Counted from the whole stretch's first letter, positions 1-60,220 are shown. The stretch is 60,220 bases of DNA, filler included, from 6 parts of 6 records of this genome joined end to end with filler, not necessarily neighbours in it; one strand, 5' to 3'. Translations and numbers: made by a program. The notes: a model not told the origin generated them from the sequence alone.

Positions 1-1
1 A

Positions 2-430
2 AAAAGGCTGCTTAATGGCGAAGGTATTGGTGGTAGCTGCAGAATTTTTTATTCAGACAAAACTCCCATGCGGTACGCGGAAATTCTGGTTTTTAGTCCG
101 GAGAATGAAAAAGTTGAATATCAGAATGGACGAACGGATCAGAACGGAAGATTTGCTTTTCTCCCGGAAACACCTGGAAAATGGCAGTTAAAGGTCAATG
201 ACGGTATGGGGCATGCCGTCAATACAACCGTTACCGTAAATTCCATAACTTTGGAATCGAAAAATAGCAGAGAACTTTTAGAGGACCGGAGACCTGAGGT
301 CTCGAAGAAAAACAATAACTTTTTTGGTGGAGCGTCCTTGGCGGTGAGACTTGTTTTCGGACTGAGTATTTTACTCAACCTCTTCCTGGGTTTATATGTA
401 TGGAAATGTAAACCAGATCCCAATTTTTAA
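2..430 (+). CDS. DUF4198-like / Ni-Co transport accessory protein with C-terminal TM helix (5' truncated)
   Basis: FYSDKTPMRYAEILVFSP, GRTDQNGRFAFLPETPGKWQLKVNDGMGH and a hydrophobic C-terminus. The frame is open to the window edge. Confidence 0.55.
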   Translation, partial: KRLLNGEGIGGSCRIFYSDKTPMRYAEILVFSPENEKVEYQNGRTDQNGRFAFLPETPGKWQLKVNDGMGHAVNTTVTVNSITLESKNSRELLEDRRPEVSKKNNNFFGGASLAVRLVFGLSILLNLFLGLYVWKCKPDPNF

Positions 431-447
431 AGAAATTAATCGCCCAA

Positions 448-495
448 ACAAACAACGCCCCGGAAAATGGCTCAAAATTCCGGAACGTTGTCTGT
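448..495. terminator. Hairpin between convergent genes, probable terminator
   Basis: Imperfect inverted repeat ACAAACAACG-CCCCGGAA ... TTCCGGAA-CGTTGTCTGT between the stops at 430 and 530. Confidence 0.55.
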
Positions 496-529
496 ATTTC
501 AGTGCTTAAAAAAAACAGTATTCTGAATG

Positions 530-997
530 TTATTTTTCTGGGTAAGAGACATCCTTTGGGTACGCTTTGTTAAAAGCCCCCTGGCCACCTTTTAAAATCA
601 TCAACCGCTTTTCATTGACGCCGTTTTTTTTGAAATAATCATAGGGTCTTTCTGCGCCGCTTTTTCCACGAGGACAAATAAAGACAATATCTTCATTTGT
701 ATCTTTTACTTTTTTTAGAAACGGAATCAGCTTGGCAAAATCTGCGTCGGTTTTCAACGGCCGCGCATAGGTTGGATAAGCTGCCTTAATATATCCTGTT
801 TTATATTCTTTTTCTGTCTGTGACGTCATGATCGCCAATGATCCGTTTTCATGATCACCTGCATCCAACCGTGCTTTGAGTTCTTGAACCGAAATGTAAT
901 TGTAGCCGCTGTTTCCGCATATTCCAATGCTGGCCAAAAACAATACCAGCATAACGGATACAAGTGTCAAAAAACATGATTTTAATTGCAACTTCAT
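530..997 (-). CDS. Exported rhodanese-like domain protein
   Basis: N-terminal signal peptide; YISVQELKARLD, GYIKAA, active-loop VFICPRGKSG, ILKGG. Confidence 0.8.
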   Translation of the reverse strand: MKLQLKSCFLTLVSVMLVLFLASIGICGNSGYNYISVQELKARLDAGDHENGSLAIMTSQTEKEYKTGYIKAAYPTYARPLKTDADFAKLIPFLKKVKDTNEDIVFICPRGKSGAERPYDYFKKNGVNEKRLMILKGGQGAFNKAYPKDVSYPEK

Positions 998-1165
998 AGA
1001 TTTCTCTCCTCTTTTTAATTATCTGTTTCATTCGTATCTTCTTGTTAAATTGTGGAAGATTGCGCTGTTTCAGGACAAGTCGTCCCTGTACTCATATTTG
1101 AAGGCCACACAGGGTCTGGATCCCGTGATGTTTCATTTCCACAACCGTATGGCCCTGGCCGAACA

Positions 1166-1408
1166 TCAGATTGCAAACCTTTTGCGAAAACAGGCAAGAC
1201 TCCGTCGCACGATAAGGGGAAAAAGCCCCAATAGAACCAGCGAAAAAATCAGGGCCGGGGATAGGATTGCGGAAAGGGAATCAAGTTTTCCGATCTGGCA
1301 GCCCGCATTGACAAATCTGGCAGTACCCGGCATCATGCCCAGCTGGGATACTCAGTAAAAGGTCCACAACCGCATAGTTGTAATTCCCATCACTAAATTA
1401 ATCATAAA
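1166..1408 (-). pseudogene. Remnant of a TVP38/TMEM64 (DedA/SNARE-associated) membrane protein gene, 3' part only
   Basis: Not in the ORF track. Manual translation gives FMINLVMGITTMRLWTFY*VSQLGMMPGTARFVNAGCQIGKLDSLSAILSPALIFSLVLLGLFPLIVRR. An in-frame TGA at 1352-1354 replaces the usual Trp of TFYWVSQLG, and the 5' half is absent. Confidence 0.75.
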
Positions 1409-1588
1409 AAATTCGAATAACCGGTTTCATCTTTTCCTTTGCTTCTATCGAGTTAACTTTGCCTGTCCGCCTTTAAACAGATTGTCTCAAATGTTGGCAG
1501 GACCCAAATTTGAAGATTTTTATGTAAAAAAAGCCCTACGTCAAATTGATAGCCCAGATAAAGATGTATTTTTAAATTTAATATTTCG

Positions 1589-2137
1589 ATGAGGGGAGCT
1601 GACAGGCTTAAGAGTCTGTTTAAAAATCTCAGGGAACAGATGCAATTTCAAATTAAAGCGCTCCATGAAAGGCTCAATTTAACGATTATCTATGTCACCC
1701 ATGATCAAACAGAAGCACTCACCATGTCCAATCGGATTGCTGTCTTTGACGGCGGGGCGATTCAACAAATTTCTACCCCATCTGTTCTTTATGAAAAACC
1801 GGAAAATGCCTTTGTGGCCTCTTTTATCGGTGAGAACAACCAAATTTTAGGTAAAATCCTTGAACTCAACGGCACCACTTGTAAAGTGAAAGTAGACGGG
1901 GGAATTGTGACTGCGCTCTCAATTAATGTAAATGCGGTCGGTGATAAGACCACGTTATCTCTTCGACCGGAAAGAGTCGTTATCAATCCCGAGAGAGGAG
2001 CCGCAGAGAATATTTTTGAGGGGGAGGTCCTGGAGAGGACTTTCCTAGGAGATCATTTTCGGTTGAAAATCAAGGTGTGCGGCAATGAGAATTTAGGGGG
2101 TATCTGGCTTGGCCCGCCTGTGTCGAACCATGCTTAA
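1589..2137 (+). pseudogene. Fragment of a PotA-like ABC transporter ATP-binding subunit
   Basis: KNLREQMQFQIKALH, YVTHDQTEALTMSNRIAVF, LYEKPENAFVASFIGEN and a TOBE-like tail are present. Walker A/B and the signature motif are missing, and the 3' end runs into an IS remnant. Confidence 0.75.
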
Positions 2138-2240
2138 ATCAGATCCTTTTTCAGGGGGACTTTTTGTTTTTCTAAATCGTGATCGAACCTCCATCAAAAC
2201 TCTCTGCTACGATAGTCAAGGCTTCTGGGTCTGCCAGACA
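2097..2240 (+). mobile_element. tnpB: IS66-family TnpB accessory gene remnant
   Basis: LARLCRTMLKSDPFSGGLFVFLNRDRTSIKTLCYDSQGFWVCQ matches the IS66 TnpB core. Both ends are truncated and no TnpC is present. Confidence 0.75.
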
Positions 2241-2354
2241 GGGCAAACCCATTTGGATTTTGGCATAAAATTTGATTTGAGTAAATTCAAGCCGTTAGAA
2301 AATCGAAGCATTTTTGTATCCCTTCTAACTATCTGAATTTATCATGGCCGATTT

Positions 2355-4087
2355 TCAAATGCGTAAACTCTGTAGCCCCCACAAAGGCCATGAATCCATG
2401 ATACCATTTTCTAGAGGATTGACATCACTTAGACTTTTTTTCTCATCACCTGGTTCCGTATCTGAAAAATCGAGATCCCAATCTGAATCGGCATCCGATT
2501 CAAATTGGGAATCGGACGCCGAGGTGTCCCCTAATTCTGAAGGATCTCTTTCCTTGACATCTTCAATCGATTCATTCAGATTTAAATCCACCTCATTTAA
2601 TGCTTCAACTTTCAAGTCGGCATCATTCGTTCCAGTCTTAAATCCGCTATCACCATCGGCATTATCTTGATTTTCATCAGACAAGCTTGGAGTATTCATA
2701 TCTACCACCTCGGCGAATTCTGACGAGATTTCTTCAGTATCATCAACGGCACTCTCTGTCTGCTCATCCGCACTGGTGGGTTCAGGCGCTTCATAATAGA
2801 TGTCGTCAAGTGTCAGCTCATCGTATTCAATATCATCGATACCCAATGTCTCAATCTCGTCCCCATCATCGGAGAGCGGCGTTTCAGACGCCATAGATGA
2901 TGAAATGACACCTTGGTCATCGAAATCGGTGACACCGGATAGAGAAAAATCGTGAGCGTCGCGGTCTTCATCATCAAAGACAATTTGTGACGGATCAACC
3001 GGATCTTCAGGGTCTTTCAATTCATCATCTGCAAATAACATCTCATCCGGCGAGACTTCTACAAAAGTCGTCTCATCATCCCAGTCGTCGGAACTTCCCC
3101 TTCAAACCTGGCCTCGGTCGAGGCCATATCATCAAATGAAAGCTCTTCCGGATTGACTTCATCAAAACCGATCTCATCAGAATCTACCTCAGCTTGTCCA
3201 TTACTTTTTTTTGTGGGAGCATCATCGTCAATGACAAATGGATCCGCCAACTCATCGTCAAATAGAGCGGTAGTTGTTTCCTCCAGCTTTTGTTGCCGCT
3301 CATCTCCCAGCCCTTTTTCAAGCATACCAATTCTGCTTTCTAATTGACGAACCAAAGAATCGGTATCTGAATCAATAAAATTTGTTTGTTGAACGGTTGC
3401 AACTTCAGTTTCCAAAGCATTCACTCTTTTTTCAAATAAATCGAGCCGCTTTACAAGCTCCATCACAATGGGTGAGCCTGCAATGGCGTCCTGGGCAAGA
3501 CTCAAACTGTCGGACGACGAGCCAGCATCACCTGCTTGTAAACGGTTTGGAGCGAAATGGCCCATGGACGCCCCTATCGCCTCAGGTTGAGCGCCGGCAT
3601 TGATGCCGGCAATCTTATTTTTTAAAGTAACAACCTTTTGATAAACCGCCGTGACTTCTTCCCGAATGGCAGGCTCTTCCAAACCAGCCTGATTGATCCG
3701 TCGAAACGTCTCTGCAACAGAATCCAACACATGAAAGGTCTCCGGTACGGTACTTGATTTTGCTTTGCTGATGTACCGGACAATACTTGACATCATTTTT
3801 AAAACATTCTGATCGTACTGTCCCGGATACTTCGACATCAAGCTGGTGAGAAAGTCATTAAAGCGATTGACCTCTTTTTCGGAGTACTCCCACTCCATCG
3901 CCAGCATGAATTCTCGAATACGGTCAAAGTCGCTAAGTGGTTCATCATCGGTTGCATCTTGATCCCCCCCACCAAAAAGCGAATCTTCCTCTTCCTCATC
4001 GTCACTGAAAAGTGTGTCAATGGCAGCGAATGCGTCGCTTGTCAGTTTTTCAACATCTATTCCATCATCTGTCGTCATATCAATCAC
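2355..4087 (-). CDS. Large acidic protein: helical N-terminal domain, coiled coil, Asp/Glu-rich tail (frameshifted near 3100)
   Basis: ORFs 3059..4087 and 2355..3041 join if one base is added to the C run at 3098-3101 (FEGGSSDDWDDETTFVEVSPDEMLFADD). Last gene of the Mgl operon. Confidence 0.7.
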
Positions 4088-4150
4088 TTAAGTTCTTCAT
4101 ATTTTGGTTAGCGGTCAAATCTCAGGTTGCGCCCTTCTTCTCTGGATATA

Positions 4151-4638
4151 TCACATGTTTTCATTGATAAAGGCCAACATAGCATCTTGAAATCGACGTT
4201 TTTCCCCAGGGCTTTCCACCTCTCCTGCCACTTTCTCAACGAGACTATACAAATTCTTTGCAGGGAAGTTATTTTTAGATACATTGAATTCCCCAACAGC
4301 ATCATCAATCACAATTTCAGCGATGGGACCGATGGCTTTGGAAAGCTCTACAGTTACCATATCCCAAAATCCTTCCGGGATATCCGACTTGTGGGAAGCA
4401 TTTTCTTGAGTCTCTTGATTTTCTTGAATCTGGAGAACCTTGAGCACTCTTTTTTCTGCAACGAAGACAACACTTGTTTTATGTCGTCCGGATTCACCCC
4501 AAATTGCCGCTTCAACTCGGCAATCATTTGATTAAAATCTTGCTGTTTTGCGGCAACAGCAACAACGGTCCATTCAGAGGGAGTAAGAGAGATGCTCTCT
4601 TCAACTGTGGAGATGAACTCGATCTTATACTTCCGCAT
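4151..4638 (-). CDS. Winged-helix-like plus helical C-terminal module protein, of the type usually fused to DUF4388 (frameshifted)
   Basis: ORFs 4354..4638 and 4151..4447 join at the T run 4450-4455 (SLQKKRVLKV). Motifs ISLTPSEWTVV and ELSKAIGPIAEIVIDDAV. Confidence 0.65.
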
Positions 4639-4650
4639 GGCACTGACTCC

Positions 4651-5115
4651 TTACCAGTCAAAAATGGATGAAAAAAACTTTCGGTATTTGCCCTGTACTT
4701 GAAAGCCTGCGATGAATGTTTCGGTCTCCATTTTGATCCGGGCGGCACTGGTCTCTTTGGCGCATTCAAAGATGAAGGTGATTTCCCCTTTTTCTACAGT
4801 ATAAATGATTCCGCCGTCTCTTTTTAATGCAAAGAAATATCCATCTGAAGGAAGCGCCGTGTTTACCTGAGATTCATCCCTCTCTCCTTCAACGCCGTTC
4901 TCCGCTGAGATATCCTTTCCGGCAGACACCCTTTTCTTCTGAGAAATGCCAGCAATCAACTCAGAATGATCAAGAGCTCCCCCTTTTAGCTGCACCATTT
5001 GTTCCTCTGCAGAGGTAAAAAAAGAGAGCTTTCCCTGATAATGAATTCCAAGCTGTTCAATATACCCATGGGAATCAACAAACGCCTGTGGATCGTTTTT
5101 AGTTTTTAATTTCAT
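4651..5115 (-). CDS. Hypothetical protein, possibly divergent roadblock/profilin-like fold
   Basis: 154-aa ORF overlapping its upstream neighbour in the operon. The C-terminal half has a beta-beta-beta-helix pattern. Confidence 0.5.
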   Translation of the reverse strand: MKLKTKNDPQAFVDSHGYIEQLGIHYQGKLSFFTSAEEQMVQLKGGALDHSELIAGISQKKRVSAGKDISAENGVEGERDESQVNTALPSDGYFFALKRDGGIIYTVEKGEITFIFECAKETSAARIKMETETFIAGFQVQGKYRKFFSSIFDW

Positions 5116-6066
5116 AGGCTACCAAAATATCACTATAGTTGTCTTTTACCAATCGGATTCCATCTTTAGGAAGCGTCGACTGCTTGGCAATGAGGTTAAC
5201 CAATGCATCCAAAGCGGCCACTGCCACTGCCGTATCGATCTCATCCCACAAGTCGATCCTCCCGCTTCCATATCGAAATTCACCGGCAAAGGGATTAAGA
5301 AATCCATATGTTTCACTCAACTCCAAGGCACAACTTCGCCAGATGGCGTCAAAATCTCCATGACGAATTTCACTTTCAAGGTGCCCCATAATTTCTTCAT
5401 AGCATGATAGAACCTGAGCCATATCGTCATTTGAAGCGCTTTTAGGCTGCACCCCATGCGTTTGCTCATCACCCTTTGTCTGAACAGCCTCTTCTGAATA
5501 GGACGTTGCAAATCGATAGAGTGTTGCCGTTGAGTGGGCAAATGCTGCCTGAACCATTGCTTTTTCCAAGCGCTGTTCAAAGGTGCCGTCCGGGTTCTTT
5601 ACATTGAGATATCCTAAGATTTTTCCATTATAGAAATAGACATATCTCGTTTTTTCATTTTGCTTCATAGCTTCCAGAAAGCCGGTCACCTTTTTGCTAT
5701 CGATCAATGAAATCAAGCCGGAAAGTGCGGCAGCATCCAATGAGATGTCCTTTTGCAGGATCTTAGTGCCATGCATGCGGGAAAAAAATCAACAGCCCCT
5801 TCCGAGCAACGGTAACTCGATAAATTGAAATCCGGGCAAGATTTGATAACGTGTGCCATGCTCTTCACAGGATTCAACTTTCCATCCTTTAAATTGAGGC
5901 AGATTGTATCCAGACCGCCCTTAAAAAAAATGAAGTATTGAGACACTTTGGCTTCTAGGTGGAGATATCCTGAGAAGTCGGTATTTCTTAAAAATGAGAC
6001 ATAGGCATCGAAACGCAAAAAACTTGAGTGTAGGGCGGTGTGATAGGTGTCGAACTTTGGAATCAT
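5099..6066 (-). CDS. Tandem PATAN/DUF4388-like domain protein (frameshifted)
   Basis: ORFs 5713..6066 and 5099..5776 join at A7 5782-5788 (VDFFSRMHG). Two repeats: LRNTDFSGYLHL..YFIFFKGG and IDSKKVTGFLEA..YVYFYNG. Confidence 0.65.
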
Positions 6067-6629
6067 TGAAGCATGCCTTTATCTCTTAGATTGATGAGCA
6101 GATAATCCGTGGTAATGGAGTCATTGAACACCACTTTAACACGTGCTTTGATGGTTTTATCAAAGTAGATAATGTGAAGCATGCCATTTTCCATCCACTC
6201 GAAGTATTGGATACCGGAACTATGCAATGCTCTGAGTCTGGGGTCGTTATATTGATAAAGGCCGATGGCGGCAATGGAATGACTTTCTGACAACCGCTTT
6301 TTCAATCCCGCCATGTATTCATTACACTCATCAATGTACCGAGTGCAATCTATAACGAGAAAATCGACCTCAATATCAATGGTTCGCTCTCCCGGATCGG
6401 ACTTGTCACTGTATTCGAACTCAAGATCCTCCAAGAGACTAATCTGTCGAACGGCCTCATCACCTCTCATATCAAAGAAATTTGCCGAGTAGATCTCGCC
6501 ATTATTAAAATTGATTTTCCCAGTCAATTGGCCATTGACGAAAAAATTCAGAGCACCGCTACTGTTTTCACCCGAGCACATCTGAAGAAGCCCAACCAAT
6601 GAAAACGTTTTTAAGGTTCCTTGCAACAT
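6063..6629 (-). CDS. DUF4388 (PATAN) domain protein
   Basis: MLQGTLKTFSLVGLLQM, SSGALNF, GKINFNNGEIYSA, GDEAV, FLVIDCTRYIDE. Confidence 0.85.
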   Translation of the reverse strand: MLQGTLKTFSLVGLLQMCSGENSSGALNFFVNGQLTGKINFNNGEIYSANFFDMRGDEAVRQISLLEDLEFEYSDKSDPGERTIDIEVDFLVIDCTRYIDECNEYMAGLKKRLSESHSIAAIGLYQYNDPRLRALHSSGIQYFEWMENGMLHIIYFDKTIKARVKVVFNDSITTDYLLINLRDKGMLQ

Positions 6630-6757
6630 ATTTTTTCACACTTTTTCTTATTTCATGCCAAAACTTTGGAATCGGTCAGAAAGAACCCGTCCATTTTAGA
6701 AGACCATATCGTTATAAACGAGGGAGCCATTTTTTAAATGATTTAGTTGTTTCGAAC

Positions 6758-7738
6758 TCATCCCTTTACGGGGATAATTTTATACTCCCCACTATCTGCA
6801 TTGACAGCATCCCCCACCACTTGCGCTTTGACAGGTTCCGTATATTCAATATAATCAACAAACAAAACCAAGAAACTGTTCGTTTTTTTTAAAATTAGCC
6901 CAAAATGTTTGGCAGATCTATTTTCCATTGAGGCATTGGCATTCGACAAGATCACTTTTTTGTCGGATACGCCTCCGGCCATCTCTTTCAATACATTTCT
7001 TCTGTTAAATGCCAACAGCTTTTGATGGGGAAGTTGGGGAGACGTCAGCACTTTATCCGGAACCGCCTTATCAAACTTGAGAATTTCTACGATATCGGCA
7101 TATTGAACGGCACATTGCCTGTTTTCGACCTCAACCAATAGGTAGAGTCCCTGGGAAATTGCCTCAGACGTCTTATTCTCTTCCGGCCCGCTTTGCTTTC
7201 TTGCCGTGGCATTGACTACTTCAATGTCATCCGTAGATTGCGATGGGGAGGCTGTTTGTTTTTTTGAGGCTGGAATCGCATCTGAAATGTTCAGAGCAGC
7301 TGAACGAGACTGGGCAGATACCGCTGCTTCAAGCTTGTTGAGGCTTCTTTGGTTCTCCTCAATTTTTATATTGATCTCATAAAGTTGCTTTTGAAGGACA
7401 TGGGAGACATATGTCTGCATGGCATCAAGGTTGAACTGTCTACTGTTTTCTCTAAATTGATTATCTTTTAATATTTTTTCAAAAAACTTTGTTTTCGTTG
7501 TTTTATGGATGGCATCATTGGCAAAGAAATCCCCTTCAGCAACAATGTCTCGCATGATTTTTTTAAGAATTTCATTGGTTTCAAAACATTCGGTGATATG
7601 CGTTAAAATACCCAATAGTTTCTTTTCAAAGGAATCTTCCGGGGTCATCTGAGCAATTTGCTCTTTGAGTCGCTCGGCAATGGCAGTTTGATCAGCCAAG
7701 TATGCCTGAAATGTTCTTTTCAGCAAAGTATAGTCCAT
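6758..7738 (-). CDS. Coiled-coil protein with C-terminal degenerate CheW-like domain
   Basis: Helical N-terminus, Ser/Ala-rich linker, then YLLVEVENRQCAVQYADIVEI ... LVLFVDYI. Confidence 0.55.
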   Translation of the reverse strand: MDYTLLKRTFQAYLADQTAIAERLKEQIAQMTPEDSFEKKLLGILTHITECFETNEILKKIMRDIVAEGDFFANDAIHKTTKTKFFEKILKDNQFRENSRQFNLDAMQTYVSHVLQKQLYEINIKIEENQRSLNKLEAAVSAQSRSAALNISDAIPASKKQTASPSQSTDDIEVVNATARKQSGPEENKTSEAISQGLYLLVEVENRQCAVQYADIVEILKFDKAVPDKVLTSPQLPHQKLLAFNRRNVLKEMAGGVSDKKVILSNANASMENRSAKHFGLILKKTNSFLVLFVDYIEYTEPVKAQVVGDAVNADSGEYKIIPVKG

Positions 7739-7752
7739 CTAGATCCCCCTTA

Positions 7753-8390
7753 TCAATTGGCCATTTTACGTCTACCTAAGATACTTTTTTCAATAACAGA
7801 CTTCACGGTCTGCTTCGAAATATAGTTCACCGTTTTGATCACGTTGAGACCGCTGACAGCACTTGCCGGAAATGACTTGGCTTTCAGTTCCGAATTAAAT
7901 CGTCGTTCCATATTTGAAATGGGTATCAACGGGATCACCTTCTCATCAATATCTCTTTTGTTCCACTGAAAAACGAATTTCACATCTCGAAGTGTTTGTT
8001 GCTGCAATTTTAGATTCTCAACCAGATTTTTTAAAGAATCGATATTGGCGTCCTGCCTTGATACCAATGAATCGGCAACAAAAACAATACCGTCAACGCC
8101 CTTTAGAACCAACCGACGAGTGGCATCGTACTTGACCTGCCCCGGCGTGGTGTAGAGCTTCAATTTCAAATCAAATCCATTGATTTTACCGAGACTGACC
8201 GGGAAAAAATCAAAAAAAGCGTACGATCCCCTTTCGTGTCGATGGAAACCAGCTTGCTTGTCTTCTGGGTCTTGTCCCCTTGGAGCTTATTGTGGATATA
8301 CTCCAAATTCGTTGTCTTACCACTCCGCCCAGGTCCATAATAAACGATTTTTATCTGGATGGTCTTGTCTTTCAAATTTACAATAGCCAT
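7753..8390 (-). CDS. mglA: MglA-family small Ras-like GTPase (frameshifted at A7 8212-8218)
   Basis: KIVYYGPGRSGKTTNL, GDRTLFFDF (after restoring one T), LYTTPGQV, LKGVDGIVFVADS, QWNKRD. Confidence 0.92.
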
Positions 8391-8597
8391 GATCAAAACC
8401 CACGTAAGAGAACAGTTACAGGTCGCACCCTCAAAATTGACAATTTGCATTACATGACAAAGACAACAATGATGGTCTTAAAAAAAAGTCATATTTCGAT
8501 ATATTTTTTTTACAACAAGTTGAAATTATTAATTGCTTATTTGCCGATTCCGACTTTCTACAGACTCATCAACAAAGAGAAAAATATAAAACCAAAC

Positions 8598-8984
8598 TTA
8601 GCTCTTCAGCAAAGCAGCTATCTCACTTTGAAGACTATCGATCTTAAGACGCAACAACCCCAATGACAAAATCGGTTTAAACAGAACAATCATTAACACA
8701 TCTTGTGTGATTTTTGCGTAGTGAACATTCTCTTTACTGCCTCGATGGAACAGCAATGAGAAGTTTTCTTCATTTATTAGAGAGGCAATTTCATTGGTTG
8801 TTGCATAGTTTGCAGCAGATAGGGCAGCAAGGGTGTCTACATCAAAGCTATGCTCACCGGCCGTGAATAGAGGGTTCCCGCCCATATCGGTCACCAGTGC
8901 AAAAGTCGCTCCGGATTCTTCGATAAAATTTTGCAAACTCAATTCTACTTTTGTCACGATACTTTCGCTAATGACAGTGTCCAT
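8598..8984 (-). CDS. mglB: MglB-family roadblock/LC7 protein (GAP)
   Basis: ALVTDMGG, LAALSAANYATTNEIASLINEENFSLLFHRG, SLGLLRL; directly upstream of mglA. Confidence 0.9.
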   Translation of the reverse strand: MDTVISESIVTKVELSLQNFIEESGATFALVTDMGGNPLFTAGEHSFDVDTLAALSAANYATTNEIASLINEENFSLLFHRGSKENVHYAKITQDVLMIVLFKPILSLGLLRLKIDSLQSEIAALLKS

Positions 8985-9079
8985 AACTATCCTTCTTCAT
9001 TATTTGTACCTTTACTTTCGCAAAATCAACTGTCGAAAACATGTTAAAAAAGAGTCCGGTTTCGAATGTCCAGTACGCA

Positions 9080-9976
9080 TTATTTCCGTTTTCTCAACTG
9101 CTTGATGGCAAAGGTCATCCCCGCTTTCATTCGACCAAACGCCTCTGCCAGTTTCCCGATTTCATCCTTTGATTCAATGGGGATGTCAAGTTCCAGATCT
9201 CCAACGCTGATTCGATTGGCGACCTCGGTGAGCTTACCAATGGGAGATAGAACCATCCGGCTCAATACCACAATAACCGCCAAGGCAACGGCAATCAACA
9301 GAAGAAGCGAGGTAATGACCAATTGATACATGGAGTTTACAAATCCCTCATTGGCAAACCGAAGAGAAAAGAAAACTTCGACGTGGCCAATCTGCTCTCC
9401 ACCCCGCATGATCCCCTGACTTGACGAGATCAGTCCTTTCTCCTGAATCAGGGTTTCATTTTCTTTGAGCTGCCACTCTTTATCCCGCTGGTATCCGAGA
9501 TAGATGCGCTTGCCGCTCCGATCGATAATATTGATGGCATAGATGTTTTTATCGATCATCTCTGCTTTAAGGGACTCCATCAGAATTTCGTCATCCAAAG
9601 ACCAAAATGCCTCAACAAGGTATATGGAGAGTCGTTTTGCAACATTCAGCGATGCACTTTCCATCTCAGATTTCATTTTCTTTTTTTCACTAACAAACGT
9701 GATCGCAATAAACGCTCCCATGATGATGATGATTAGTGAAATCAGTACGACATTTACCTTAACCTGAAGACGATTTTGCCAGGTGACCCGCACTTCTTCC
9801 TGGGATGCGCTATACTGAGTATCGGTTGATGATTGTGAGGATTCACTTTCAAGATAGGGGTCCAGTGCATTGACATGATTGCACTGCTTGCAGGTAAACC
9901 GGGCATTTCCGGATCGGATGATTGCAGGATCAAGTTTGTATTTCTTGCCGCATGACTCACATGAAACATCAATCAT
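9080..9976 (-). CDS. Zinc-ribbon + TM + extracytoplasmic domain + TM + HAMP protein
   Basis: CESC..CKQC N-terminal finger, two hydrophobic helices, and a HAMP (PIGKLTEVANRISVGDL..DEIGKLAEAFGRM) followed almost immediately by the stop. Confidence 0.85.
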   Translation of the reverse strand: MIDVSCESCGKKYKLDPAIIRSGNARFTCKQCNHVNALDPYLESESSQSSTDTQYSASQEEVRVTWQNRLQVKVNVVLISLIIIIMGAFIAITFVSEKKKMKSEMESASLNVAKRLSIYLVEAFWSLDDEILMESLKAEMIDKNIYAINIIDRSGKRIYLGYQRDKEWQLKENETLIQEKGLISSSQGIMRGGEQIGHVEVFFSLRFANEGFVNSMYQLVITSLLLLIAVALAVIVVLSRMVLSPIGKLTEVANRISVGDLELDIPIESKDEIGKLAEAFGRMKAGMTFAIKQLRKRK

Positions 9977-10065
9977 TTGAGGCTCTCCTTAAAAGCAATA
10001 AGAATTCGTCAATAGATACTATTCGTCACGAATTCAGATAATACATTACTTTTAATATATCAAGT

Positions 10066-10094
10066 AGAATATTTTTTAATGATTTCACTGTCAA
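10066..10094 (-). promoter_or_regulatory. Sigma70-type promoter of the Mgl operon
   Basis: Minus strand TTGACA (10094-10089), 17-bp spacer, TATTCT (10071-10066), about 90 bp upstream of the start at 9976. Confidence 0.6.
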
Positions 10095-10318
10095 AGCTTG
10101 AGGATGCCCTACTTTTTATAAATCACTGTTATTGATTTGCAAAATATCATTGTCGGCATAAAATATTTGTTCAATCCATCACAAGACTTTTCCTAATCAT
10201 TTTATGTAAATTTAGCAACATCCCCACTAATTAATTGACACTTTTCTATGAATCTATTAATCAGTAAACTAATGGTACAAAGATTGTTTTGATTTGTTTA
10301 AGAGGGGGTGGAGCTTAA

Positions 10319-10800
10319 ATGCCAATACCAAACTTATTGACCAAACTCATTGTGAATATTAACCGGCTTCCATATGAGAAGCAGGAAGAGCTATTCCTGC
10401 TTTCCGAAGAGTGGCTCCAATCCAATAAAACGACTTCCCTCACAGCTGCAACTAAAAGATCCGTCCATTTCGAAAAAACCGATGCAGTACCCTCTTCTTC
10501 CCCCCCGCAGTTTCCCTCTCAGCCCCCTTCTACGTTCGGCGAAAAAGAGACGGATCCTGAAGTGACCTTATTTGAAGAGCGAGCACATGAACGAAAAGAG
10601 CTCTCGGTTCCCATTGAGTTTGTAGAGAGTGGCAGTCTTTATAAAGAGATCACTCAGGACATTAGTGCCGGTGGCGTTTTCATAAAGACGCAGAAACAAA
10701 AAAAGTTTAGAGAGGGACAAAGAATTTCAATGGTATTTTTGCTGGACGACTCCCAGAAGCCTTATAAATTATCAGGTACCATTGTTCGTGTGGAAAAAAA
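10319..10800 (+). CDS. PilZ domain protein (3' truncated)
   Basis: RxxxR (ERAHER) and DxSxxG (DISAGG) motifs; ends at the contig edge. Confidence 0.85.
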
Positions 10801-10900
10801 NNNNNNNNNNNNNNNNNNNNNNNNNNNNNNNNNNNNNNNNNNNNTTAATTAATTAANNNNNNNNNNNNNNNNNNNNNNNNNNNNNNNNNNNNNNNNNNNN
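10801..10900. other. Artificial contig linker
   Basis: N44-TTAATTAATTAA-N44 (stops in all six frames). Confidence 0.98.
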
Positions 10901-11227
10901 CCACCAAACAGCATAAGAAATAAATTTAAAACCCTTTGTTTCATCAAACTTCTTTGCAGCTTTTATCAAACCTAAATTTCCTTCATTAATCAAATCAGGG
11001 AGACTAAGTCCTTGATGTTGATATTGTTTAGCCACAGAAACAACGAAACGCAAATTTGCACGGGTCAACTTTTCAAGTGCCGCCTGATCACCTTTTTTTA
11101 TTCTTTGAGCTAACTCCACTTCTTCTTCCGGGGTAATAAGCTCCTCTTTGCTGATGTCATGCAGGTACTTTTCAAGTGAATCACTGTTTCTGTTCGTGAT
11201 CGATTTTGTAATCTTTAATTGTCTCAT
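10901..11227 (-). CDS. rpoD: Bacteroidetes primary sigma70 factor (3' truncated)
   Basis: [51 protein letters not shown]; lacks region 1.1. Confidence 0.9.
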
Positions 11228-11329
11228 CTTTCCTCCTTACTTGCAACTGATATTGCGGGTTTAGTGGTACAACAAAAAATGCAACTATTTGTTTTGAGAT
11301 TCTATTATATAGCCTCCTCAAAAATTGTA

Positions 11330-11337
11330 CAAAGTTA
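11330..11337 (-). promoter_or_regulatory. Bacteroidetes -7 promoter element (sigma factor gene)
   Basis: TAACTTTG on the minus strand matches TAnnTTTG. Confidence 0.5.
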
Positions 11338-11435
11338 AAAAATAACTACGTATAAATGAAATTAATATATGTGTTATATCTAAATTTTACGCATTCAAAA
11401 TATTAACAATTAATAAACGAATACACGTTAATATT

Positions 11436-11443
11436 TATTTTTG
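11436..11443 (+). promoter_or_regulatory. Bacteroidetes -7 promoter element (YkgJ gene)
   Basis: TATTTTTG matches TAnnTTTG, 33 bp before the ATG at 11477. Confidence 0.5.
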
Positions 11444-11476
11444 CCAAGCTCAAAAGATTTTGAAAACTGAATAAAA

Positions 11477-11956
11477 ATGAAAGATTACATAAAAAATTTA
11501 CTTGATGAAGCGAAACAGAATAAGAAAAAAATAGATTCGGTTTTCAAACGCTTAAAAAAAATACCCGAAAAAAACCTGGATAAACTTATTCACCCACTAC
11601 ACGAAAAAGCTTTTGAGCATATTGATTGCCTTGACTGTGCAAATTGCTGTTCATCAATCAGCCCCATATTATACAATAAGGATATTGATAGAATTGCTTC
11701 ATCGCTTCGAATAAAACCTTCAGAAGTAGTTGAAAAATACATTAAAATAGATGATGACAATGACTATGTATACAAAAGTAGCCCTTGTCCATTTCTAATG
11801 GATGATAATTGTTGTGCAGTTTATGAATCCCGCCCTAAAGCATGCCGCGAATACCCACACACAGACAGGAATAAGATGTTTCAAATAATGAATTTAACAA
11901 AAAAGAATGTGTATGTTTGCCCGGCAGTGTATTGGATAATTAAGAACATCCAATAA
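11477..11956 (+). CDS. YkgJ-family cysteine cluster protein
   Basis: CLDCANCC, PCPFL, CAVYESRPKACREYP. Confidence 0.85.
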   Translation: MKDYIKNLLDEAKQNKKKIDSVFKRLKKIPEKNLDKLIHPLHEKAFEHIDCLDCANCCSSISPILYNKDIDRIASSLRIKPSEVVEKYIKIDDDNDYVYKSSPCPFLMDDNCCAVYESRPKACREYPHTDRNKMFQIMNLTKKNVYVCPAVYWIIKNIQ

Positions 11957-11964
11957 ACCGATTT

Positions 11965-12852
11965 TTAAAATACTTTATTCTGCTTTACCATTACTTTTAA
12001 CCCATTGGGTACAACCCGAAAGCTTATCTTTTTACCCATTTCTATGGGTTCGCCATCATAATGGACAGCTCCTTTCTTTTTCCGATTCACAGCTACATTT
12101 TCAACTCTGTAGATATCAACATATTTACTTCTATCTAAAGATTTATTAAATAACCTAACGCCCAGATAAATCGCTTTTGGTTTTGGAAAAGGCTTAACAA
12201 TTGTTACATCAAGCAGGCCGTCTGTAATTTTAGCATCCGGGGATACATATGCATTATTGCCGAATTGTGAAGCATTTGCAATAGTAAGTAAAAATGCACG
12301 GGTTTTTATCTCCTTTTCATCAACCCAAATTTTATATTTCTTTTCTTTGTATGTAAAAAATTCTTTGAAAACAGCATTTGTATATGCCCAAAAACCTCGT
12401 TGATTACCTTCATCAAATACTTTCCCGATATGGGCATCAAAACCCAGTCCCGCTGTACAGAAAAATGGAATTTCATTAATTAAACCATAATCAATTGAAG
12501 TTATACCGGGATTATTAACAATATCAATTGCCTTGTCTAATTTTACAGGAATTTTCAAATGCCTGGCCAATCCATTTCCTGAACCCGATGGTATTATTCC
12601 CAAAACGGCCTCGGTATTTATTAAAGCAGAACCAACTTCATTCACAGTTCCATCGCCTCCAACTGCAATAATTTTATTAATCCCCTTGCTAAGTGCATCT
12701 TTCGCTATCTCTCTTGCATCACCCTGACCTTTAGTTTCGTACAAGGTGTATTCATATTTTTGAAAATCAAGTTTCTCTTTAATTAATTGTCCAATATTCT
12801 CTTTTCTTCCCCCGGCTATTGGATTTATAATAAAACAAATTTTTTCTTTCAT
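11965..12852 (-). CDS. YegS/DAGK-family lipid kinase
   Basis: FIINPIAG, AVGGDGTVNEV, IPSGSGNGLA, GLGFDA, QFGNN, HYDGE. Confidence 0.9.
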   Translation of the reverse strand: MKEKICFIINPIAGGRKENIGQLIKEKLDFQKYEYTLYETKGQGDAREIAKDALSKGINKIIAVGGDGTVNEVGSALINTEAVLGIIPSGSGNGLARHLKIPVKLDKAIDIVNNPGITSIDYGLINEIPFFCTAGLGFDAHIGKVFDEGNQRGFWAYTNAVFKEFFTYKEKKYKIWVDEKEIKTRAFLLTIANASQFGNNAYVSPDAKITDGLLDVTIVKPFPKPKAIYLGVRLFNKSLDRSKYVDIYRVENVAVNRKKKGAVHYDGEPIEMGKKISFRVVPNGLKVMVKQNKVF

Positions 12853-12990
12853 TCTTAAAATCAAATACTAATTGCAGAACAACTTTGTTAAATTTAAGTT
12901 TCTAAAATATATAAACCTAGATTTTTTTACAATAATGGCTACATTTATGCCGTTTATGTGATACTTAAAACCAATAGATGGTTTAAAATT

Positions 12991-14046
12991 ATGCAGGCTA
13001 AAAAATATCTACTATTATCTTTAATTCTTGTATCGCTTTTTAAAATATCTAATGCCCAATTAGGTGGTACATATTCGTATGCTTTTCTAAATCTCACAAA
13101 TTCTGCCAGGGTAGCAGCGTTAGGTGGAGAAATGATTTCCATTTATGATAACGATTTAAACCTGGCATTTCACAATCCGGCCCTGCTCAATGAAAGTATG
13201 GATAACCACTTAGTATTTAATTACGTAGGCTATTTTGCAGATATTAAATATGGCTACGCCAGTTATGCGAGAACAATACCCAAGATAGGAAATATTGCAC
13301 TGGGAATACATCACATTAATTATGGAGAATTTATTGAAGCAGATGCCACATCACAAAAAATTGGGACTTTCCAGGCTGCAGAATATGCTGTTAATTTAAT
13401 GTGGTCTACATATCTTGATAGTCTTTTTTATATCGGTGGAACAATTAAACCTATATACAATTCCCTGGAGAAGTATAACTCTTTTGCACTTGCTGTAGAT
13501 TTAGGAATCAGTTATTATAGTGAGAATAAATTATTCTCAGCTTCACTGGCAATACAAAATGCAGGATTTCAATTAAAAAAATACTACGAAGGTGCTGATA
13601 ACGAACCTTTGCCTTTTAAAATTCAGGCAGGAATATCGCAAAAACTTCAATATGCTCCTTTTAGACTTTATATTACGGCAACCAATCTTCACAAATTCGA
13701 TTTGAGTTATGAAAAGGAGGAGGAAGAAACGACCAGTATTTTCAATGAATCATCAAATGAAAAGAGCAAACTTGAAGAAACTGCGGATAATGCTATGAGG
13801 CACATAAATCTGGGAGTTGAATTTACACCGCTCGATAATTTTTATTTACGATTGGGGTATAACTACCGTCGCAGACAAGAAATGAAAATTGATGACCGGG
13901 TAGCCATGGTAGGATTCTCCTGGGGATTTGGTGTGAAAATTAAACGTTTCCATCTAAGCTACGGAAGAGCCATGTACCATTTGTCTGGTGCATCCAATCA
14001 TTTTTCGCTAAGCACTAACCTTTACGAATTTTACCGCAGAAATTAA
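12991..14046 (+). CDS. porQ: Type IX secretion system outer-membrane protein PorQ
   Basis: Signal peptide, YAFLNLTNSARVAALGG, NPALL, LRLGYNYRRRQEM, GFSWGFG; lies upstream of cmk as in Bacteroidetes. Confidence 0.85.
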   Translation: MQAKKYLLLSLILVSLFKISNAQLGGTYSYAFLNLTNSARVAALGGEMISIYDNDLNLAFHNPALLNESMDNHLVFNYVGYFADIKYGYASYARTIPKIGNIALGIHHINYGEFIEADATSQKIGTFQAAEYAVNLMWSTYLDSLFYIGGTIKPIYNSLEKYNSFALAVDLGISYYSENKLFSASLAIQNAGFQLKKYYEGADNEPLPFKIQAGISQKLQYAPFRLYITATNLHKFDLSYEKEEEETTSIFNESSNEKSKLEETADNAMRHINLGVEFTPLDNFYLRLGYNYRRRQEMKIDDRVAMVGFSWGFGVKIKRFHLSYGRAMYHLSGASNHFSLSTNLYEFYRRN

Positions 14047-14050
14047 ATTC

Positions 14051-14058
14051 TATCTTTG
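14051..14058 (+). promoter_or_regulatory. Bacteroidetes -7 promoter element (cmk-ispH)
   Basis: TATCTTTG immediately upstream of the cmk start. Confidence 0.6.
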
Positions 14059-14073
14059 CAGAAATACAAATTG

Positions 14074-14771
14074 ATGCAAGTAAAAAAGATATAATTATCG
14101 CAATTGATGGTCATTCTTCTTGCGGTAAAAGCACCTTTGCCAAATTAATCGCCTCCAAACTAAATTACAAATACATTGACACGGGCGCTATGTACCGTGC
14201 TACAACACTGTATGCTTTACAGAATAAATTATTTAACTCAGAATCGCTTAACATTCATGGATTGATTGGTTCTCTACACAAAATAAATATTGATTTTCAA
14301 CCAAATCCGGAATCAAATACAAACGACATTTTGCTAAATGGTATTAACGTTGAAAAAAAAATAAGAACTCTTGAAGTCTCAAACCATGTAAGCGAAGTAA
14401 GCACAATTAAGGAAGTAAGGGTTAAAATGGTAGCACTTCAACAAAAGATGGGAAACACAAAAGGAATAGTAATGGACGGAAGGGACATTGGGACAGTGGT
14501 TTTCCCGGAAGCTGAATTAAAAATATTCCTTACCGCTTCTCCTGAAATACGCGCAAAACGTAGATATAAAGAACTTCTTGAAAAAGGAGACGAGGTATCT
14601 TACGAGAGTGTTTTGGAAAATGTAATTAAGCGAGATAAGATTGATTCTACACGAAAGGAGTCTCCGCTAAAACAAGCCAATGATGCATTGTTGCTAGACA
14701 ATAGCACAATGACAATGGAAGATGAATGGGATTGGGTTTTGAACAAGCTTAAAGAGCTAGATGTTTTATGA
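14074..14771 (+). CDS. cmk: Cytidylate kinase (true start upstream of the ORF call; one A missing in run 14082-14087)
   Basis: IIIAIDGHSSCGKST P-loop in frame upstream of 14190; IDTGAMYRA, MDGRDIGTVVFP, RDKIDSTRKESPL. Confidence 0.93.
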
Positions 14772-15634
14772 CAAAAAAGTTGACTATTCATGTAGATCAA
14801 AAAGCCGGGTTCTGCTTTGGCGTTGAGAAAGCTATTCAACAGGCAGAAAAATATTTAAACGATAATAAATCGCTTTACTGTCTGGGTGAAATGGTTCACA
14901 ACGAGGCTGAAGTGAAAAGACTGACATCGTTAGGACTGGTTACAATCGACAGAGAAACTTATAAAACGTTAAAAAACACCACTGTTCTTTTACGTGCTCA
15001 CGGAGAACCTCCGGAAACCTATGAAATTGCCAAACGTAATAACATAACACTTATTGACGCTACCTGCCCTTTGGTTATCCGATTGCAAAAGAAAGTGAAA
15101 GATTCAGCAGAAACTTCTGATGAAATAATAATCTACGGAAAAAAAACTCACCCTGAAGTTATTGGTTTGGCAGGGCAATCGCCAGAAAAAACAAAGATTA
15201 TTGAAAACGAAAGTGACTTAGATAATATAGAACCATTAAATAACACTCAACTTTATTCTCAAACTACAAAAAGCCTTAATGCATACCTAAAGATTAAGGA
15301 AAAACTAGAAAAAAAGATTGAGTCTGATCCCACAAAAAAAATGACTTTTAATAATTCTATTTGCAAACAGGTTCATAATCGCAATGATAACCTTGTTGAA
15401 TTTTGCGAACGATTTGACACCATAATTTTTGTTGGAGGAACAAAAAGCTCAAACGCAAAGGTTCTCTTTGAAATATGCAAAAAAGCAAACCAAAATTCCC
15501 ATTTCATCAGCTCCATTGAAGAAATAAATATCGATTGGTTTACATCTGCTAATTCTATTGGGATTTCGGGCGCCACCTCAACTCCAGCATGGTTGTTAGA
15601 AAAGGTAAAAATGCATTTGGAGGAAACTTACTAA
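14768..15634 (+). CDS. ispH: 4-hydroxy-3-methylbut-2-enyl diphosphate reductase
   Basis: AGFCFGV, HN, RAHG, DATCP, HPEV, SQTT, IC, SSN, GATSTP. Confidence 0.95.
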   Translation: MTKKLTIHVDQKAGFCFGVEKAIQQAEKYLNDNKSLYCLGEMVHNEAEVKRLTSLGLVTIDRETYKTLKNTTVLLRAHGEPPETYEIAKRNNITLIDATCPLVIRLQKKVKDSAETSDEIIIYGKKTHPEVIGLAGQSPEKTKIIENESDLDNIEPLNNTQLYSQTTKSLNAYLKIKEKLEKKIESDPTKKMTFNNSICKQVHNRNDNLVEFCERFDTIIFVGGTKSSNAKVLFEICKKANQNSHFISSIEEINIDWFTSANSIGISGATSTPAWLLEKVKMHLEETY

Positions 15635-15638
15635 AATA

Positions 15639-17702
15639 TTACTCGCCAATATCAAAAAAACTTTTATACCTGACAATTTCCAGGTCATCGAAAAACACGG
15701 GCTCACGTTCCGGATTGTAAACATAAATTTTAAGTTCTTGTCCTTCTAATTCAGAGCCAATAAAAAACTCTTTTGATAATTTTTCCCAACCTGTTGAGTC
15801 AGTTTCAACAATTTTCGAGTTACCATGATAAAACTGATTGGGTTCACTGGAAGCAATCAGGTGTCCTTTTGTACCGTTCTCAGAATATCTCCATACATAG
15901 ATTTCAAAACTTTCCCCATTTACCAATGAATCAAGCGTAATCGTCATACCAAAAGGTGATTCTGAATTTAGTTTGACTGAATTTTTGCTATTGAAGCCTA
16001 TTTCTCCAGATTGGGTTGCTCCTCCCTCAAACAGACTACTATCTAACAAGCCAACAAAATAATTTTCATCCTCACTTAGAACTTCAACATCACAAATTTT
16101 ATGGGATACTATTTCTCTATTTTTTATTGAGAAATTTGTATTATTAGTTCTTAAATCGAATACCAACAGGTCTTTATAATTACCCTTTAAGTTTGTACAG
16201 AAACTTTGCAAATAGGGCTTTGAATAAAGTTGGTCAAAACCATTAACAAGGATATATTTCGCACCGTAATTGATTGATTTTTGCACACCTATCGAGTCCT
16301 GGTTATATCGAATCGATTCTCCCCGCATAAATCTTGCATCCGTATATTCTGTCCAACCTTTTTGATTCATAAGATACAGAGAAGCATGGCTCCCATCGGG
16401 AATTGAAATTACCGTATCATTTATTGAAATGCCCAAATCTCTCAAAAACGGCGTTGCCGTATATACAGCTTCATTTCTTTTAAAGTCGTTCATCCAACTG
16501 TTTATATCATATCGATTTTTCAACCTCTGATTTGCATAGTAAATATTGAAAACCAGCAACAAACCAAAAATACTTTTAGATATAAAAGAATTAAATACTA
16601 TGGAATGCCTATCTTTAAGAATCAAAAATGCAGTAACCACCAAAATTACAGGTAGTATAAATAAATCAATAGTGTAGTAATCGTGATCTGCGAATGTCCA
16701 AAATTGAAGTATAAAATAGAGGACTGCTTCAACAAATAGAATTATAGAAATTGTTACAAAAAACTTATTTCCCCTTCTAAAATTGACTACCACATACAGT
16801 GTACAAATCAGTATAAAAATTAATGCTGAAGCATGAAAATATTCAGGCACCCACAATTTTTTTATTTGGACGAGAATTCCTTTTATATCCTCAAGGCTAA
16901 AATCCCAGATTGGGAATATTGTTGTTGAGAAATAAGTAGTATCATGTGCTTTATTAAATTTATCAGCATAAATAATCCAAGACCCAACAATTAATAAGAT
17001 TGTAACAATCGATAACACAAAATACAACTGGTGTTGAAACAGTTTTTTCGATTGCTAAAATCTTTGACTCCAAGTAGTTCTAAAAAGTAAGTTCCCGCAA
17101 TAGCGAACATACTGAACAAGGCCGTTACCTTAAATGAGGCTGCTAATAAGAAGGCTGCAAATGAAATAATTAACAATTTTAACCGCAGCTCGAACATATA
17201 CTTCGTAAAGTAATACCAACCAACAAAAACAAAGGCCAATGCAGAAGAGTTGGATATATAGTTATTTCCATAATAAACCAAAACCGGGGAAGTAAAAATG
17301 AATATTGTTATGGCAATAGACCAAAACGAATCGTTATATAAATAAAGAAGTAACCTGAAAAGATAAAATAGTCCAAGAAAAAAATCAATGTATTAAAAAT
17401 TCGATAGACCCAATCGTGATACCCGAAAACTTTATATAAAATCGCTACGGAATAGTATAAGATTGGAATTTCACTTGTGCAGACCTTACCACTTGTTCCC
17501 CCATCAGAAGTTAAGTTATGGGTCTCTGGTTTAAAAACCTCATTCCCCCTTGGTGGTAATTCAAAGCTATTGATGCACAATCTGATTGTCTCCACTTATG
17601 AATTGATTGTGGTTTTTTAAAAACAATTTCATGGTATTTATAGTATATAGATACACTTACTAACAAGATGACAAAAAATATGATGGATTGATTTTTTTTC
17701 AT
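15639..17702 (-). CDS. ArnT/GT-C-like polytopic glycosyltransferase with C-terminal beta-sandwich domain (several frameshifts)
   Basis: Four consecutive ORF fragments; SIHKWRQSDCASIALNY, EIPILYY, many TM segments, C-terminal VFFDDLEI. Confidence 0.65.
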
Positions 17703-17800
17703 TTATAATATAAATAGAAAATATTAGTTTCAAATATAGGTTTTTAGCAGATTTTATGCCATTTTTATATTAATACCTTTGTAACTCTAAAAATTAAATA

Positions 17801-17928
17801 ATGAGAAGAATACAGTTATTGGCAATATGTTTCATATTATATACAAATAGTTTTGCGCATCAATTTATCCAGGACACCATACCTATTACAAAAGAAGAAC
17901 TTATTATTGAATCGAATATTGACGCTAA
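17801..17928 (+). CDS. Exported protein, N-terminus only
   Basis: MRRIQLLAICFILYTNSFA signal peptide, open to the contig edge; TACCTTTG -7 element at 17774-17781. Confidence 0.5.
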
Positions 17929-18028
17929 NNNNNNNNNNNNNNNNNNNNNNNNNNNNNNNNNNNNNNNNNNNNTTAATTAATTAANNNNNNNNNNNNNNNN
18001 NNNNNNNNNNNNNNNNNNNNNNNNNNNN
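17929..18028. other. Artificial contig linker
   Basis: N44-TTAATTAATTAA-N44. Confidence 0.98.
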
Positions 18029-20604
18029 TTTTCCTCAGGTGTCGGATCTGTCTCACCTTTTGGTGTCACCTTTCCAACCAGGATGTCTCCGGCACTCACT
18101 TCTGCACCGACTCGGATGATACCGTTTTCATCAAGATCTTTTGTCGCTTCTTCACTCACATTGGGAATTTCACGAGTTAGCTCTTCTTCCCCACGTTTTG
18201 TATCACGAACCTGAAGATCAAATTCTTCGATATGAACCGATGTATAAATATCATCCCGAACGACACGTTCAGAAATAACGATCGCATCCTCAAAATTATA
18301 ACCACGCCATGGCATAAAAGCGACCAAGACGTTACGACCTAGCGCCAATTCACCGCCATCGGTCGCAGCACCGTCTGCTATAACCTGACCCTTGTGAATC
18401 TTATCGCCCACAGATACGATGGGTTTTTGATTAATACAGGTATCCTGGTTCGTTCTCATAAATTTCGTCAAACGGTAAGTTACGAGATCCGATTTATCGA
18501 AATCTAAAAAGTTTTCGCGATCATCCAGATTTTCTTCGACCTCATCTCTGCGTATGGAAATCTTTTTAGCGTCAACGATTTCAACAATACCATCTACTTC
18601 GCTGACGACAACGGCTCTGGAGTCCCGTGCAACTTTTGCTTCCATACCTGTTCCAACAAAAGGAGCTTCCGGCTTTAACAATGGTACAGCTTGTCTCTGC
18701 ATATTCGATCCCATGAGTGCACGGTTTGCATCATCATGTTCAAGAAAGGGGATCAATGAGGCGGCAGCTGATACGATCTGTGCAGGTGAAACATCCATAT
18801 ACTTCACCTGGTCAGGTGGAACAATTGGAAATTCACCGCGATATCGGCTTTTCACTTTTTCATTTATAAACTGACCCTGTTCGTCGAGAAGCTCGTTAGC
18901 CTGAGCTACAATTTTTTCTTCCTCGTCATCAGCAGTCAGAAAATGAATATTTGTTGTGGGACGACCATCTTCAACGGTACGGTAAGGAGCCTCTATAAAT
19001 CCAAAGTCGTTTATTCGGGCAAATGTGGTCAATGAAGAAATCAACCCAATATTAGGACCTTCCGGCGTTTCAATTGGACACAAGCGGCCATAGTGAGTAT
19101 AGTGAACATCACGCACTTCAAAACCGGCTCGTTCTCTGGTTAAACCACCAGGCCCTAAGGCTGATAAACGTCGTTTATGGGTTAACTCGGATAAAGGATT
19201 GGTCTGATCCATAAATTGAGAAAGCTGACTGGTACCAAAAAACGTATTGATAACAGACAGAATCGTTCTGGCATTAACCAAATCCTGAGGTGTCGGATCT
19301 TCGCTCTCTCTTAAATTCATTCGTTCCTTGATCGTCCTGGCCATACGCGCGAGTCCAACACTCATCTGAGCGGACAGCTGTTCGCCGACAGTCTTGACGC
19401 GTCTGTTGCCAAGGTGATCAATATCATCAGCAGACCGTTTACCCTTCCTCAGATCAAGCAGTAATTTAATAATACCGACGATATCTTCTTTGGTAAGTGC
19501 AGTGAATTTTGGATCAACACCGACAGCTAACTTTTTATTTAAACGGTGTCGTCCAACTTCACCCAAGTCATATCGTTTCGGATTAAAAAACAATCGATCA
19601 ATCAACATTTTTGCCGTATCGATATCAGGTGGTTCACCTGAGCGTAATTGCTGATAGATTAACTGTAAGGCCTGACCTTGAGTTTTAGTAGGATCTTTAA
19701 TAATCGTATTACTGATTATTTCCGGTCCGAATATTCTATCTATTTTCAGAATCTCAATCTTTTTGAGACCGAGGCTCTTTAAAACTTCAATATTTTGATC
19801 GTGAATTTCTTCAAATTTGTCTACAACAACCTCTCCGGTAGTCATATCTATGATATCATCGACCACTTTAGATCCAACACACTCTTCAATATTTTCTTTA
19901 GTCAGGTCTATTTCCTGAATAAGTTCAAACTCTTCAAGTATGTCTCTATCTGTTGAAATGCCAATAGCACGTAGCAATTGCGTCACCAGAAATTTCTTTC
20001 TGCGATCAATATACACGTGCATAACATCATTAATATCAGTGGTAAATTCGATCCACGATCCTCTTAGAGGAATAATACGAGCGGAATATAACCTGGTTCC
20101 GTTTGGATGCATCAGTTCATCAAAAAAGACGCCAGGCGAACGATGTAACTGACTTACAATAATTCGCTCAGCACCATTAATAATAAACGTGCCCCTGTTT
20201 GTCATATAAGGCATATTACCAAGATAAACCACCTGCTCTATAGAATTGGCAAATGGATTATTGGCGTCATACTCGTCTTTTATAGAAAGACGTAATTTTG
20301 CCTTTAATGCAACAGAATAGGTCGTACCCCTCTCTTGGCATTCCTCGACAGAGTATTTAGGTGTTTCAATATAGTATTCAATAAAATCTAGAACAAAATT
20401 CTCACGACTGTCAACGATAGGAAAGATATTTTTTAATACAGCCTGAAATCCCGTGTCTGGCCTCTTGTGAGGTAGTGTATCAGGCTGCAAAAATTCTTTA
20501 TAAGATTTTAACTGGATATCCAACAAATCTGGGATGTCGACCGCAGTGGGAATTTTAGAAAAAGATACTCTTTGTCTTTTTGAGCCAACTGCCAAAGGAT
20601 TCAC
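18029..20604 (-). CDS. rpoB: RNA polymerase beta subunit (3' truncated)
   Basis: [76 protein letters not shown] start. Confidence 0.99.
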
Positions 20605-20633
20605 TCCCTTTCAATAATTTTCAACAACAGCTT

Positions 20634-20664
20634 AAAAAACCGAGCCTTGAGAGCCCGGTTTTTT
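20634..20664 (-). terminator. Intrinsic terminator/attenuator between rplL and rpoB
   Basis: Minus strand AAAAAACCGGGC-TCTCAAG-GCTCGGTTTTTT: GC stem plus U tract. Confidence 0.75.
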
Positions 20665-20682
20665 CAAGAGTGTTTCGAAATT

Positions 20683-21114
20683 TTATTTGACTTCGACCTC
20701 TGCTCCAGCTTCTTCCAGCTTGGATTTGATATCATCAGCCTCTTCTTTTGTGACGGCTTCTTTTACATTGCTGGGTGCACCATCAACAAGCGCTTTGGCT
20801 TCTTTTAAACCCAAGTTAGTTAAAGAACGAACGACTTTGATAACCTGAATCTTTTGAGATCCAGCAGCTTTCAAAACAACATCAAATTCTGTTTGTTCTT
20901 CGACTTCAGCGGCTGCTCCGCCATCACCAGCAGGTGCACCAGCTGCAACAGCAACAGGAGCTGCTGTAACACCAAATTTATCCTCTAAGGCTTTTACAAG
21001 CTTGGATAACTGAAGGACGGTCATCTCTTCGATTGATTTGAGAATCTCTTCTACCTTCGCATCAACGACTTCTGCAGTTTTGCTTTCAACTGCTGCTTCT
21101 TCATTTGCGGGCAT
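20683..21114 (-). CDS. rplL: 50S ribosomal protein L7/L12
   Basis: [45 protein letters not shown]. Confidence 0.98.
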
Positions 21115-21149
21115 TTCTACCTCCCGTTTAAGTTGTTCGATATAAAAAC

Positions 21150-21668
21150 TTAACTTTCTTTTTTATCTTTTATTTGATCTAAAGCATAAACAAGATTGCT
21201 CATAAGTGATCTCAAACCACCTACAAACCCTGACAGGGGCGAAGCAATTCCAGCAACTACCTGACCCAGCAGAACCTCACGTGTAGGAATACTTCGTAAT
21301 TCTTCTGCTGATTTCTCATCAAGTATCTGACCCTCAACTATCGCCGCTTTTATTTCTGGTTTTTTCTTTGTTTTCTTAAAATCATAAATAATTCTAACCG
21401 GAGCAATTGGATCTTCAAACGCCATGGCAAGACCGGTAGGACCATTTAGATATTTGACCATATCATCATAGCCAACCTTTTCAGCCGAACGTTTTGCCAG
21501 TGTATTTTTAACGATCTTGTACTTGACTCCAGCTTTACGGAATTGCTGTCTCAGTTCGGTCATATCATCGACAGACAACCCTTCAAAGTCAGTCATGAAG
21601 ATACTTTTCGCATTGCTCAGTTCTTCACTGATTTCTTCAACTTTTTTTAACTTATCTGGTTGTGCCAT
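21150..21668 (-). CDS. rplJ: 50S ribosomal protein L10
   Basis: DFEGLSV, IVKNTLA, LNGPTG. Confidence 0.97.
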
Positions 21669-21718
21669 AGTGCTGTTTCCTTTAATCTATCACTCTGAAT
21701 TTAGGCAATTCAGAAAAT

Positions 21719-22417
21719 TTAAGCAGCCTCTTGTAACGCGTTTTTATCAACCCGAATTCCGGGACCCATTGTACTGGATAAGGTGATACTCTTCATATAG
21801 ATCCCCTTTGCTGTCGATGGTTTAAGCCGAGTAATCACATCGATAACAGCCTGAATGTTTTCCCGGAGCTGCGGAACTTCAAAGGATTTCTTACCAACGG
21901 CGGCATGAACGATACCGTAACGATCAACCCGAAAAGCAATCTTTCCACCCTTTGCGTCCGATACAGCCTGACCAACATCAAAAGTAACTGTGCCAGTTTT
22001 TGGATTCGGCATCAAACCTCTGGGTCCTAAAACCCGGCCTAATTTTCCAACCTGGGCCATAATATCAGGAGTGGCAATAACAACATCAAAATCAAACCAT
22101 CCACCCTGTATCTTGGCAACAAGATCATCCGATCCAACAAAATCCGCACCAGCTTCCTGTGCTTCTTTTTCTTTTGCGCCTTTTGTGAGAACCAGCACAC
22201 GTACTTTTTTGCCAGTACCGTGCGGTAAAATCACTGTACCACGAACCATTTGATCGGCTTTTCGAGGATCAACACCAAGCCGTACACTCATTTCGACAGA
22301 CTCGTCAAATTTGGCCGTAGCTGTTTCTTTTACTTTATCAATGGCCTCACCAAGCGCATGCAAAACTGTACGATCTACTTTTGAGGCTGCTTCTGAATAT
22401 CTTTTACTGTGCTTCAT
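21719..22417 (-). CDS. rplA: 50S ribosomal protein L1
   Basis: [47 protein letters not shown]. Confidence 0.99.
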
Positions 22418-22468
22418 GACTTCTCCGAAAACACTATATTTCTATTAATCAAATACCGCGTAACTTAT

Positions 22469-22891
22469 TTATTCTACAACAATTCCCATGCTTCGAGCTG
22501 TTCCTTCGACCATTCGCATGGCCATATCAATATCGTTTGCGTTCAAGTCCGGCATCTTTGTTTCAGCTATCTCCCGAACCTGATCTTTTGTCACTGTCCC
22601 AACTTTTTCTTTGTTGGGTTCTCCGGAACCTTTCGCCAGCCCAGCCGCTTTTTTTAACAATACAGCTGCCGGAGGTGTTTTTGTAATAAAAGTAAATGAG
22701 TGATCCACATATACAGTTATAACAACCGGGATAATAAGTCCTTGCTTATCCTGCGTTCTGGCATTAAACGCTTTACAGAACTCCATAATATTCACTCCAT
22801 GCTGACCAAGAGCTGGTCCAACAGGCGGTGAAGGATTTGCATTACCAGCAGGTATTTGGAGTTTTATCAAACCAATAACTTTTTTTGCCAT
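22469..22891 (-). CDS. rplK: 50S ribosomal protein L11
   Basis: [34 protein letters not shown]. Confidence 0.99.
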
Positions 22892-22903
22892 AAGTCTTTT
22901 TCC

Positions 22904-23464
22904 CTATGCTTCCAATTCTATCTGTAAAAAATCAAGTTCCACAGGCGTGGACCTTCCGAAAATGCTTACCATTACTTTTACTTTATTTTTCTCTTCATTG
23001 ACTTCTTCAATAAAGCCAGTGAAATCCGTAAAGGGTCCATCGACAACTTTGATTGGATCACCCACATGAAACGGCACGCGCCCTCTGTCTTTCTTGCCTT
23101 CTTCAACACGTCCCATAATACGCTCTGCTTCCTCACTCTTTAGAGGAACAGGCTCATTTTTTCGACCGACAAAATTGGTCACACCGGGCGTATTAAGAAT
23201 TAAATGTCTCGTATCTTTATCAAATACCATTCGTACGAGCATATAGCCGGGAAACATTGTTTTTGTGCGGATCCGTTTTTTCCCCTCTTTCATTTCTGTA
23301 ATTTTCTCAGAAGGAACGAGGACCTGGTCAATCTTTTCTGAAAGATTTGCATGCTTTGCCTCATTCTCCAGATAGGCCTTTACCTTACTTTCATGACCGG
23401 AGAGAACATGGATTGCATACCACCTTAGGCTTTCTGATCCCTTTAATTCTTCTTGCTCCACCAA
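22904..23464 (-). CDS. nusG: Transcription termination/antitermination factor NusG
   Basis: WYAIHVLSGHE, FPGYMLV, TPGVTNFVG, KOW motif, IFGRSTPVELDF. Confidence 0.98.
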   Translation of the reverse strand: MVEQEELKGSESLRWYAIHVLSGHESKVKAYLENEAKHANLSEKIDQVLVPSEKITEMKEGKKRIRTKTMFPGYMLVRMVFDKDTRHLILNTPGVTNFVGRKNEPVPLKSEEAERIMGRVEEGKKDRGRVPFHVGDPIKVVDGPFTDFTGFIEEVNEEKNKVKVMVSIFGRSTPVELDFLQIELEA

Positions 23465-23501
23465 TTATGACCCTTTTTTTTATACGGACATAATTTATAC
23501 A

Positions 23502-23684
23502 CTAGTAGATCAAACTGATAACTCTTGAAAGCAGATGATCAATTCCAAATATAAAACTTGCAAAAAACAAAGAGACAACGATAACAATTATTGTTTGTCC
23601 CTTTAATTCCGCACGGCTAGGCCAACTTACTTTGGCCATTTCCGTATTGACATCTTTGAGAAATTTGCTGAATCTTTGTAGCAT
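23502..23684 (-). CDS. secE: Preprotein translocase subunit SecE
   Basis: EMAKVSWPSRAEL plus one TM helix, upstream of nusG. Confidence 0.95.
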   Translation of the reverse strand: MLQRFSKFLKDVNTEMAKVSWPSRAELKGQTIIVIVVSLFFASFIFGIDHLLSRVISLIY

Positions 23685-23688
23685 TTTT

Positions 23689-23788
23689 NNNNNNNNNNNN
23701 NNNNNNNNNNNNNNNNNNNNNNNNNNNNNNNNTTAATTAATTAANNNNNNNNNNNNNNNNNNNNNNNNNNNNNNNNNNNNNNNNNNNN
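23689..23788. other. Artificial contig linker
   Basis: N44-TTAATTAATTAA-N44. Confidence 0.98.
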
Positions 23789-24607
23789 AAAAAGAACATG
23801 ACCCAGTGAATGCGATAACTTTGTGACAGGGAGAGTCATAAGATGATAGGCACGGGAATAAAACCCCAATTGTGACATTCCAAGCAATTTTCCTACAATA
23901 AAATAGTCTATATTTTTTGTAATATCATCTAAAATGTCCTTGCCAGCAAATTGAGCTGAAATTTTCAATAGCGATTTCGCTGACTCTGAGCTAAATTTAA
24001 AACTCGGTTGCCAATCTGTTGAAAAGAGTAGTAAAAAAGTATAACTTAGGCGTCCCACCAACTTTCCAAATACCAAACTCCACACACCAAAACCAGAAAT
24101 GGCCATTCCAATGGCCACTACGCCATTAAAAATAAGCTCTGTAACACCTGCATAGGTTAATATCTTAAAGTCAAGATTTCGACGCGCTAATGCTGTTGGA
24201 ACACTGCAAAAAGCCAATATAATTAAATTTATTGACAAAACAGATAAAATGGGTATGACCATTTTATGATTTAGTACATGTGCTGCTACCGGAGCAAGCC
24301 CAATAATGAGTAGCGCAACAGCAACAGCAGTAATCAGCTGCAAAATAAAAACAGTCGATAAATCCAATCGTGATACTTCTCGACGTTGTATCAGACCAGA
24401 TACATAACTTGAGCTCACTATCGTACTTCCAACTTCAGTAAAAATTAAACAGGCGGCAATCGTACCAAAATCGGAAGGACTTAAAATTCGGGCAAGCACG
24501 ATTCCTATAACAAAGGAAAGAGGTTGACCGATAGCAGTGCTTAAAAGAGTCCAAAGATATCCTATCTTGACCTTGTTACCAAGGTTATATTTTTCTGTAT
24601 GAGCTAT
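23789..24607 (-). CDS. wzx: Wzx/PST-family polysaccharide flippase (3' truncated)
   Basis: LARILSPSDFG, GFGVWSLV, NIDYFIVGKLLG..LGFYSRAY. The frame extends upstream of 24499 (NLGNKVKIGYLW). Confidence 0.88.
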
Positions 24608-24663
24608 GATATTGCCTTTTACTTTTTAACTGTTTAAATATATTTTTATCGAATTATGTTCTT

Positions 24664-25786
24664 TCAATGAGCTGTTCTGGATCTAAAACGTTGTATGACA
24701 TTGTCTTTAAATTTACTGGCACTCTTTCGACTTTTTTCAATCATATACACAATACTGGGTTTAATTGAATTGTTCGAAATTAAAATATCCATCGTTTTAT
24801 AGCCCGATTCAGTCCACCTTAATTTATATGGATTTAATCCCGGGCCTAACTCATAGCAAGATATGTTATTATCAAACAAGCTTTTAATAATGTGATAATC
24901 AAGAAATGTGCCCGGTGAATGCTGGCCGAGATCACGACGATAATCGGCTCTTAATGCATATTCATGACCATTGGTTCTTACATGATATTCAATTGCTGCA
25001 GCCACATTATCAATCCTGACCATATAAATAATGATTGAAGAACCTGGCAAGCCGAATTTTGTCAAGCTTTTAATAAATTTTAAAGAAGCTTTTTGCTTTG
25101 CCAAAGCAACACCTTGATCCTCCTTCCAACTATTTAATGATATGGAAACCATTTCTTCAAATGCCTTTTCCATATTTCCATTTGCGATTGAGTATGTCTC
25201 AATATCTATTTTTCCAAAGCGCTCTAGTCTATTTTTTACACCTCGATTACTTTTTCTAAAGTTTTTTGATAAACTTGAATAATATTCATCCCATGACTTT
25301 TGCATGTTTATATATAAATTAGTATTTACATTACGAACATAGGATCTTTTAAAGAACTGTGATAAATAATGCGGATAAAGCTTGAATATCTTACTGTTTT
25401 CATGAATTTTTTCTAATAAAATGATATCCCACTTTAATTTTTTTAAAAAACGCAAAGATATAGGGTAAAACGGTTTCCAAATTCTCGCTACATATTATAT
25501 TATTCACAAAAACGTCCGGATTTTCAGGAAAAGCCACCGCATTAAGCAGTGTATTTCTAATTTTTATTGGAAATGCACAAAATGGTACAAACCCAACGAT
25601 CTCACGTTGACGTTTTATAGTAAGCACAAATGGATGAGCTTCAAAGAAACCAGCTTCATAAGAATAGTACATCCATTCATGCAGTAAAAAAGGGACATGA
25701 TCAGGTTGAGAAAGAACGATTTGATTCCAATGTTCTTTTATTGCCATAAATTCGCTTTTGTAATCCATCAATTCTACGTGATACAT
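24664..25786 (-). CDS. CelD/BcsL-like GNAT acyltransferase (frameshifted near 25450)
   Basis: PFLLHEW, SWDEYYSSLSKNFRK, SPGTFL, YELGPG..YKLRWT; two overlapping ORFs. Confidence 0.78.
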
Positions 25787-25860
25787 AATCTGATACTTTT
25801 CATTTACCTTTCATGCTGAACAAAAATCTTTATTTTTCAAAAATACTTTTCATTTTTACT

Positions 25861-27762
25861 TTATTTATTTTGCAAAGTAGCGAGGTCATTCCCATCAATA
25901 TATATACGATGCCACCCCTCCAGCATCATCAATAACCACGTCAAAGAACCATAGTAAGGTGTATTATCCGTTAGCTGTAATTGCCAAAGTTTATGAATAT
26001 ATTCCCTATTAAGGTACCCACGCTGCAAATGCACTTTATTAAATAATAATTCATATGCATAATCTTTAATTTTAGGTTCGTTACGTAACCAATTGGAAAT
26101 CGGCAATCCAAATCCGTGTTTCTGTTTATCGATTATTTCCTGGGGAAGGAAATCCTGGAACGCTTTTTTAAAAATATGCCGTAAGCCGGATGTCCCTTTT
26201 AATTTCAGATTGACCGGGATTCGAAATCCCAAATCAATAACAGGGGAATCCAGAAGTGGGTATCGAACACGCACATGCGCCAAATCACACATTCGACTGA
26301 CTTTGCGAAGATCATTATCAGTAATGGTCATTTTCATATCGAGATACAAATGACGGTCAAGGGCTTCCGCATTTTTCAATTGATTAAAATGTTTTTCGAC
26401 TATTCCCTCAACAAATTCTATATCACACGTTTCCAGGAATGCCGGGGTAAACATTTCTTCATATGTTACATAACGATAGGAATATATCCGACGCGCATCC
26501 GGCATTTTTGCCCGTCGAATATAACGTCCACCCTTTTGGAATAAAGGAAAGGGGATTTTTTCAAGTCTATTTAACAATAAAGGTTCGATTAAACCATTAC
26601 GAAGAAGAGAAGGAATTTTAAAATAATTGCGAAAAACCTGTTGGGTACCATAGCGCTCATTTCCACTAAAAACTTCATCGCCGCCATCACCAGCCAGCAT
26701 ATAATGAAAACCGTTTTGTTCAGCCAGTTTGGCACAAAAATAAGCAGGTGTGACTGAAGAGTTTCCAAAAGGTTCATCATAACATCTGACAATATTCGGA
26801 AATGACTGCACTAAATCCTCAGGAGTAATATAATATTCATGATGTTCGAGGCCAAAAGCCTTTGCCGCTATGCGAGCATAAGACATTTCATCATAACCCG
26901 CCTCTGAAAATCCCATAGAATACGCATTAACCGGCTCTTTTGTCATCTGACTCAACAAACCGCATATAGAACTACTATCCGTGCCTCCACTTAAAAAACA
27001 GGCCACCTCTTTTTCTGCTGCCATGCCATTATTCATAACTTTGACAGCGTCTTTTATCGTACTATGCACATTTCTTGCAATATCATCCTCTTTTTCAGAT
27101 AATTTCGGAGAGTTCATAATATCCCAGTATCTGAATAGTACGTGATTGTGATCATCTGCCTTTAGCAGAACTCCCGGTTCCAGTTTATATAAACCTTTAA
27201 AAATGGTATTCGGAGAGGGGATCATTTCATAATACAAATAGGCAAAAATAGAATTATTATCTACATCAAGTGGCTTGCAAACCTGACGGATTGCATTAAT
27301 ACGTGAGCTTAAATAATATGTATTACCTTGCTTGAGCCAATATAATGGACGGATACCAACACGATCGGTTGCAGCAACAACCTTTTTTGTGTTCTTTTCA
27401 AAGATAATAATCGAAAAAGAGCCCCGAAAGTGTTTGGCCCATTCCGATGGATTCGCAGCGTAACACCTGGCCACGATAGAGCCGATCTCATCTTTTGGTA
27501 ATCCATATTGATTCGCCAGCTCTGGAAGATTATGTATATCAGCAACTCCTATTATGTTTATTTTTTCATCCTGGTAAGAAAATAAACTTGGACTCCAGTG
27601 TGATTCGCTCCATTGCCCTCCTGCCATAGCCCACATTTCACCGACCTGTTTAGAGAATGTTAATTGTTCACCATCCGAAAGACTCCTGGCCATTTTTTCA
27701 ATTTTTGATGAAATGGCTTCCGCCTGACCGTCGTATGAGATAATAGCACAAATACCTTCCAT
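25861..27762 (-). CDS. Asparagine synthase-like amide ligase lacking the N-terminal catalytic Cys
   Basis: DRVGIRPLY, FLSGGTDSS, DEPFGNSS, LAGDGGDEVFSG, KHGFGLP; starts MEGIC rather than MCGI. Confidence 0.88.
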   Translation of the reverse strand: MEGICAIISYDGQAEAISSKIEKMARSLSDGEQLTFSKQVGEMWAMAGGQWSESHWSPSLFSYQDEKINIIGVADIHNLPELANQYGLPKDEIGSIVARCYAANPSEWAKHFRGSFSIIIFEKNTKKVVAATDRVGIRPLYWLKQGNTYYLSSRINAIRQVCKPLDVDNNSIFAYLYYEMIPSPNTIFKGLYKLEPGVLLKADDHNHVLFRYWDIMNSPKLSEKEDDIARNVHSTIKDAVKVMNNGMAAEKEVACFLSGGTDSSSICGLLSQMTKEPVNAYSMGFSEAGYDEMSYARIAAKAFGLEHHEYYITPEDLVQSFPNIVRCYDEPFGNSSVTPAYFCAKLAEQNGFHYMLAGDGGDEVFSGNERYGTQQVFRNYFKIPSLLRNGLIEPLLLNRLEKIPFPLFQKGGRYIRRAKMPDARRIYSYRYVTYEEMFTPAFLETCDIEFVEGIVEKHFNQLKNAEALDRHLYLDMKMTITDNDLRKVSRMCDLAHVRVRYPLLDSPVIDLGFRIPVNLKLKGTSGLRHIFKKAFQDFLPQEIIDKQKHGFGLPISNWLRNEPKIKDYAYELLFNKVHLQRGYLNREYIHKLWQLQLTDNTPYYGSLTWLLMMLEGWHRIYIDGNDLATLQNK

Positions 27763-27869
27763 TAATTCACCTATGTTTAGTCTTAAAATAAATTATAGAA
27801 TGATGGAATCAATTTGGAACGACTATTGATTAAGATAAAGATTATCGGTATTCAACATTAAACGACTTG

Positions 27870-29747
27870 CTAAATTCGACGTGAAGATGAATCCATAAAA
27901 GTTTGAAACCACATTTCTAACATCAGCAACATATAAATCCATCCACTATAATCACGTTTTCCCTGTTTATGATATTTCAATACCTTTTCAACAACATCTG
28001 TTTTGAAAAGACCACGTTCTCGACATTTTTTATCCAGTAGCACATCCTGGGTATAGCCGTTTAGCGTTGTTTTAAACCATTGATTGACCGGTACAGCAAA
28101 TCCATGCTTAGGTTTTGTGAGAATTTCAGGGGAACATATTTCTTTAACATTTTTTTCAACAAATACTTACTTGTTCCATTTTTCATCTTTAAGTTTACAG
28201 GTAATTGACTTGCAAATTCAACCACCCTGTAATCCAGTAATGGGGCACGTGTTTCAAGCGAGTTCCCCATACTCATTCGATCTACTTTAACTAATATGTC
28301 ACCAGGTAAATAGAGTTTTTTGTCAATATATTGTAAACGGGTCAGTTTATCTGAAAAATGATATTTTGCTATTAATTGTTGAATGTGGTCACCAACATTA
28401 TTTTTGTTTAACTGCCGAATCAAGCTGGAGGATAAAACATCCTCTCTGATATAGGGGAAAAACCCTAACACCTCTGGCCCATCTTCAACAGAGGCAGAAG
28501 CCACATATTTTAATAAATTACGCATAGGTGCATTTATTGGTATCACTTGAGCAAGTTCACCAAAAATCATTTTTCTCAAAGCTCTGGGCAACCGAATCAA
28601 ATAATCGTATTGATTTCTCTTTTGATAACTGTTGTACCCGGCAAACAATTCATCCCCTCCATCACCGGAAAGGATAACAGTCACATGTTCCCGCGCCATC
28701 TTTGACACATAATAAGTAGGAATGGCCGATGAATCAGCAAATGGTTCATCAAAATGCCAGACCAGTTTGGGCAACAGTTGGATAGCATCGGTATTCACTT
28801 TTAATACTTTGTGATCAGTGTGACAATGCTTCGAAACCTTATGTGCCTCTTCCAACTCTGAGAAGGTTTTTTCGGCAAAATCTATTGTAAAAGTTTGCAC
28901 AGGTTGCGAATTTTGCTTCGCCATCATTGCTACAATCGCACTGGAATCAATTCCGCCACTTAAAAAAGCACCTAAAGGCACATCACTAATCATTCGACAA
29001 CGGACAGCGTCCAAAAGCAACGATTCCAATTCCTCCGCGTAATCATCTTCAGACCGGGAAAAGACTGGTTGCGGATTTGGTAAATCCCAATATTTTTTCT
29101 TCACAATAACCGTTTTTAAATACCAGGTAACTTGCCTCCTGAATTTTAGAGATATTTTTAAAAATTGTCCAGGGGGCAGGGATATATCCTAAAGTAAAAT
29201 ATAAATTCAAGGCAGCCATATCCAATTCACGCGGAACATTTTGCATCATCAAAATAGCTTTTAACTCAGATGCAAAAACAAACTGTTCACCGTTGTGGAA
29301 ATAATAGAGTGGCTTTTTACCTAATCTATCTCTTGCAAGAAACAGCTTCTGATGCTTTTTATCCCAAAGGGCAAATGAAAACATACCATTTAAATATTTT
29401 ACACATTCATCATTATAAAAATGGTATGCCGCTATGATAACTTCAGTATCAGAGTGCGTTAAAAAACGAAAACCCTTTTTTATTAACTGATCTCGCAATT
29501 CTAAAAAATTATATATCTCTCCATTAAAGGCGATTACATACCGTTCTTGCCAATCTTGCATTGGTTGATCACCAGTATTGAGATCAATAATAGAGAGTCT
29601 TGTATGCCCTAAAGCAATGTTCTCATCGACATATTTCCCTTCACTATCGGGGCCCCGATGCGCCAATAGTTTTCCCATATTGTCCAGGAGCTGTCCGCAT
29701 TCTTCCGAACTTTTATGTTCAGGTAAAAAGCCGAAAATTCCACACAT
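27870..29747 (-). CDS. asnB: Asparagine synthase (glutamine-hydrolysing) family amidotransferase (three frameshifts)
   Basis: MCGIFG, HRGPD, RLSIID, FNGEIYN, FLSGGIDSS, SGDGGDELFAGY. The C-terminus KHGFAVP..LEMWFQTF..SRRI* is recovered manually to 27870. Confidence 0.9.
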
Positions 29748-29752
29748 AAAAT

Positions 29753-31969
29753 TTACCTTTGTAAAAAGTCAAGCCATCCCATTAATTCTAAACGAGTGCG
29801 TCTGTGGGAGAAAACCAGATTCTCTGAAAGATAACTCGCATCACGCCTGTGTATAACATATGGATTGACATTTTTTTTATTAATGCCATTAAAAGTTGAA
29901 AAGGCCAAATCATAACCCGAATCTTTTAGCATGGATTGACACTTTGAATTTTGCCTTCCCCAGGGATAGGCAAATGTTTTTACCGAACAATCAAATGTTT
30001 GTTCAATAATACCTTTAGAAGAATTTACCTCATGATATAATGTTTTGTCATCTAATGTATCCATATACAAATGACGCATTGAATGGGCACCTAATGTAAC
30101 AAGCCCGCTATCGAGTAAGGTTCTCGTCTCTTCTTTGGACATGACTTTCATATCATTGGATAAAGATAAATCCTCTGATAATTTGTGCAACCGGTTACAG
30201 AATGTTTCGCGTAACTTTTCATCATTCAGGTTTAGCACTCTAACGATCTCGCGTATCATTTGAAAAACATCACGCTTTTCAAAAGAACCGTTTTGGATAA
30301 AAAGCCACTCGTATTCTTCATTCAACTCTCTCCACGACTCAGGGTGTTGATGGAACAAGGCGTGTAAACGCTTTATGACATCACACCACCATATATCTTT
30401 TCCGGACGAAATAGTATCACCTACAAGAAACACAAAAAATGGCACGTTATATTTTTTGAGTACCGGAAAAGCGTAGGAATAAATATCTTGAAATCCATCA
30501 TCGAAAGTAATTGTGAATACAGGCTCATCAAATCCATGAGAGCTTTTCATACGATCCGCTATTTCTTCCAAACCTACTGCTTTGGCATTTTCTGAAAGAT
30601 ATCCCACCTGTTTTTCAAAAGTTTCGAGAGGTATAGACTGCTGAGGTTGTAATAGTGTATGCCATTTCTCAAAAGGGACAACCTGATGAGAACCAATAAC
30701 ATGTAATCCATTGGCAATGTGTGCTTTACTCACCTTCAAAGTGACTGATAATGTATTCAGCAAGGATTTTTTTGCAAGAGTTTTAATATTACTGTTTTTC
30801 TTTCGATTATCGGAAAAGGATCTGCTGTATAAATAAGCATAGTGATTCATGGTTTGGAACAGATCGTGCTTATTTTCAATGCCTTTTCTGGCGTTCTGAC
30901 CTAATTGATTTCGACATTTTTCATCATTCAGTAAAAGTCCGAGAGCATTTGCAAGCTCTTGAGGCGATTTTGTGGGTACCAATAGTCCATTTACCTTATT
31001 ATCAATAATATAAGGAGTCCCTCCCACAGCTGTTGCGACAACCGGTTTCGCCATGGCCATTGCTTCAAGAATAGTATTGCTCATTCCTTCATATATCGAT
31101 GAATTTACATATATATCAAAAGCGCCTATTACTTTGGGTATATCTTTTTGCATTCCTAAAAATGTAGTGGCATTTGTAATACCAAGTGCATGTGCCTTCT
31201 CGCGAAGTTTTTCAGTGTAATCTCCATACCCAACGATTGCAAGATGCACATCATTTCTGTTACGCTTCACCTCAGCAAAGGCTGACATTAAATTCTCAAT
31301 ATTCTTGACGGGTCGCAAAAAACCAACCACAGTACCAATAATAATAGAATTTAAAGGTAGTTTTAACTCACGCCGATTTTGTTTCTGATCATAATCCAAT
31401 TGAAAACGAGTCAGATCGACTCCATTTTTTATACTCACTATTTGCCAGGGGAAGAGTATATTTAACTTTTGCCAATCTGAGGCGATATCATCAGAAACGG
31501 TTGTCATCATATCATATAGCGGTAGTAATAATCTATTTACAATACGACGTTTTGTCTTAAATTCGTTATGCTCTGCTTCCCGCCCATGTTCGCCATGAAT
31601 TGACACGGCAACACCAGCAAGTCTGGCAGCCAATATCGAATAAAGCATTGTCGCCCAATTGTGGGAATGAATAATATCGAATTTATTTTCCCGCAATATT
31701 TTAGCTAGTTGCCAAACCAAACGCCAATCAAATCCTGAACGTCGTGTTAATTTGATGAGATTCACTTCAGAAGGTACCTTTGCCAGAGCTTCCTCTTGAT
31801 GACCACTAAAATAAATAATCGTCATATCAAAAGGCCCTTTTATCAAAGCTGTCGATTGCTTAACAACTCCGAGTTCAGTGCCTGACATCGTCAGGTAGCT
31901 TAAAACATGAGCAATACGAATTTTCTCACCAGAATACGTTTTATTTTCTGAAACATGGGCCATAATCAT
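29753..31969 (-). CDS. GT4 glycosyltransferase fused to a NodB-type polysaccharide deacetylase
   Basis: IHSHNW, HGEHG, EGMSNTILEAMA (GT4); TFDDG, GAHSMRH, FAYPWG (CE4). Confidence 0.88.
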   Translation of the reverse strand: MIMAHVSENKTYSGEKIRIAHVLSYLTMSGTELGVVKQSTALIKGPFDMTIIYFSGHQEEALAKVPSEVNLIKLTRRSGFDWRLVWQLAKILRENKFDIIHSHNWATMLYSILAARLAGVAVSIHGEHGREAEHNEFKTKRRIVNRLLLPLYDMMTTVSDDIASDWQKLNILFPWQIVSIKNGVDLTRFQLDYDQKQNRRELKLPLNSIIIGTVVGFLRPVKNIENLMSAFAEVKRNRNDVHLAIVGYGDYTEKLREKAHALGITNATTFLGMQKDIPKVIGAFDIYVNSSIYEGMSNTILEAMAMAKPVVATAVGGTPYIIDNKVNGLLVPTKSPQELANALGLLLNDEKCRNQLGQNARKGIENKHDLFQTMNHYAYLYSRSFSDNRKKNSNIKTLAKKSLLNTLSVTLKVSKAHIANGLHVIGSHQVVPFEKWHTLLQPQQSIPLETFEKQVGYLSENAKAVGLEEIADRMKSSHGFDEPVFTITFDDGFQDIYSYAFPVLKKYNVPFFVFLVGDTISSGKDIWWCDVIKRLHALFHQHPESWRELNEEYEWLFIQNGSFEKRDVFQMIREIVRVLNLNDEKLRETFCNRLHKLSEDLSLSNDMKVMSKEETRTLLDSGLVTLGAHSMRHLYMDTLDDKTLYHEVNSSKGIIEQTFDCSVKTFAYPWGRQNSKCQSMLKDSGYDLAFSTFNGINKKNVNPYVIHRRDASYLSENLVFSHRRTRLELMGWLDFLQR

Positions 31970-31982
31970 ATCTTCTTTTGAT

Positions 31983-32924
31983 TCATTTCCGATTCAACGT
32001 TTTGTGTAGTATCAACAACCATATGATTATTAATATGTTGATCGCTATTTTGATGAAGCTTATTACCTCCTTGTATAAGATTTCCTGACATTCGGGTTGA
32101 GTTGCCGAATGATTACTATTTTTTAAAACAAGAAGGCTCACTCTATCAGAATAGTTCTTTTTTAGTAACCAAGGTTGAATTAATCGTTTAAATTCCTGAT
32201 AATAGACATCTTTTTCACCATATATAAAAAAAAGCTTCCGTCCACTGATAATATATTTTTCCAAATGATCCAATAATAATTCATGATAAGTAATATTACT
32301 ATTTATAGGGATCTTGTTGTTTCGAATGACATTACCATTTTTTAACAGGATACCGAGCGATTGAATGAGCACTTTTGGTTCACGAATGGCCGAGAATAAT
32401 TTTTTCCATTCTTCTTTTGATTTCATTCTGTTCAGTATGCTCCTGGATCCACTTTTATTCATCTCAACATCTAACGGTGCACCCTCGACATCTGCTGGCA
32501 ATCCCATAATTATCAAAAACTTAACATCATGTTGATCTACTGCTGTTAAAAGTGAAGTAATTGCACCACCACAAAGGCCGAAAAGGGCCACATCACCGAT
32601 ATTTTCTGTTTTTTTTACATTACTCAGAATAAATCTAAAAGAATCTATAAAATAGCCATGCTGAAACTGATACCATAAATAAAAAACAGAATCACTATTA
32701 AAATCTCCTTCACTGTCACCAATCCCCGGAAAATCAAATCTGAAAGAGTTAATACCAGCTTTGGCCAGGTGTCTTGATAATTTTACATAAAGTCTGTGCG
32801 GACCGACTCTATATTTCAAACCTGCCGGAGGCATGATAACAGTATGTTGATTTGGTGTATTGGAATAATGAAATACCCCCCACATATCCTGCTTTTTGTA
32901 GTTTATCTTTAATAGCTTTTCCAT
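31983..32924 (-). CDS. Alpha/beta hydrolase with Cys nucleophile (exosortase-A-system hydrolase 1-like)
   Basis: YRVGPHRLYVKLSR, FRFDFPGIGDSEG, FGLCGGA, YGEKD, NSNH. Confidence 0.75.
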   Translation of the reverse strand: MEKLLKINYKKQDMWGVFHYSNTPNQHTVIMPPAGLKYRVGPHRLYVKLSRHLAKAGINSFRFDFPGIGDSEGDFNSDSVFYLWYQFQHGYFIDSFRFILSNVKKTENIGDVALFGLCGGAITSLLTAVDQHDVKFLIIMGLPADVEGAPLDVEMNKSGSRSILNRMKSKEEWKKLFSAIREPKVLIQSLGILLKNGNVIRNNKIPINSNITYHELLLDHLEKYIISGRKLFFIYGEKDVYYQEFKRLIQPWLLKKNYSDRVSLLVLKNSNHSATQPECQEILYKEVISFIKIAINILIIIWLLILHKTLNRK

Positions 32925-33715
32925 TTAGACGTTAGCTTCCACCCATTTTGTTATAGATTCTGAAAGAGAATTAATATTCGTATAATAATAATTTTGTTCC
33001 AGCCAGAAGGCTGGTACGAGAAGCGTTGATATTTCTAAATATTTAGAACAATTTTCAAATAGATCATTCCCCGCATTTTTTGTTGTTGTGCCATTATTAA
33101 AAACAAGAATTGGCTTGTCATAATTTTCAGATTTTGTGCCCAACATTTGCTCATATCGAAGGCCTGAAATAAGAAATCCTTCATAATTAAATGAGTCACC
33201 TCTTTCCAAATCACTAACTATTTGTTGACTTGTTTTAACGACATGCCCATATAATCCCATCTGTGCGGCAACATTTTTTCTCAACAAATCCTTCAGATAT
33301 CGGCTTGTATTCGTGATAGGTGCAATTCCAATAATAAAATCTGGATTTAGCATCTTGCTAATCATTAAAGCTTGATTTACTCCCCATCTAAAGCCGACAA
33401 TACCTTTTTTTCTTCACCTCCCAATGATAACATTTTTTCCCAGGCAACCTGAATATCTGAAATTTCATCTTGCAGGCTAAACTGTTTAAAATCGCCGTCA
33501 CTATCTCCGGTTCCTCTAAAATCAAAACGCAAGGTAGAAAAACCAACATTGCTCACTTTATTAGCGAGACAATATCTTACTCTGCGTGAGGCATTTTTTT
33601 CTTCTGCAAACGCTGATATAAAAAGCAACGAACCTTTCTGTCTCTTTTCGGGGTTTGAATGCCAGGCACCAAACATATTTTCTGTTCCATTTTGGAAATA
33701 AAAACAATCCATCAT
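32925..33715 (-). CDS. Alpha/beta hydrolase homologue (exosortase-A-system hydrolase 2-like; frameshifted near 33410)
   Basis: AFAEEKNASRR, RFDFRGTGDSDGDF; the restored elbow reads IVGFRWG; PAFW near the C-terminus. Confidence 0.72.
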
Positions 33716-35064
33716 GATGTATGCACTCGTATTTTGTTCGGTTCCAGATTTCCGACTCCCACTTTATATGCTTCCAATAAAAATTTATAAAAAGGTCCTT
33801 CTTTATTATCCGGGTTATTCAAATTAATATAATATTCATCGTCTGTTGATTTTTTTGTGGCAGGAAACAATATCTCTTTGGCGCTAATATAATCTAAAGC
33901 AACCGGATCGACAGAGGCTAAAATCGTTTTAGCCTGGTATCGTTTATCCAAATCTATCCTGCTACCCCACCCCACCCATTCTGCTTCGACGATATTTAAA
34001 TCCGGTTTACACACATTCACGATCCAGTGCCCTAAAGCGCCACCTGTATAGTGAAAATGAAAAGAACCAAATTCTCCTAGAATATTTGCTAATGTTTTAC
34101 CAAATCCATATTTTCTATGATAGTAGTTCAAGTAAATACTGTATCTCCAAAAGGCTGATTCATGCCCAATGAAATGCGTATTATAAAAACCTTCAGGTTT
34201 TGACCCATGATAACCACAAGACATATCTACAATCCCCATAAGATTTTTAACAGACGCTGTTACTCCGCAATAATCGCTATGATGATTAAGACATGAAAAA
34301 TTAACAAGTTTGAGCTTGTTGCGATTGAACGTGCCATTCTCATAGATCCCCCTCATCAAATCAATTTTACATCCTGTAATTTTGCTGGTAAAAATAGGAT
34401 ACGTCATCATGCATTTTCTCCCCTCAGGAGAAATATATACATTATTTTCCAACCAAACGTATCCATCTCCATCGTCCGGGTGGTTAACCCACTTCCCTGA
34501 ACCTACAGCATTTCCTTCTCTTGGCTGGGGATTTGGACCCACATCATGCCACTGATAATCTGAAATATTTTCAAATCCTGCCTTTCTGTAAAAATCTATT
34601 AACTCAAGATAACTGAAATTGCCATTCCGATGTTCAGAGTTCCAGCCGCGGCTAATGTCCTCCTTGTAATGATGATTATCCGCTAAAATAATCTCACCTG
34701 CAAAATCAGTTCTTTTTAATACGTGATCAATAAATCCTTTAAGAGCATTGGTGTTAGTTGCACCCTGATTCCACCATTGTGAATTTAGTTTGATAACAAT
34801 GACATCATCAGGTTGAATCAGTTCATCAATTCCGCCCAGTAGGTTTATTATTGTACCTACATTTTCTTCCGGTGATTTCCCCTGTGTCAAAAACACATGA
34901 GAATAACCTTCCTGATCCACACCAATTCGTTTACCAGGATTATGATTTATTTCATTCGCAGTCATTGAATTAGCATTTACACCTTTTGGTAAAAAAGATG
35001 AGAGTCCAATCAAACCAATTATTTTAAAAAATAGCCTTCTGGAAAGGTTCAATTTTTTCTCCAC
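33712..35064 (-). CDS. Tat-exported DUF362-family protein
   Basis: SRRLFFK twin-arginine signal; VIKLN, GVTASVKNLMG, SVDPVALD. Confidence 0.72.
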   Translation of the reverse strand: MEKKLNLSRRLFFKIIGLIGLSSFLPKGVNANSMTANEINHNPGKRIGVDQEGYSHVFLTQGKSPEENVGTIINLLGGIDELIQPDDVIVIKLNSQWWNQGATNTNALKGFIDHVLKRTDFAGEIILADNHHYKEDISRGWNSEHRNGNFSYLELIDFYRKAGFENISDYQWHDVGPNPQPREGNAVGSGKWVNHPDDGDGYVWLENNVYISPEGRKCMMTYPIFTSKITGCKIDLMRGIYENGTFNRNKLKLVNFSCLNHHSDYCGVTASVKNLMGIVDMSCGYHGSKPEGFYNTHFIGHESAFWRYSIYLNYYHRKYGFGKTLANILGEFGSFHFHYTGGALGHWIVNVCKPDLNIVEAEWVGWGSRIDLDKRYQAKTILASVDPVALDYISAKEILFPATKKSTDDEYYINLNNPDNKEGPFYKFLLEAYKVGVGNLEPNKIRVHTS

Positions 35065-35103
35065 AAATAACTCTTAAAATCAAAGAGGTTCATTTTTATA
35101 AAG

Positions 35104-35352
35104 TCAATTCATTTGTTGTTGCTTTGATTCAATAAAGACAGAAAGATTTTCGATGGAATCAAAATTTTCCCGTTTAATTTCCAAATCGTCAACATCAAAT
35201 TGATATTCGGTTTCGACAAAAGATACGAGTTCAAGAATTCCAGTGGAATCAATCACGCCTTTATCAAGTAATGAGTCACTATCGGTTAGTTCGGCACCAT
35301 CACCATAGAGAAAATTTTCAATAATGTAATCACGAAGTTTGTTTTTCACCAT
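35104..35352 (-). CDS. Acyl/peptidyl carrier protein
   Basis: 82 aa, acidic; GVIDSTGILELVSFVE phosphopantetheine site; ENFDSI. Confidence 0.92.
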   Translation of the reverse strand: MVKNKLRDYIIENFLYGDGAELTDSDSLLDKGVIDSTGILELVSFVETEYQFDVDDLEIKRENFDSIENLSVFIESKQQQMN

Positions 35353-35373
35353 TTGGAGACCTCCCGGAAATAG

Positions 35374-36351
35374 TTATTTCAGTTCATCGTTTACAGTTAA
35401 AGGATAGAACCTTAAGTAATTTGTTGTACGCTGTTTTTGTTTAATATCATTAATAATTTTTTCAACCTGGTTAACATCAATATCAAGTTCCTGGCTAATA
35501 TCAACCGGATTTTTCCCTTGCTCACAAGCGCTCCAGATAGAATCCATAATCTCAAATGGTATTTGAAAGAAAAATTCTTCCTGAGTAACCTCAGCACTAT
35601 AAGTGTCTGTTGTAGGTTTTCGATCTACAATATCCGTGGGTATCTCAAGATATCGCGCTAATTGATAAACCTGAGACTTGAAGAGATGAATGATGGGTTT
35701 CAAATCTGCCCCTCCATCACCAAATTTCACGAAAAAACCCTGGTCATGTTCATTTTTATTACCTGTGCCCAGCACAGCGTAATTATGTAGCTCTGCATGA
35801 TAATATAACATGGTCATGCGTAATCTTTGTTTCATATTGGAAGCAGCCACAATTTGAAGATAGTCGTTCAAATTTGGCCTTTTCGATGTTTCATTACCTT
35901 TTTCATCAATTACACCAACTCGAAAAACATTGAGACCGGTGCGTTTGTACAGCTCAGAATCAATCGTTATTTTGACTTTATGCTTGTCAGAAAAGTCCGG
36001 AAAGAGGTGTCGGATCGCCTCATTTCTTCTTTCATATGCGCCCATCCCTTTAAGACCGCTTGTTATATCTTCTACGATAAACTTTATACCCAATTTTTCT
36101 GCTAAATCACGTGCAAGTGTTTCACTTTCCGTGCTTGATTCCTCTTCCGGAAGGGCAATTCCAAGGACTCTCTCTTTACCCAATGCGCGAGTGCAAAGAG
36201 CTACTACCACAGAGGAATCAACACCACCGCTAATACCTACAATCGCTCCTTTTTTCTTTAGCACTTTTGTTACAACATGGCGAATCCATTCTTCAAGTTC
36301 TTCGCATGCCAGCTTTGCATCAAACTCACTTAAATTGTTCACTGGTATCAT
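35374..36351 (-). CDS. nadE: NH3-dependent NAD synthetase paralogue
   Basis: GISGGVDSS, NMKQRLRM, GTGNKNE, GFFVKFGDG, LFKSQVYQLA; start taken at MIPV after the AGAGGG SD. Confidence 0.85.
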   Translation of the reverse strand: MIPVNNLSEFDAKLACEELEEWIRHVVTKVLKKKGAIVGISGGVDSSVVVALCTRALGKERVLGIALPEEESSTESETLARDLAEKLGIKFIVEDITSGLKGMGAYERRNEAIRHLFPDFSDKHKVKITIDSELYKRTGLNVFRVGVIDEKGNETSKRPNLNDYLQIVAASNMKQRLRMTMLYYHAELHNYAVLGTGNKNEHDQGFFVKFGDGGADLKPIIHLFKSQVYQLARYLEIPTDIVDRKPTTDTYSAEVTQEEFFFQIPFEIMDSIWSACEQGKNPVDISQELDIDVNQVEKIINDIKQKQRTTNYLRFYPLTVNDELK

Positions 36352-36466
36352 ATTCCACCCTCTATCTGTTTTAATATTTTCAACATGACTTGAATTATAT
36401 ACCAATAACGTTAATTAAATTATAATGTTAAACAAATCGCTTAATATAGATTGAATATACAGTTTA

Positions 36467-38011
36467 TTAATTATTTGCTTCCATGGCGGTCAACTTTTTT
36501 TTATCAATTTTACCATTGCTGTTGTGTGGCAATTCTGTTCGGAACTCTATATACTTGGGCATTGCAAAATTTTCCAAATGTTTCTTACAATGTGCCATCA
36601 CCTCATTTTTATTGATATTTACTCCATCTCTGGGTATTATAATTGCTTTGATAGCCTGACCTAATACACTATCATCCACCCCAATAACAGCAGCTTCAGA
36701 GATGTCATCTAAAAGATAAAGGACATTCTCAATTTCTTTTGGACTGACTTTTTCACCTCTACTTTTGATAATATCATCTTTCCGGGCTACAAAATACAAA
36801 TAATCATCCTTATCCTTATAAAACAGATCACCTGAATAAAGGACTCTCTCATACTGGTATTTACCAGGCCGAAGTCGTTCAGCCGTTTTTTCGGGCAGGT
36901 TCCAATATCCCTGCATTACGTTCGAACCTCGTATGACCAATTCACCGATCTGATCCGGGCCAAGTTCTATACCATCATCATCGACAATATAGACTTCGCA
37001 ATTTGGCATTGCTTTCCCTACAGAGTTAGGCCGTTCATCTATTTCGCCTGGTGGTAAATAGGCCACCCTCTTGCATTCTGTTAATCCATACATCGAATAT
37101 ATGCTTGTGTCTGGAAAAAATTGTCGTAATTTTCTAATAAATTCAACGGGTAATGCCGCACCTGTGTTCGAAATATATCTTAGGCTGGGTAACCGTAATG
37201 AGGTTAAATCTGTCATTTTGAAAAGCATGGCAAAAATCGTCGGCACACCTGGTAACCCGGTAACATTTTCCTCTATCATTCTTTGGACAAGCTCTTGTGG
37301 ATAAACAAATCCGTTTTCCAAAATAAGAGTCCCGCTAAATGACATCGTCATTAACAATTGGTATAAACCGTAATCAAAAGAAAGAGGAAGAACATTGATG
37401 ACGATATCTTCTGTGACATTTTCCAGATAGGTCGTAATAGATCTTAGAGCAGACACCATATTATGATGCGTCATCATCACACCCTTTGGATTGCCCGTGC
37501 TGCCAGACGTATAAATCAATGAGGCTAATTCACTGTCGACAATGCGGATATTAGGTGTATCGATTGACGCATTAGCAAAAATATCAGATAATAAAGTTGT
37601 ATTTGGCGGAATCACCTTTGTATCGCCATCTAAAACACAAAATGACACACTTTGCGAATTAGTGATAGTTGTGCTTTGAGAATGAATGAGATGACTTTGA
37701 GTAAAAAAGGCTTTAGCCTGACAATCATCAATGATATATTGAAGTTTTTGTCCTTTTGTTGTGGGATTTACGACTACAAAAACACCTCCTGCTTTTAAAA
37801 CTGCATAAATAGAAATACATGTATTAATGGCATTATCCATTTGTAACACCACTCGATCACCTTTTTTCAAACCAGATTCTATTAAAAATTGTGCAATCTG
37901 ATTTGACTTTTTATCCATTTCATTATAGGTTAACGCACTCTGTCGTGATTTTATGGCGATCTTTTCCGGGTAATTTAATCTACTATTTTCTAGAAAATTA
38001 TGCATCAACAT
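36467..38011 (-). CDS. Stand-alone adenylate-forming enzyme (ANL superfamily)
   Basis: YTSGSTGNPKG, SFDYG, MYGLTE, SGDL, RKDDIIKSRGEKV, NGKIDKK. Confidence 0.92.
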   Translation of the reverse strand: MLMHNFLENSRLNYPEKIAIKSRQSALTYNEMDKKSNQIAQFLIESGLKKGDRVVLQMDNAINTCISIYAVLKAGGVFVVVNPTTKGQKLQYIIDDCQAKAFFTQSHLIHSQSTTITNSQSVSFCVLDGDTKVIPPNTTLLSDIFANASIDTPNIRIVDSELASLIYTSGSTGNPKGVMMTHHNMVSALRSITTYLENVTEDIVINVLPLSFDYGLYQLLMTMSFSGTLILENGFVYPQELVQRMIEENVTGLPGVPTIFAMLFKMTDLTSLRLPSLRYISNTGAALPVEFIRKLRQFFPDTSIYSMYGLTECKRVAYLPPGEIDERPNSVGKAMPNCEVYIVDDDGIELGPDQIGELVIRGSNVMQGYWNLPEKTAERLRPGKYQYERVLYSGDLFYKDKDDYLYFVARKDDIIKSRGEKVSPKEIENVLYLLDDISEAAVIGVDDSVLGQAIKAIIIPRDGVNINKNEVMAHCKKHLENFAMPKYIEFRTELPHNSNGKIDKKKLTAMEANN

Positions 38012-40008
38012 TGCTCTACTCCCATGTTTTTTCTTTTTCTATGATCGCAGATTATTCTATTTTCTTCTTTTATTTTATTTTTTATTTTCGGTGTATTATG
38101 AATAAAATGTTCCGTTAGCAATTGTGTTGTGATAACACCCATTGCTGCCATTTCTTCTCTTGCCGTAAACTGACGGCTGGAGTCATTTAATCGCTTGAAA
38201 AGGATATCCACTTTGGAGTTATTAAAAACGTCATCCTTTTTTAAATTCTGAGATAAGAGAACAGGAGAAAGATGCTCATTGACAGCTTTCAAAACAGTAC
38301 GAATAGGTGCCCGATATGGTTGTTTTTTACGAGAAACAATAGATTCTGGGAGTTCTTTTTTAAACGCATTTTTAAGGACCCATTTTTCATCCAAAACACG
38401 TAATTTTAGACTGGGTGACAGTCTGTTTGCAAATTCAATAACTCTATGGTCTAAAAATGGAAAACGTCCTTCAACCGAATGGGCCATTAGCATACGATCC
38501 CCTTGTGAGGATAATAAATAATTGCTTAGAAAAATATAGGCCTCCAAAAATTGTGCCTTATTCTGACTGTGCATTCCATCTAATCGTCCGTTAATTCTTT
38601 CCCGCAAATCTGTTATCGGATCATAATCATTTAAAACATTTTTAACGTCATTGCTTAAAAAGGATAATATAAATTGTGTATTTGACCATCTTATATTGTG
38701 TGAATAAAACGGATCATCTGTACTTAATAAATCTTTGTTGAAAAAGGCTTGCCAGAAACCATCTCCACGAGCATCCCGGGCATCTACATAGTTATAAATA
38801 CGCGAAAATAATTTGGGGCGCCATTTTGAATCAGGATAACGCGCCCAAAACCGCCGAATTTTCACTTCCTTGAATATATTATAACCGGTCAATATCTCAT
38901 CAGCACCTTCACCCGTTAAAACTACTTTATAACCAGAATCTCGCACCAATTGCGATAGTAAAAATAATGGTATCGGAGCTGTTCGCAAAATAGGCTTTTC
39001 TGTATGATAAATAACATCACTCAAAGCTTTGCCGACTTGAGACGGATTCACTGCAATATAAGAATGATTTGTATTCAAATATTGACACAACTCTTGTTGA
39101 TAGATAGATTCATCATAATTACGGTCACTAAATCTTATGGAAAAAGTTCTTAATTCATTCTGATGAATATGTCTTACTAAACCTGTGATCGTTGAAGAAT
39201 CCAGGCCTCCACTCAAATAAGTTCCCACCGGCACATCTGCCCGTAATCTCAATCTAACAGCATCTTTAAGGAGATTCTTCAATTCAATAGTTGCTTTTTC
39301 TGCATCTGTTATTATCTCATCCGGCCTAAAATCAAAATGAAAGTCCCAATATGGTTTTATCCGTACACCCGATTCATTCACCCACATATAGTGACCTGCA
39401 GGTAATTCCTTCACATCCTGAAATGGTGTCTCACCGGGTAATGGGGCCCAAAACGTAAATATTTGAGCCAGGGCTTTTAAATCCAATTCCCTGTTAATTC
39501 TTGGATCAGCAAAAAGTGCTTTAATCTCTGAAGCAAATACAAAAGAATTATTTTTGTGCCAATAATATAACGGACGAATGCCCACCCGATCCCGAGCAAG
39601 AAACAACCTTTGCTTTTTCGTATCCCAGATAGCGAAAGCAAATTGTCCATTCAATTCCTCTACTACTTTTTCACCTTTTTCCTCGAATAAATGTAATATA
39701 ACTTCTGTGTCACTGGTTGTACGAAAGGTGTGTCCTTGCCGTAAAAGCTTTTCTTTTATTTCAACATAATTAAAGATTTCTCCATTAAACGTTATCCAGA
39801 GTGTACCATCCTCATTGGTCATGGGTTGTCCACCACTTGTCAAATCTATGATACTGAGTCGTGTATGCCCTAAAATGACAGAATCATCAAGATACAAACC
39901 GCTTGCATCTGGTCCACGGTGTGATAATGTCGCTGTCATTGATTTCATCACTGATTCGTCTAAATAATTTTGTTGCGATATTTCAAATTGTCCGCAGATT
40001 CCACACAT
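38005..40008 (-). CDS. asnB: Asparagine synthase (glutamine-hydrolysing) family amidotransferase
   Basis: MCGICG, HRGPD, FNGEIFN, YLSGGLDSS, TGEGADE, EGRFPFLD, KQPYRAP. Confidence 0.93.
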   Translation of the reverse strand: MCGICGQFEISQQNYLDESVMKSMTATLSHRGPDASGLYLDDSVILGHTRLSIIDLTSGGQPMTNEDGTLWITFNGEIFNYVEIKEKLLRQGHTFRTTSDTEVILHLFEEKGEKVVEELNGQFAFAIWDTKKQRLFLARDRVGIRPLYYWHKNNSFVFASEIKALFADPRINRELDLKALAQIFTFWAPLPGETPFQDVKELPAGHYMWVNESGVRIKPYWDFHFDFRPDEIITDAEKATIELKNLLKDAVRLRLRADVPVGTYLSGGLDSSTITGLVRHIHQNELRTFSIRFSDRNYDESIYQQELCQYLNTNHSYIAVNPSQVGKALSDVIYHTEKPILRTAPIPLFLLSQLVRDSGYKVVLTGEGADEILTGYNIFKEVKIRRFWARYPDSKWRPKLFSRIYNYVDARDARGDGFWQAFFNKDLLSTDDPFYSHNIRWSNTQFILSFLSNDVKNVLNDYDPITDLRERINGRLDGMHSQNKAQFLEAYIFLSNYLLSSQGDRMLMAHSVEGRFPFLDHRVIEFANRLSPSLKLRVLDEKWVLKNAFKKELPESIVSRKKQPYRAPIRTVLKAVNEHLSPVLLSQNLKKDDVFNNSKVDILFKRLNDSSRQFTAREEMAAMGVITTQLLTEHFIHNTPKIKNKIKEENRIICDHRKRKNMGVEQC

Positions 40009-40141
40009 ATTGATTTCTCACTCCAATAATCCATAGTAATTACAGTAAAACTTGGCAATAAAAATAGCTTGTATATATTTTATCGAATTGAATAAATATC
40101 TCTATTTCTTACAAAAAGATTACAATATGTCAAATACATCC

Positions 40142-41740
40142 TCATTTTATAATTCGTTGGTAGGCAATTAATCCAAGTGGTCTTTTCTCATCTCCATTAG
40201 TATAAATAAGATTAAATTCCTGTAGTTTTTTAAATGCTTTATTATCTTCAAGTAATGCATTTAATGCGTTTCGGAAATCAATATAGATCTGATGAGTTGG
40301 TGTAACATTATTCATCTCAAATACAATATGATCAATGTCATTTTCTTCAAGGAATTCATTTATCTTCGTGGGATCATCAATCTGCACAGACGCCCTATAA
40401 ATTTTTGCATCACGCGTGTGATCAGCTTGTCGTAAGTAAAAAACAAATGCTGCATCATTTGGGCCAGCGTAAAATATTTTCGCATTCGGATTCGTCGAGA
40501 TAATATGCTCTACTGGCTTTTTTACACCCTCCAGATACTGCATATTCAGATTAAAAGTTAAAGCCTGATACATCAAAATAGAGAGTGTAAATCCAATATA
40601 AATAATTCGACGACGTGGATGACGGTTTTTAAAAATTAAATTAAAGAAATCCCTTATGGCTAAAATTGTGAGCGGAGAGGCTGCAAATGCAATATAATTA
40701 GCATATCGATTTTCTTTGCTGGGTATCCAACTAAAACCCAAATATGCACATATTACACAAATGACAAATAAAAATTCACCAGTGGATGGTTTTCTCCAGA
40801 TACACAATAGAAGCCATAATATTAAACCAATCGATTGAATCGTATATTTCTGGATCAACACATTAGCATAATAGGTCCAGTATTCAAAAGAAACATTATT
40901 CTCAACAGGAGTATATCTCGCCCATTCTTTTTCAACAGAGCCCGAGATTGCCACCAAACTATCTCTTTGAAAATAAACAACTTGAACCATAAGAGGGATT
41001 AATAGTATTACAAAAATTGCGAACGCAATGTAAAGTTTTTTCTCCTTAAAAATTTGAAATCCTTTTCGTATCAAAATATGTGCAAACAAACCGAAAACTA
41101 AAAATACAACAAGCTGATATGTATATAAACCAAGCAAAATAAAGAGTAATAATGGTATCAGCATGTTCCAGGATAAACCTTTTCTATATAGGCTATTTCC
41201 ATAAAAATAGAATGCCCAGGCTACAAACGAAAGAGCAGGAATATCAAGCCTGATTGTACGAAGCAGTCTCATGGTTTCCGGTGTTGTAAATACTAACAAT
41301 GTAATAAGAAAAGCGACAATATTATTTTTCCATATTTTTAAACTTGATAAATAGAGCGCACATGCCAGGCTTAACGAGAAAATTAATATTGTCAGATTCG
41401 CACCAATAACCGATATGCCGGCCAGAGAAAAAACGCCTGCTTCCACAAATGCGAACAAGGGCGGATACCGTCGAACTGAAAGAGCTGGGTATTGATTATA
41501 ATAATCATAGAACCACTTGACAGGTATTTTAATAAATTCATTGACTTCATTAAAAAAAGTATAAATTAATGCTCCATTAGATGCATTTAATGCATCATCA
41601 TAGGGATATATTCGATCTTTAAGCAATTCTGGTACGGAATAAATGATTATCCATGAAAGTATGATTATTAAAAGTACTGTACGTAGAGTTACATTATAAG
41701 GTTTATCCGATAAAGTTATTTTCAAGTTGTCGAACATCAA
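40142..41740 (-). CDS. ArnT/GT39-like (GT-C fold) membrane glycosyltransferase
   Basis: YDD acidic motif after TM1, RYPPLF, KENRY, about 11-13 hydrophobic segments. Confidence 0.7.
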   Translation of the reverse strand: MMFDNLKITLSDKPYNVTLRTVLLIIILSWIIIYSVPELLKDRIYPYDDALNASNGALIYTFFNEVNEFIKIPVKWFYDYYNQYPALSVRRYPPLFAFVEAGVFSLAGISVIGANLTILIFSLSLACALYLSSLKIWKNNIVAFLITLLVFTTPETMRLLRTIRLDIPALSFVAWAFYFYGNSLYRKGLSWNMLIPLLLFILLGLYTYQLVVFLVFGLFAHILIRKGFQIFKEKKLYIAFAIFVILLIPLMVQVVYFQRDSLVAISGSVEKEWARYTPVENNVSFEYWTYYANVLIQKYTIQSIGLILWLLLCIWRKPSTGEFLFVICVICAYLGFSWIPSKENRYANYIAFAASPLTILAIRDFFNLIFKNRHPRRRIIYIGFTLSILMYQALTFNLNMQYLEGVKKPVEHIISTNPNAKIFYAGPNDAAFVFYLRQADHTRDAKIYRASVQIDDPTKINEFLEENDIDHIVFEMNNVTPTHQIYIDFRNALNALLEDNKAFKKLQEFNLIYTNGDEKRPLGLIAYQRIIK

Positions 41741-41752
41741 GTTTGTATACCT

Positions 41753-43237
41753 TTATTTTATTACAATCATTTTTTTCAATTGCACAACCCTATCGACTTC
41801 CATGCGACAAAAATATAAACCGGAGGGAACCTGATTACTGCTATCATCTTTTCCATTCCAGCTCACCCGGTGCAAACCAAACCCCTGATACTCTTTTACC
41901 AGGGTTTTTATTTTCTTACCTAAAATTGAGTATACATCTAATAAAACATCATGATTTTGTAAAAGTCTATATGTTAAAGTCGTTTTCGAATTAAACGGAT
42001 TTGGAAAGTTCTCGTAAAGGTCAAAAACATTGGGTAAATGGCGCTGGATCACGACATCAACCTGAATTTCATCGTAAATAGTCGTAAAGCCATCAGTATC
42101 TATTTGCACCAACCTATAATACCATTGTCCAGATGTGACTGAGTTATCAATATATTCATAGAAATTTAAATTATTCGAAGTACCATTCCCGGGTATATAG
42201 GGAATGGTCAATGTTTTAAACGTATCGGAAAACATCCCCCTTCTTTGCACCTGAAATCCAATATTATTATCCTCAGAAAGGGTTTTCCATTCTAATACGA
42301 CCTGTCCAGAGGGCATAACCGTTCCGTTAAAATAGGCAAGCGAAACAGGAACAGGCACACTTTTAAGGTCAAGTAAAGTTTCAACGAAACGAATCACTTG
42401 CATATCTTGAGGTAAATAATCATGTTCTACATTATCCAGGAAGAGAAAATTTCCAGGACTTGACTCTAAGACATTTATACCATCCGGAACGGCAAAAGTA
42501 ATCCCGCCGGCTCCCGCAATTAAGGCACTATTAGCTGGCTCTATCCATTCGTCCGGATCTATTCGAAGAGTAAAATAGAGAATGTTTCTTAGATTATCCG
42601 GCAATACCGACACGATACCAGCGTTGTCCTCTCCAATACTATATGGAGTTTCATCAACGGGATTTGCAGGTGTGCCATTTAAAGCAATTTGTAACGGATT
42701 ATTTGCCCCTGATGTCGCAAAAGCAGGACACATTTCAATATTTCCTTCTCCGGCATAACCACAAAGAGAATTGGTTCCATGATTTGCACCACCGAGGCTA
42801 ATCCATATGTTAACACGTTCCGGATTCATATTTACGATATACCATCGGCTACTCAGGGCCCCCATGCTGTGAGCAACCATATTTACTTTAACTGGTATTT
42901 CCCCGGTATAACCCGCATTGCGAGCGGCTGTTTCCGCATTACTGAGTAGATTATCTATAGCAGGTGCTATAACTTTCTCAGCAGCATAAACATTTGATGT
43001 ATCGCTGGGTTCTATATTCACCGCATATAAATATTCGGCTGGATAGCCAACACCTATAAGATAAGAGATCATCGTATTCCATGATCCTGAATCAAGTCCG
43101 GAACCATGAACAAAAAGTACAGGGGTTTTAGTATAATCCTGGGCATGTGCATAGAAGCCACTTTGCTTTGAGAACGGAAAAAGGCAGATATTAACAAGAA
43201 ATAACGCAATGGTTATATTAAATCTACTTGTATCCAC
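41753..43237 (-). CDS. Secreted lipase/esterase with Ig-like and FlgD-Ig/sorting-type C-terminal domains
   Basis: Signal peptide, PVLFVHG, VAHSMG, GANHGT; VPVSLAYF..WKTLSEDNNIGF; NFPNPFN..WNGKD..SGLYF. Confidence 0.85.
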   Translation of the reverse strand: MDTSRFNITIALFLVNICLFPFSKQSGFYAHAQDYTKTPVLFVHGSGLDSGSWNTMISYLIGVGYPAEYLYAVNIEPSDTSNVYAAEKVIAPAIDNLLSNAETAARNAGYTGEIPVKVNMVAHSMGALSSRWYIVNMNPERVNIWISLGGANHGTNSLCGYAGEGNIEMCPAFATSGANNPLQIALNGTPANPVDETPYSIGEDNAGIVSVLPDNLRNILYFTLRIDPDEWIEPANSALIAGAGGITFAVPDGINVLESSPGNFLFLDNVEHDYLPQDMQVIRFVETLLDLKSVPVPVSLAYFNGTVMPSGQVVLEWKTLSEDNNIGFQVQRRGMFSDTFKTLTIPYIPGNGTSNNLNFYEYIDNSVTSGQWYYRLVQIDTDGFTTIYDEIQVDVVIQRHLPNVFDLYENFPNPFNSKTTLTYRLLQNHDVLLDVYSILGKKIKTLVKEYQGFGLHRVSWNGKDDSSNQVPSGLYFCRMEVDRVVQLKKMIVIK

Positions 43238-43274
43238 ATTACACGCCCATTCAAAAAATTAAGTGCATGTATTT

Positions 43275-44009
43275 TCAAAATTGAATTAAAAGATGAAGTC
43301 TATTGGCATTTACTGTCATTTGAGTTTTTAGAATTTTAGCATTTAAATCAAGTTTTCTAATAAGATCCTGCAATTCATCCAGTGAATAAGATAACAGTCC
43401 ATTTGAGGAATGTATCTCATGATAACTTGAAGTTCTAGCTCGGTACAATAATTTAAGACTCTCAATTAAATACCTGTCTTTGATACCTGTTTTTATGAGC
43501 CCATATAATTGAGAAATCATGTGATTCCTGGTAAGGATATCTGCTATCAAAAACTGTGAACCAGGTAAAGTTATTTTCTTCACTTCTTTAATTAAATTTT
43601 CGACCTCACTTTTACTCTTGTAATATTGTATGACGCTTAAACATATAATTTTTGAAAATTTTTTACCTCTCAAAAATGATAAATTTGTATAATCAGTATC
43701 AGGTATTTCATATAAAAATATATTTCGATCATCTGAGAATTTTTGACTACAAATTTTCAAATTTGCTTCAGAAATGTCCAAACAGTGAATTTCTTTTACG
43801 TTATTTTTCAAAAAATCTGCCAAAAAACCGGGACCACATCCGATATCAAGAATAACATCTTCAACCGAATAATTCATAATTGTATAGGTCGATCGAATAA
43901 ATGTTTCCATATTTTTATGCCAATTGATTTCTCTGGTAATGTTTTCTGTTTTCCACCAATCAATCCAATTGTTACCCATTAAATCCATTCCTTCTTTCTG
44001 ATTCTCCAA
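43275..44009 (-). CDS. Class I SAM-dependent methyltransferase
   Basis: ILDIGCGPG, CLDIS, SVIQY, PGSQFLIADI; the real start is probably 43979. Confidence 0.85.
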   Translation of the reverse strand: MENQKEGMDLMGNNWIDWWKTENITREINWHKNMETFIRSTYTIMNYSVEDVILDIGCGPGFLADFLKNNVKEIHCLDISEANLKICSQKFSDDRNIFLYEIPDTDYTNLSFLRGKKFSKIICLSVIQYYKSKSEVENLIKEVKKITLPGSQFLIADILTRNHMISQLYGLIKTGIKDRYLIESLKLLYRARTSSYHEIHSSNGLLSYSLDELQDLIRKLDLNAKILKTQMTVNANRLHLLIQF

Positions 44010-44077
44010 TGAAATCCACTGAAAGTTTTTATTGCTTGTAAAAATGCAACTTACATATTACAACAACTATATCAGTG

Positions 44078-44971
44078 TTAGTATCCGAGTAATCCTGACA
44101 CAAAATCCATAAAATCTGGATGGTAGAGTATTGAGCTGTGGTTCACCTTTCTATTGAATAATCCCCAGCTGCCTTTGAACAGAAAATTCCCTGAACTGGT
44201 CTCCACAATATCAATACCCTCTAACATTGATACATCTATGCCACCAGCACCATCCAAAATAGCACTCTTTTCGGGTTTTATCCATTTATCCGGATCTATT
44301 CTAATAGTGAAATATTCTATATTACATAATTTGTCAGGAGGTATAGATTTTCTTCCGGGATTATCCATCCCGATACCGTAAGGTGTTTCATCTATAGGTT
44401 TTTCAAGTGTCCCGTTAAGCTCCACCTGAACGACATTTTTTGCAGCATCAGAGGCAAAGGAAGGACACATTTCACGAGCGGCCTCATCTTCAAATTCACA
44501 CAGTGTATTCGTGCCATGATTGGCACCGGTAACTGAAATCCATTTTCGTACTCGTTCAGGATGTATTTTTGTTGCATACCACCTTGCACTCACAGCGCCC
44601 ATGCTATGAGATACAATATCCAACTTGAATATATCCTTTCGATAACCTTCGGCCAGGGCTGCCTGTTTCGCTCTTTTCAGCAAAGAGTCTGCTGCCGGGG
44701 CAATAAAAGAATAAGCGGCTTGCACGTTTGCCATTGTATTAGGCAAAATATCCACTGCGAACAAATAGTGTGAAGGATATCCAACTCCTTGTAAATGTTT
44801 AATAAATGGCTGAAAATCATCCGGGCTCATACCGTGACCGTGTACAAATAGCACCGGTGTTTTAGAGTAATCTTGCTGTTGCTGTGTATCGATTTGTTTA
44901 CATCTCGCTATCAAACTAAACAATACTAACAAAAGAATGAATTTGCGGCCAGTAATGGAGTATATTTTCAT
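44078..44971 (-). CDS. Exported lipase/esterase, possibly a lipoprotein
   Basis: Hydrophobic leader ending IARC; PVLFVHG, VSHSMG, GANHGT, DETPY. Confidence 0.82.
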   Translation of the reverse strand: MKIYSITGRKFILLLVLFSLIARCKQIDTQQQQDYSKTPVLFVHGHGMSPDDFQPFIKHLQGVGYPSHYLFAVDILPNTMANVQAAYSFIAPAADSLLKRAKQAALAEGYRKDIFKLDIVSHSMGAVSARWYATKIHPERVRKWISVTGANHGTNTLCEFEDEAAREMCPSFASDAAKNVVQVELNGTLEKPIDETPYGIGMDNPGRKSIPPDKLCNIEYFTIRIDPDKWIKPEKSAILDGAGGIDVSMLEGIDIVETSSGNFLFKGSWGLFNRKVNHSSILYHPDFMDFVSGLLGY

Positions 44972-45603
44972 TTACGCCTCTTAACAATACGAAGGGGATT
45001 TCCCACAGCAACGATATAAGGCTCTACTTTACTAGTGACAACCGATCCAGCACCAACGACACTCCCCTCGCCGATATCACTCATCACAACACTATTTGTT
45101 CCCACCCAACAATCATTTTCAAGCTGAATTCGCCTATACCGTCCACCTTGCAAAGCCATGGGTACATCGGTTCTGCTAAAATTATGATAATATTTACCAC
45201 TCAAAAATCGACAGCCATCTGCAATTAGTACATATGAACCCAGATTACAATGGTGAAAAGTATTGAACATACCTATATGAACATGATCGCCGATCTCTAT
45301 ATCACGATAAAAAAATACAGTGCCAAATCCTATTAATACATTCCGACCGCATTTCTTTAGAGTTAATCTGTAAAATTCATAGCGCATAATCGTTCCCAGT
45401 GCGAATGGTACCAATGCAAACAACTCCGATCCGGATCGAAATATAAAATCTGAAAACCTTGATACAAGTGCTACTGGCAGTACTATGGGCCAGGTAAAAA
45501 TCCCTATCAATCTTGTCACGTAATAAAGTGCAGGGGATTGGGAAAACTGGAAATACTCAATATCTGTGTATTTATCCGTAACTATTGGATCACATTTTCT
45601 CAT
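44968..45603 (-). CDS. Hexapeptide-repeat (LbH) acyltransferase
   Basis: IEIGDHVHIG, LENDCWVGTNS, IGEGSVVGAGSVVT, VGNP. Confidence 0.88.
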   Translation of the reverse strand: MRKCDPIVTDKYTDIEYFQFSQSPALYYVTRLIGIFTWPIVLPVALVSRFSDFIFRSGSELFALVPFALGTIMRYEFYRLTLKKCGRNVLIGFGTVFFYRDIEIGDHVHIGMFNTFHHCNLGSYVLIADGCRFLSGKYYHNFSRTDVPMALQGGRYRRIQLENDCWVGTNSVVMSDIGEGSVVGAGSVVTSKVEPYIVAVGNPLRIVKRRK

Positions 45604-46596
45604 TGAATTGCCCATTACCATGGATTCTGCTCGGAAATAAAGGTTCCACAACCTTTATTTTTTTTACTGAAACATCTCGTGCATGCTGATAGAGTGGCAA
45701 AACCTGATATTCTGCCTCAATCTTGTCCAGGGTTTGACTGACGAACTGTAATTTTTTCTCAGCTGGAATATTCATGGCCGGGAAAAATGAAAGATCATTT
45801 GTATCATCGCAACCAAGAAAATCTGTCGGATGCAAAAGAAGAGATGGATGCGTATCTGTCCATCGACAAAGAGCCAAAGCTGAACTGAGATAACCAAAGG
45901 CCATTTTTCTGGCTATTGAATTCAAGACCAGCAGATAGCTCAGGTGAAATGGCATTCTGAGAATGGGCATAGTAGTGACCGGTATTTCTAAAAGGCCACT
46001 ATTATTTTCTATATTCCAGCGATACGGCTTAATCGATCTCAGACCATCCCGAAATGTGCCTCCCAGTAACTTGCGCTGATGTTTTTCTTCCGCAGAAAGT
46101 TTCATTGTCATGAGATAATAAGTCCGTGCCAGAGGTGTCATTAAGCTGGGTAGTGTTGTCGCATCATATTCATAGCCAAGTTGATATAGCACGTGCAAAC
46201 ACGACTGTGACAAACTAAATCCCGGTCCACGAAAACCAACAGGTTTTTGGCCGGTAATAGATTCAATAATTTCATCTGCTTTTGTAATTTCATCTTTAAT
46301 TTCATTTTCCGTGTATAAATGAAGCCAGGGTTCATGATTAAATGAATGATTACCTATTTCATGACCCGCCTCAGAGATTGAAGACAACAAGTCCCGATTA
46401 TTTTCCAATGCCGCATCCTGACCCACAATAAAAAAGTTATCTTTAGATTTCTCTTTTTCAAAAAATCCAGTACTCTTGGGATTACAATATCAAAATACGA
46501 AGGAAAGGTCTCCCAGTCTTTTTCTCCATGAGTTCTGAGATAAGTCCATTTATCATCAAGGTCAAATGACAAGCTTGCAATATTCTTTTTACTCAT
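45590..46596 (-). CDS. Polysaccharide deacetylase (frameshifted at the A run near 46430)
   Basis: SLSFDLDD, ITFFIVG (restored), GHEIGNHSFNHEPW, GFRGPGF, YDAT, LLHP. Confidence 0.85.
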
Positions 46597-46694
46597 TGTC
46601 CACACTTGTTGATATTTATTAACAGCATATAAGAAAATAAAAAATCATTTCGCCATAAAAAACGTTATATGATGAAATGATCCGCCATATCAAA

Positions 46695-47663
46695 TCAGTG
46701 AAATTCCAACTTGATCCCGAAATACATACGCATAAATTGTAAAAGCTCGCAATGGATTTTATTTTTTGAATAACACGTTTTATTGGTTAAAAAATCAATC
46801 TCAAACGATTTTTTTAATTTTGTCGGCGGCACCCAATTGGGTCGATTTATTAAAAAAATATATTCACTTGATGATGAATTGGATATATTTGGTACATTTC
46901 CGTGTGAAGCAATTAAAATAATGTAATAATCTCGATTATTATAACGAAACCTGATTTGCCGATCCTTGTTCTCTTCAGTAACCAGCCCATTAACACGATC
47001 CAGCTTCATATCTGTAAACCGTTGTATAATATGCCATATAGCTGTATCTCGTTGTGCTGACGACATTTTACGCTTGATCTTATCCATTGTTGTCACCTGT
47101 TTTGCCGGCCACCCCTCCACAATTTGATCTTGATGAATATTTTTTGTGACTACTGAACGTGAATTTATAAACACATGGTCTTCAATGGTTATGCCTGCAT
47201 GAATAAATACTCCCGCAGCAATCCAGACATTATCACCAACAGAGACAGGAGCCATTTTAACCCAATATCCCTCTGTATAAGGTAAAAATGATCCATGAGT
47301 GAAAATCATACAGCGTGGTCCAAGAGCCGAATTGTGGCCAATAGATACATTCTCATCCGTATTAATCAAAGATTGTGGACCAACATAACCGTGTTTACCA
47401 ATGCGGAATCCAGCAGCCCCATAAATAATAATCATGCTGCTAATAACTGTATATGCTCCGATCTTTACATCTCCCTGGCAGTGTATTATGGATAGAGAAC
47501 GTAGTTCAGCATAATCCCCAAGCTCGATTTGATGACCTGATATAGCAGAAAACCAGCCTATTTTAGCATGTTTGCCAATTTTAGCGTTACAAAGCCATTT
47601 CAGGATATATATCTTCAGGGTAGGTGGAGATACAAAAACGAGAATAAAAATCACATTCTTCAT
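46695..47663 (-). CDS. Hexapeptide-repeat acyltransferase with C-terminal extension
   Basis: Multiple LbH repeats, MIFTH, VGDNVWIAAG, SRSVVTK, GWPAK, plus about 130 extra residues. Confidence 0.82.
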   Translation of the reverse strand: MKNVIFILVFVSPPTLKIYILKWLCNAKIGKHAKIGWFSAISGHQIELGDYAELRSLSIIHCQGDVKIGAYTVISSMIIIYGAAGFRIGKHGYVGPQSLINTDENVSIGHNSALGPRCMIFTHGSFLPYTEGYWVKMAPVSVGDNVWIAAGVFIHAGITIEDHVFINSRSVVTKNIHQDQIVEGWPAKQVTTMDKIKRKMSSAQRDTAIWHIIQRFTDMKLDRVNGLVTEENKDRQIRFRYNNRDYYIILIASHGNVPNISNSSSSEYIFLINRPNWVPPTKLKKSFEIDFLTNKTCYSKNKIHCELLQFMRMYFGIKLEFH

Positions 47664-49088
47664 ATCCCGGCCCCATTTCCACTTAATCCATGACTCAAAT
47701 TTATTATTGACTGATAACGCTCACACCAATGTTTGGCTATACATTTTGGTGTATCAATCCAAAATTCATTACGGCTAGTTAGATAATGTAGAAATTCCCG
47801 ATAAGTTGAGGCCCAACGAGGAAAGAGTAAATCATCAAAAACATAGTCATGAACGTCCATGGCCAGACATCCATGCTGATCTGAAGCAACTTGTGCAAGT
47901 GCCTTCAGGATAGCCAAACGATCCCCAGGATTATCTTTCTGATAGCTAAACAAATGGTCATCCATCCAGGCGGTTTGAAGTTGAAGCGTTTTAATTTCAC
48001 GCTTTTCCTTTTGACTGAATGGAAAAAATGGCCAGCACAGACCTCGACGCCAGCCGAGGTAACGTTCATGAGTTAAGGAGGCATCATATTTGAATCCAAC
48101 TTGTTCATGCAAAAGCAAGGTCGACTCTGGATCATGCGGATTCAAATGCCAGTAATGATGTCGGTTGCCATGGATGGTCTGATGGCTTATATCTTCGAGT
48201 TTGCGTTTTTCGTTTAAAAACGATTCCCGGTTTTTATGAGCGTGATAACTCGCATGAAGCCCGACCTCAAAACCCTGGTCTTCCAGGTACTGAAATATAT
48301 TTCTAAATGGTTCTGATTTAATATCATAAAAGGGATTGGGTGTACCAGTTGCATACTGTAATAATGAACCTCGTTTCGCGACAAAAAAGAAAGCAGACCT
48401 AACATCAAATTGTCTTTCCATATTAACCCAGGAAGAAAAATGCCAGTGAGTTCTTTTGCCACTCAAAATCGATGTAGCTGCAGATAAACCAGTAATGTTC
48501 TTGCGAAGTAAAATTCGTAAAGGCTCCAACCAGCGGATGACCTGTGGATAATCCACATCATGACCAATACATGCAGCTGCTTTTTTCCCATCCGGCCACT
48601 GTGGGATTGGAACCGGAAATCTCAATTTAAGGAATAGGGGTTGCAGAAACGATGCTATTGACGAAGCAGGAGCTCTGCGGTTAAATTGTTCTCGCTGAAA
48701 GGCAGTATTTGATAAATCGTAAAAACCATGCTTATTAAACGGTACATATTTTTCCTCTTGTCCCGTACATAGCCAAAATAGATCAAAAATAATATCACGA
48801 TGGCAAACAATTCGATTATTTTCACTTTTTATAAGATCAGGGCTTTCTTTTTCACCTTTAAAAATTGGACAAACCCACTTGTCGTACTTTCCAGATTTTA
48901 ACAATTGAACATGTGATAAATTATTCCAATTGTGAAGATTGGCAACAACTGCAAATTTACCATTTATCCGAGTCGTATCTGAGGTATAGGTAATATCGCA
49001 ATCATTATCTGTTATCGGGACTTGCTCCCAACAAAAGCCCATCCCACTTAATAAGAGCCTCCATGTCCAGCAAACTTCCGAACCAAAA
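47660..49088 (-). CDS. Polysaccharide deacetylase-like protein (5' truncated)
   Basis: IGHDVD, SAFFF, EVGLHASY, GNRHHYW, YDASL, WMD; the frame is open to the contig edge. Confidence 0.78.
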
Positions 49089-49188
49089 NNNNNNNNNNNN
49101 NNNNNNNNNNNNNNNNNNNNNNNNNNNNNNNNTTAATTAATTAANNNNNNNNNNNNNNNNNNNNNNNNNNNNNNNNNNNNNNNNNNNN
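49089..49188. other. Artificial contig linker
   Basis: N44-TTAATTAATTAA-N44. Confidence 0.98.
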
Positions 49189-49949
49189 AAAACGAAGATG
49201 GCTTTCTACCGTTCGTTCACCAAATGAGCCAAATTGCGGGGGTAACCTCAATTACCATTGCCAGCGAATATTTAAGCAATTCGCGCCAGGGAAAGGGCGT
49301 TTTGTTTGGCGAAGTTACCGGAGTTACACCTGCCGAGTTGGTAATTATTGGCACCAGTACCGCAGCAGAATATGCAGCCCGTGCCGCACTTGGCCTTGGT
49401 ATTTTTGTGAAAGTTTTCGATACATCGGTTTACGATCTCAGTAAGATGGAAGAAAAACTGGGACGTAGAATTTTTACCTCGGTTTTCTATCCGAAAGTAT
49501 TGCGAAAAGCGCTGGTTTCGGCCGACGCAGTTATTGGAGCCACGTCGTTTAATACCCCTCCAAAATTTAAGGTTAACGAAGATTTGGTAAAACAAATGAA
49601 AGAAGGTTCGGTAATAATCGATCTGAATGTTAGCCAGGGAGGCTGTTTCGAAACCTCGAAATGCACCGATCTGAATAATCCTACATTTACAAAACACGGT
49701 GTGGTTCATTATTGCGTACCCAATACCCCGTCGTTGGTGGCGCGAACAGCTTCCATTTCGTTAAGCAATATTTTAATTCCAATTTTGCTGGCAATTGGCG
49801 ACAATGGCGGCGTTGACAACTACATAAAATCGTCGAAAGGATTCAGAAAAGGAGTTTATATTTATCGGGGAATTCTTACCAATCCCGATGTCAGCAGCAT
49901 GTTCAATTTGCCATCGCAAGACATTAATCTACTTCTCGCTGCATTTTAA
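49189..49949 (+). CDS. ald: Alanine dehydrogenase homologue (5' truncated, degenerate motifs)
   Basis: MSQIAG, GKGVLFG, ADAVIGA, QGGCFETS, HGVVHYCVPN. Confidence 0.8.
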
Positions 49950-51886
49950 TACCGGGCTAACATCATCATAGAAACAGGCTCAACCGTAACAACATTTCCA
50001 ACTGCACGTCCAAGTCCGCTTTCTTTAATCTGGTCGCCTTCGGCAATTACATTATAAATGCCATCGGGTAGCGGAATAGTAACTTCAGCATTGTTGCCAT
50101 TAAAAAGCATAATAATTTGCCCCCATTTATCCCCTACCGACTCGCCATCAATACAATAAGATACTACACCGATCTTATATTCAATAGAAAAATCAATATT
50201 TTTGCGAATTTTGCTGGCTTTATGCATTCGAAAAGCCTTATGTTTTTTTCGTATTTCAATAAGTGCTTTAAAATACTCGAAAACATCGAAATACTTATTC
50301 TTCCGGGCCCAGTCGAGCTGATTTACCGAATCGAGAGATTTATACGAATTACCATTGCCATTTTTAGACCTGCAAAACTCAACACCGGCATGTAAAAACG
50401 GAATTCCCTGCGAGGTTAATACCAGTGCACCGGTCAATTTTACGCGTCTTCTCAATTCGTCATCAGAAGCCTTTGGCAAACTCATTTTCAACTTATCGAA
50501 AAGCGTATAATTATCGTGGCACGAAACATAGTTTATACATTGCACCGGTTCGTCTGCCCATGGATGCGAAACAGAATCAATATAATCGCAATTAACATGC
50601 GGATGCGAAACTGCACCAACAATTCCAAATTTTATCCCCTCTTCGCGCAGGTTTAATCCACTTACAAAACCTTTCGATTTTTTATCGCCATGGTTTCCTT
50701 TTAATGCATCGCGAAAATCGTCGTTAAAACTTGCAATACCTTTTAAAAGCGGAGTATTTCGTTTAACAGCGCGCATATCTTCATTCATTGGGCTCTGGTC
50801 GGCAGCCCACCCCTCTCCATACATAAGAATTCCGGGATCGAAGCGATTTAATTCAGCGCGCATTTCCTGCACTGTTTTCGTATCAATTACACCCATTAAA
50901 TCGAATCGGAAACCATCAATATGATATTCTTCCACCCAGTATCTCAAGGTGTTAATAAAATACTTCCGAACCATATGCCTTTCTGAGGCGATTTCATTTC
51001 CACAGCCTGAAGCATTCGAAAAATGACCGTCAGGTTTTTGTCGATAAAAATAACCGGGAACAGTCTGGTTAAACACCGACTCCTTCGTGTAATAGGTATG
51101 ATTAAAAACAATATCTAAAACAACACCAATACCGTTATCGTGCAGGGTTTTTACCAGTTGTTTAAATTCAAGAATCCGTTTAGTTCCATCATAAGCGTCA
51201 CTGGCAAACGAACCTTCAAGTGCATTAAAATGCAAAGGATCGTAGCCCCAGTTATATTTATCGTTGGGCTTCTCTTCATCAACTGTTGCAAAATCGTTTA
51301 CAGGCAACAAATGTACGTGCGTAACACCCAATTCTTTCAGATGCTCCAATCCGGTTTTTATTCCATCTTCCGATTTTGTTCCGGTTTCGGTAAAGCCTAG
51401 AAATTTTCCTTTGTTTTCAATGCCCGAATTTTCAGCAATGGAAAAATCGCGAACGTGTGCTTCGTAAATAACAGCATCGGAAAAACGCTTTAACCGCGGC
51501 CCGTGGTCGTACAACCATTCATCCGGATTTGTTTTGTTAGGATTGTAAATCATGCCGCGCAGCCCGTTTGCTCCCACACAACGTGCATAAATTCCTGGCA
51601 CCTCGTTTAACCATCCCCCGTCGTTCACTCTGAAGGTATAATACTTCCCTTCGTAGTCGCCGGTTAAAATTGTTTTCCAAATTCCACTTGCCTGTTTCTG
51701 AAGATTGGTTTTATGGAAAGATTCACCACTTACACCATCTTTATAGAGTCGCAATTCTACCATCTGGGCAGTTGGAGCCCAAATTTTAACGGTTGTTTTT
51801 TCGGGGGTCCAGAACACACCTAAATCATTGGTGTCGTATGCCGGATATGTTGAAAAATCGATATGATTAAATTTCCAGTTTCTCAT
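49946..51886 (-). CDS. pulA: Type I pullulanase (GH13)
   Basis: WAPTA, IYEAHVRDFS, YNWGYDP, DIVFNH, GFRFDLMG, YGEGW, YVSCHDN. Confidence 0.95.
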   Translation of the reverse strand: MRNWKFNHIDFSTYPAYDTNDLGVFWTPEKTTVKIWAPTAQMVELRLYKDGVSGESFHKTNLQKQASGIWKTILTGDYEGKYYTFRVNDGGWLNEVPGIYARCVGANGLRGMIYNPNKTNPDEWLYDHGPRLKRFSDAVIYEAHVRDFSIAENSGIENKGKFLGFTETGTKSEDGIKTGLEHLKELGVTHVHLLPVNDFATVDEEKPNDKYNWGYDPLHFNALEGSFASDAYDGTKRILEFKQLVKTLHDNGIGVVLDIVFNHTYYTKESVFNQTVPGYFYRQKPDGHFSNASGCGNEIASERHMVRKYFINTLRYWVEEYHIDGFRFDLMGVIDTKTVQEMRAELNRFDPGILMYGEGWAADQSPMNEDMRAVKRNTPLLKGIASFNDDFRDALKGNHGDKKSKGFVSGLNLREEGIKFGIVGAVSHPHVNCDYIDSVSHPWADEPVQCINYVSCHDNYTLFDKLKMSLPKASDDELRRRVKLTGALVLTSQGIPFLHAGVEFCRSKNGNGNSYKSLDSVNQLDWARKNKYFDVFEYFKALIEIRKKHKAFRMHKASKIRKNIDFSIEYKIGVVSYCIDGESVGDKWGQIIMLFNGNNAEVTIPLPDGIYNVIAEGDQIKESGLGRAVGNVVTVEPVSMMMLARY

Positions 51887-52434
51887 TAAAATCGAAACAA
51901 TGTTTTACGTAAAAAAGTAGATGAACTTCCCAATTTCTTCCCCTTTACATCAGATAAAAGCACCTTGGCTTTTGGGAATCTTTTCAACCTTTTATCGTGT
52001 CGATAAAATCGGTTCAGATCAATTTCAAGAGCATGACTTTTTCCTTTTTCAAGAAAGAGCGGATAAAGTGAACGGTTATCCATTCCCTTAATTTTAAATT
52101 TTCGTTTCAGCCAAAAATTATCAAAAACTAAAAGCGGCTGGTCTAAATCAACATCTGTATTACCTGTGTTTTCAACGGTTAACGTGAGTTTGTCAGGATA
52201 ATAGAGCGCATCTTTTTCGAGTTTAATCCGAAGCTTTCGAATAGAAAAAAATGAGTTCCGCTTTTTAGCCTTGGTATTCCGCTTTGGTTTTGCGCTTACA
52301 GCAAATATCACTCCCACAACCAGCAAAACCAGCAAAATCCAAAAAAGCTTATGTCCCTCGGGGCCAACTTCGTTTTGAGCAAAAAGAAGTTTAAAACAAA
52401 GCATAAAAAATAAAAGGGCAGAACCTCTTCTCAT
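51886..52434 (-). CDS. Hypothetical membrane-anchored protein
   Basis: Signal/TM segments followed by a basic beta-rich domain; its stop overlaps the pulA start. Confidence 0.6.
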   Translation of the reverse strand: MRRGSALLFFMLCFKLLFAQNEVGPEGHKLFWILLVLLVVGVIFAVSAKPKRNTKAKKRNSFFSIRKLRIKLEKDALYYPDKLTLTVENTGNTDVDLDQPLLVFDNFWLKRKFKIKGMDNRSLYPLFLEKGKSHALEIDLNRFYRHDKRLKRFPKAKVLLSDVKGKKLGSSSTFLRKTLFRF

Positions 52435-52450
52435 TCAAAAATATTTCTTG

Positions 52451-52458
52451 CAAATGTA
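52451..52458 (-). promoter_or_regulatory. Bacteroidetes -7 promoter element (hypothetical-pulA operon)
   Basis: TACATTTG on the minus strand, 16 bp before the ATG at 52434. Confidence 0.55.
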
Positions 52459-52682
52459 AACCTTTTTCTGATTTGGGTATAGTAAGGAATGCATGTTTCG
52501 TGCAGCAAATTATTTATCCTTAACATGAAACACGTAAGTTGCAACAACTTATACCTTCAAAATTTCGAACTGATAAATGAGCCAATATTTTACAGAAAGA
52601 GAATAACTTCGTTTCAAGTTTTTCTTTAAGCCCTCATTTTGAAATGTAGCTCAACTAATAGTATATACTGAAAGTTAGAGAA

Positions 52683-53018
52683 TTAGGTATTAACTAATAC
52701 TTCAATTTGTTTTTTTAAGGTAGGTAATTCCATTTCAATCGTATCCCATACCGAATAAATGTCAACTCCTAAATAATCATGAATCAAAACATCTCTCATC
52801 CCTGCAATTTTTTTCCATGGAATCTGAGTGTTTCTATTTCGAAAGTCTTTTGACAATTTTTTTGTTGCTTCTCCAATAACTTCAAAATTACGGATAACAG
52901 CATCCTGAACCATTTCATTCTCCACAAAATTATGAATTGACAGCCCATCAACATATTTTTCAATTTTGCCTATTGAGTCTAAAATGTGTTCCAGAAAAAT
53001 ATTATCCTCTTTGTCCAT
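52683..53018 (-). CDS. hepT: HepT-like (DUF86/HEPN) RNase toxin
   Basis: DAVIRNFEVIGEA, IPWKKIAGMRDVLIHDY (RX4H motif). Confidence 0.9.
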   Translation of the reverse strand: MDKEDNIFLEHILDSIGKIEKYVDGLSIHNFVENEMVQDAVIRNFEVIGEATKKLSKDFRNRNTQIPWKKIAGMRDVLIHDYLGVDIYSVWDTIEMELPTLKKQIEVLVNT

Positions 53019-53292
53019 ATAATATAACCAAGTCTGAATATATGTACGGTTTTAATCTCGGATTCAGTGCTCTTTCCGTTACAATGTCAACTTTGCGTTT
53101 CAGTCTTTCAGAAAGATCTGTCTTCATTTCACCTAAATCAAAAAGAGTTACCTTCTTATTAAAATCCACGAGAATATCAACGTCACTTTCGTCCGTCTCT
53201 TCTCCTCTCGCATAAGAACCAAAAATCCCAATTTTATTCGGCTCAAATTTCATAAGATAAGACACAATTGTTTTGTTAATACTATCTGACAT
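53002..53292 (-). CDS. mntA: MntA-like minimal nucleotidyltransferase antitoxin
   Basis: FGSYARGEETDESDVDILV (GSX10DXD), KVDIVT; overlaps the toxin gene. Confidence 0.9.
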   Translation of the reverse strand: MSDSINKTIVSYLMKFEPNKIGIFGSYARGEETDESDVDILVDFNKKVTLFDLGEMKTDLSERLKRKVDIVTERALNPRLKPYIYSDLVILYGQRG

Positions 53293-53444
53293 ACATTCTT
53301 ATTTTAAGTAAAACTAAGAAATTAATTTCTATTGCTAATTAACATATACAACTTTCTACCAGCATACACAGGTAAGTTTCAGGTATTTTGATAAAAATCA
53401 GCGTTAATAATTTGTCTGTTTCGAAAATGATAATTTACTTTAGC

Positions 53445-53479
53445 GTTTCAAATAAGAAACATTGTTTCAAACCAGAAAC
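53445..53479. promoter_or_regulatory. Tandem palindromic operator upstream of the IclR gene
   Basis: GTTTC-AAATAA-GAAAC (53445-53460) and GTTTC-AAACCA-GAAAC (53464-53479). Confidence 0.65.
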
Positions 53480-53487
53480 CAGCTAAA

Positions 53488-54306
53488 ATGGAAAACAACG
53501 GGAAATACCTGATTCCGAATTTACAAAATGCCATACAATTAATTGAGATGCTTGCCATGCATCCTGATGGAATGACTCTGGCCGAGCTTGTTCAGGAGTT
53601 GGGCCTGGCAAAAACTACCATTTTCAGAATTACACAAACCCTGCAATACCATAATTATTTATACAAAGAAGAAGAATCGAACTGTTTTTTCCTTACGCGA
53701 AAATTTATGCGAATAGGTCTTTCGACTATGGGAGAGAAAAGCCTGGTTGAAAAATCGCTTCCTCATTTAAAAACCTTGCGCGACGATTTAAAAGAAACCG
53801 TTTTGCTGGGAGCCATGTTAGAAACAGAAGTAGTTCTTCTTGAGCAGGTTGTCGGCAGCCATCCGTTCACCTATTTCCTTCATCCGGGAAAACATTTTGT
53901 TTTGCACGCTTCAGCACCGGGCAAAGTTCTTCTGGCTTATTTAAATGAAAAAGAGCGCGAAGAAACCATAAAAAAACTGAAGCTCGAAAAGTTTACCGAT
54001 CGTACCATAACTACTATAAACGGACTGAAAAAGGAATTAGAACTCATAAAAAAACAGGGCTACGGACTTGATTATGGAGAAGAATTGGAAGGTGTTCATT
54101 GTATTAGTGCCCCAATTTTTAATCAAAGCGGTTCGGTTCTGGCAGCAATCTGGACAACCGGGCCATCGGTTCGTTTACCGGCCTCCGAATTTGAGGTTCT
54201 TGCTAAAAAAGTAAAAGATTGCGCCATGAAAATTAGCGCTACTTTTGGATACAACGTATTAAAACAGAAACCAATTAAAACCAATATTCATGAAACGAGC
54301 ATATAA
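53488..54306 (+). CDS. IclR-family transcriptional regulator
   Basis: HTH TLAELVQELGLAKTTIFRI, LHASAPGKVLLAY, EELEGVHCISAPIF. Confidence 0.93.
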   Translation: MENNGKYLIPNLQNAIQLIEMLAMHPDGMTLAELVQELGLAKTTIFRITQTLQYHNYLYKEEESNCFFLTRKFMRIGLSTMGEKSLVEKSLPHLKTLRDDLKETVLLGAMLETEVVLLEQVVGSHPFTYFLHPGKHFVLHASAPGKVLLAYLNEKEREETIKKLKLEKFTDRTITTINGLKKELELIKKQGYGLDYGEELEGVHCISAPIFNQSGSVLAAIWTTGPSVRLPASEFEVLAKKVKDCAMKISATFGYNVLKQKPIKTNIHETSI

Positions 54307-54370
54307 TACACAGAAGAATAATTATAAGCGACTTCCATTGAATGCCGTTGAAATATTAAATTATAATGAG

Positions 54371-55006
54371 ATGAAAAAGATTATTGTAATAACCATTGCC
54401 TTTTTACAATGCCTGAACTGGTCGGCATTCGCTTCGGAAAATTCGGGAGAAAACCAGCTTCCTGAAAAACTGATATTTATTGTACGCAACCAATATGCAA
54501 AAGACCACCACAACACTGCAACGCTTTTCCAAACCGGCGAGATAAACACACAGAGTTTCAAACCGGGGGCAGCGTTAAAAATTCTCGATACAAAAACAGG
54601 AGAAACTACAACGTTGCTGGAAACTAAAACCGGTGTAGTTCGCGATCCGGAGCTTTCGTTCGACGGGAAGAAAATTATTTTCTCGTACCGGAAAAATATT
54701 GAGGACGATTACCACATTTACGAAATAGATGCCGACAGGCAAAACCTGAAACAACTAACATTCTCTTTGGGAATTTCAGATATCGACCCACTGTATTTAC
54801 CCAACGGACAAATTATTTTCAGTTCAACCCGCGAACCCAAGTACTGCATGTGCAACCGCCACATTATGGCCAATTTATATCGTATGAATCCTGATGGTTC
54901 AAACATAGTTCAGTTGGGGAAAAGTACACTTTTCGAAGGACATTCGGCATTAATGAATGATGGCCGCATTATTTACGACCGCTGGGAATATGTTGACCGA
55001 AATTTT
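54371..55006 (+). CDS. Secreted TolB-like/HzsA-related beta-propeller protein (3' truncated)
   Basis: Signal peptide MKKIIV..AFA; DPELSFDGKKIIFS, DIDPLYLPNGQIIFSSTR, CMC, DGRIIYDRWEYVD. Confidence 0.7.
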
Positions 55007-55106
55007 NNNNNNNNNNNNNNNNNNNNNNNNNNNNNNNNNNNNNNNNNNNNTTAATTAATTAANNNNNNNNNNNNNNNNNNNNNNNNNNNNNNNNNNNNNN
55101 NNNNNN
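55007..55106. other. Artificial contig linker
   Basis: N44-TTAATTAATTAA-N44. Confidence 0.98.
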
Positions 55107-55554
55107 TTTTTTGAATGAATGAGGTAAACCCCATATATTTTTTCTTTCCTGCCTTTTAGTGAATGGGAAATAAGTTTTGTTACATTGAGTAAAATTCTAA
55201 GTATTAAACATGCGGCAATTGTTATATAAAATTTCAAGATAAGACTAAACCAGTTTATGCTTTTATGAACATTTGATTCCTGAGTCGCTGTAATATTTGT
55301 TTTTTCTGAAATTGCAATAGCTTCCGGTGAGCTTAATTCTGATTCAGGCTCAAAATTTTCTACATCTTGCTTTGTTGGAAGATTTAATTGTGTGGCAATA
55401 GAAAACCGTAAGTCACTTAAAGGAATGAGTAGGGATAAAACAATAATTCCTATTAGTAAAAAACGAAGCTGTTTAAAGTTTTTTCTAACAGATATATAAA
55501 GTATGAGATGCTAATACATGCTGTAGAAACCAAAAGATATTGTATTGCTTCCAT
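55107..55554 (-). CDS. BlaR1/M56-family membrane protein, N-terminal part (frameshifted, 3' truncated)
   Basis: MEAIQYLLVSTACISISY, LRFLLIGIIVLSLLIPL, INWFSLILKFYITIAA; starts 2 bp after the BlaI stop. Confidence 0.65.
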
Positions 55555-55556
55555 GG

Positions 55557-55930
55557 TTATTGTTTTTGTTTTTTAATTTCTTCTTCTAAAAGATTTTTTA
55601 ATTCTTCCATTTCTTTTAGACTTAAATCTTTATTTTTTACAAGGTTGGATACCAATTGATTTATGGAGCCATTAAACAATCCTTTAATAGCGCTTTTAGT
55701 AACATGTTGGGCATACTCTTTTTTTGTTACCGTTGGAAAATACACATTTGTTTTTCCATAGGTTTTGTGGTTTACATATCCTTTTTTTCTAAGACTTTTA
55801 TTACAGTAGCTACCGTATTGTATGCTGGTTTAGGTTCAGGAAGTATTTCCAGAACATCGCTCACCGCTCCGTCTTTTACTTCCCATAGTGCTTTTAATAT
55901 TTCTTCTTGCGCTTTTGTTATTTCCTTCAT
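55557..55930 (-). CDS. BlaI/MecI/CopY-family repressor (frameshifted at the T run near 55785)
   Basis: Manual translation MKEITKAQEEILKALW..PKPAYNTVATVIKVLEKK[GYV]..YFPTVTKKEY..LFNGSINQLVS. Confidence 0.88.
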
Positions 55931-56243
55931 CTTTTTAGCCGATTTTAATATTTAACGCTAAATTACTATAAATATTTTATAAATACTATAATTATAATAT
56001 AAAATTAATTTTTATAATTTATAGGTGTGGTCAGATTGGTGTTTTATTATCGAAAAATAGGATGATATTTAGGGCTTCTATCTTAATTCCTCTGCCTTGT
56101 TGGTATATAGGACAGGAGAATTTAGGGTGTCATCAATGTGGCGAAATATAATTTTCAGTCTTTTTTAAATATTTAAAAATCTTAAATACAAAGGATACAA
56201 ATCGTTATTTTATATCAAATTATTCCACTACCCATATAAAATC

Positions 56244-56271
56244 AAAAACCCGGTACAATATTGCACCGGGT
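56244..56271 (-). terminator. Intrinsic terminator after susD
   Basis: Minus strand ACCCGGTGCAA-TA-TTGTACCGGGT followed by a T run. Confidence 0.8.
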
Positions 56272-56310
56272 AATTTGACTATAAAATTACTATATACTAG
56301 TTAGTTTTAA

Positions 56311-58038
56311 TTATGCACCGCCTGGGTAACCAGAGTTTTGTTCATATCCACCTTGTGTACGGTCAATTTGATCCAATGGGATGGGGCGTACAATATGGTG
56401 TCCTTCGATATTACCGGATGCTTCAGGATTATGCAATTGTACCCTTTCAACTAATTTACCGGTTCTGGTCAAGTCAAACCAACGTTGGCCTTCTCCATCT
56501 AGTTCCCTGGCTCTTTCATCTAAAAGAAAATCAAGGTTTAAGTCTGATTCCGATATTTCCATTTGATCTTCCATGCCTGGCCAGGCAGCTCTTCTTCTGA
56601 TTACATTAATATCGTTAACAGCTCCCGTGTTGTCTCCTTGTTGCATCCGGGCTTCTGCTCTTAACAGGTATGCTTCACCCAATCTCATCAAGAAAAAGTC
56701 ACGTTGACCTTGTTCTTTTTGACGATCCGGACGTGTGTCATCAATGAATTTGTTTAAAGTTGGGTATACCCTTTCTGTGTATTCATCATTTGTATATACA
56801 ATGTAAGGTGCTTTTGCTTCCAAAGTTGGATCGGCGATGTATTTATCTTCATCACCAGGACCTGGAATATAAATAGCAGTATCACCTAAGACGTATTTTG
56901 GCTGACCAACCTGCGTTGCATCACAATAGCCGTTGGCGGCATCGTCAGAGGTCCAAGCAGGAATTGTTGATTCGTTATTTGAGAACCACACGTGTTTGTA
57001 TGTATAGTCATACCGGCTGTCAATAGTCCTGTCCCACATTCCCAGGCTATATTCTGTTGGGCGGAATCGTTTCCATGGCCTTCCGTTATTAACATCCCTG
57101 GTCATGCCTGGAAGTTTGTCGTACTCCATTAAAAAGTATAAGTGCCCGCGGTGCCCGTTACCATCTAATCCTTCATCTACCTGTGATTTATTGTTAATAA
57201 CCTGGAAAATAATTTCAGCGTTGCTTTCATTTCCAGGAATACCAGTTGCTCTTCCATAAACGTCTAGACCAAATAATTCCCCAGCATTATCAGCCAATTC
57301 AAAATTGTAGTTATTAATAACATTACTGAAATATGTCTCAGCATTGGAAGCATCTGAAGATTGTGCAGAGCTTGTATAACTTCTACGAAGCAAAACCTGA
57401 CCTAAAAGATATTCAGCTGCTGGTTTTGTTGCACGACCAAAGTCAGACTGCTCATCGGGTAAATTTGCAATGGCAAATTCTAAATCGGGAATTATTGCAT
57501 CTGAATAAATAATGCTGGCTTCAGTTTTGTTTGCTGTTATCTCTACTCCTTCTGTTTCTTCCAATGTTAAGTGGACATTTCCGTAGATCCGGGTTAACAT
57601 AAAATAATAGAAGGCACGCAAGAATCTAACTTCAGCAAATCTTTGAGTCCTTAAGTCATCATCCATTTCGATGTTTACAGCACGATTAAGTACTGCATTT
57701 GCCTGGTTAATTCCTTTATAGAAATCACGCCATGTTTCTTGAATGTAGCTTTCACTTTCATTCAGTCCACCATCATACCTGTTGATAGCTTTATGACCAC
57801 CGTCGGCACCATTTGTATGCACATCAGTTCCAAAGGCAGTCATTGTGAAACCACGCTCGGTACCAAAGAAAGGCTTCATCCAATGGTAGGTCGCATCAAC
57901 TGCATCTTCAAGACCCGCTTCGGTTGTGTAATATGATGATGCCGATACGTCAGATACTAGTTCTTCTTTTAGATATTCATCGCATGAATATAAAAATGTA
58001 ACAAGCAATAAAAATGTTGTAATTATATATTTCTTCAT
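56311..58038 (-). CDS. susD: SusD/RagB-family lipoprotein
   Basis: Lipobox FLYSC, AEVRFLRAFYYF, GRATKPAA, RLGEAYLLRAEA, ERARELDGEGQRWFDL. Confidence 0.93.
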   Translation of the reverse strand: MKKYIITTFLLLVTFLYSCDEYLKEELVSDVSASSYYTTEAGLEDAVDATYHWMKPFFGTERGFTMTAFGTDVHTNGADGGHKAINRYDGGLNESESYIQETWRDFYKGINQANAVLNRAVNIEMDDDLRTQRFAEVRFLRAFYYFMLTRIYGNVHLTLEETEGVEITANKTEASIIYSDAIIPDLEFAIANLPDEQSDFGRATKPAAEYLLGQVLLRRSYTSSAQSSDASNAETYFSNVINNYNFELADNAGELFGLDVYGRATGIPGNESNAEIIFQVINNKSQVDEGLDGNGHRGHLYFLMEYDKLPGMTRDVNNGRPWKRFRPTEYSLGMWDRTIDSRYDYTYKHVWFSNNESTIPAWTSDDAANGYCDATQVGQPKYVLGDTAIYIPGPGDEDKYIADPTLEAKAPYIVYTNDEYTERVYPTLNKFIDDTRPDRQKEQGQRDFFLMRLGEAYLLRAEARMQQGDNTGAVNDINVIRRRAAWPGMEDQMEISESDLNLDFLLDERARELDGEGQRWFDLTRTGKLVERVQLHNPEASGNIEGHHIVRPIPLDQIDRTQGGYEQNSGYPGGA

Positions 58039-58057
58039 TGTATTAACTGTTTTAAGT

Positions 58058-60220
58058 TTAGAATGTAATGTTTATACCACCTAATATTAATCGGGCAGAT
58101 GGAACATCTGAAGCCTCAATTTGATCAAAGTCGTCATCAGAACCAGCATAGGTATTTTCCGGATCGAATGTTTCGTACTTAGACGCATACCATAGGTTTT
58201 GCCCGCTAACATAAATTCTGGCATTGCTGATACCGATTTTTTCGGTTAATGAAGAAGGAAGCGTATAACCAAGAGTTGCGTTACGTAACTTCACATAGCT
58301 ACCGTCAAAATAGCGCAATGTTGAATTATTTCTTGGTCTCTCCTGGTTTTCATTTGGCCTTGGATACTCATTTGTTGGGTTGTCAATTGTCCAATAATCA
58401 ACATCCAGGTTGTTGTACCTTGCAAACAAGCTGTTGTTGTCTGTATGGAAATCACTTCGAATCATATGTCCTTGTTTGAAATAGAAAAAGAAAGACAGAT
58501 CAAATCCTTTATATTCGAAACGGTTTGTTATACCACCGTAATAATCTGGCACATCAGAACCAATAATTACTCTATCGTCAGGAGTTATAACACCATCTCC
58601 ATTTTGATCTTTTAGTTTAATTTCTCCCGGTTCTTTGTTTTCCATGCTGGCAGCTAAATCTACTTCATTAGCTTGCCAAATGCCGATTTTTTCGTAATCA
58701 TAAAAAACTCGAATGGGTTGGCCAATAAACCAACTATTTCCAACATCATCGGTAGGATTTCCGTTTTCATCTTTTAATGCAAGCTCAACAATCTCTTCTG
58801 TATAATGGGTGATGTTAAAGTCAATATCCCATTTAAATCCTTGTGAATTATCAATAATATGCGTAAATAAAGTTAATTCAATACCCGTAGTTTTTGTTTC
58901 TCCAATATTTTGTAAAATATTTTCGTAACCGGATGTGTAAGGGAGATTTCTTTCAAGAAGAAGATCTGTTGTGTTGGTAATATAGTAATCAAAATTACCG
59001 GCTACACGATTACCAAACAAGCCAAAATCGACACCAAAATCAACGGTGGTTGATTTCTCCCAACCTAATAGTTCGTTAGGAATTGCGTCTAAGGTATAAC
59101 CATACGCATAAGCAGCATCTCCCCATGCATAGGTCGTACGTTCTAAAGCTCCAAGGGTTTGATACGGATCAATAGAAGTATTACCCACAGCACCATAGCT
59201 ACCCCTAAGTTTTAACTCATAAAGCCAGTTTAGATTTTGCATGAATGGTTCATCAATCATACGCCAACCGAAAGATAATCCTGGGAAGTAACTCCATTTG
59301 TTATCCTGGGCAAGACGAGAAGAACCATCTGCCCTCATAGATGCCTGGAAAAGATATTTTCCCTTAAAATCATAATTCAATCGCCCCATAAATGAAGCAA
59401 GGGTCCACTCTTCTAAGTCAGAAATAAGTTCGCCTTTAACTTCAGCCGAACCAAGTTTGTAAAATTTCTGTGTTTCGTATGGTAAATTTGAAACACTGGT
59501 TTGGTGCCTTTCATTTTTTTGACTTTGGATAGACTGTAAACCTGTTATTTTTATTGAGTGATCACTTCCAATTTCTTTTTGGAATGTAACGAGGTTTTCG
59601 AGTGTATAACCAAAATCGATGTTGTTTTCGTACTCAGCATCGGCAGGGCCGCCGCGATTGCTGTTTGTATTACTTCCTCTAAAGACTCCTTGTCTTCTAT
59701 ACCGAATATCTGGACCAAAATTAACCCTGTATTGTAATCCATCAATAATGTCGGCCTGGAAATAGGCAGAATTAAAAATACGGGTGAACTGGCGTTCGTC
59801 AACAAAATTATCAGGATCGGTTTCTAAAAGTGGGTTTGTTCTAATTCCATCGTTGGTTGGTAGTAAAACAACATTCCCATCTTCATCCCAAGGCCATCCT
59901 AGTGGATTATTTGCATAAGCTTCTCCCAACGCTGCATTTGATCCCCAGTTTTGTACTGCTTGTGAAGTTAAAGAAGATAACCCAACTTTAAAGATTTTAT
60001 TAATCCTGTGATCTATATTGATTCTTGCGGTAATTCTATTATAATCCTGGTTTTTGATCATACCTTGTTCATCGTAATATCCCAATGAAATATTGAACTG
60101 TGTTTTTTCGCTTCCACCGGCAACACTTAACTGGTGATTTGTTCTAAAACCATTATCGAGAACAAGAGAAGGGTAGTCAACATCCCTGCCCAATGCAATG
60201 GATTCAAGTTCAACAGGATC
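58058..60220 (-). CDS. susC: SusC/RagA TonB-dependent transporter (5' truncated)
   Basis: RADGSSRL, LKLRGSYGAVGN, LGWEKS, KDQNGDGVIT, YVKLRNATLGY, C-terminal GINITF. Confidence 0.95.
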   Translation of the reverse strand, partial: DPVELESIALGRDVDYPSLVLDNGFRTNHQLSVAGGSEKTQFNISLGYYDEQGMIKNQDYNRITARINIDHRINKIFKVGLSSLTSQAVQNWGSNAALGEAYANNPLGWPWDEDGNVVLLPTNDGIRTNPLLETDPDNFVDERQFTRIFNSAYFQADIIDGLQYRVNFGPDIRYRRQGVFRGSNTNSNRGGPADAEYENNIDFGYTLENLVTFQKEIGSDHSIKITGLQSIQSQKNERHQTSVSNLPYETQKFYKLGSAEVKGELISDLEEWTLASFMGRLNYDFKGKYLFQASMRADGSSRLAQDNKWSYFPGLSFGWRMIDEPFMQNLNWLYELKLRGSYGAVGNTSIDPYQTLGALERTTYAWGDAAYAYGYTLDAIPNELLGWEKSTTVDFGVDFGLFGNRVAGNFDYYITNTTDLLLERNLPYTSGYENILQNIGETKTTGIELTLFTHIIDNSQGFKWDIDFNITHYTEEIVELALKDENGNPTDDVGNSWFIGQPIRVFYDYEKIGIWQANEVDLAASMENKEPGEIKLKDQNGDGVITPDDRVIIGSDVPDYYGGITNRFEYKGFDLSFFFYFKQGHMIRSDFHTDNNSLFARYNNLDVDYWTIDNPTNEYPRPNENQERPRNNSTLRYFDGSYVKLRNATLGYTLPSSLTEKIGISNARIYVSGQNLWYASKYETFDPENTYAGSDDDFDQIEASDVPSARLILGGINITF

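Follow-up and report, generated by a model that had tools for sequence, protein, structure and literature searches.

The 60,220-nucleotide window, the whole stretch of DNA that was analysed, carries four co-oriented genes that form a widespread module and are not a chance neighbourhood. ORF calling places all four, intact, on the minus strand between 35104 and 40008, where they encode an AsnB-type amidotransferase, an ANL ligase, a NadE paralogue and a carrier protein. We think it somewhat better than an even bet that the carrier holds an aspartate-like acid by its beta-carboxyl, that the two PP-loop enzymes amidate or otherwise N-modify the carboxylate left free, and that the resulting group is moved to a de-N-acetylated amino sugar.

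38005..40008, minus strand: AsnB-type glutamine amidotransferase, 667 aa, with an Ntn glutaminase domain and a PP-loop synthetase domain
36467..38011, minus strand: stand-alone ANL adenylating ligase, 514 aa, with a VinN-type pocket; predicted carrier-protein loader
35374..36405, minus strand: NadE paralogue, PP-loop ATP pyrophosphatase, 343 aa as called, with a ~54-residue insertion
35104..35352, minus strand: dedicated carrier protein, 82 aa, with the phosphopantetheine-site motif GVIDSTG

The ligase and AsnB genes overlap by 7 nt (ligase ATG at 38011-38009, AsnB TGA at 38007-38005), and a contig from public run X1, a separate assembly possibly of the same source sample, is unbroken over 28000-40100 and identical to the window within 35104-40008. 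An earlier note on this DNA had described four co-oriented genes with the ligase overlapping AsnB; ORFs and family scans confirm this. In the scans the fourth gene matched nothing in Pfam at E<=0.001, and its NCBIfam matches, to carrier proteins, were weak (51 bits at best against a cut-off of 130). The Asp-Ser motif ascribed to the carrier is seen in its translation as GVIDSTG: the Ser is present in all 50 aligned carrier ORFs and Asp-Ser in 49 of them, and D35 and S36 are invariant across 23 aligned carrier orthologues.

Recurrence of the four-gene set

A survey of species-representative genomes with a NadE-like alignment as query matched at least 601 stretches and gave at least 570 confirmed relatives, of which the best 80, the most similar and not a random sample, were studied; linkage was counted in the 39 of these loci where the NadE-like gene has 6 kb or more on each flank. 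Within 6 kb of that gene, AsnB and the carrier are each found in 34 of the 39, an ANL enzyme in 33 and all three in 29, so the set recurs, where failure to co-occur had been named in advance as a possible refutation. Gene order is variable, and in two of the ten loci lacking the full set the carrier lies 6-7.5 kb away. When 991 ORFs from 83 sources were clustered, only the four cassette families proved widespread (77, 63, 56 and 49 sources), the next family reaching 11. Judged by record titles, the cassette occurs in Bacteroidota, Chloroflexota, Cyanobacteria and rhizobia, and its linkage to the carrier spans at least seven named lineages.

The rhizobial examples bear out the four-gene Sinorhizobium set named in the earlier note. 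S. medicae and Shinella plasmids carry asnB-ACP-ligase-nadE, and pSymB of S. meliloti 1021 matches this type of cassette DNA at 88.6% over 100% of its length. The pSymB operon comprises the same four families with the same ligase pocket motifs as the window, and all four orthologues are adjacent and co-oriented in the window at 44-48% identity to those of S. medicae (AsnB 44%, ligase 47%, carrier 48%). The two differ in order, which in the window is asnB-ligase-nadE-ACP, and in setting, the Sinorhizobium set being a stand-alone operon without glycan genes whereas that of the window lies inside a polysaccharide locus. According to the available text of PMC7232532, the S. meliloti ligase SMb20650 expressed in E. 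coli gave acylated carrier SMb20651, which runs against the possibility, also raised beforehand, that the ligase makes only acyl-CoA and loads no carrier. The operon is known through PMC7232532 and PMC5686131, and its function is said, in the text available from them, to need further investigation; our literature searches found no reported product for any cassette member and no paper under the tags SMb20649 or SMb20652.

The adenylating ligase and the two PP-loop enzymes

The ligase matches Pfam AMP-binding (300.7 bits) and AMP-binding_C (66 bits), and its best NCBIfam family is TIGR03098 (493 bits, below the cut-off of 592), which is also the best family for the orthologous ligases from other loci, all of them below cut-off. 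The SFDYG motif, in which the earlier note had seen the A4 aspartate of NRPS adenylation domains, is confirmed at residue 211, and that assignment can be sharpened, since the whole pocket matches VinN. Over the pocket segment (residues 195-345) VinN (3wv4/3wvn) scores 83.7 bits and the next chain 38.8; full-length similarity is moderate at 228 bits. The pocket alignment is ungapped (FDYG/WDFG, NTGAA/NSAAA and TECKR/TECKR, ligase before VinN) and sets the ligase Asp, aromatic residue, Thr/Ser and Lys-Arg against VinN D230, F231, S299, K330 and R331. The ligase has the VinN-type features of an amino-binding Asp, an adjacent bulky residue, a Ser/Thr opposite, and Lys-Arg in a beta13-beta14 loop that is one residue shorter. 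These VinN residues and the short loop are given as the basis of 3-methylaspartate/aspartate recognition in the available part of a review (PMC11253843). At the level of sequence, the pocket matches that of VinN, a loader of beta-amino acids of the aspartate type.

The VinN-like pattern is kept in 27 of 31 orthologous ligases, the other four carrying Gly in place of the amino-binding Asp, while 25 cassette-linked ligases of other classes have a loop one residue longer and lack the Asp; the Arg is retained in all 56 aligned cassette-linked ligases of every class. A ligase orthologue at >=40% identity is present in only 20 of the 39 fully flanked loci (among the best 80 of at least 570 relatives), and five genomes without a nearby orthologous ligase have none elsewhere at >=45% identity. 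As the ligase partner is not constant, the aspartate reading is limited to the subclass to which the ligase of the window belongs. The vicenistatin starter system (VinN/VinL, with VinO) likewise pairs a stand-alone ANL enzyme with a stand-alone carrier. It differs in having a PLP decarboxylase partner, a family absent from scans of the window ORFs, in place of which the window has two PP-loop amide-forming enzymes, a glycan-gene context and no polyketide synthase.

The AsnB-type protein combines GATase_7 (168.7 bits) and Asn_synthase (293.1 bits) domains. It begins MCGICG and therefore has the N-terminal nucleophile Cys2, and with its glutaminase domain and a PP-loop synthetase domain (LSGGLDS in the alignment) it is the intact Ntn amidotransferase that had been proposed. 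It exceeds the cut-off of the general model TIGR01536 (523.5 bits against 267), falls below those of its second-best NCBIfam family, the XrtA-system amidotransferase TIGR03108 (436 against 817), and of the housekeeping-type equivalog NF006949 (375 against 499). Among solved structures it is closest to the hydroxyamidotransferase 7ylz (250 bits); for E. coli AsnB (1ct9) the score is 212 bits, and the top-scoring stretch there spans the glutaminase domain only. Two of five cassette genomes have the cassette AsnB as their sole Asn_synthase match (E<=1e-20), so a dual housekeeping role is possible, and the other three have further ones; the absence of a second copy says little, because only 7 of 14 control genomes have an AsnB of any kind.

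The NadE-like protein matches Pfam NAD_synthase (194.9 bits, in two stretches) and passes the NCBI NAD(+) synthase subfamily NF002048 (421 bits against 313), yet does not reach the equivalog NF010587 (191 against 255). Foldseek searches with its predicted structure return NadE structures as all top matches (TMq 0.62), at 17-28% identity to solved NadEs, and it shares with canonical NadE the fold, the SGGxDS PP-loop and a GxFxKxGDG motif. The PP-loop reads SGGVDS in the window copy, and G57, S59, G60, G61, D63 and S64 are conserved in >=97% of 80 relatives. What distinguishes the protein is an insertion of ~54 residues, conserved among its relatives: residues 115-183 stand where NadE 2e18 has ~15, and the AF2 model (pLDDT 81.7) predicts a helix and three strands for the insertion. 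Relatives begin near residue 20-27 of the 343-aa call. Cassette copies are 49-59% identical to that of the window across phyla.

All five cassette genomes checked, which are from relatives, have in addition a canonical full-length NAD_synthase match (249-265 bits) that scores better than the cassette copy and is only 22-27% identical to it. In none of them is the cassette gene the sole or principal NAD synthetase, and sequence comparison identifies the cassette protein as a carrier-linked paralogue, always the second copy in the genomes checked. The suspicion that NAD and asparagine synthesis are probably not the real functions, which clustering with housekeeping orthologues would have refuted, holds up for the NadE paralogue, present beside canonical NadE in five of five genomes, and less well for AsnB, the sole copy in two of five. 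A gene that annotation pipelines call NAD(+) synthase, with at least 570 confirmed relatives in species-representative genomes, is probably part of a different pathway; if so, metabolic reconstructions that count the cassette gene as NadE would be wrong.

Glycan genes around the cassette and related surface systems

Family scans of neighbouring ORFs show the polysaccharide-locus setting described earlier to be real. The cassette lies among a GT4-deacetylase fusion, a flippase fragment, hexapeptide acyltransferases and deacetylases, with three deacetylase-type genes and several acyltransferases in the locus as a whole. The genes most relevant to a transfer step are:

29753..31969, minus strand: GT4 glycosyltransferase-polysaccharide deacetylase fusion (Glycos_transf_1, Glyco_transf_4, Polysacc_deac_1)
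31983..33715, minus strand: two alpha/beta-hydrolase genes like exosortase-A-associated hydrolases 1 and 2, putative transfer candidates
44968..47663, minus strand: two hexapeptide-repeat acyltransferases flanking a deacetylase-like gene (Hexapep, Polysacc_deac_1)

The fusion could free the amine on the sugar to which the acyl group would be transferred, and the genes at 44968-47663, with WcaF/WbbJ/NeuD-type and weak LpxD matches that are all below cut-offs, are candidates for acyl transfer and de-N-acetylation. The hydrolase-2-like gene is frame-broken in the window, with a frame change near 33383-33452; the run X1 contig has one extra letter at 33404, within this region. Beyond the window, 28 of the 39 loci have glycan-type genes close to the cassette and 11 have none nearby. 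Hexapeptide transferases adjoin it in 11, 6 and 4 related sources, and abut the carrier gene in 11 sources.

Several of these genes resemble the XrtA/PEP-CTERM set, a set that includes a PLP decarboxylase and is not known to include a NadE paralogue. TIGR03098, TIGR03100, TIGR03101 and TIGR03088 are the best families for the ligase, the hydrolases and the GT4 fusion, and TIGR03108 is second for AsnB; every score is under its curated cut-off (493/592, 90.7/168, 63.5/203, 245/409 and 436/817, respectively). Scans of the window ORFs found no exosortase or PEP-CTERM family and instead type IX secretion (T9SS) parts; the window is from a T9SS-bearing bacterium.

The Dlt system (DltA ligase, DltC carrier, DltB MBOAT, DltD) shares the principle of a ligase that loads a small dedicated carrier for decoration of a cell-surface polymer. 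It differs in that the carrier of the window scores only 18 bits against the DltC model and that two amide-forming enzymes are added; family scans of the window found no MBOAT or DltD, and an MBOAT is present in only one of 17 loci scanned (L023). In the linking-sugar pathway (Wbp/Vim) of P. gingivalis and T. forsythia, as far as the available text of PMC7468200 describes it, an amino sugar that has lost its N-acetyl group is acylated anew with an amino acid, the AsnB-family enzyme WbpS amidates a carboxylate, and there is no carrier protein, ligase or NadE paralogue. The likeness extends to the T9SS-bearing source and to a VimE-like deacetylase (64.8 bits against a cut-off of 440) and a FemAB-like GNAT in the window.

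Proposed route and competing readings

We propose that the four genes form one pathway module whose product, built on a dedicated carrier, is an unusual acyl or aminoacyl group bearing an amide. Judging from its pocket, the ligase would adenylate an aspartate-like amino-dicarboxylic acid at the beta-carboxyl in the manner of VinN, and the acid would be thioesterified to the phosphopantetheine arm of the carrier with one carboxylate left free. The AsnB-type enzyme may then amidate this carboxylate through an acyl-adenylate, with ammonia from glutamine. The NadE paralogue, as an intact PP-loop adenylating enzyme, would not make NAD and might instead, in a second step that uses ATP, transfer nitrogen to the tethered group or ligate an amide there; this is the least certain step. 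Genomic context suggests that a deacetylase of the locus would free an amino sugar and that an acyltransferase of the locus would pass the completed group to it; candidates for the acyltransferase are the hexapeptide-repeat enzymes, the alpha/beta-hydrolases and the FemAB-like GNAT. The interpretation in the earlier note is partly supported: within the extent of these analyses its three named refutations came out in its favour, and we infer both the carrier-bound amidation and the transfer of the group to the glycan. Such a module would bring together VinN-like carrier loading, two PP-loop enzymes that amidate with ATP, and surface-glycan decoration.

The two PP-loop enzymes could have separate roles, the NadE paralogue alone acting on the carrier-bound acid while AsnB, like WbpS, independently amidates a uronic acid of the sugar. 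WbpS, of the TIGR03108 family, turns uronic acid into uronamide in P. gingivalis (available text of PMC7468200), and this family is the one on which AsnB scores highest after the general model, in a locus that has the VimE-like deacetylase and the FemAB-like GNAT. We nevertheless regard this as unlikely: the TIGR03108 score is little more than half its cut-off, AsnB stays beside the carrier and the NadE paralogue in 34 of 39 loci, including loci without glycan genes, and in the Sinorhizobium operon, and two further AsnB-family genes elsewhere in the window, found by family scans, could serve as WbpS.

It is rather less probable that the cassette provides, in NRPS-like fashion, the starter or a building block of a free small molecule, its glycan neighbourhood in the window being incidental. 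Three of the 11 loci without a nearby glycan gene have an NRPS condensation-thioesterase gene instead, a condensation-carrier-thioesterase gene stands beside the cassette in four related sources that are cyanobacterial by record title, and VinN, the closest characterised ligase, works in a macrolactam pathway (available part of PMC11253843). The sugar-modifying genes around the cassette in the window and in 28 of 39 loci, and the hexapeptide acyltransferases that abut the carrier gene in 11 sources, argue for the glycan route.

Lower still we place a lipid pathway, in which the ligase would be a fatty acyl-carrier-protein synthetase and the product an amidated lipid or fatty N-acyl group. A 2009 S. 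meliloti study (Ramos-Vega et al.) reportedly observed C12:0 and C18:0 acylation of the carrier in E. coli, which would point to fatty acids. The pocket, with Asp, Lys and Arg in the VinN arrangement, is polar and short, and neither the ligase of the window nor seven relatives reach the cut-off of any fatty-acid ligase family. The acylated S. meliloti carrier is compatible with a lipid product, but SMb20650 was unable to replace FadD, giving neither growth on oleate nor clearance of free fatty acids (available text of PMC7232532). That the genes are the NAD synthetase and asparagine synthetase of the cell, merely lying beside a ligase-carrier pair, is scarcely credible, for although both enzymes exceed the general cut-offs (NF002048, TIGR01536) and two of five genomes have no other Asn_synthase match, an absence that says little in view of the controls, all five have a canonical NadE only distantly related to the insertion-bearing cassette copy, and the carrier linkage extends across the named lineages.

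A bolder extension of the proposed carrier-to-glycan route, which we consider a long shot, is that the NadE paralogue founds a carrier-protein-dependent NadE branch with a new reaction on a beta-linked aspartyl thioester, and that the finished group on the sugar is the attachment amine for sorted proteins. The paralogue could, for example, convert the AsnB-made amide to an amidine or nitrile, and an aminoacyl group on a de-N-acetylated sugar would offer a free amine to sortase-like enzymes, PorU (type IX) here and exosortase in XrtA loci. The cassette would then lead, by way of a carrier protein, to the "linking sugar" made with VimA in P. gingivalis, and such an attachment point would bear on an open question for both the exosortase and type IX systems. 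The cultured, genetically tractable organisms that carry the cassette (Sinorhizobium, Shinella) make the module directly testable. Carrier loading itself is experimental for the S. meliloti orthologue only, as described in the available text of PMC7232532.

The cassette and its relatives

The cassette is a genuine gene set, intact and conserved across distant lineages. As the earlier note had stated, the ORF listing gives four co-oriented minus-strand ORFs that fill 35104–40008:

38005–40008, minus strand: AsnB-type gene, 667 aa, in which Pfam finds a class-II glutaminase and an asparagine-synthase PP-loop domain
36467–38011, minus strand: stand-alone ANL ligase gene, 514 aa
35374–36405, minus strand: NadE-like gene, 343 aa, with a NAD_synthase match in two pieces (Pfam)
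35104–35352, minus strand: carrier-protein gene, 82 aa, with the motif GVIDSTG

In the alignment the AsnB-type protein begins MCG, so that the nucleophile Cys2 is present, and also carries SGGLDS; the ATG of the ligase gene overlaps the TGA of the upstream AsnB gene by 7 nt. The carrier protein has no Pfam match at E ≤ 0.001 and its NCBIfam carrier-protein matches are weak. The OlsH/OlsI ornithine-lipid carrier family gave the best of these, yet at 51 bits against a cut-off of 130, and was rejected; the OlsH/OlsI pathway is described as dependent on a GH3-like enzyme of planctomycetes (PMC12493201), and the fact that no such enzyme was seen in family scans of the window also counts against it. 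A contig of a public sequencing run (X1), assembled independently, spans 28000–40100 unbroken and is identical to the window across the four genes; the run is possibly from the same sample, and this agreement therefore supports the assembly rather than the biology.

The NadE-like protein was aligned with 15 relatives (alignment A1), and this alignment was used as a query against one genome per prokaryote species, which matched at least 601 stretches, at least 570 of them encoding a relative. The 80 loci retained were the best by similarity and do not sample the NadE-like family at random; these best 80 of at least 570 are spread over Chloroflexota, Ignavibacteria, Bacteroidetes/Cytophagia, Calditrichota, Zixibacteria, KSB1, Aminicenantes and Cyanobacteria. 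Partners were surveyed by tblastn with the window's proteins at the 39 of these 80 loci that have at least 6 kb on either side of the NadE-like gene. Within 6 kb of that gene, and always among the best 80 of at least 570, an AsnB homologue was found at 34 of the 39 loci, the carrier protein at 34, an ANL ligase of any kind at 33 and one at ≥40% identity at 20. All three partners are present at 29 of the 39, bearing out the proposal that the four genes co-occur elsewhere, and the same set is kept while gene order varies between lineages. The full set is missing at 10/39 loci (L003, L010, L015, L025, L028, L047, L056, L063, L075 and L076); at L047 and L063 the carrier lies 6–7.5 kb from the NadE-like gene. 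L003, the closest related locus among the best 80 of at least 570, has downstream genes as in the window and no ligase within 10 kb, and a ligase of the 38% type occurs ∼6 kb past its end on the same contig. When all 991 ORFs of ≥70 aa within 9 kb were clustered (83 sources), the four families occurred in 77, 63, 56 and 49 sources and the next commonest family dropped to 11; the cassette module is therefore self-contained.

For the gene set as a whole, the nearest relative is the Sinorhizobium meliloti operon, itself uncharacterised. The NadE-like protein was matched by tblastn in 240 plasmid records, 83 of them Sinorhizobium. S. medicae and Shinella have the genes annotated as asnB, acyl carrier protein, AMP-binding protein and nadE, in that order, with identities between the window and S. 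medicae of 44% (AsnB), 47% (ligase), 44% (NadE-like) and 48% (carrier); DNA matching this annotated set lies on pSymB of S. meliloti 1021 at 88.6% identity. The Sinorhizobium four-gene set cited in the earlier note is correct in substance. C12:0 and C18:0 acyl forms are said to have been reported on the S. meliloti carrier by Ramos-Vega in 2009. It has been described that smb20650 and the carrier gene smb20651 are transcribed together, that acylated SMb20651 forms when smb20650 is expressed in E. coli making holo-SMb20651, and that the smb20650 product does not replace FadD in growth on oleate or in clearing free fatty acids (PMC7232532). A 2017 paper still marks the carrier function in S. meliloti as needing investigation, and literature searches on smb20649/smb20650/smb20652, on exosortase, acyl carrier protein and ligase sets, and on NadE, carrier and polysaccharide found no paper assigning a product to the cassette.

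Probable substrate and proposed roles of the cassette enzymes

The nearest characterised relative for the loading step is VinN/VinL, the beta-amino-acid ligase/carrier pair of vicenistatin biosynthesis. The best single-domain solved relatives of the full-length ligase are 8xjz (231 bits) and VinN (3wvn, 228 bits), with malonyl-CoA synthetase at 201 bits; a higher score for LgrA (308 bits) is an artefact of two summed A domains (132 + 170). Over the pocket segment (residues 195–345), which aligns without gaps, VinN scores 83.7 bits and the next chain 38.8. The window's ligase has FDYG in the A4 region (WDFG in VinN), NTGAA on the pocket's opposite side (NSAAA in VinN) and TECKR in the beta13–beta14 loop, as in VinN. 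VinN accepts L-aspartate as well as 3-methylaspartate, each as a beta-amino acid whose amino group D230 binds; alpha-amino-acid domains have smaller residues where VinN has F231 and S299, and K330 and R331 of VinN lie in a loop that is one residue shorter (PMC11253843). The window's ligase matches VinN in loop length and at all five positions, where Y stands in for F and T for S. The Lys and Arg reportedly hold the second carboxylate of the substrate, according to the original VinN paper.

The VinN-type pattern is found in 27 of 31 orthologous ligases (46–54% identity), the exceptions being L013, L020, L021 and L026, where G, A and Q replace D, T and K. Another 25 cassette-linked ligases (24–38% identity) fall into other classes, which lack the Asp and have a loop longer by one residue; all 56 keep the Arg. 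On this pattern we read an acid with a second carboxylate as the constant feature, and the window's subclass as probably taking an aspartate-type amino-diacid. Neither the window's ligase nor seven relatives reached an NCBIfam family cut-off; the nearest family, below its cut-off, is the exosortase-A-associated ligase TIGR03098.

The NadE-like protein passes NF002048, an NCBI NAD(+) synthase subfamily model (421 bits against 313), and a structure search with its AF2 model recovered the NadE fold. Residues 115–183 stand where the solved NadE 2e18 has ∼15 residues, and the AF2 model (mean pLDDT 81.7) folds this insertion into a helix and a three-stranded sheet. The insertion residues Y124, R127, P136, I146, G170 and R176, like the PP-loop and the GFFVKxGDG motif, are kept in at least 97% of the 80 relatives (best 80 of at least 570), and on account of this conservation the paralogue looks catalytically intact. 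A canonical, better-scoring NAD_synthase gene (249–265 bits; open frames of 290–588 aa) was found in each of five cassette genomes; the two copies within a genome share 22–27% identity, and cassette copies of other phyla share 49–59% with the window's (best 80 of at least 570). Judged from these comparisons, in the five relatives' genomes examined the cassette protein does not serve as the cell's NadE, in line with the earlier view that NAD synthesis is probably not its real function, and 'NAD synthase' is probably a misnomer for it.

Among solved relatives of the cassette AsnB, the hydroxyamidotransferase 7ylz scores best (250 bits, across both domains); E. coli AsnB scores 212 bits, its best-scoring stretch covering the glutaminase domain only, and the cassette AsnB stays below the cut-off of the housekeeping-type model NF006949 (375 against 499). 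The cassette copy is the sole Asn_synthase match at E ≤ 1e-20 in two of five cassette genomes, others being present in three, and 7 of 14 control genomes have any Asn_synthase match. Copy number does not settle the role of AsnB; its role in the pathway rests on linkage.

The likely first step is that the ligase would tether the acid to the carrier via its beta-carboxyl; for the S. meliloti pair this is known only as 'acylation'. For the chemistry past loading, we infer that the two PP-loop enzymes would act on the remaining free part of the tethered acid. AsnB, with its glutaminase intact, would most simply form a carboxamide. Other PP-loop enzymes carry out amide to amidine or nitrile type reactions on other substrates. 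The step of the NadE paralogue, the weakest point, may be a second ATP-dependent nitrogen transfer of this kind (amide to amidine or nitrile) or, as another option, ligation to an amine. From the gene context, the group would finally be transferred to a sugar.

Genomic context

Clusters of recurrent genes place glycan-type genes near the cassette at 22 of the 39 loci, and a Pfam scan of the remaining 17 added six (L003, L023, L043, L046, L056 and L075), giving 28/39, all among the best 80 of at least 570; the scan covered 100 of 148 ORFs of ≥200 aa, namely the ones no more than 7 kb from the cassette, so that glycan genes farther away may escape it. Genes beside the cassette include hexapeptide acyltransferases (11 + 6 + 4 sources), Acyl_transf_3 (9), DegT aminotransferases (7), Polysacc_synt_2/Bac_transf (7 + 5) and PPTases (4). 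At 11/39 loci none of the recurrent glycan-type neighbour families was found. In four related cyanobacterial sources (L031, L047, L054 and one more) a condensation-carrier-thioesterase NRPS gene (∼880 aa) adjoins the cassette; it stands in place of glycan genes, three of the four sources being among the 11 glycan-free loci. Since these loci lack glycan-type neighbours and three have the NRPS-type gene, a free-metabolite role is possible in some lineages.

Transfer to a glycan remains the preferred reading for the window, where the minus-strand genes downstream of the carrier gene are:

33712–35064, minus strand: DUF362 gene
minus strand: two alpha/beta-hydrolase genes resembling exosortase-A-associated hydrolases 2 and 1, both below cut-offs
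minus strand: GT4-deacetylase fusion gene
28061–29747, minus strand: second AsnB gene, split between two frames
25861–27762, minus strand: third AsnB-family gene, starting MEGICA, without Cys2 and with a partial glutaminase match
minus strand: FemAB-like GNAT gene and flippase fragment

The third AsnB-family protein is probably glutaminase-dead, like cyclase or ligase members of the family. Of 83 sources, 8 have the DUF362 gene alongside the cassette; the DUF362 protein has a twin-arginine-like N-terminus, with RRxF at residues 9–12 invariant in 8/8 aligned relatives (alignment A3), and is probably exported via the Tat pathway. DUF362 as an alternative loader was set aside: the motif suggests export, and a protein-cluster atlas gave DUF362 clusters only. 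Genes upstream of the cassette encode a PMT_2-like membrane protein, a lipase that carries a T9SS sorting tail, a methyltransferase, two hexapeptide transferases, a deacetylase and a weakly VimE-like protein.

The logic of the window's locus is like that of the Wbp/Vim linking-sugar pathway, where de-N-acetylation of a sugar is followed by re-acylation with an amino acid, and the AsnB-family protein WbpS carries out an amidation (PMC7468200). Five genes together hint at a linking-sugar locus of Wbp/Vim type serving type IX cargo: FemAB-like GNAT (24664–25455), XrtA-type deacetylase-like (45590–46426), VimE-like (47660–49042), T9SS-tailed lipase (41753–43237) and PorQ (12958–14046). The VimE-like gene is weak (64.8 bits against a cut-off of 440); with models so far below their cut-offs, no Wbp/Vim membership is claimed for the window.

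Frame breaks and truncated genes in the window

The hydrolase-2-like gene (32925–33715) is divided over two reading frames. Within its frame break and that of the second AsnB gene, the run-X1 contig carries extra letters, at 33404 and 29092 respectively, so that both breaks probably reflect indel errors in the assembly of the window and not pseudogenes. Further extra letters occur at 28126, 32047 and 35052. None of the breaks is within the four cassette genes.

The rpoB ORF (17977–20604, 875 aa) stops at model position 854 of 1238. Its C-terminal part is absent, with only short ORFs at 17028–17976 and a next long ORF (15639–17027) without a family match, and G+C falls to 0.30 at 16–18 kb of the window; the end of rpoB reflects either the truncation of an essential gene or a join made in assembly. 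Other truncated-looking genes are the flippase (23741–24499, 252 aa, model positions 31–269 of 492), an alanine dehydrogenase (49224–49949, only positions 132–360 of 370) and cmk (14190–14771, N-terminus absent). A short ORF at 52683–53018 matches only the C-terminal 39 positions of a HepT toxin model (48.8 bits, cut-off 60) and is probably a fragment of a toxin-antitoxin gene.
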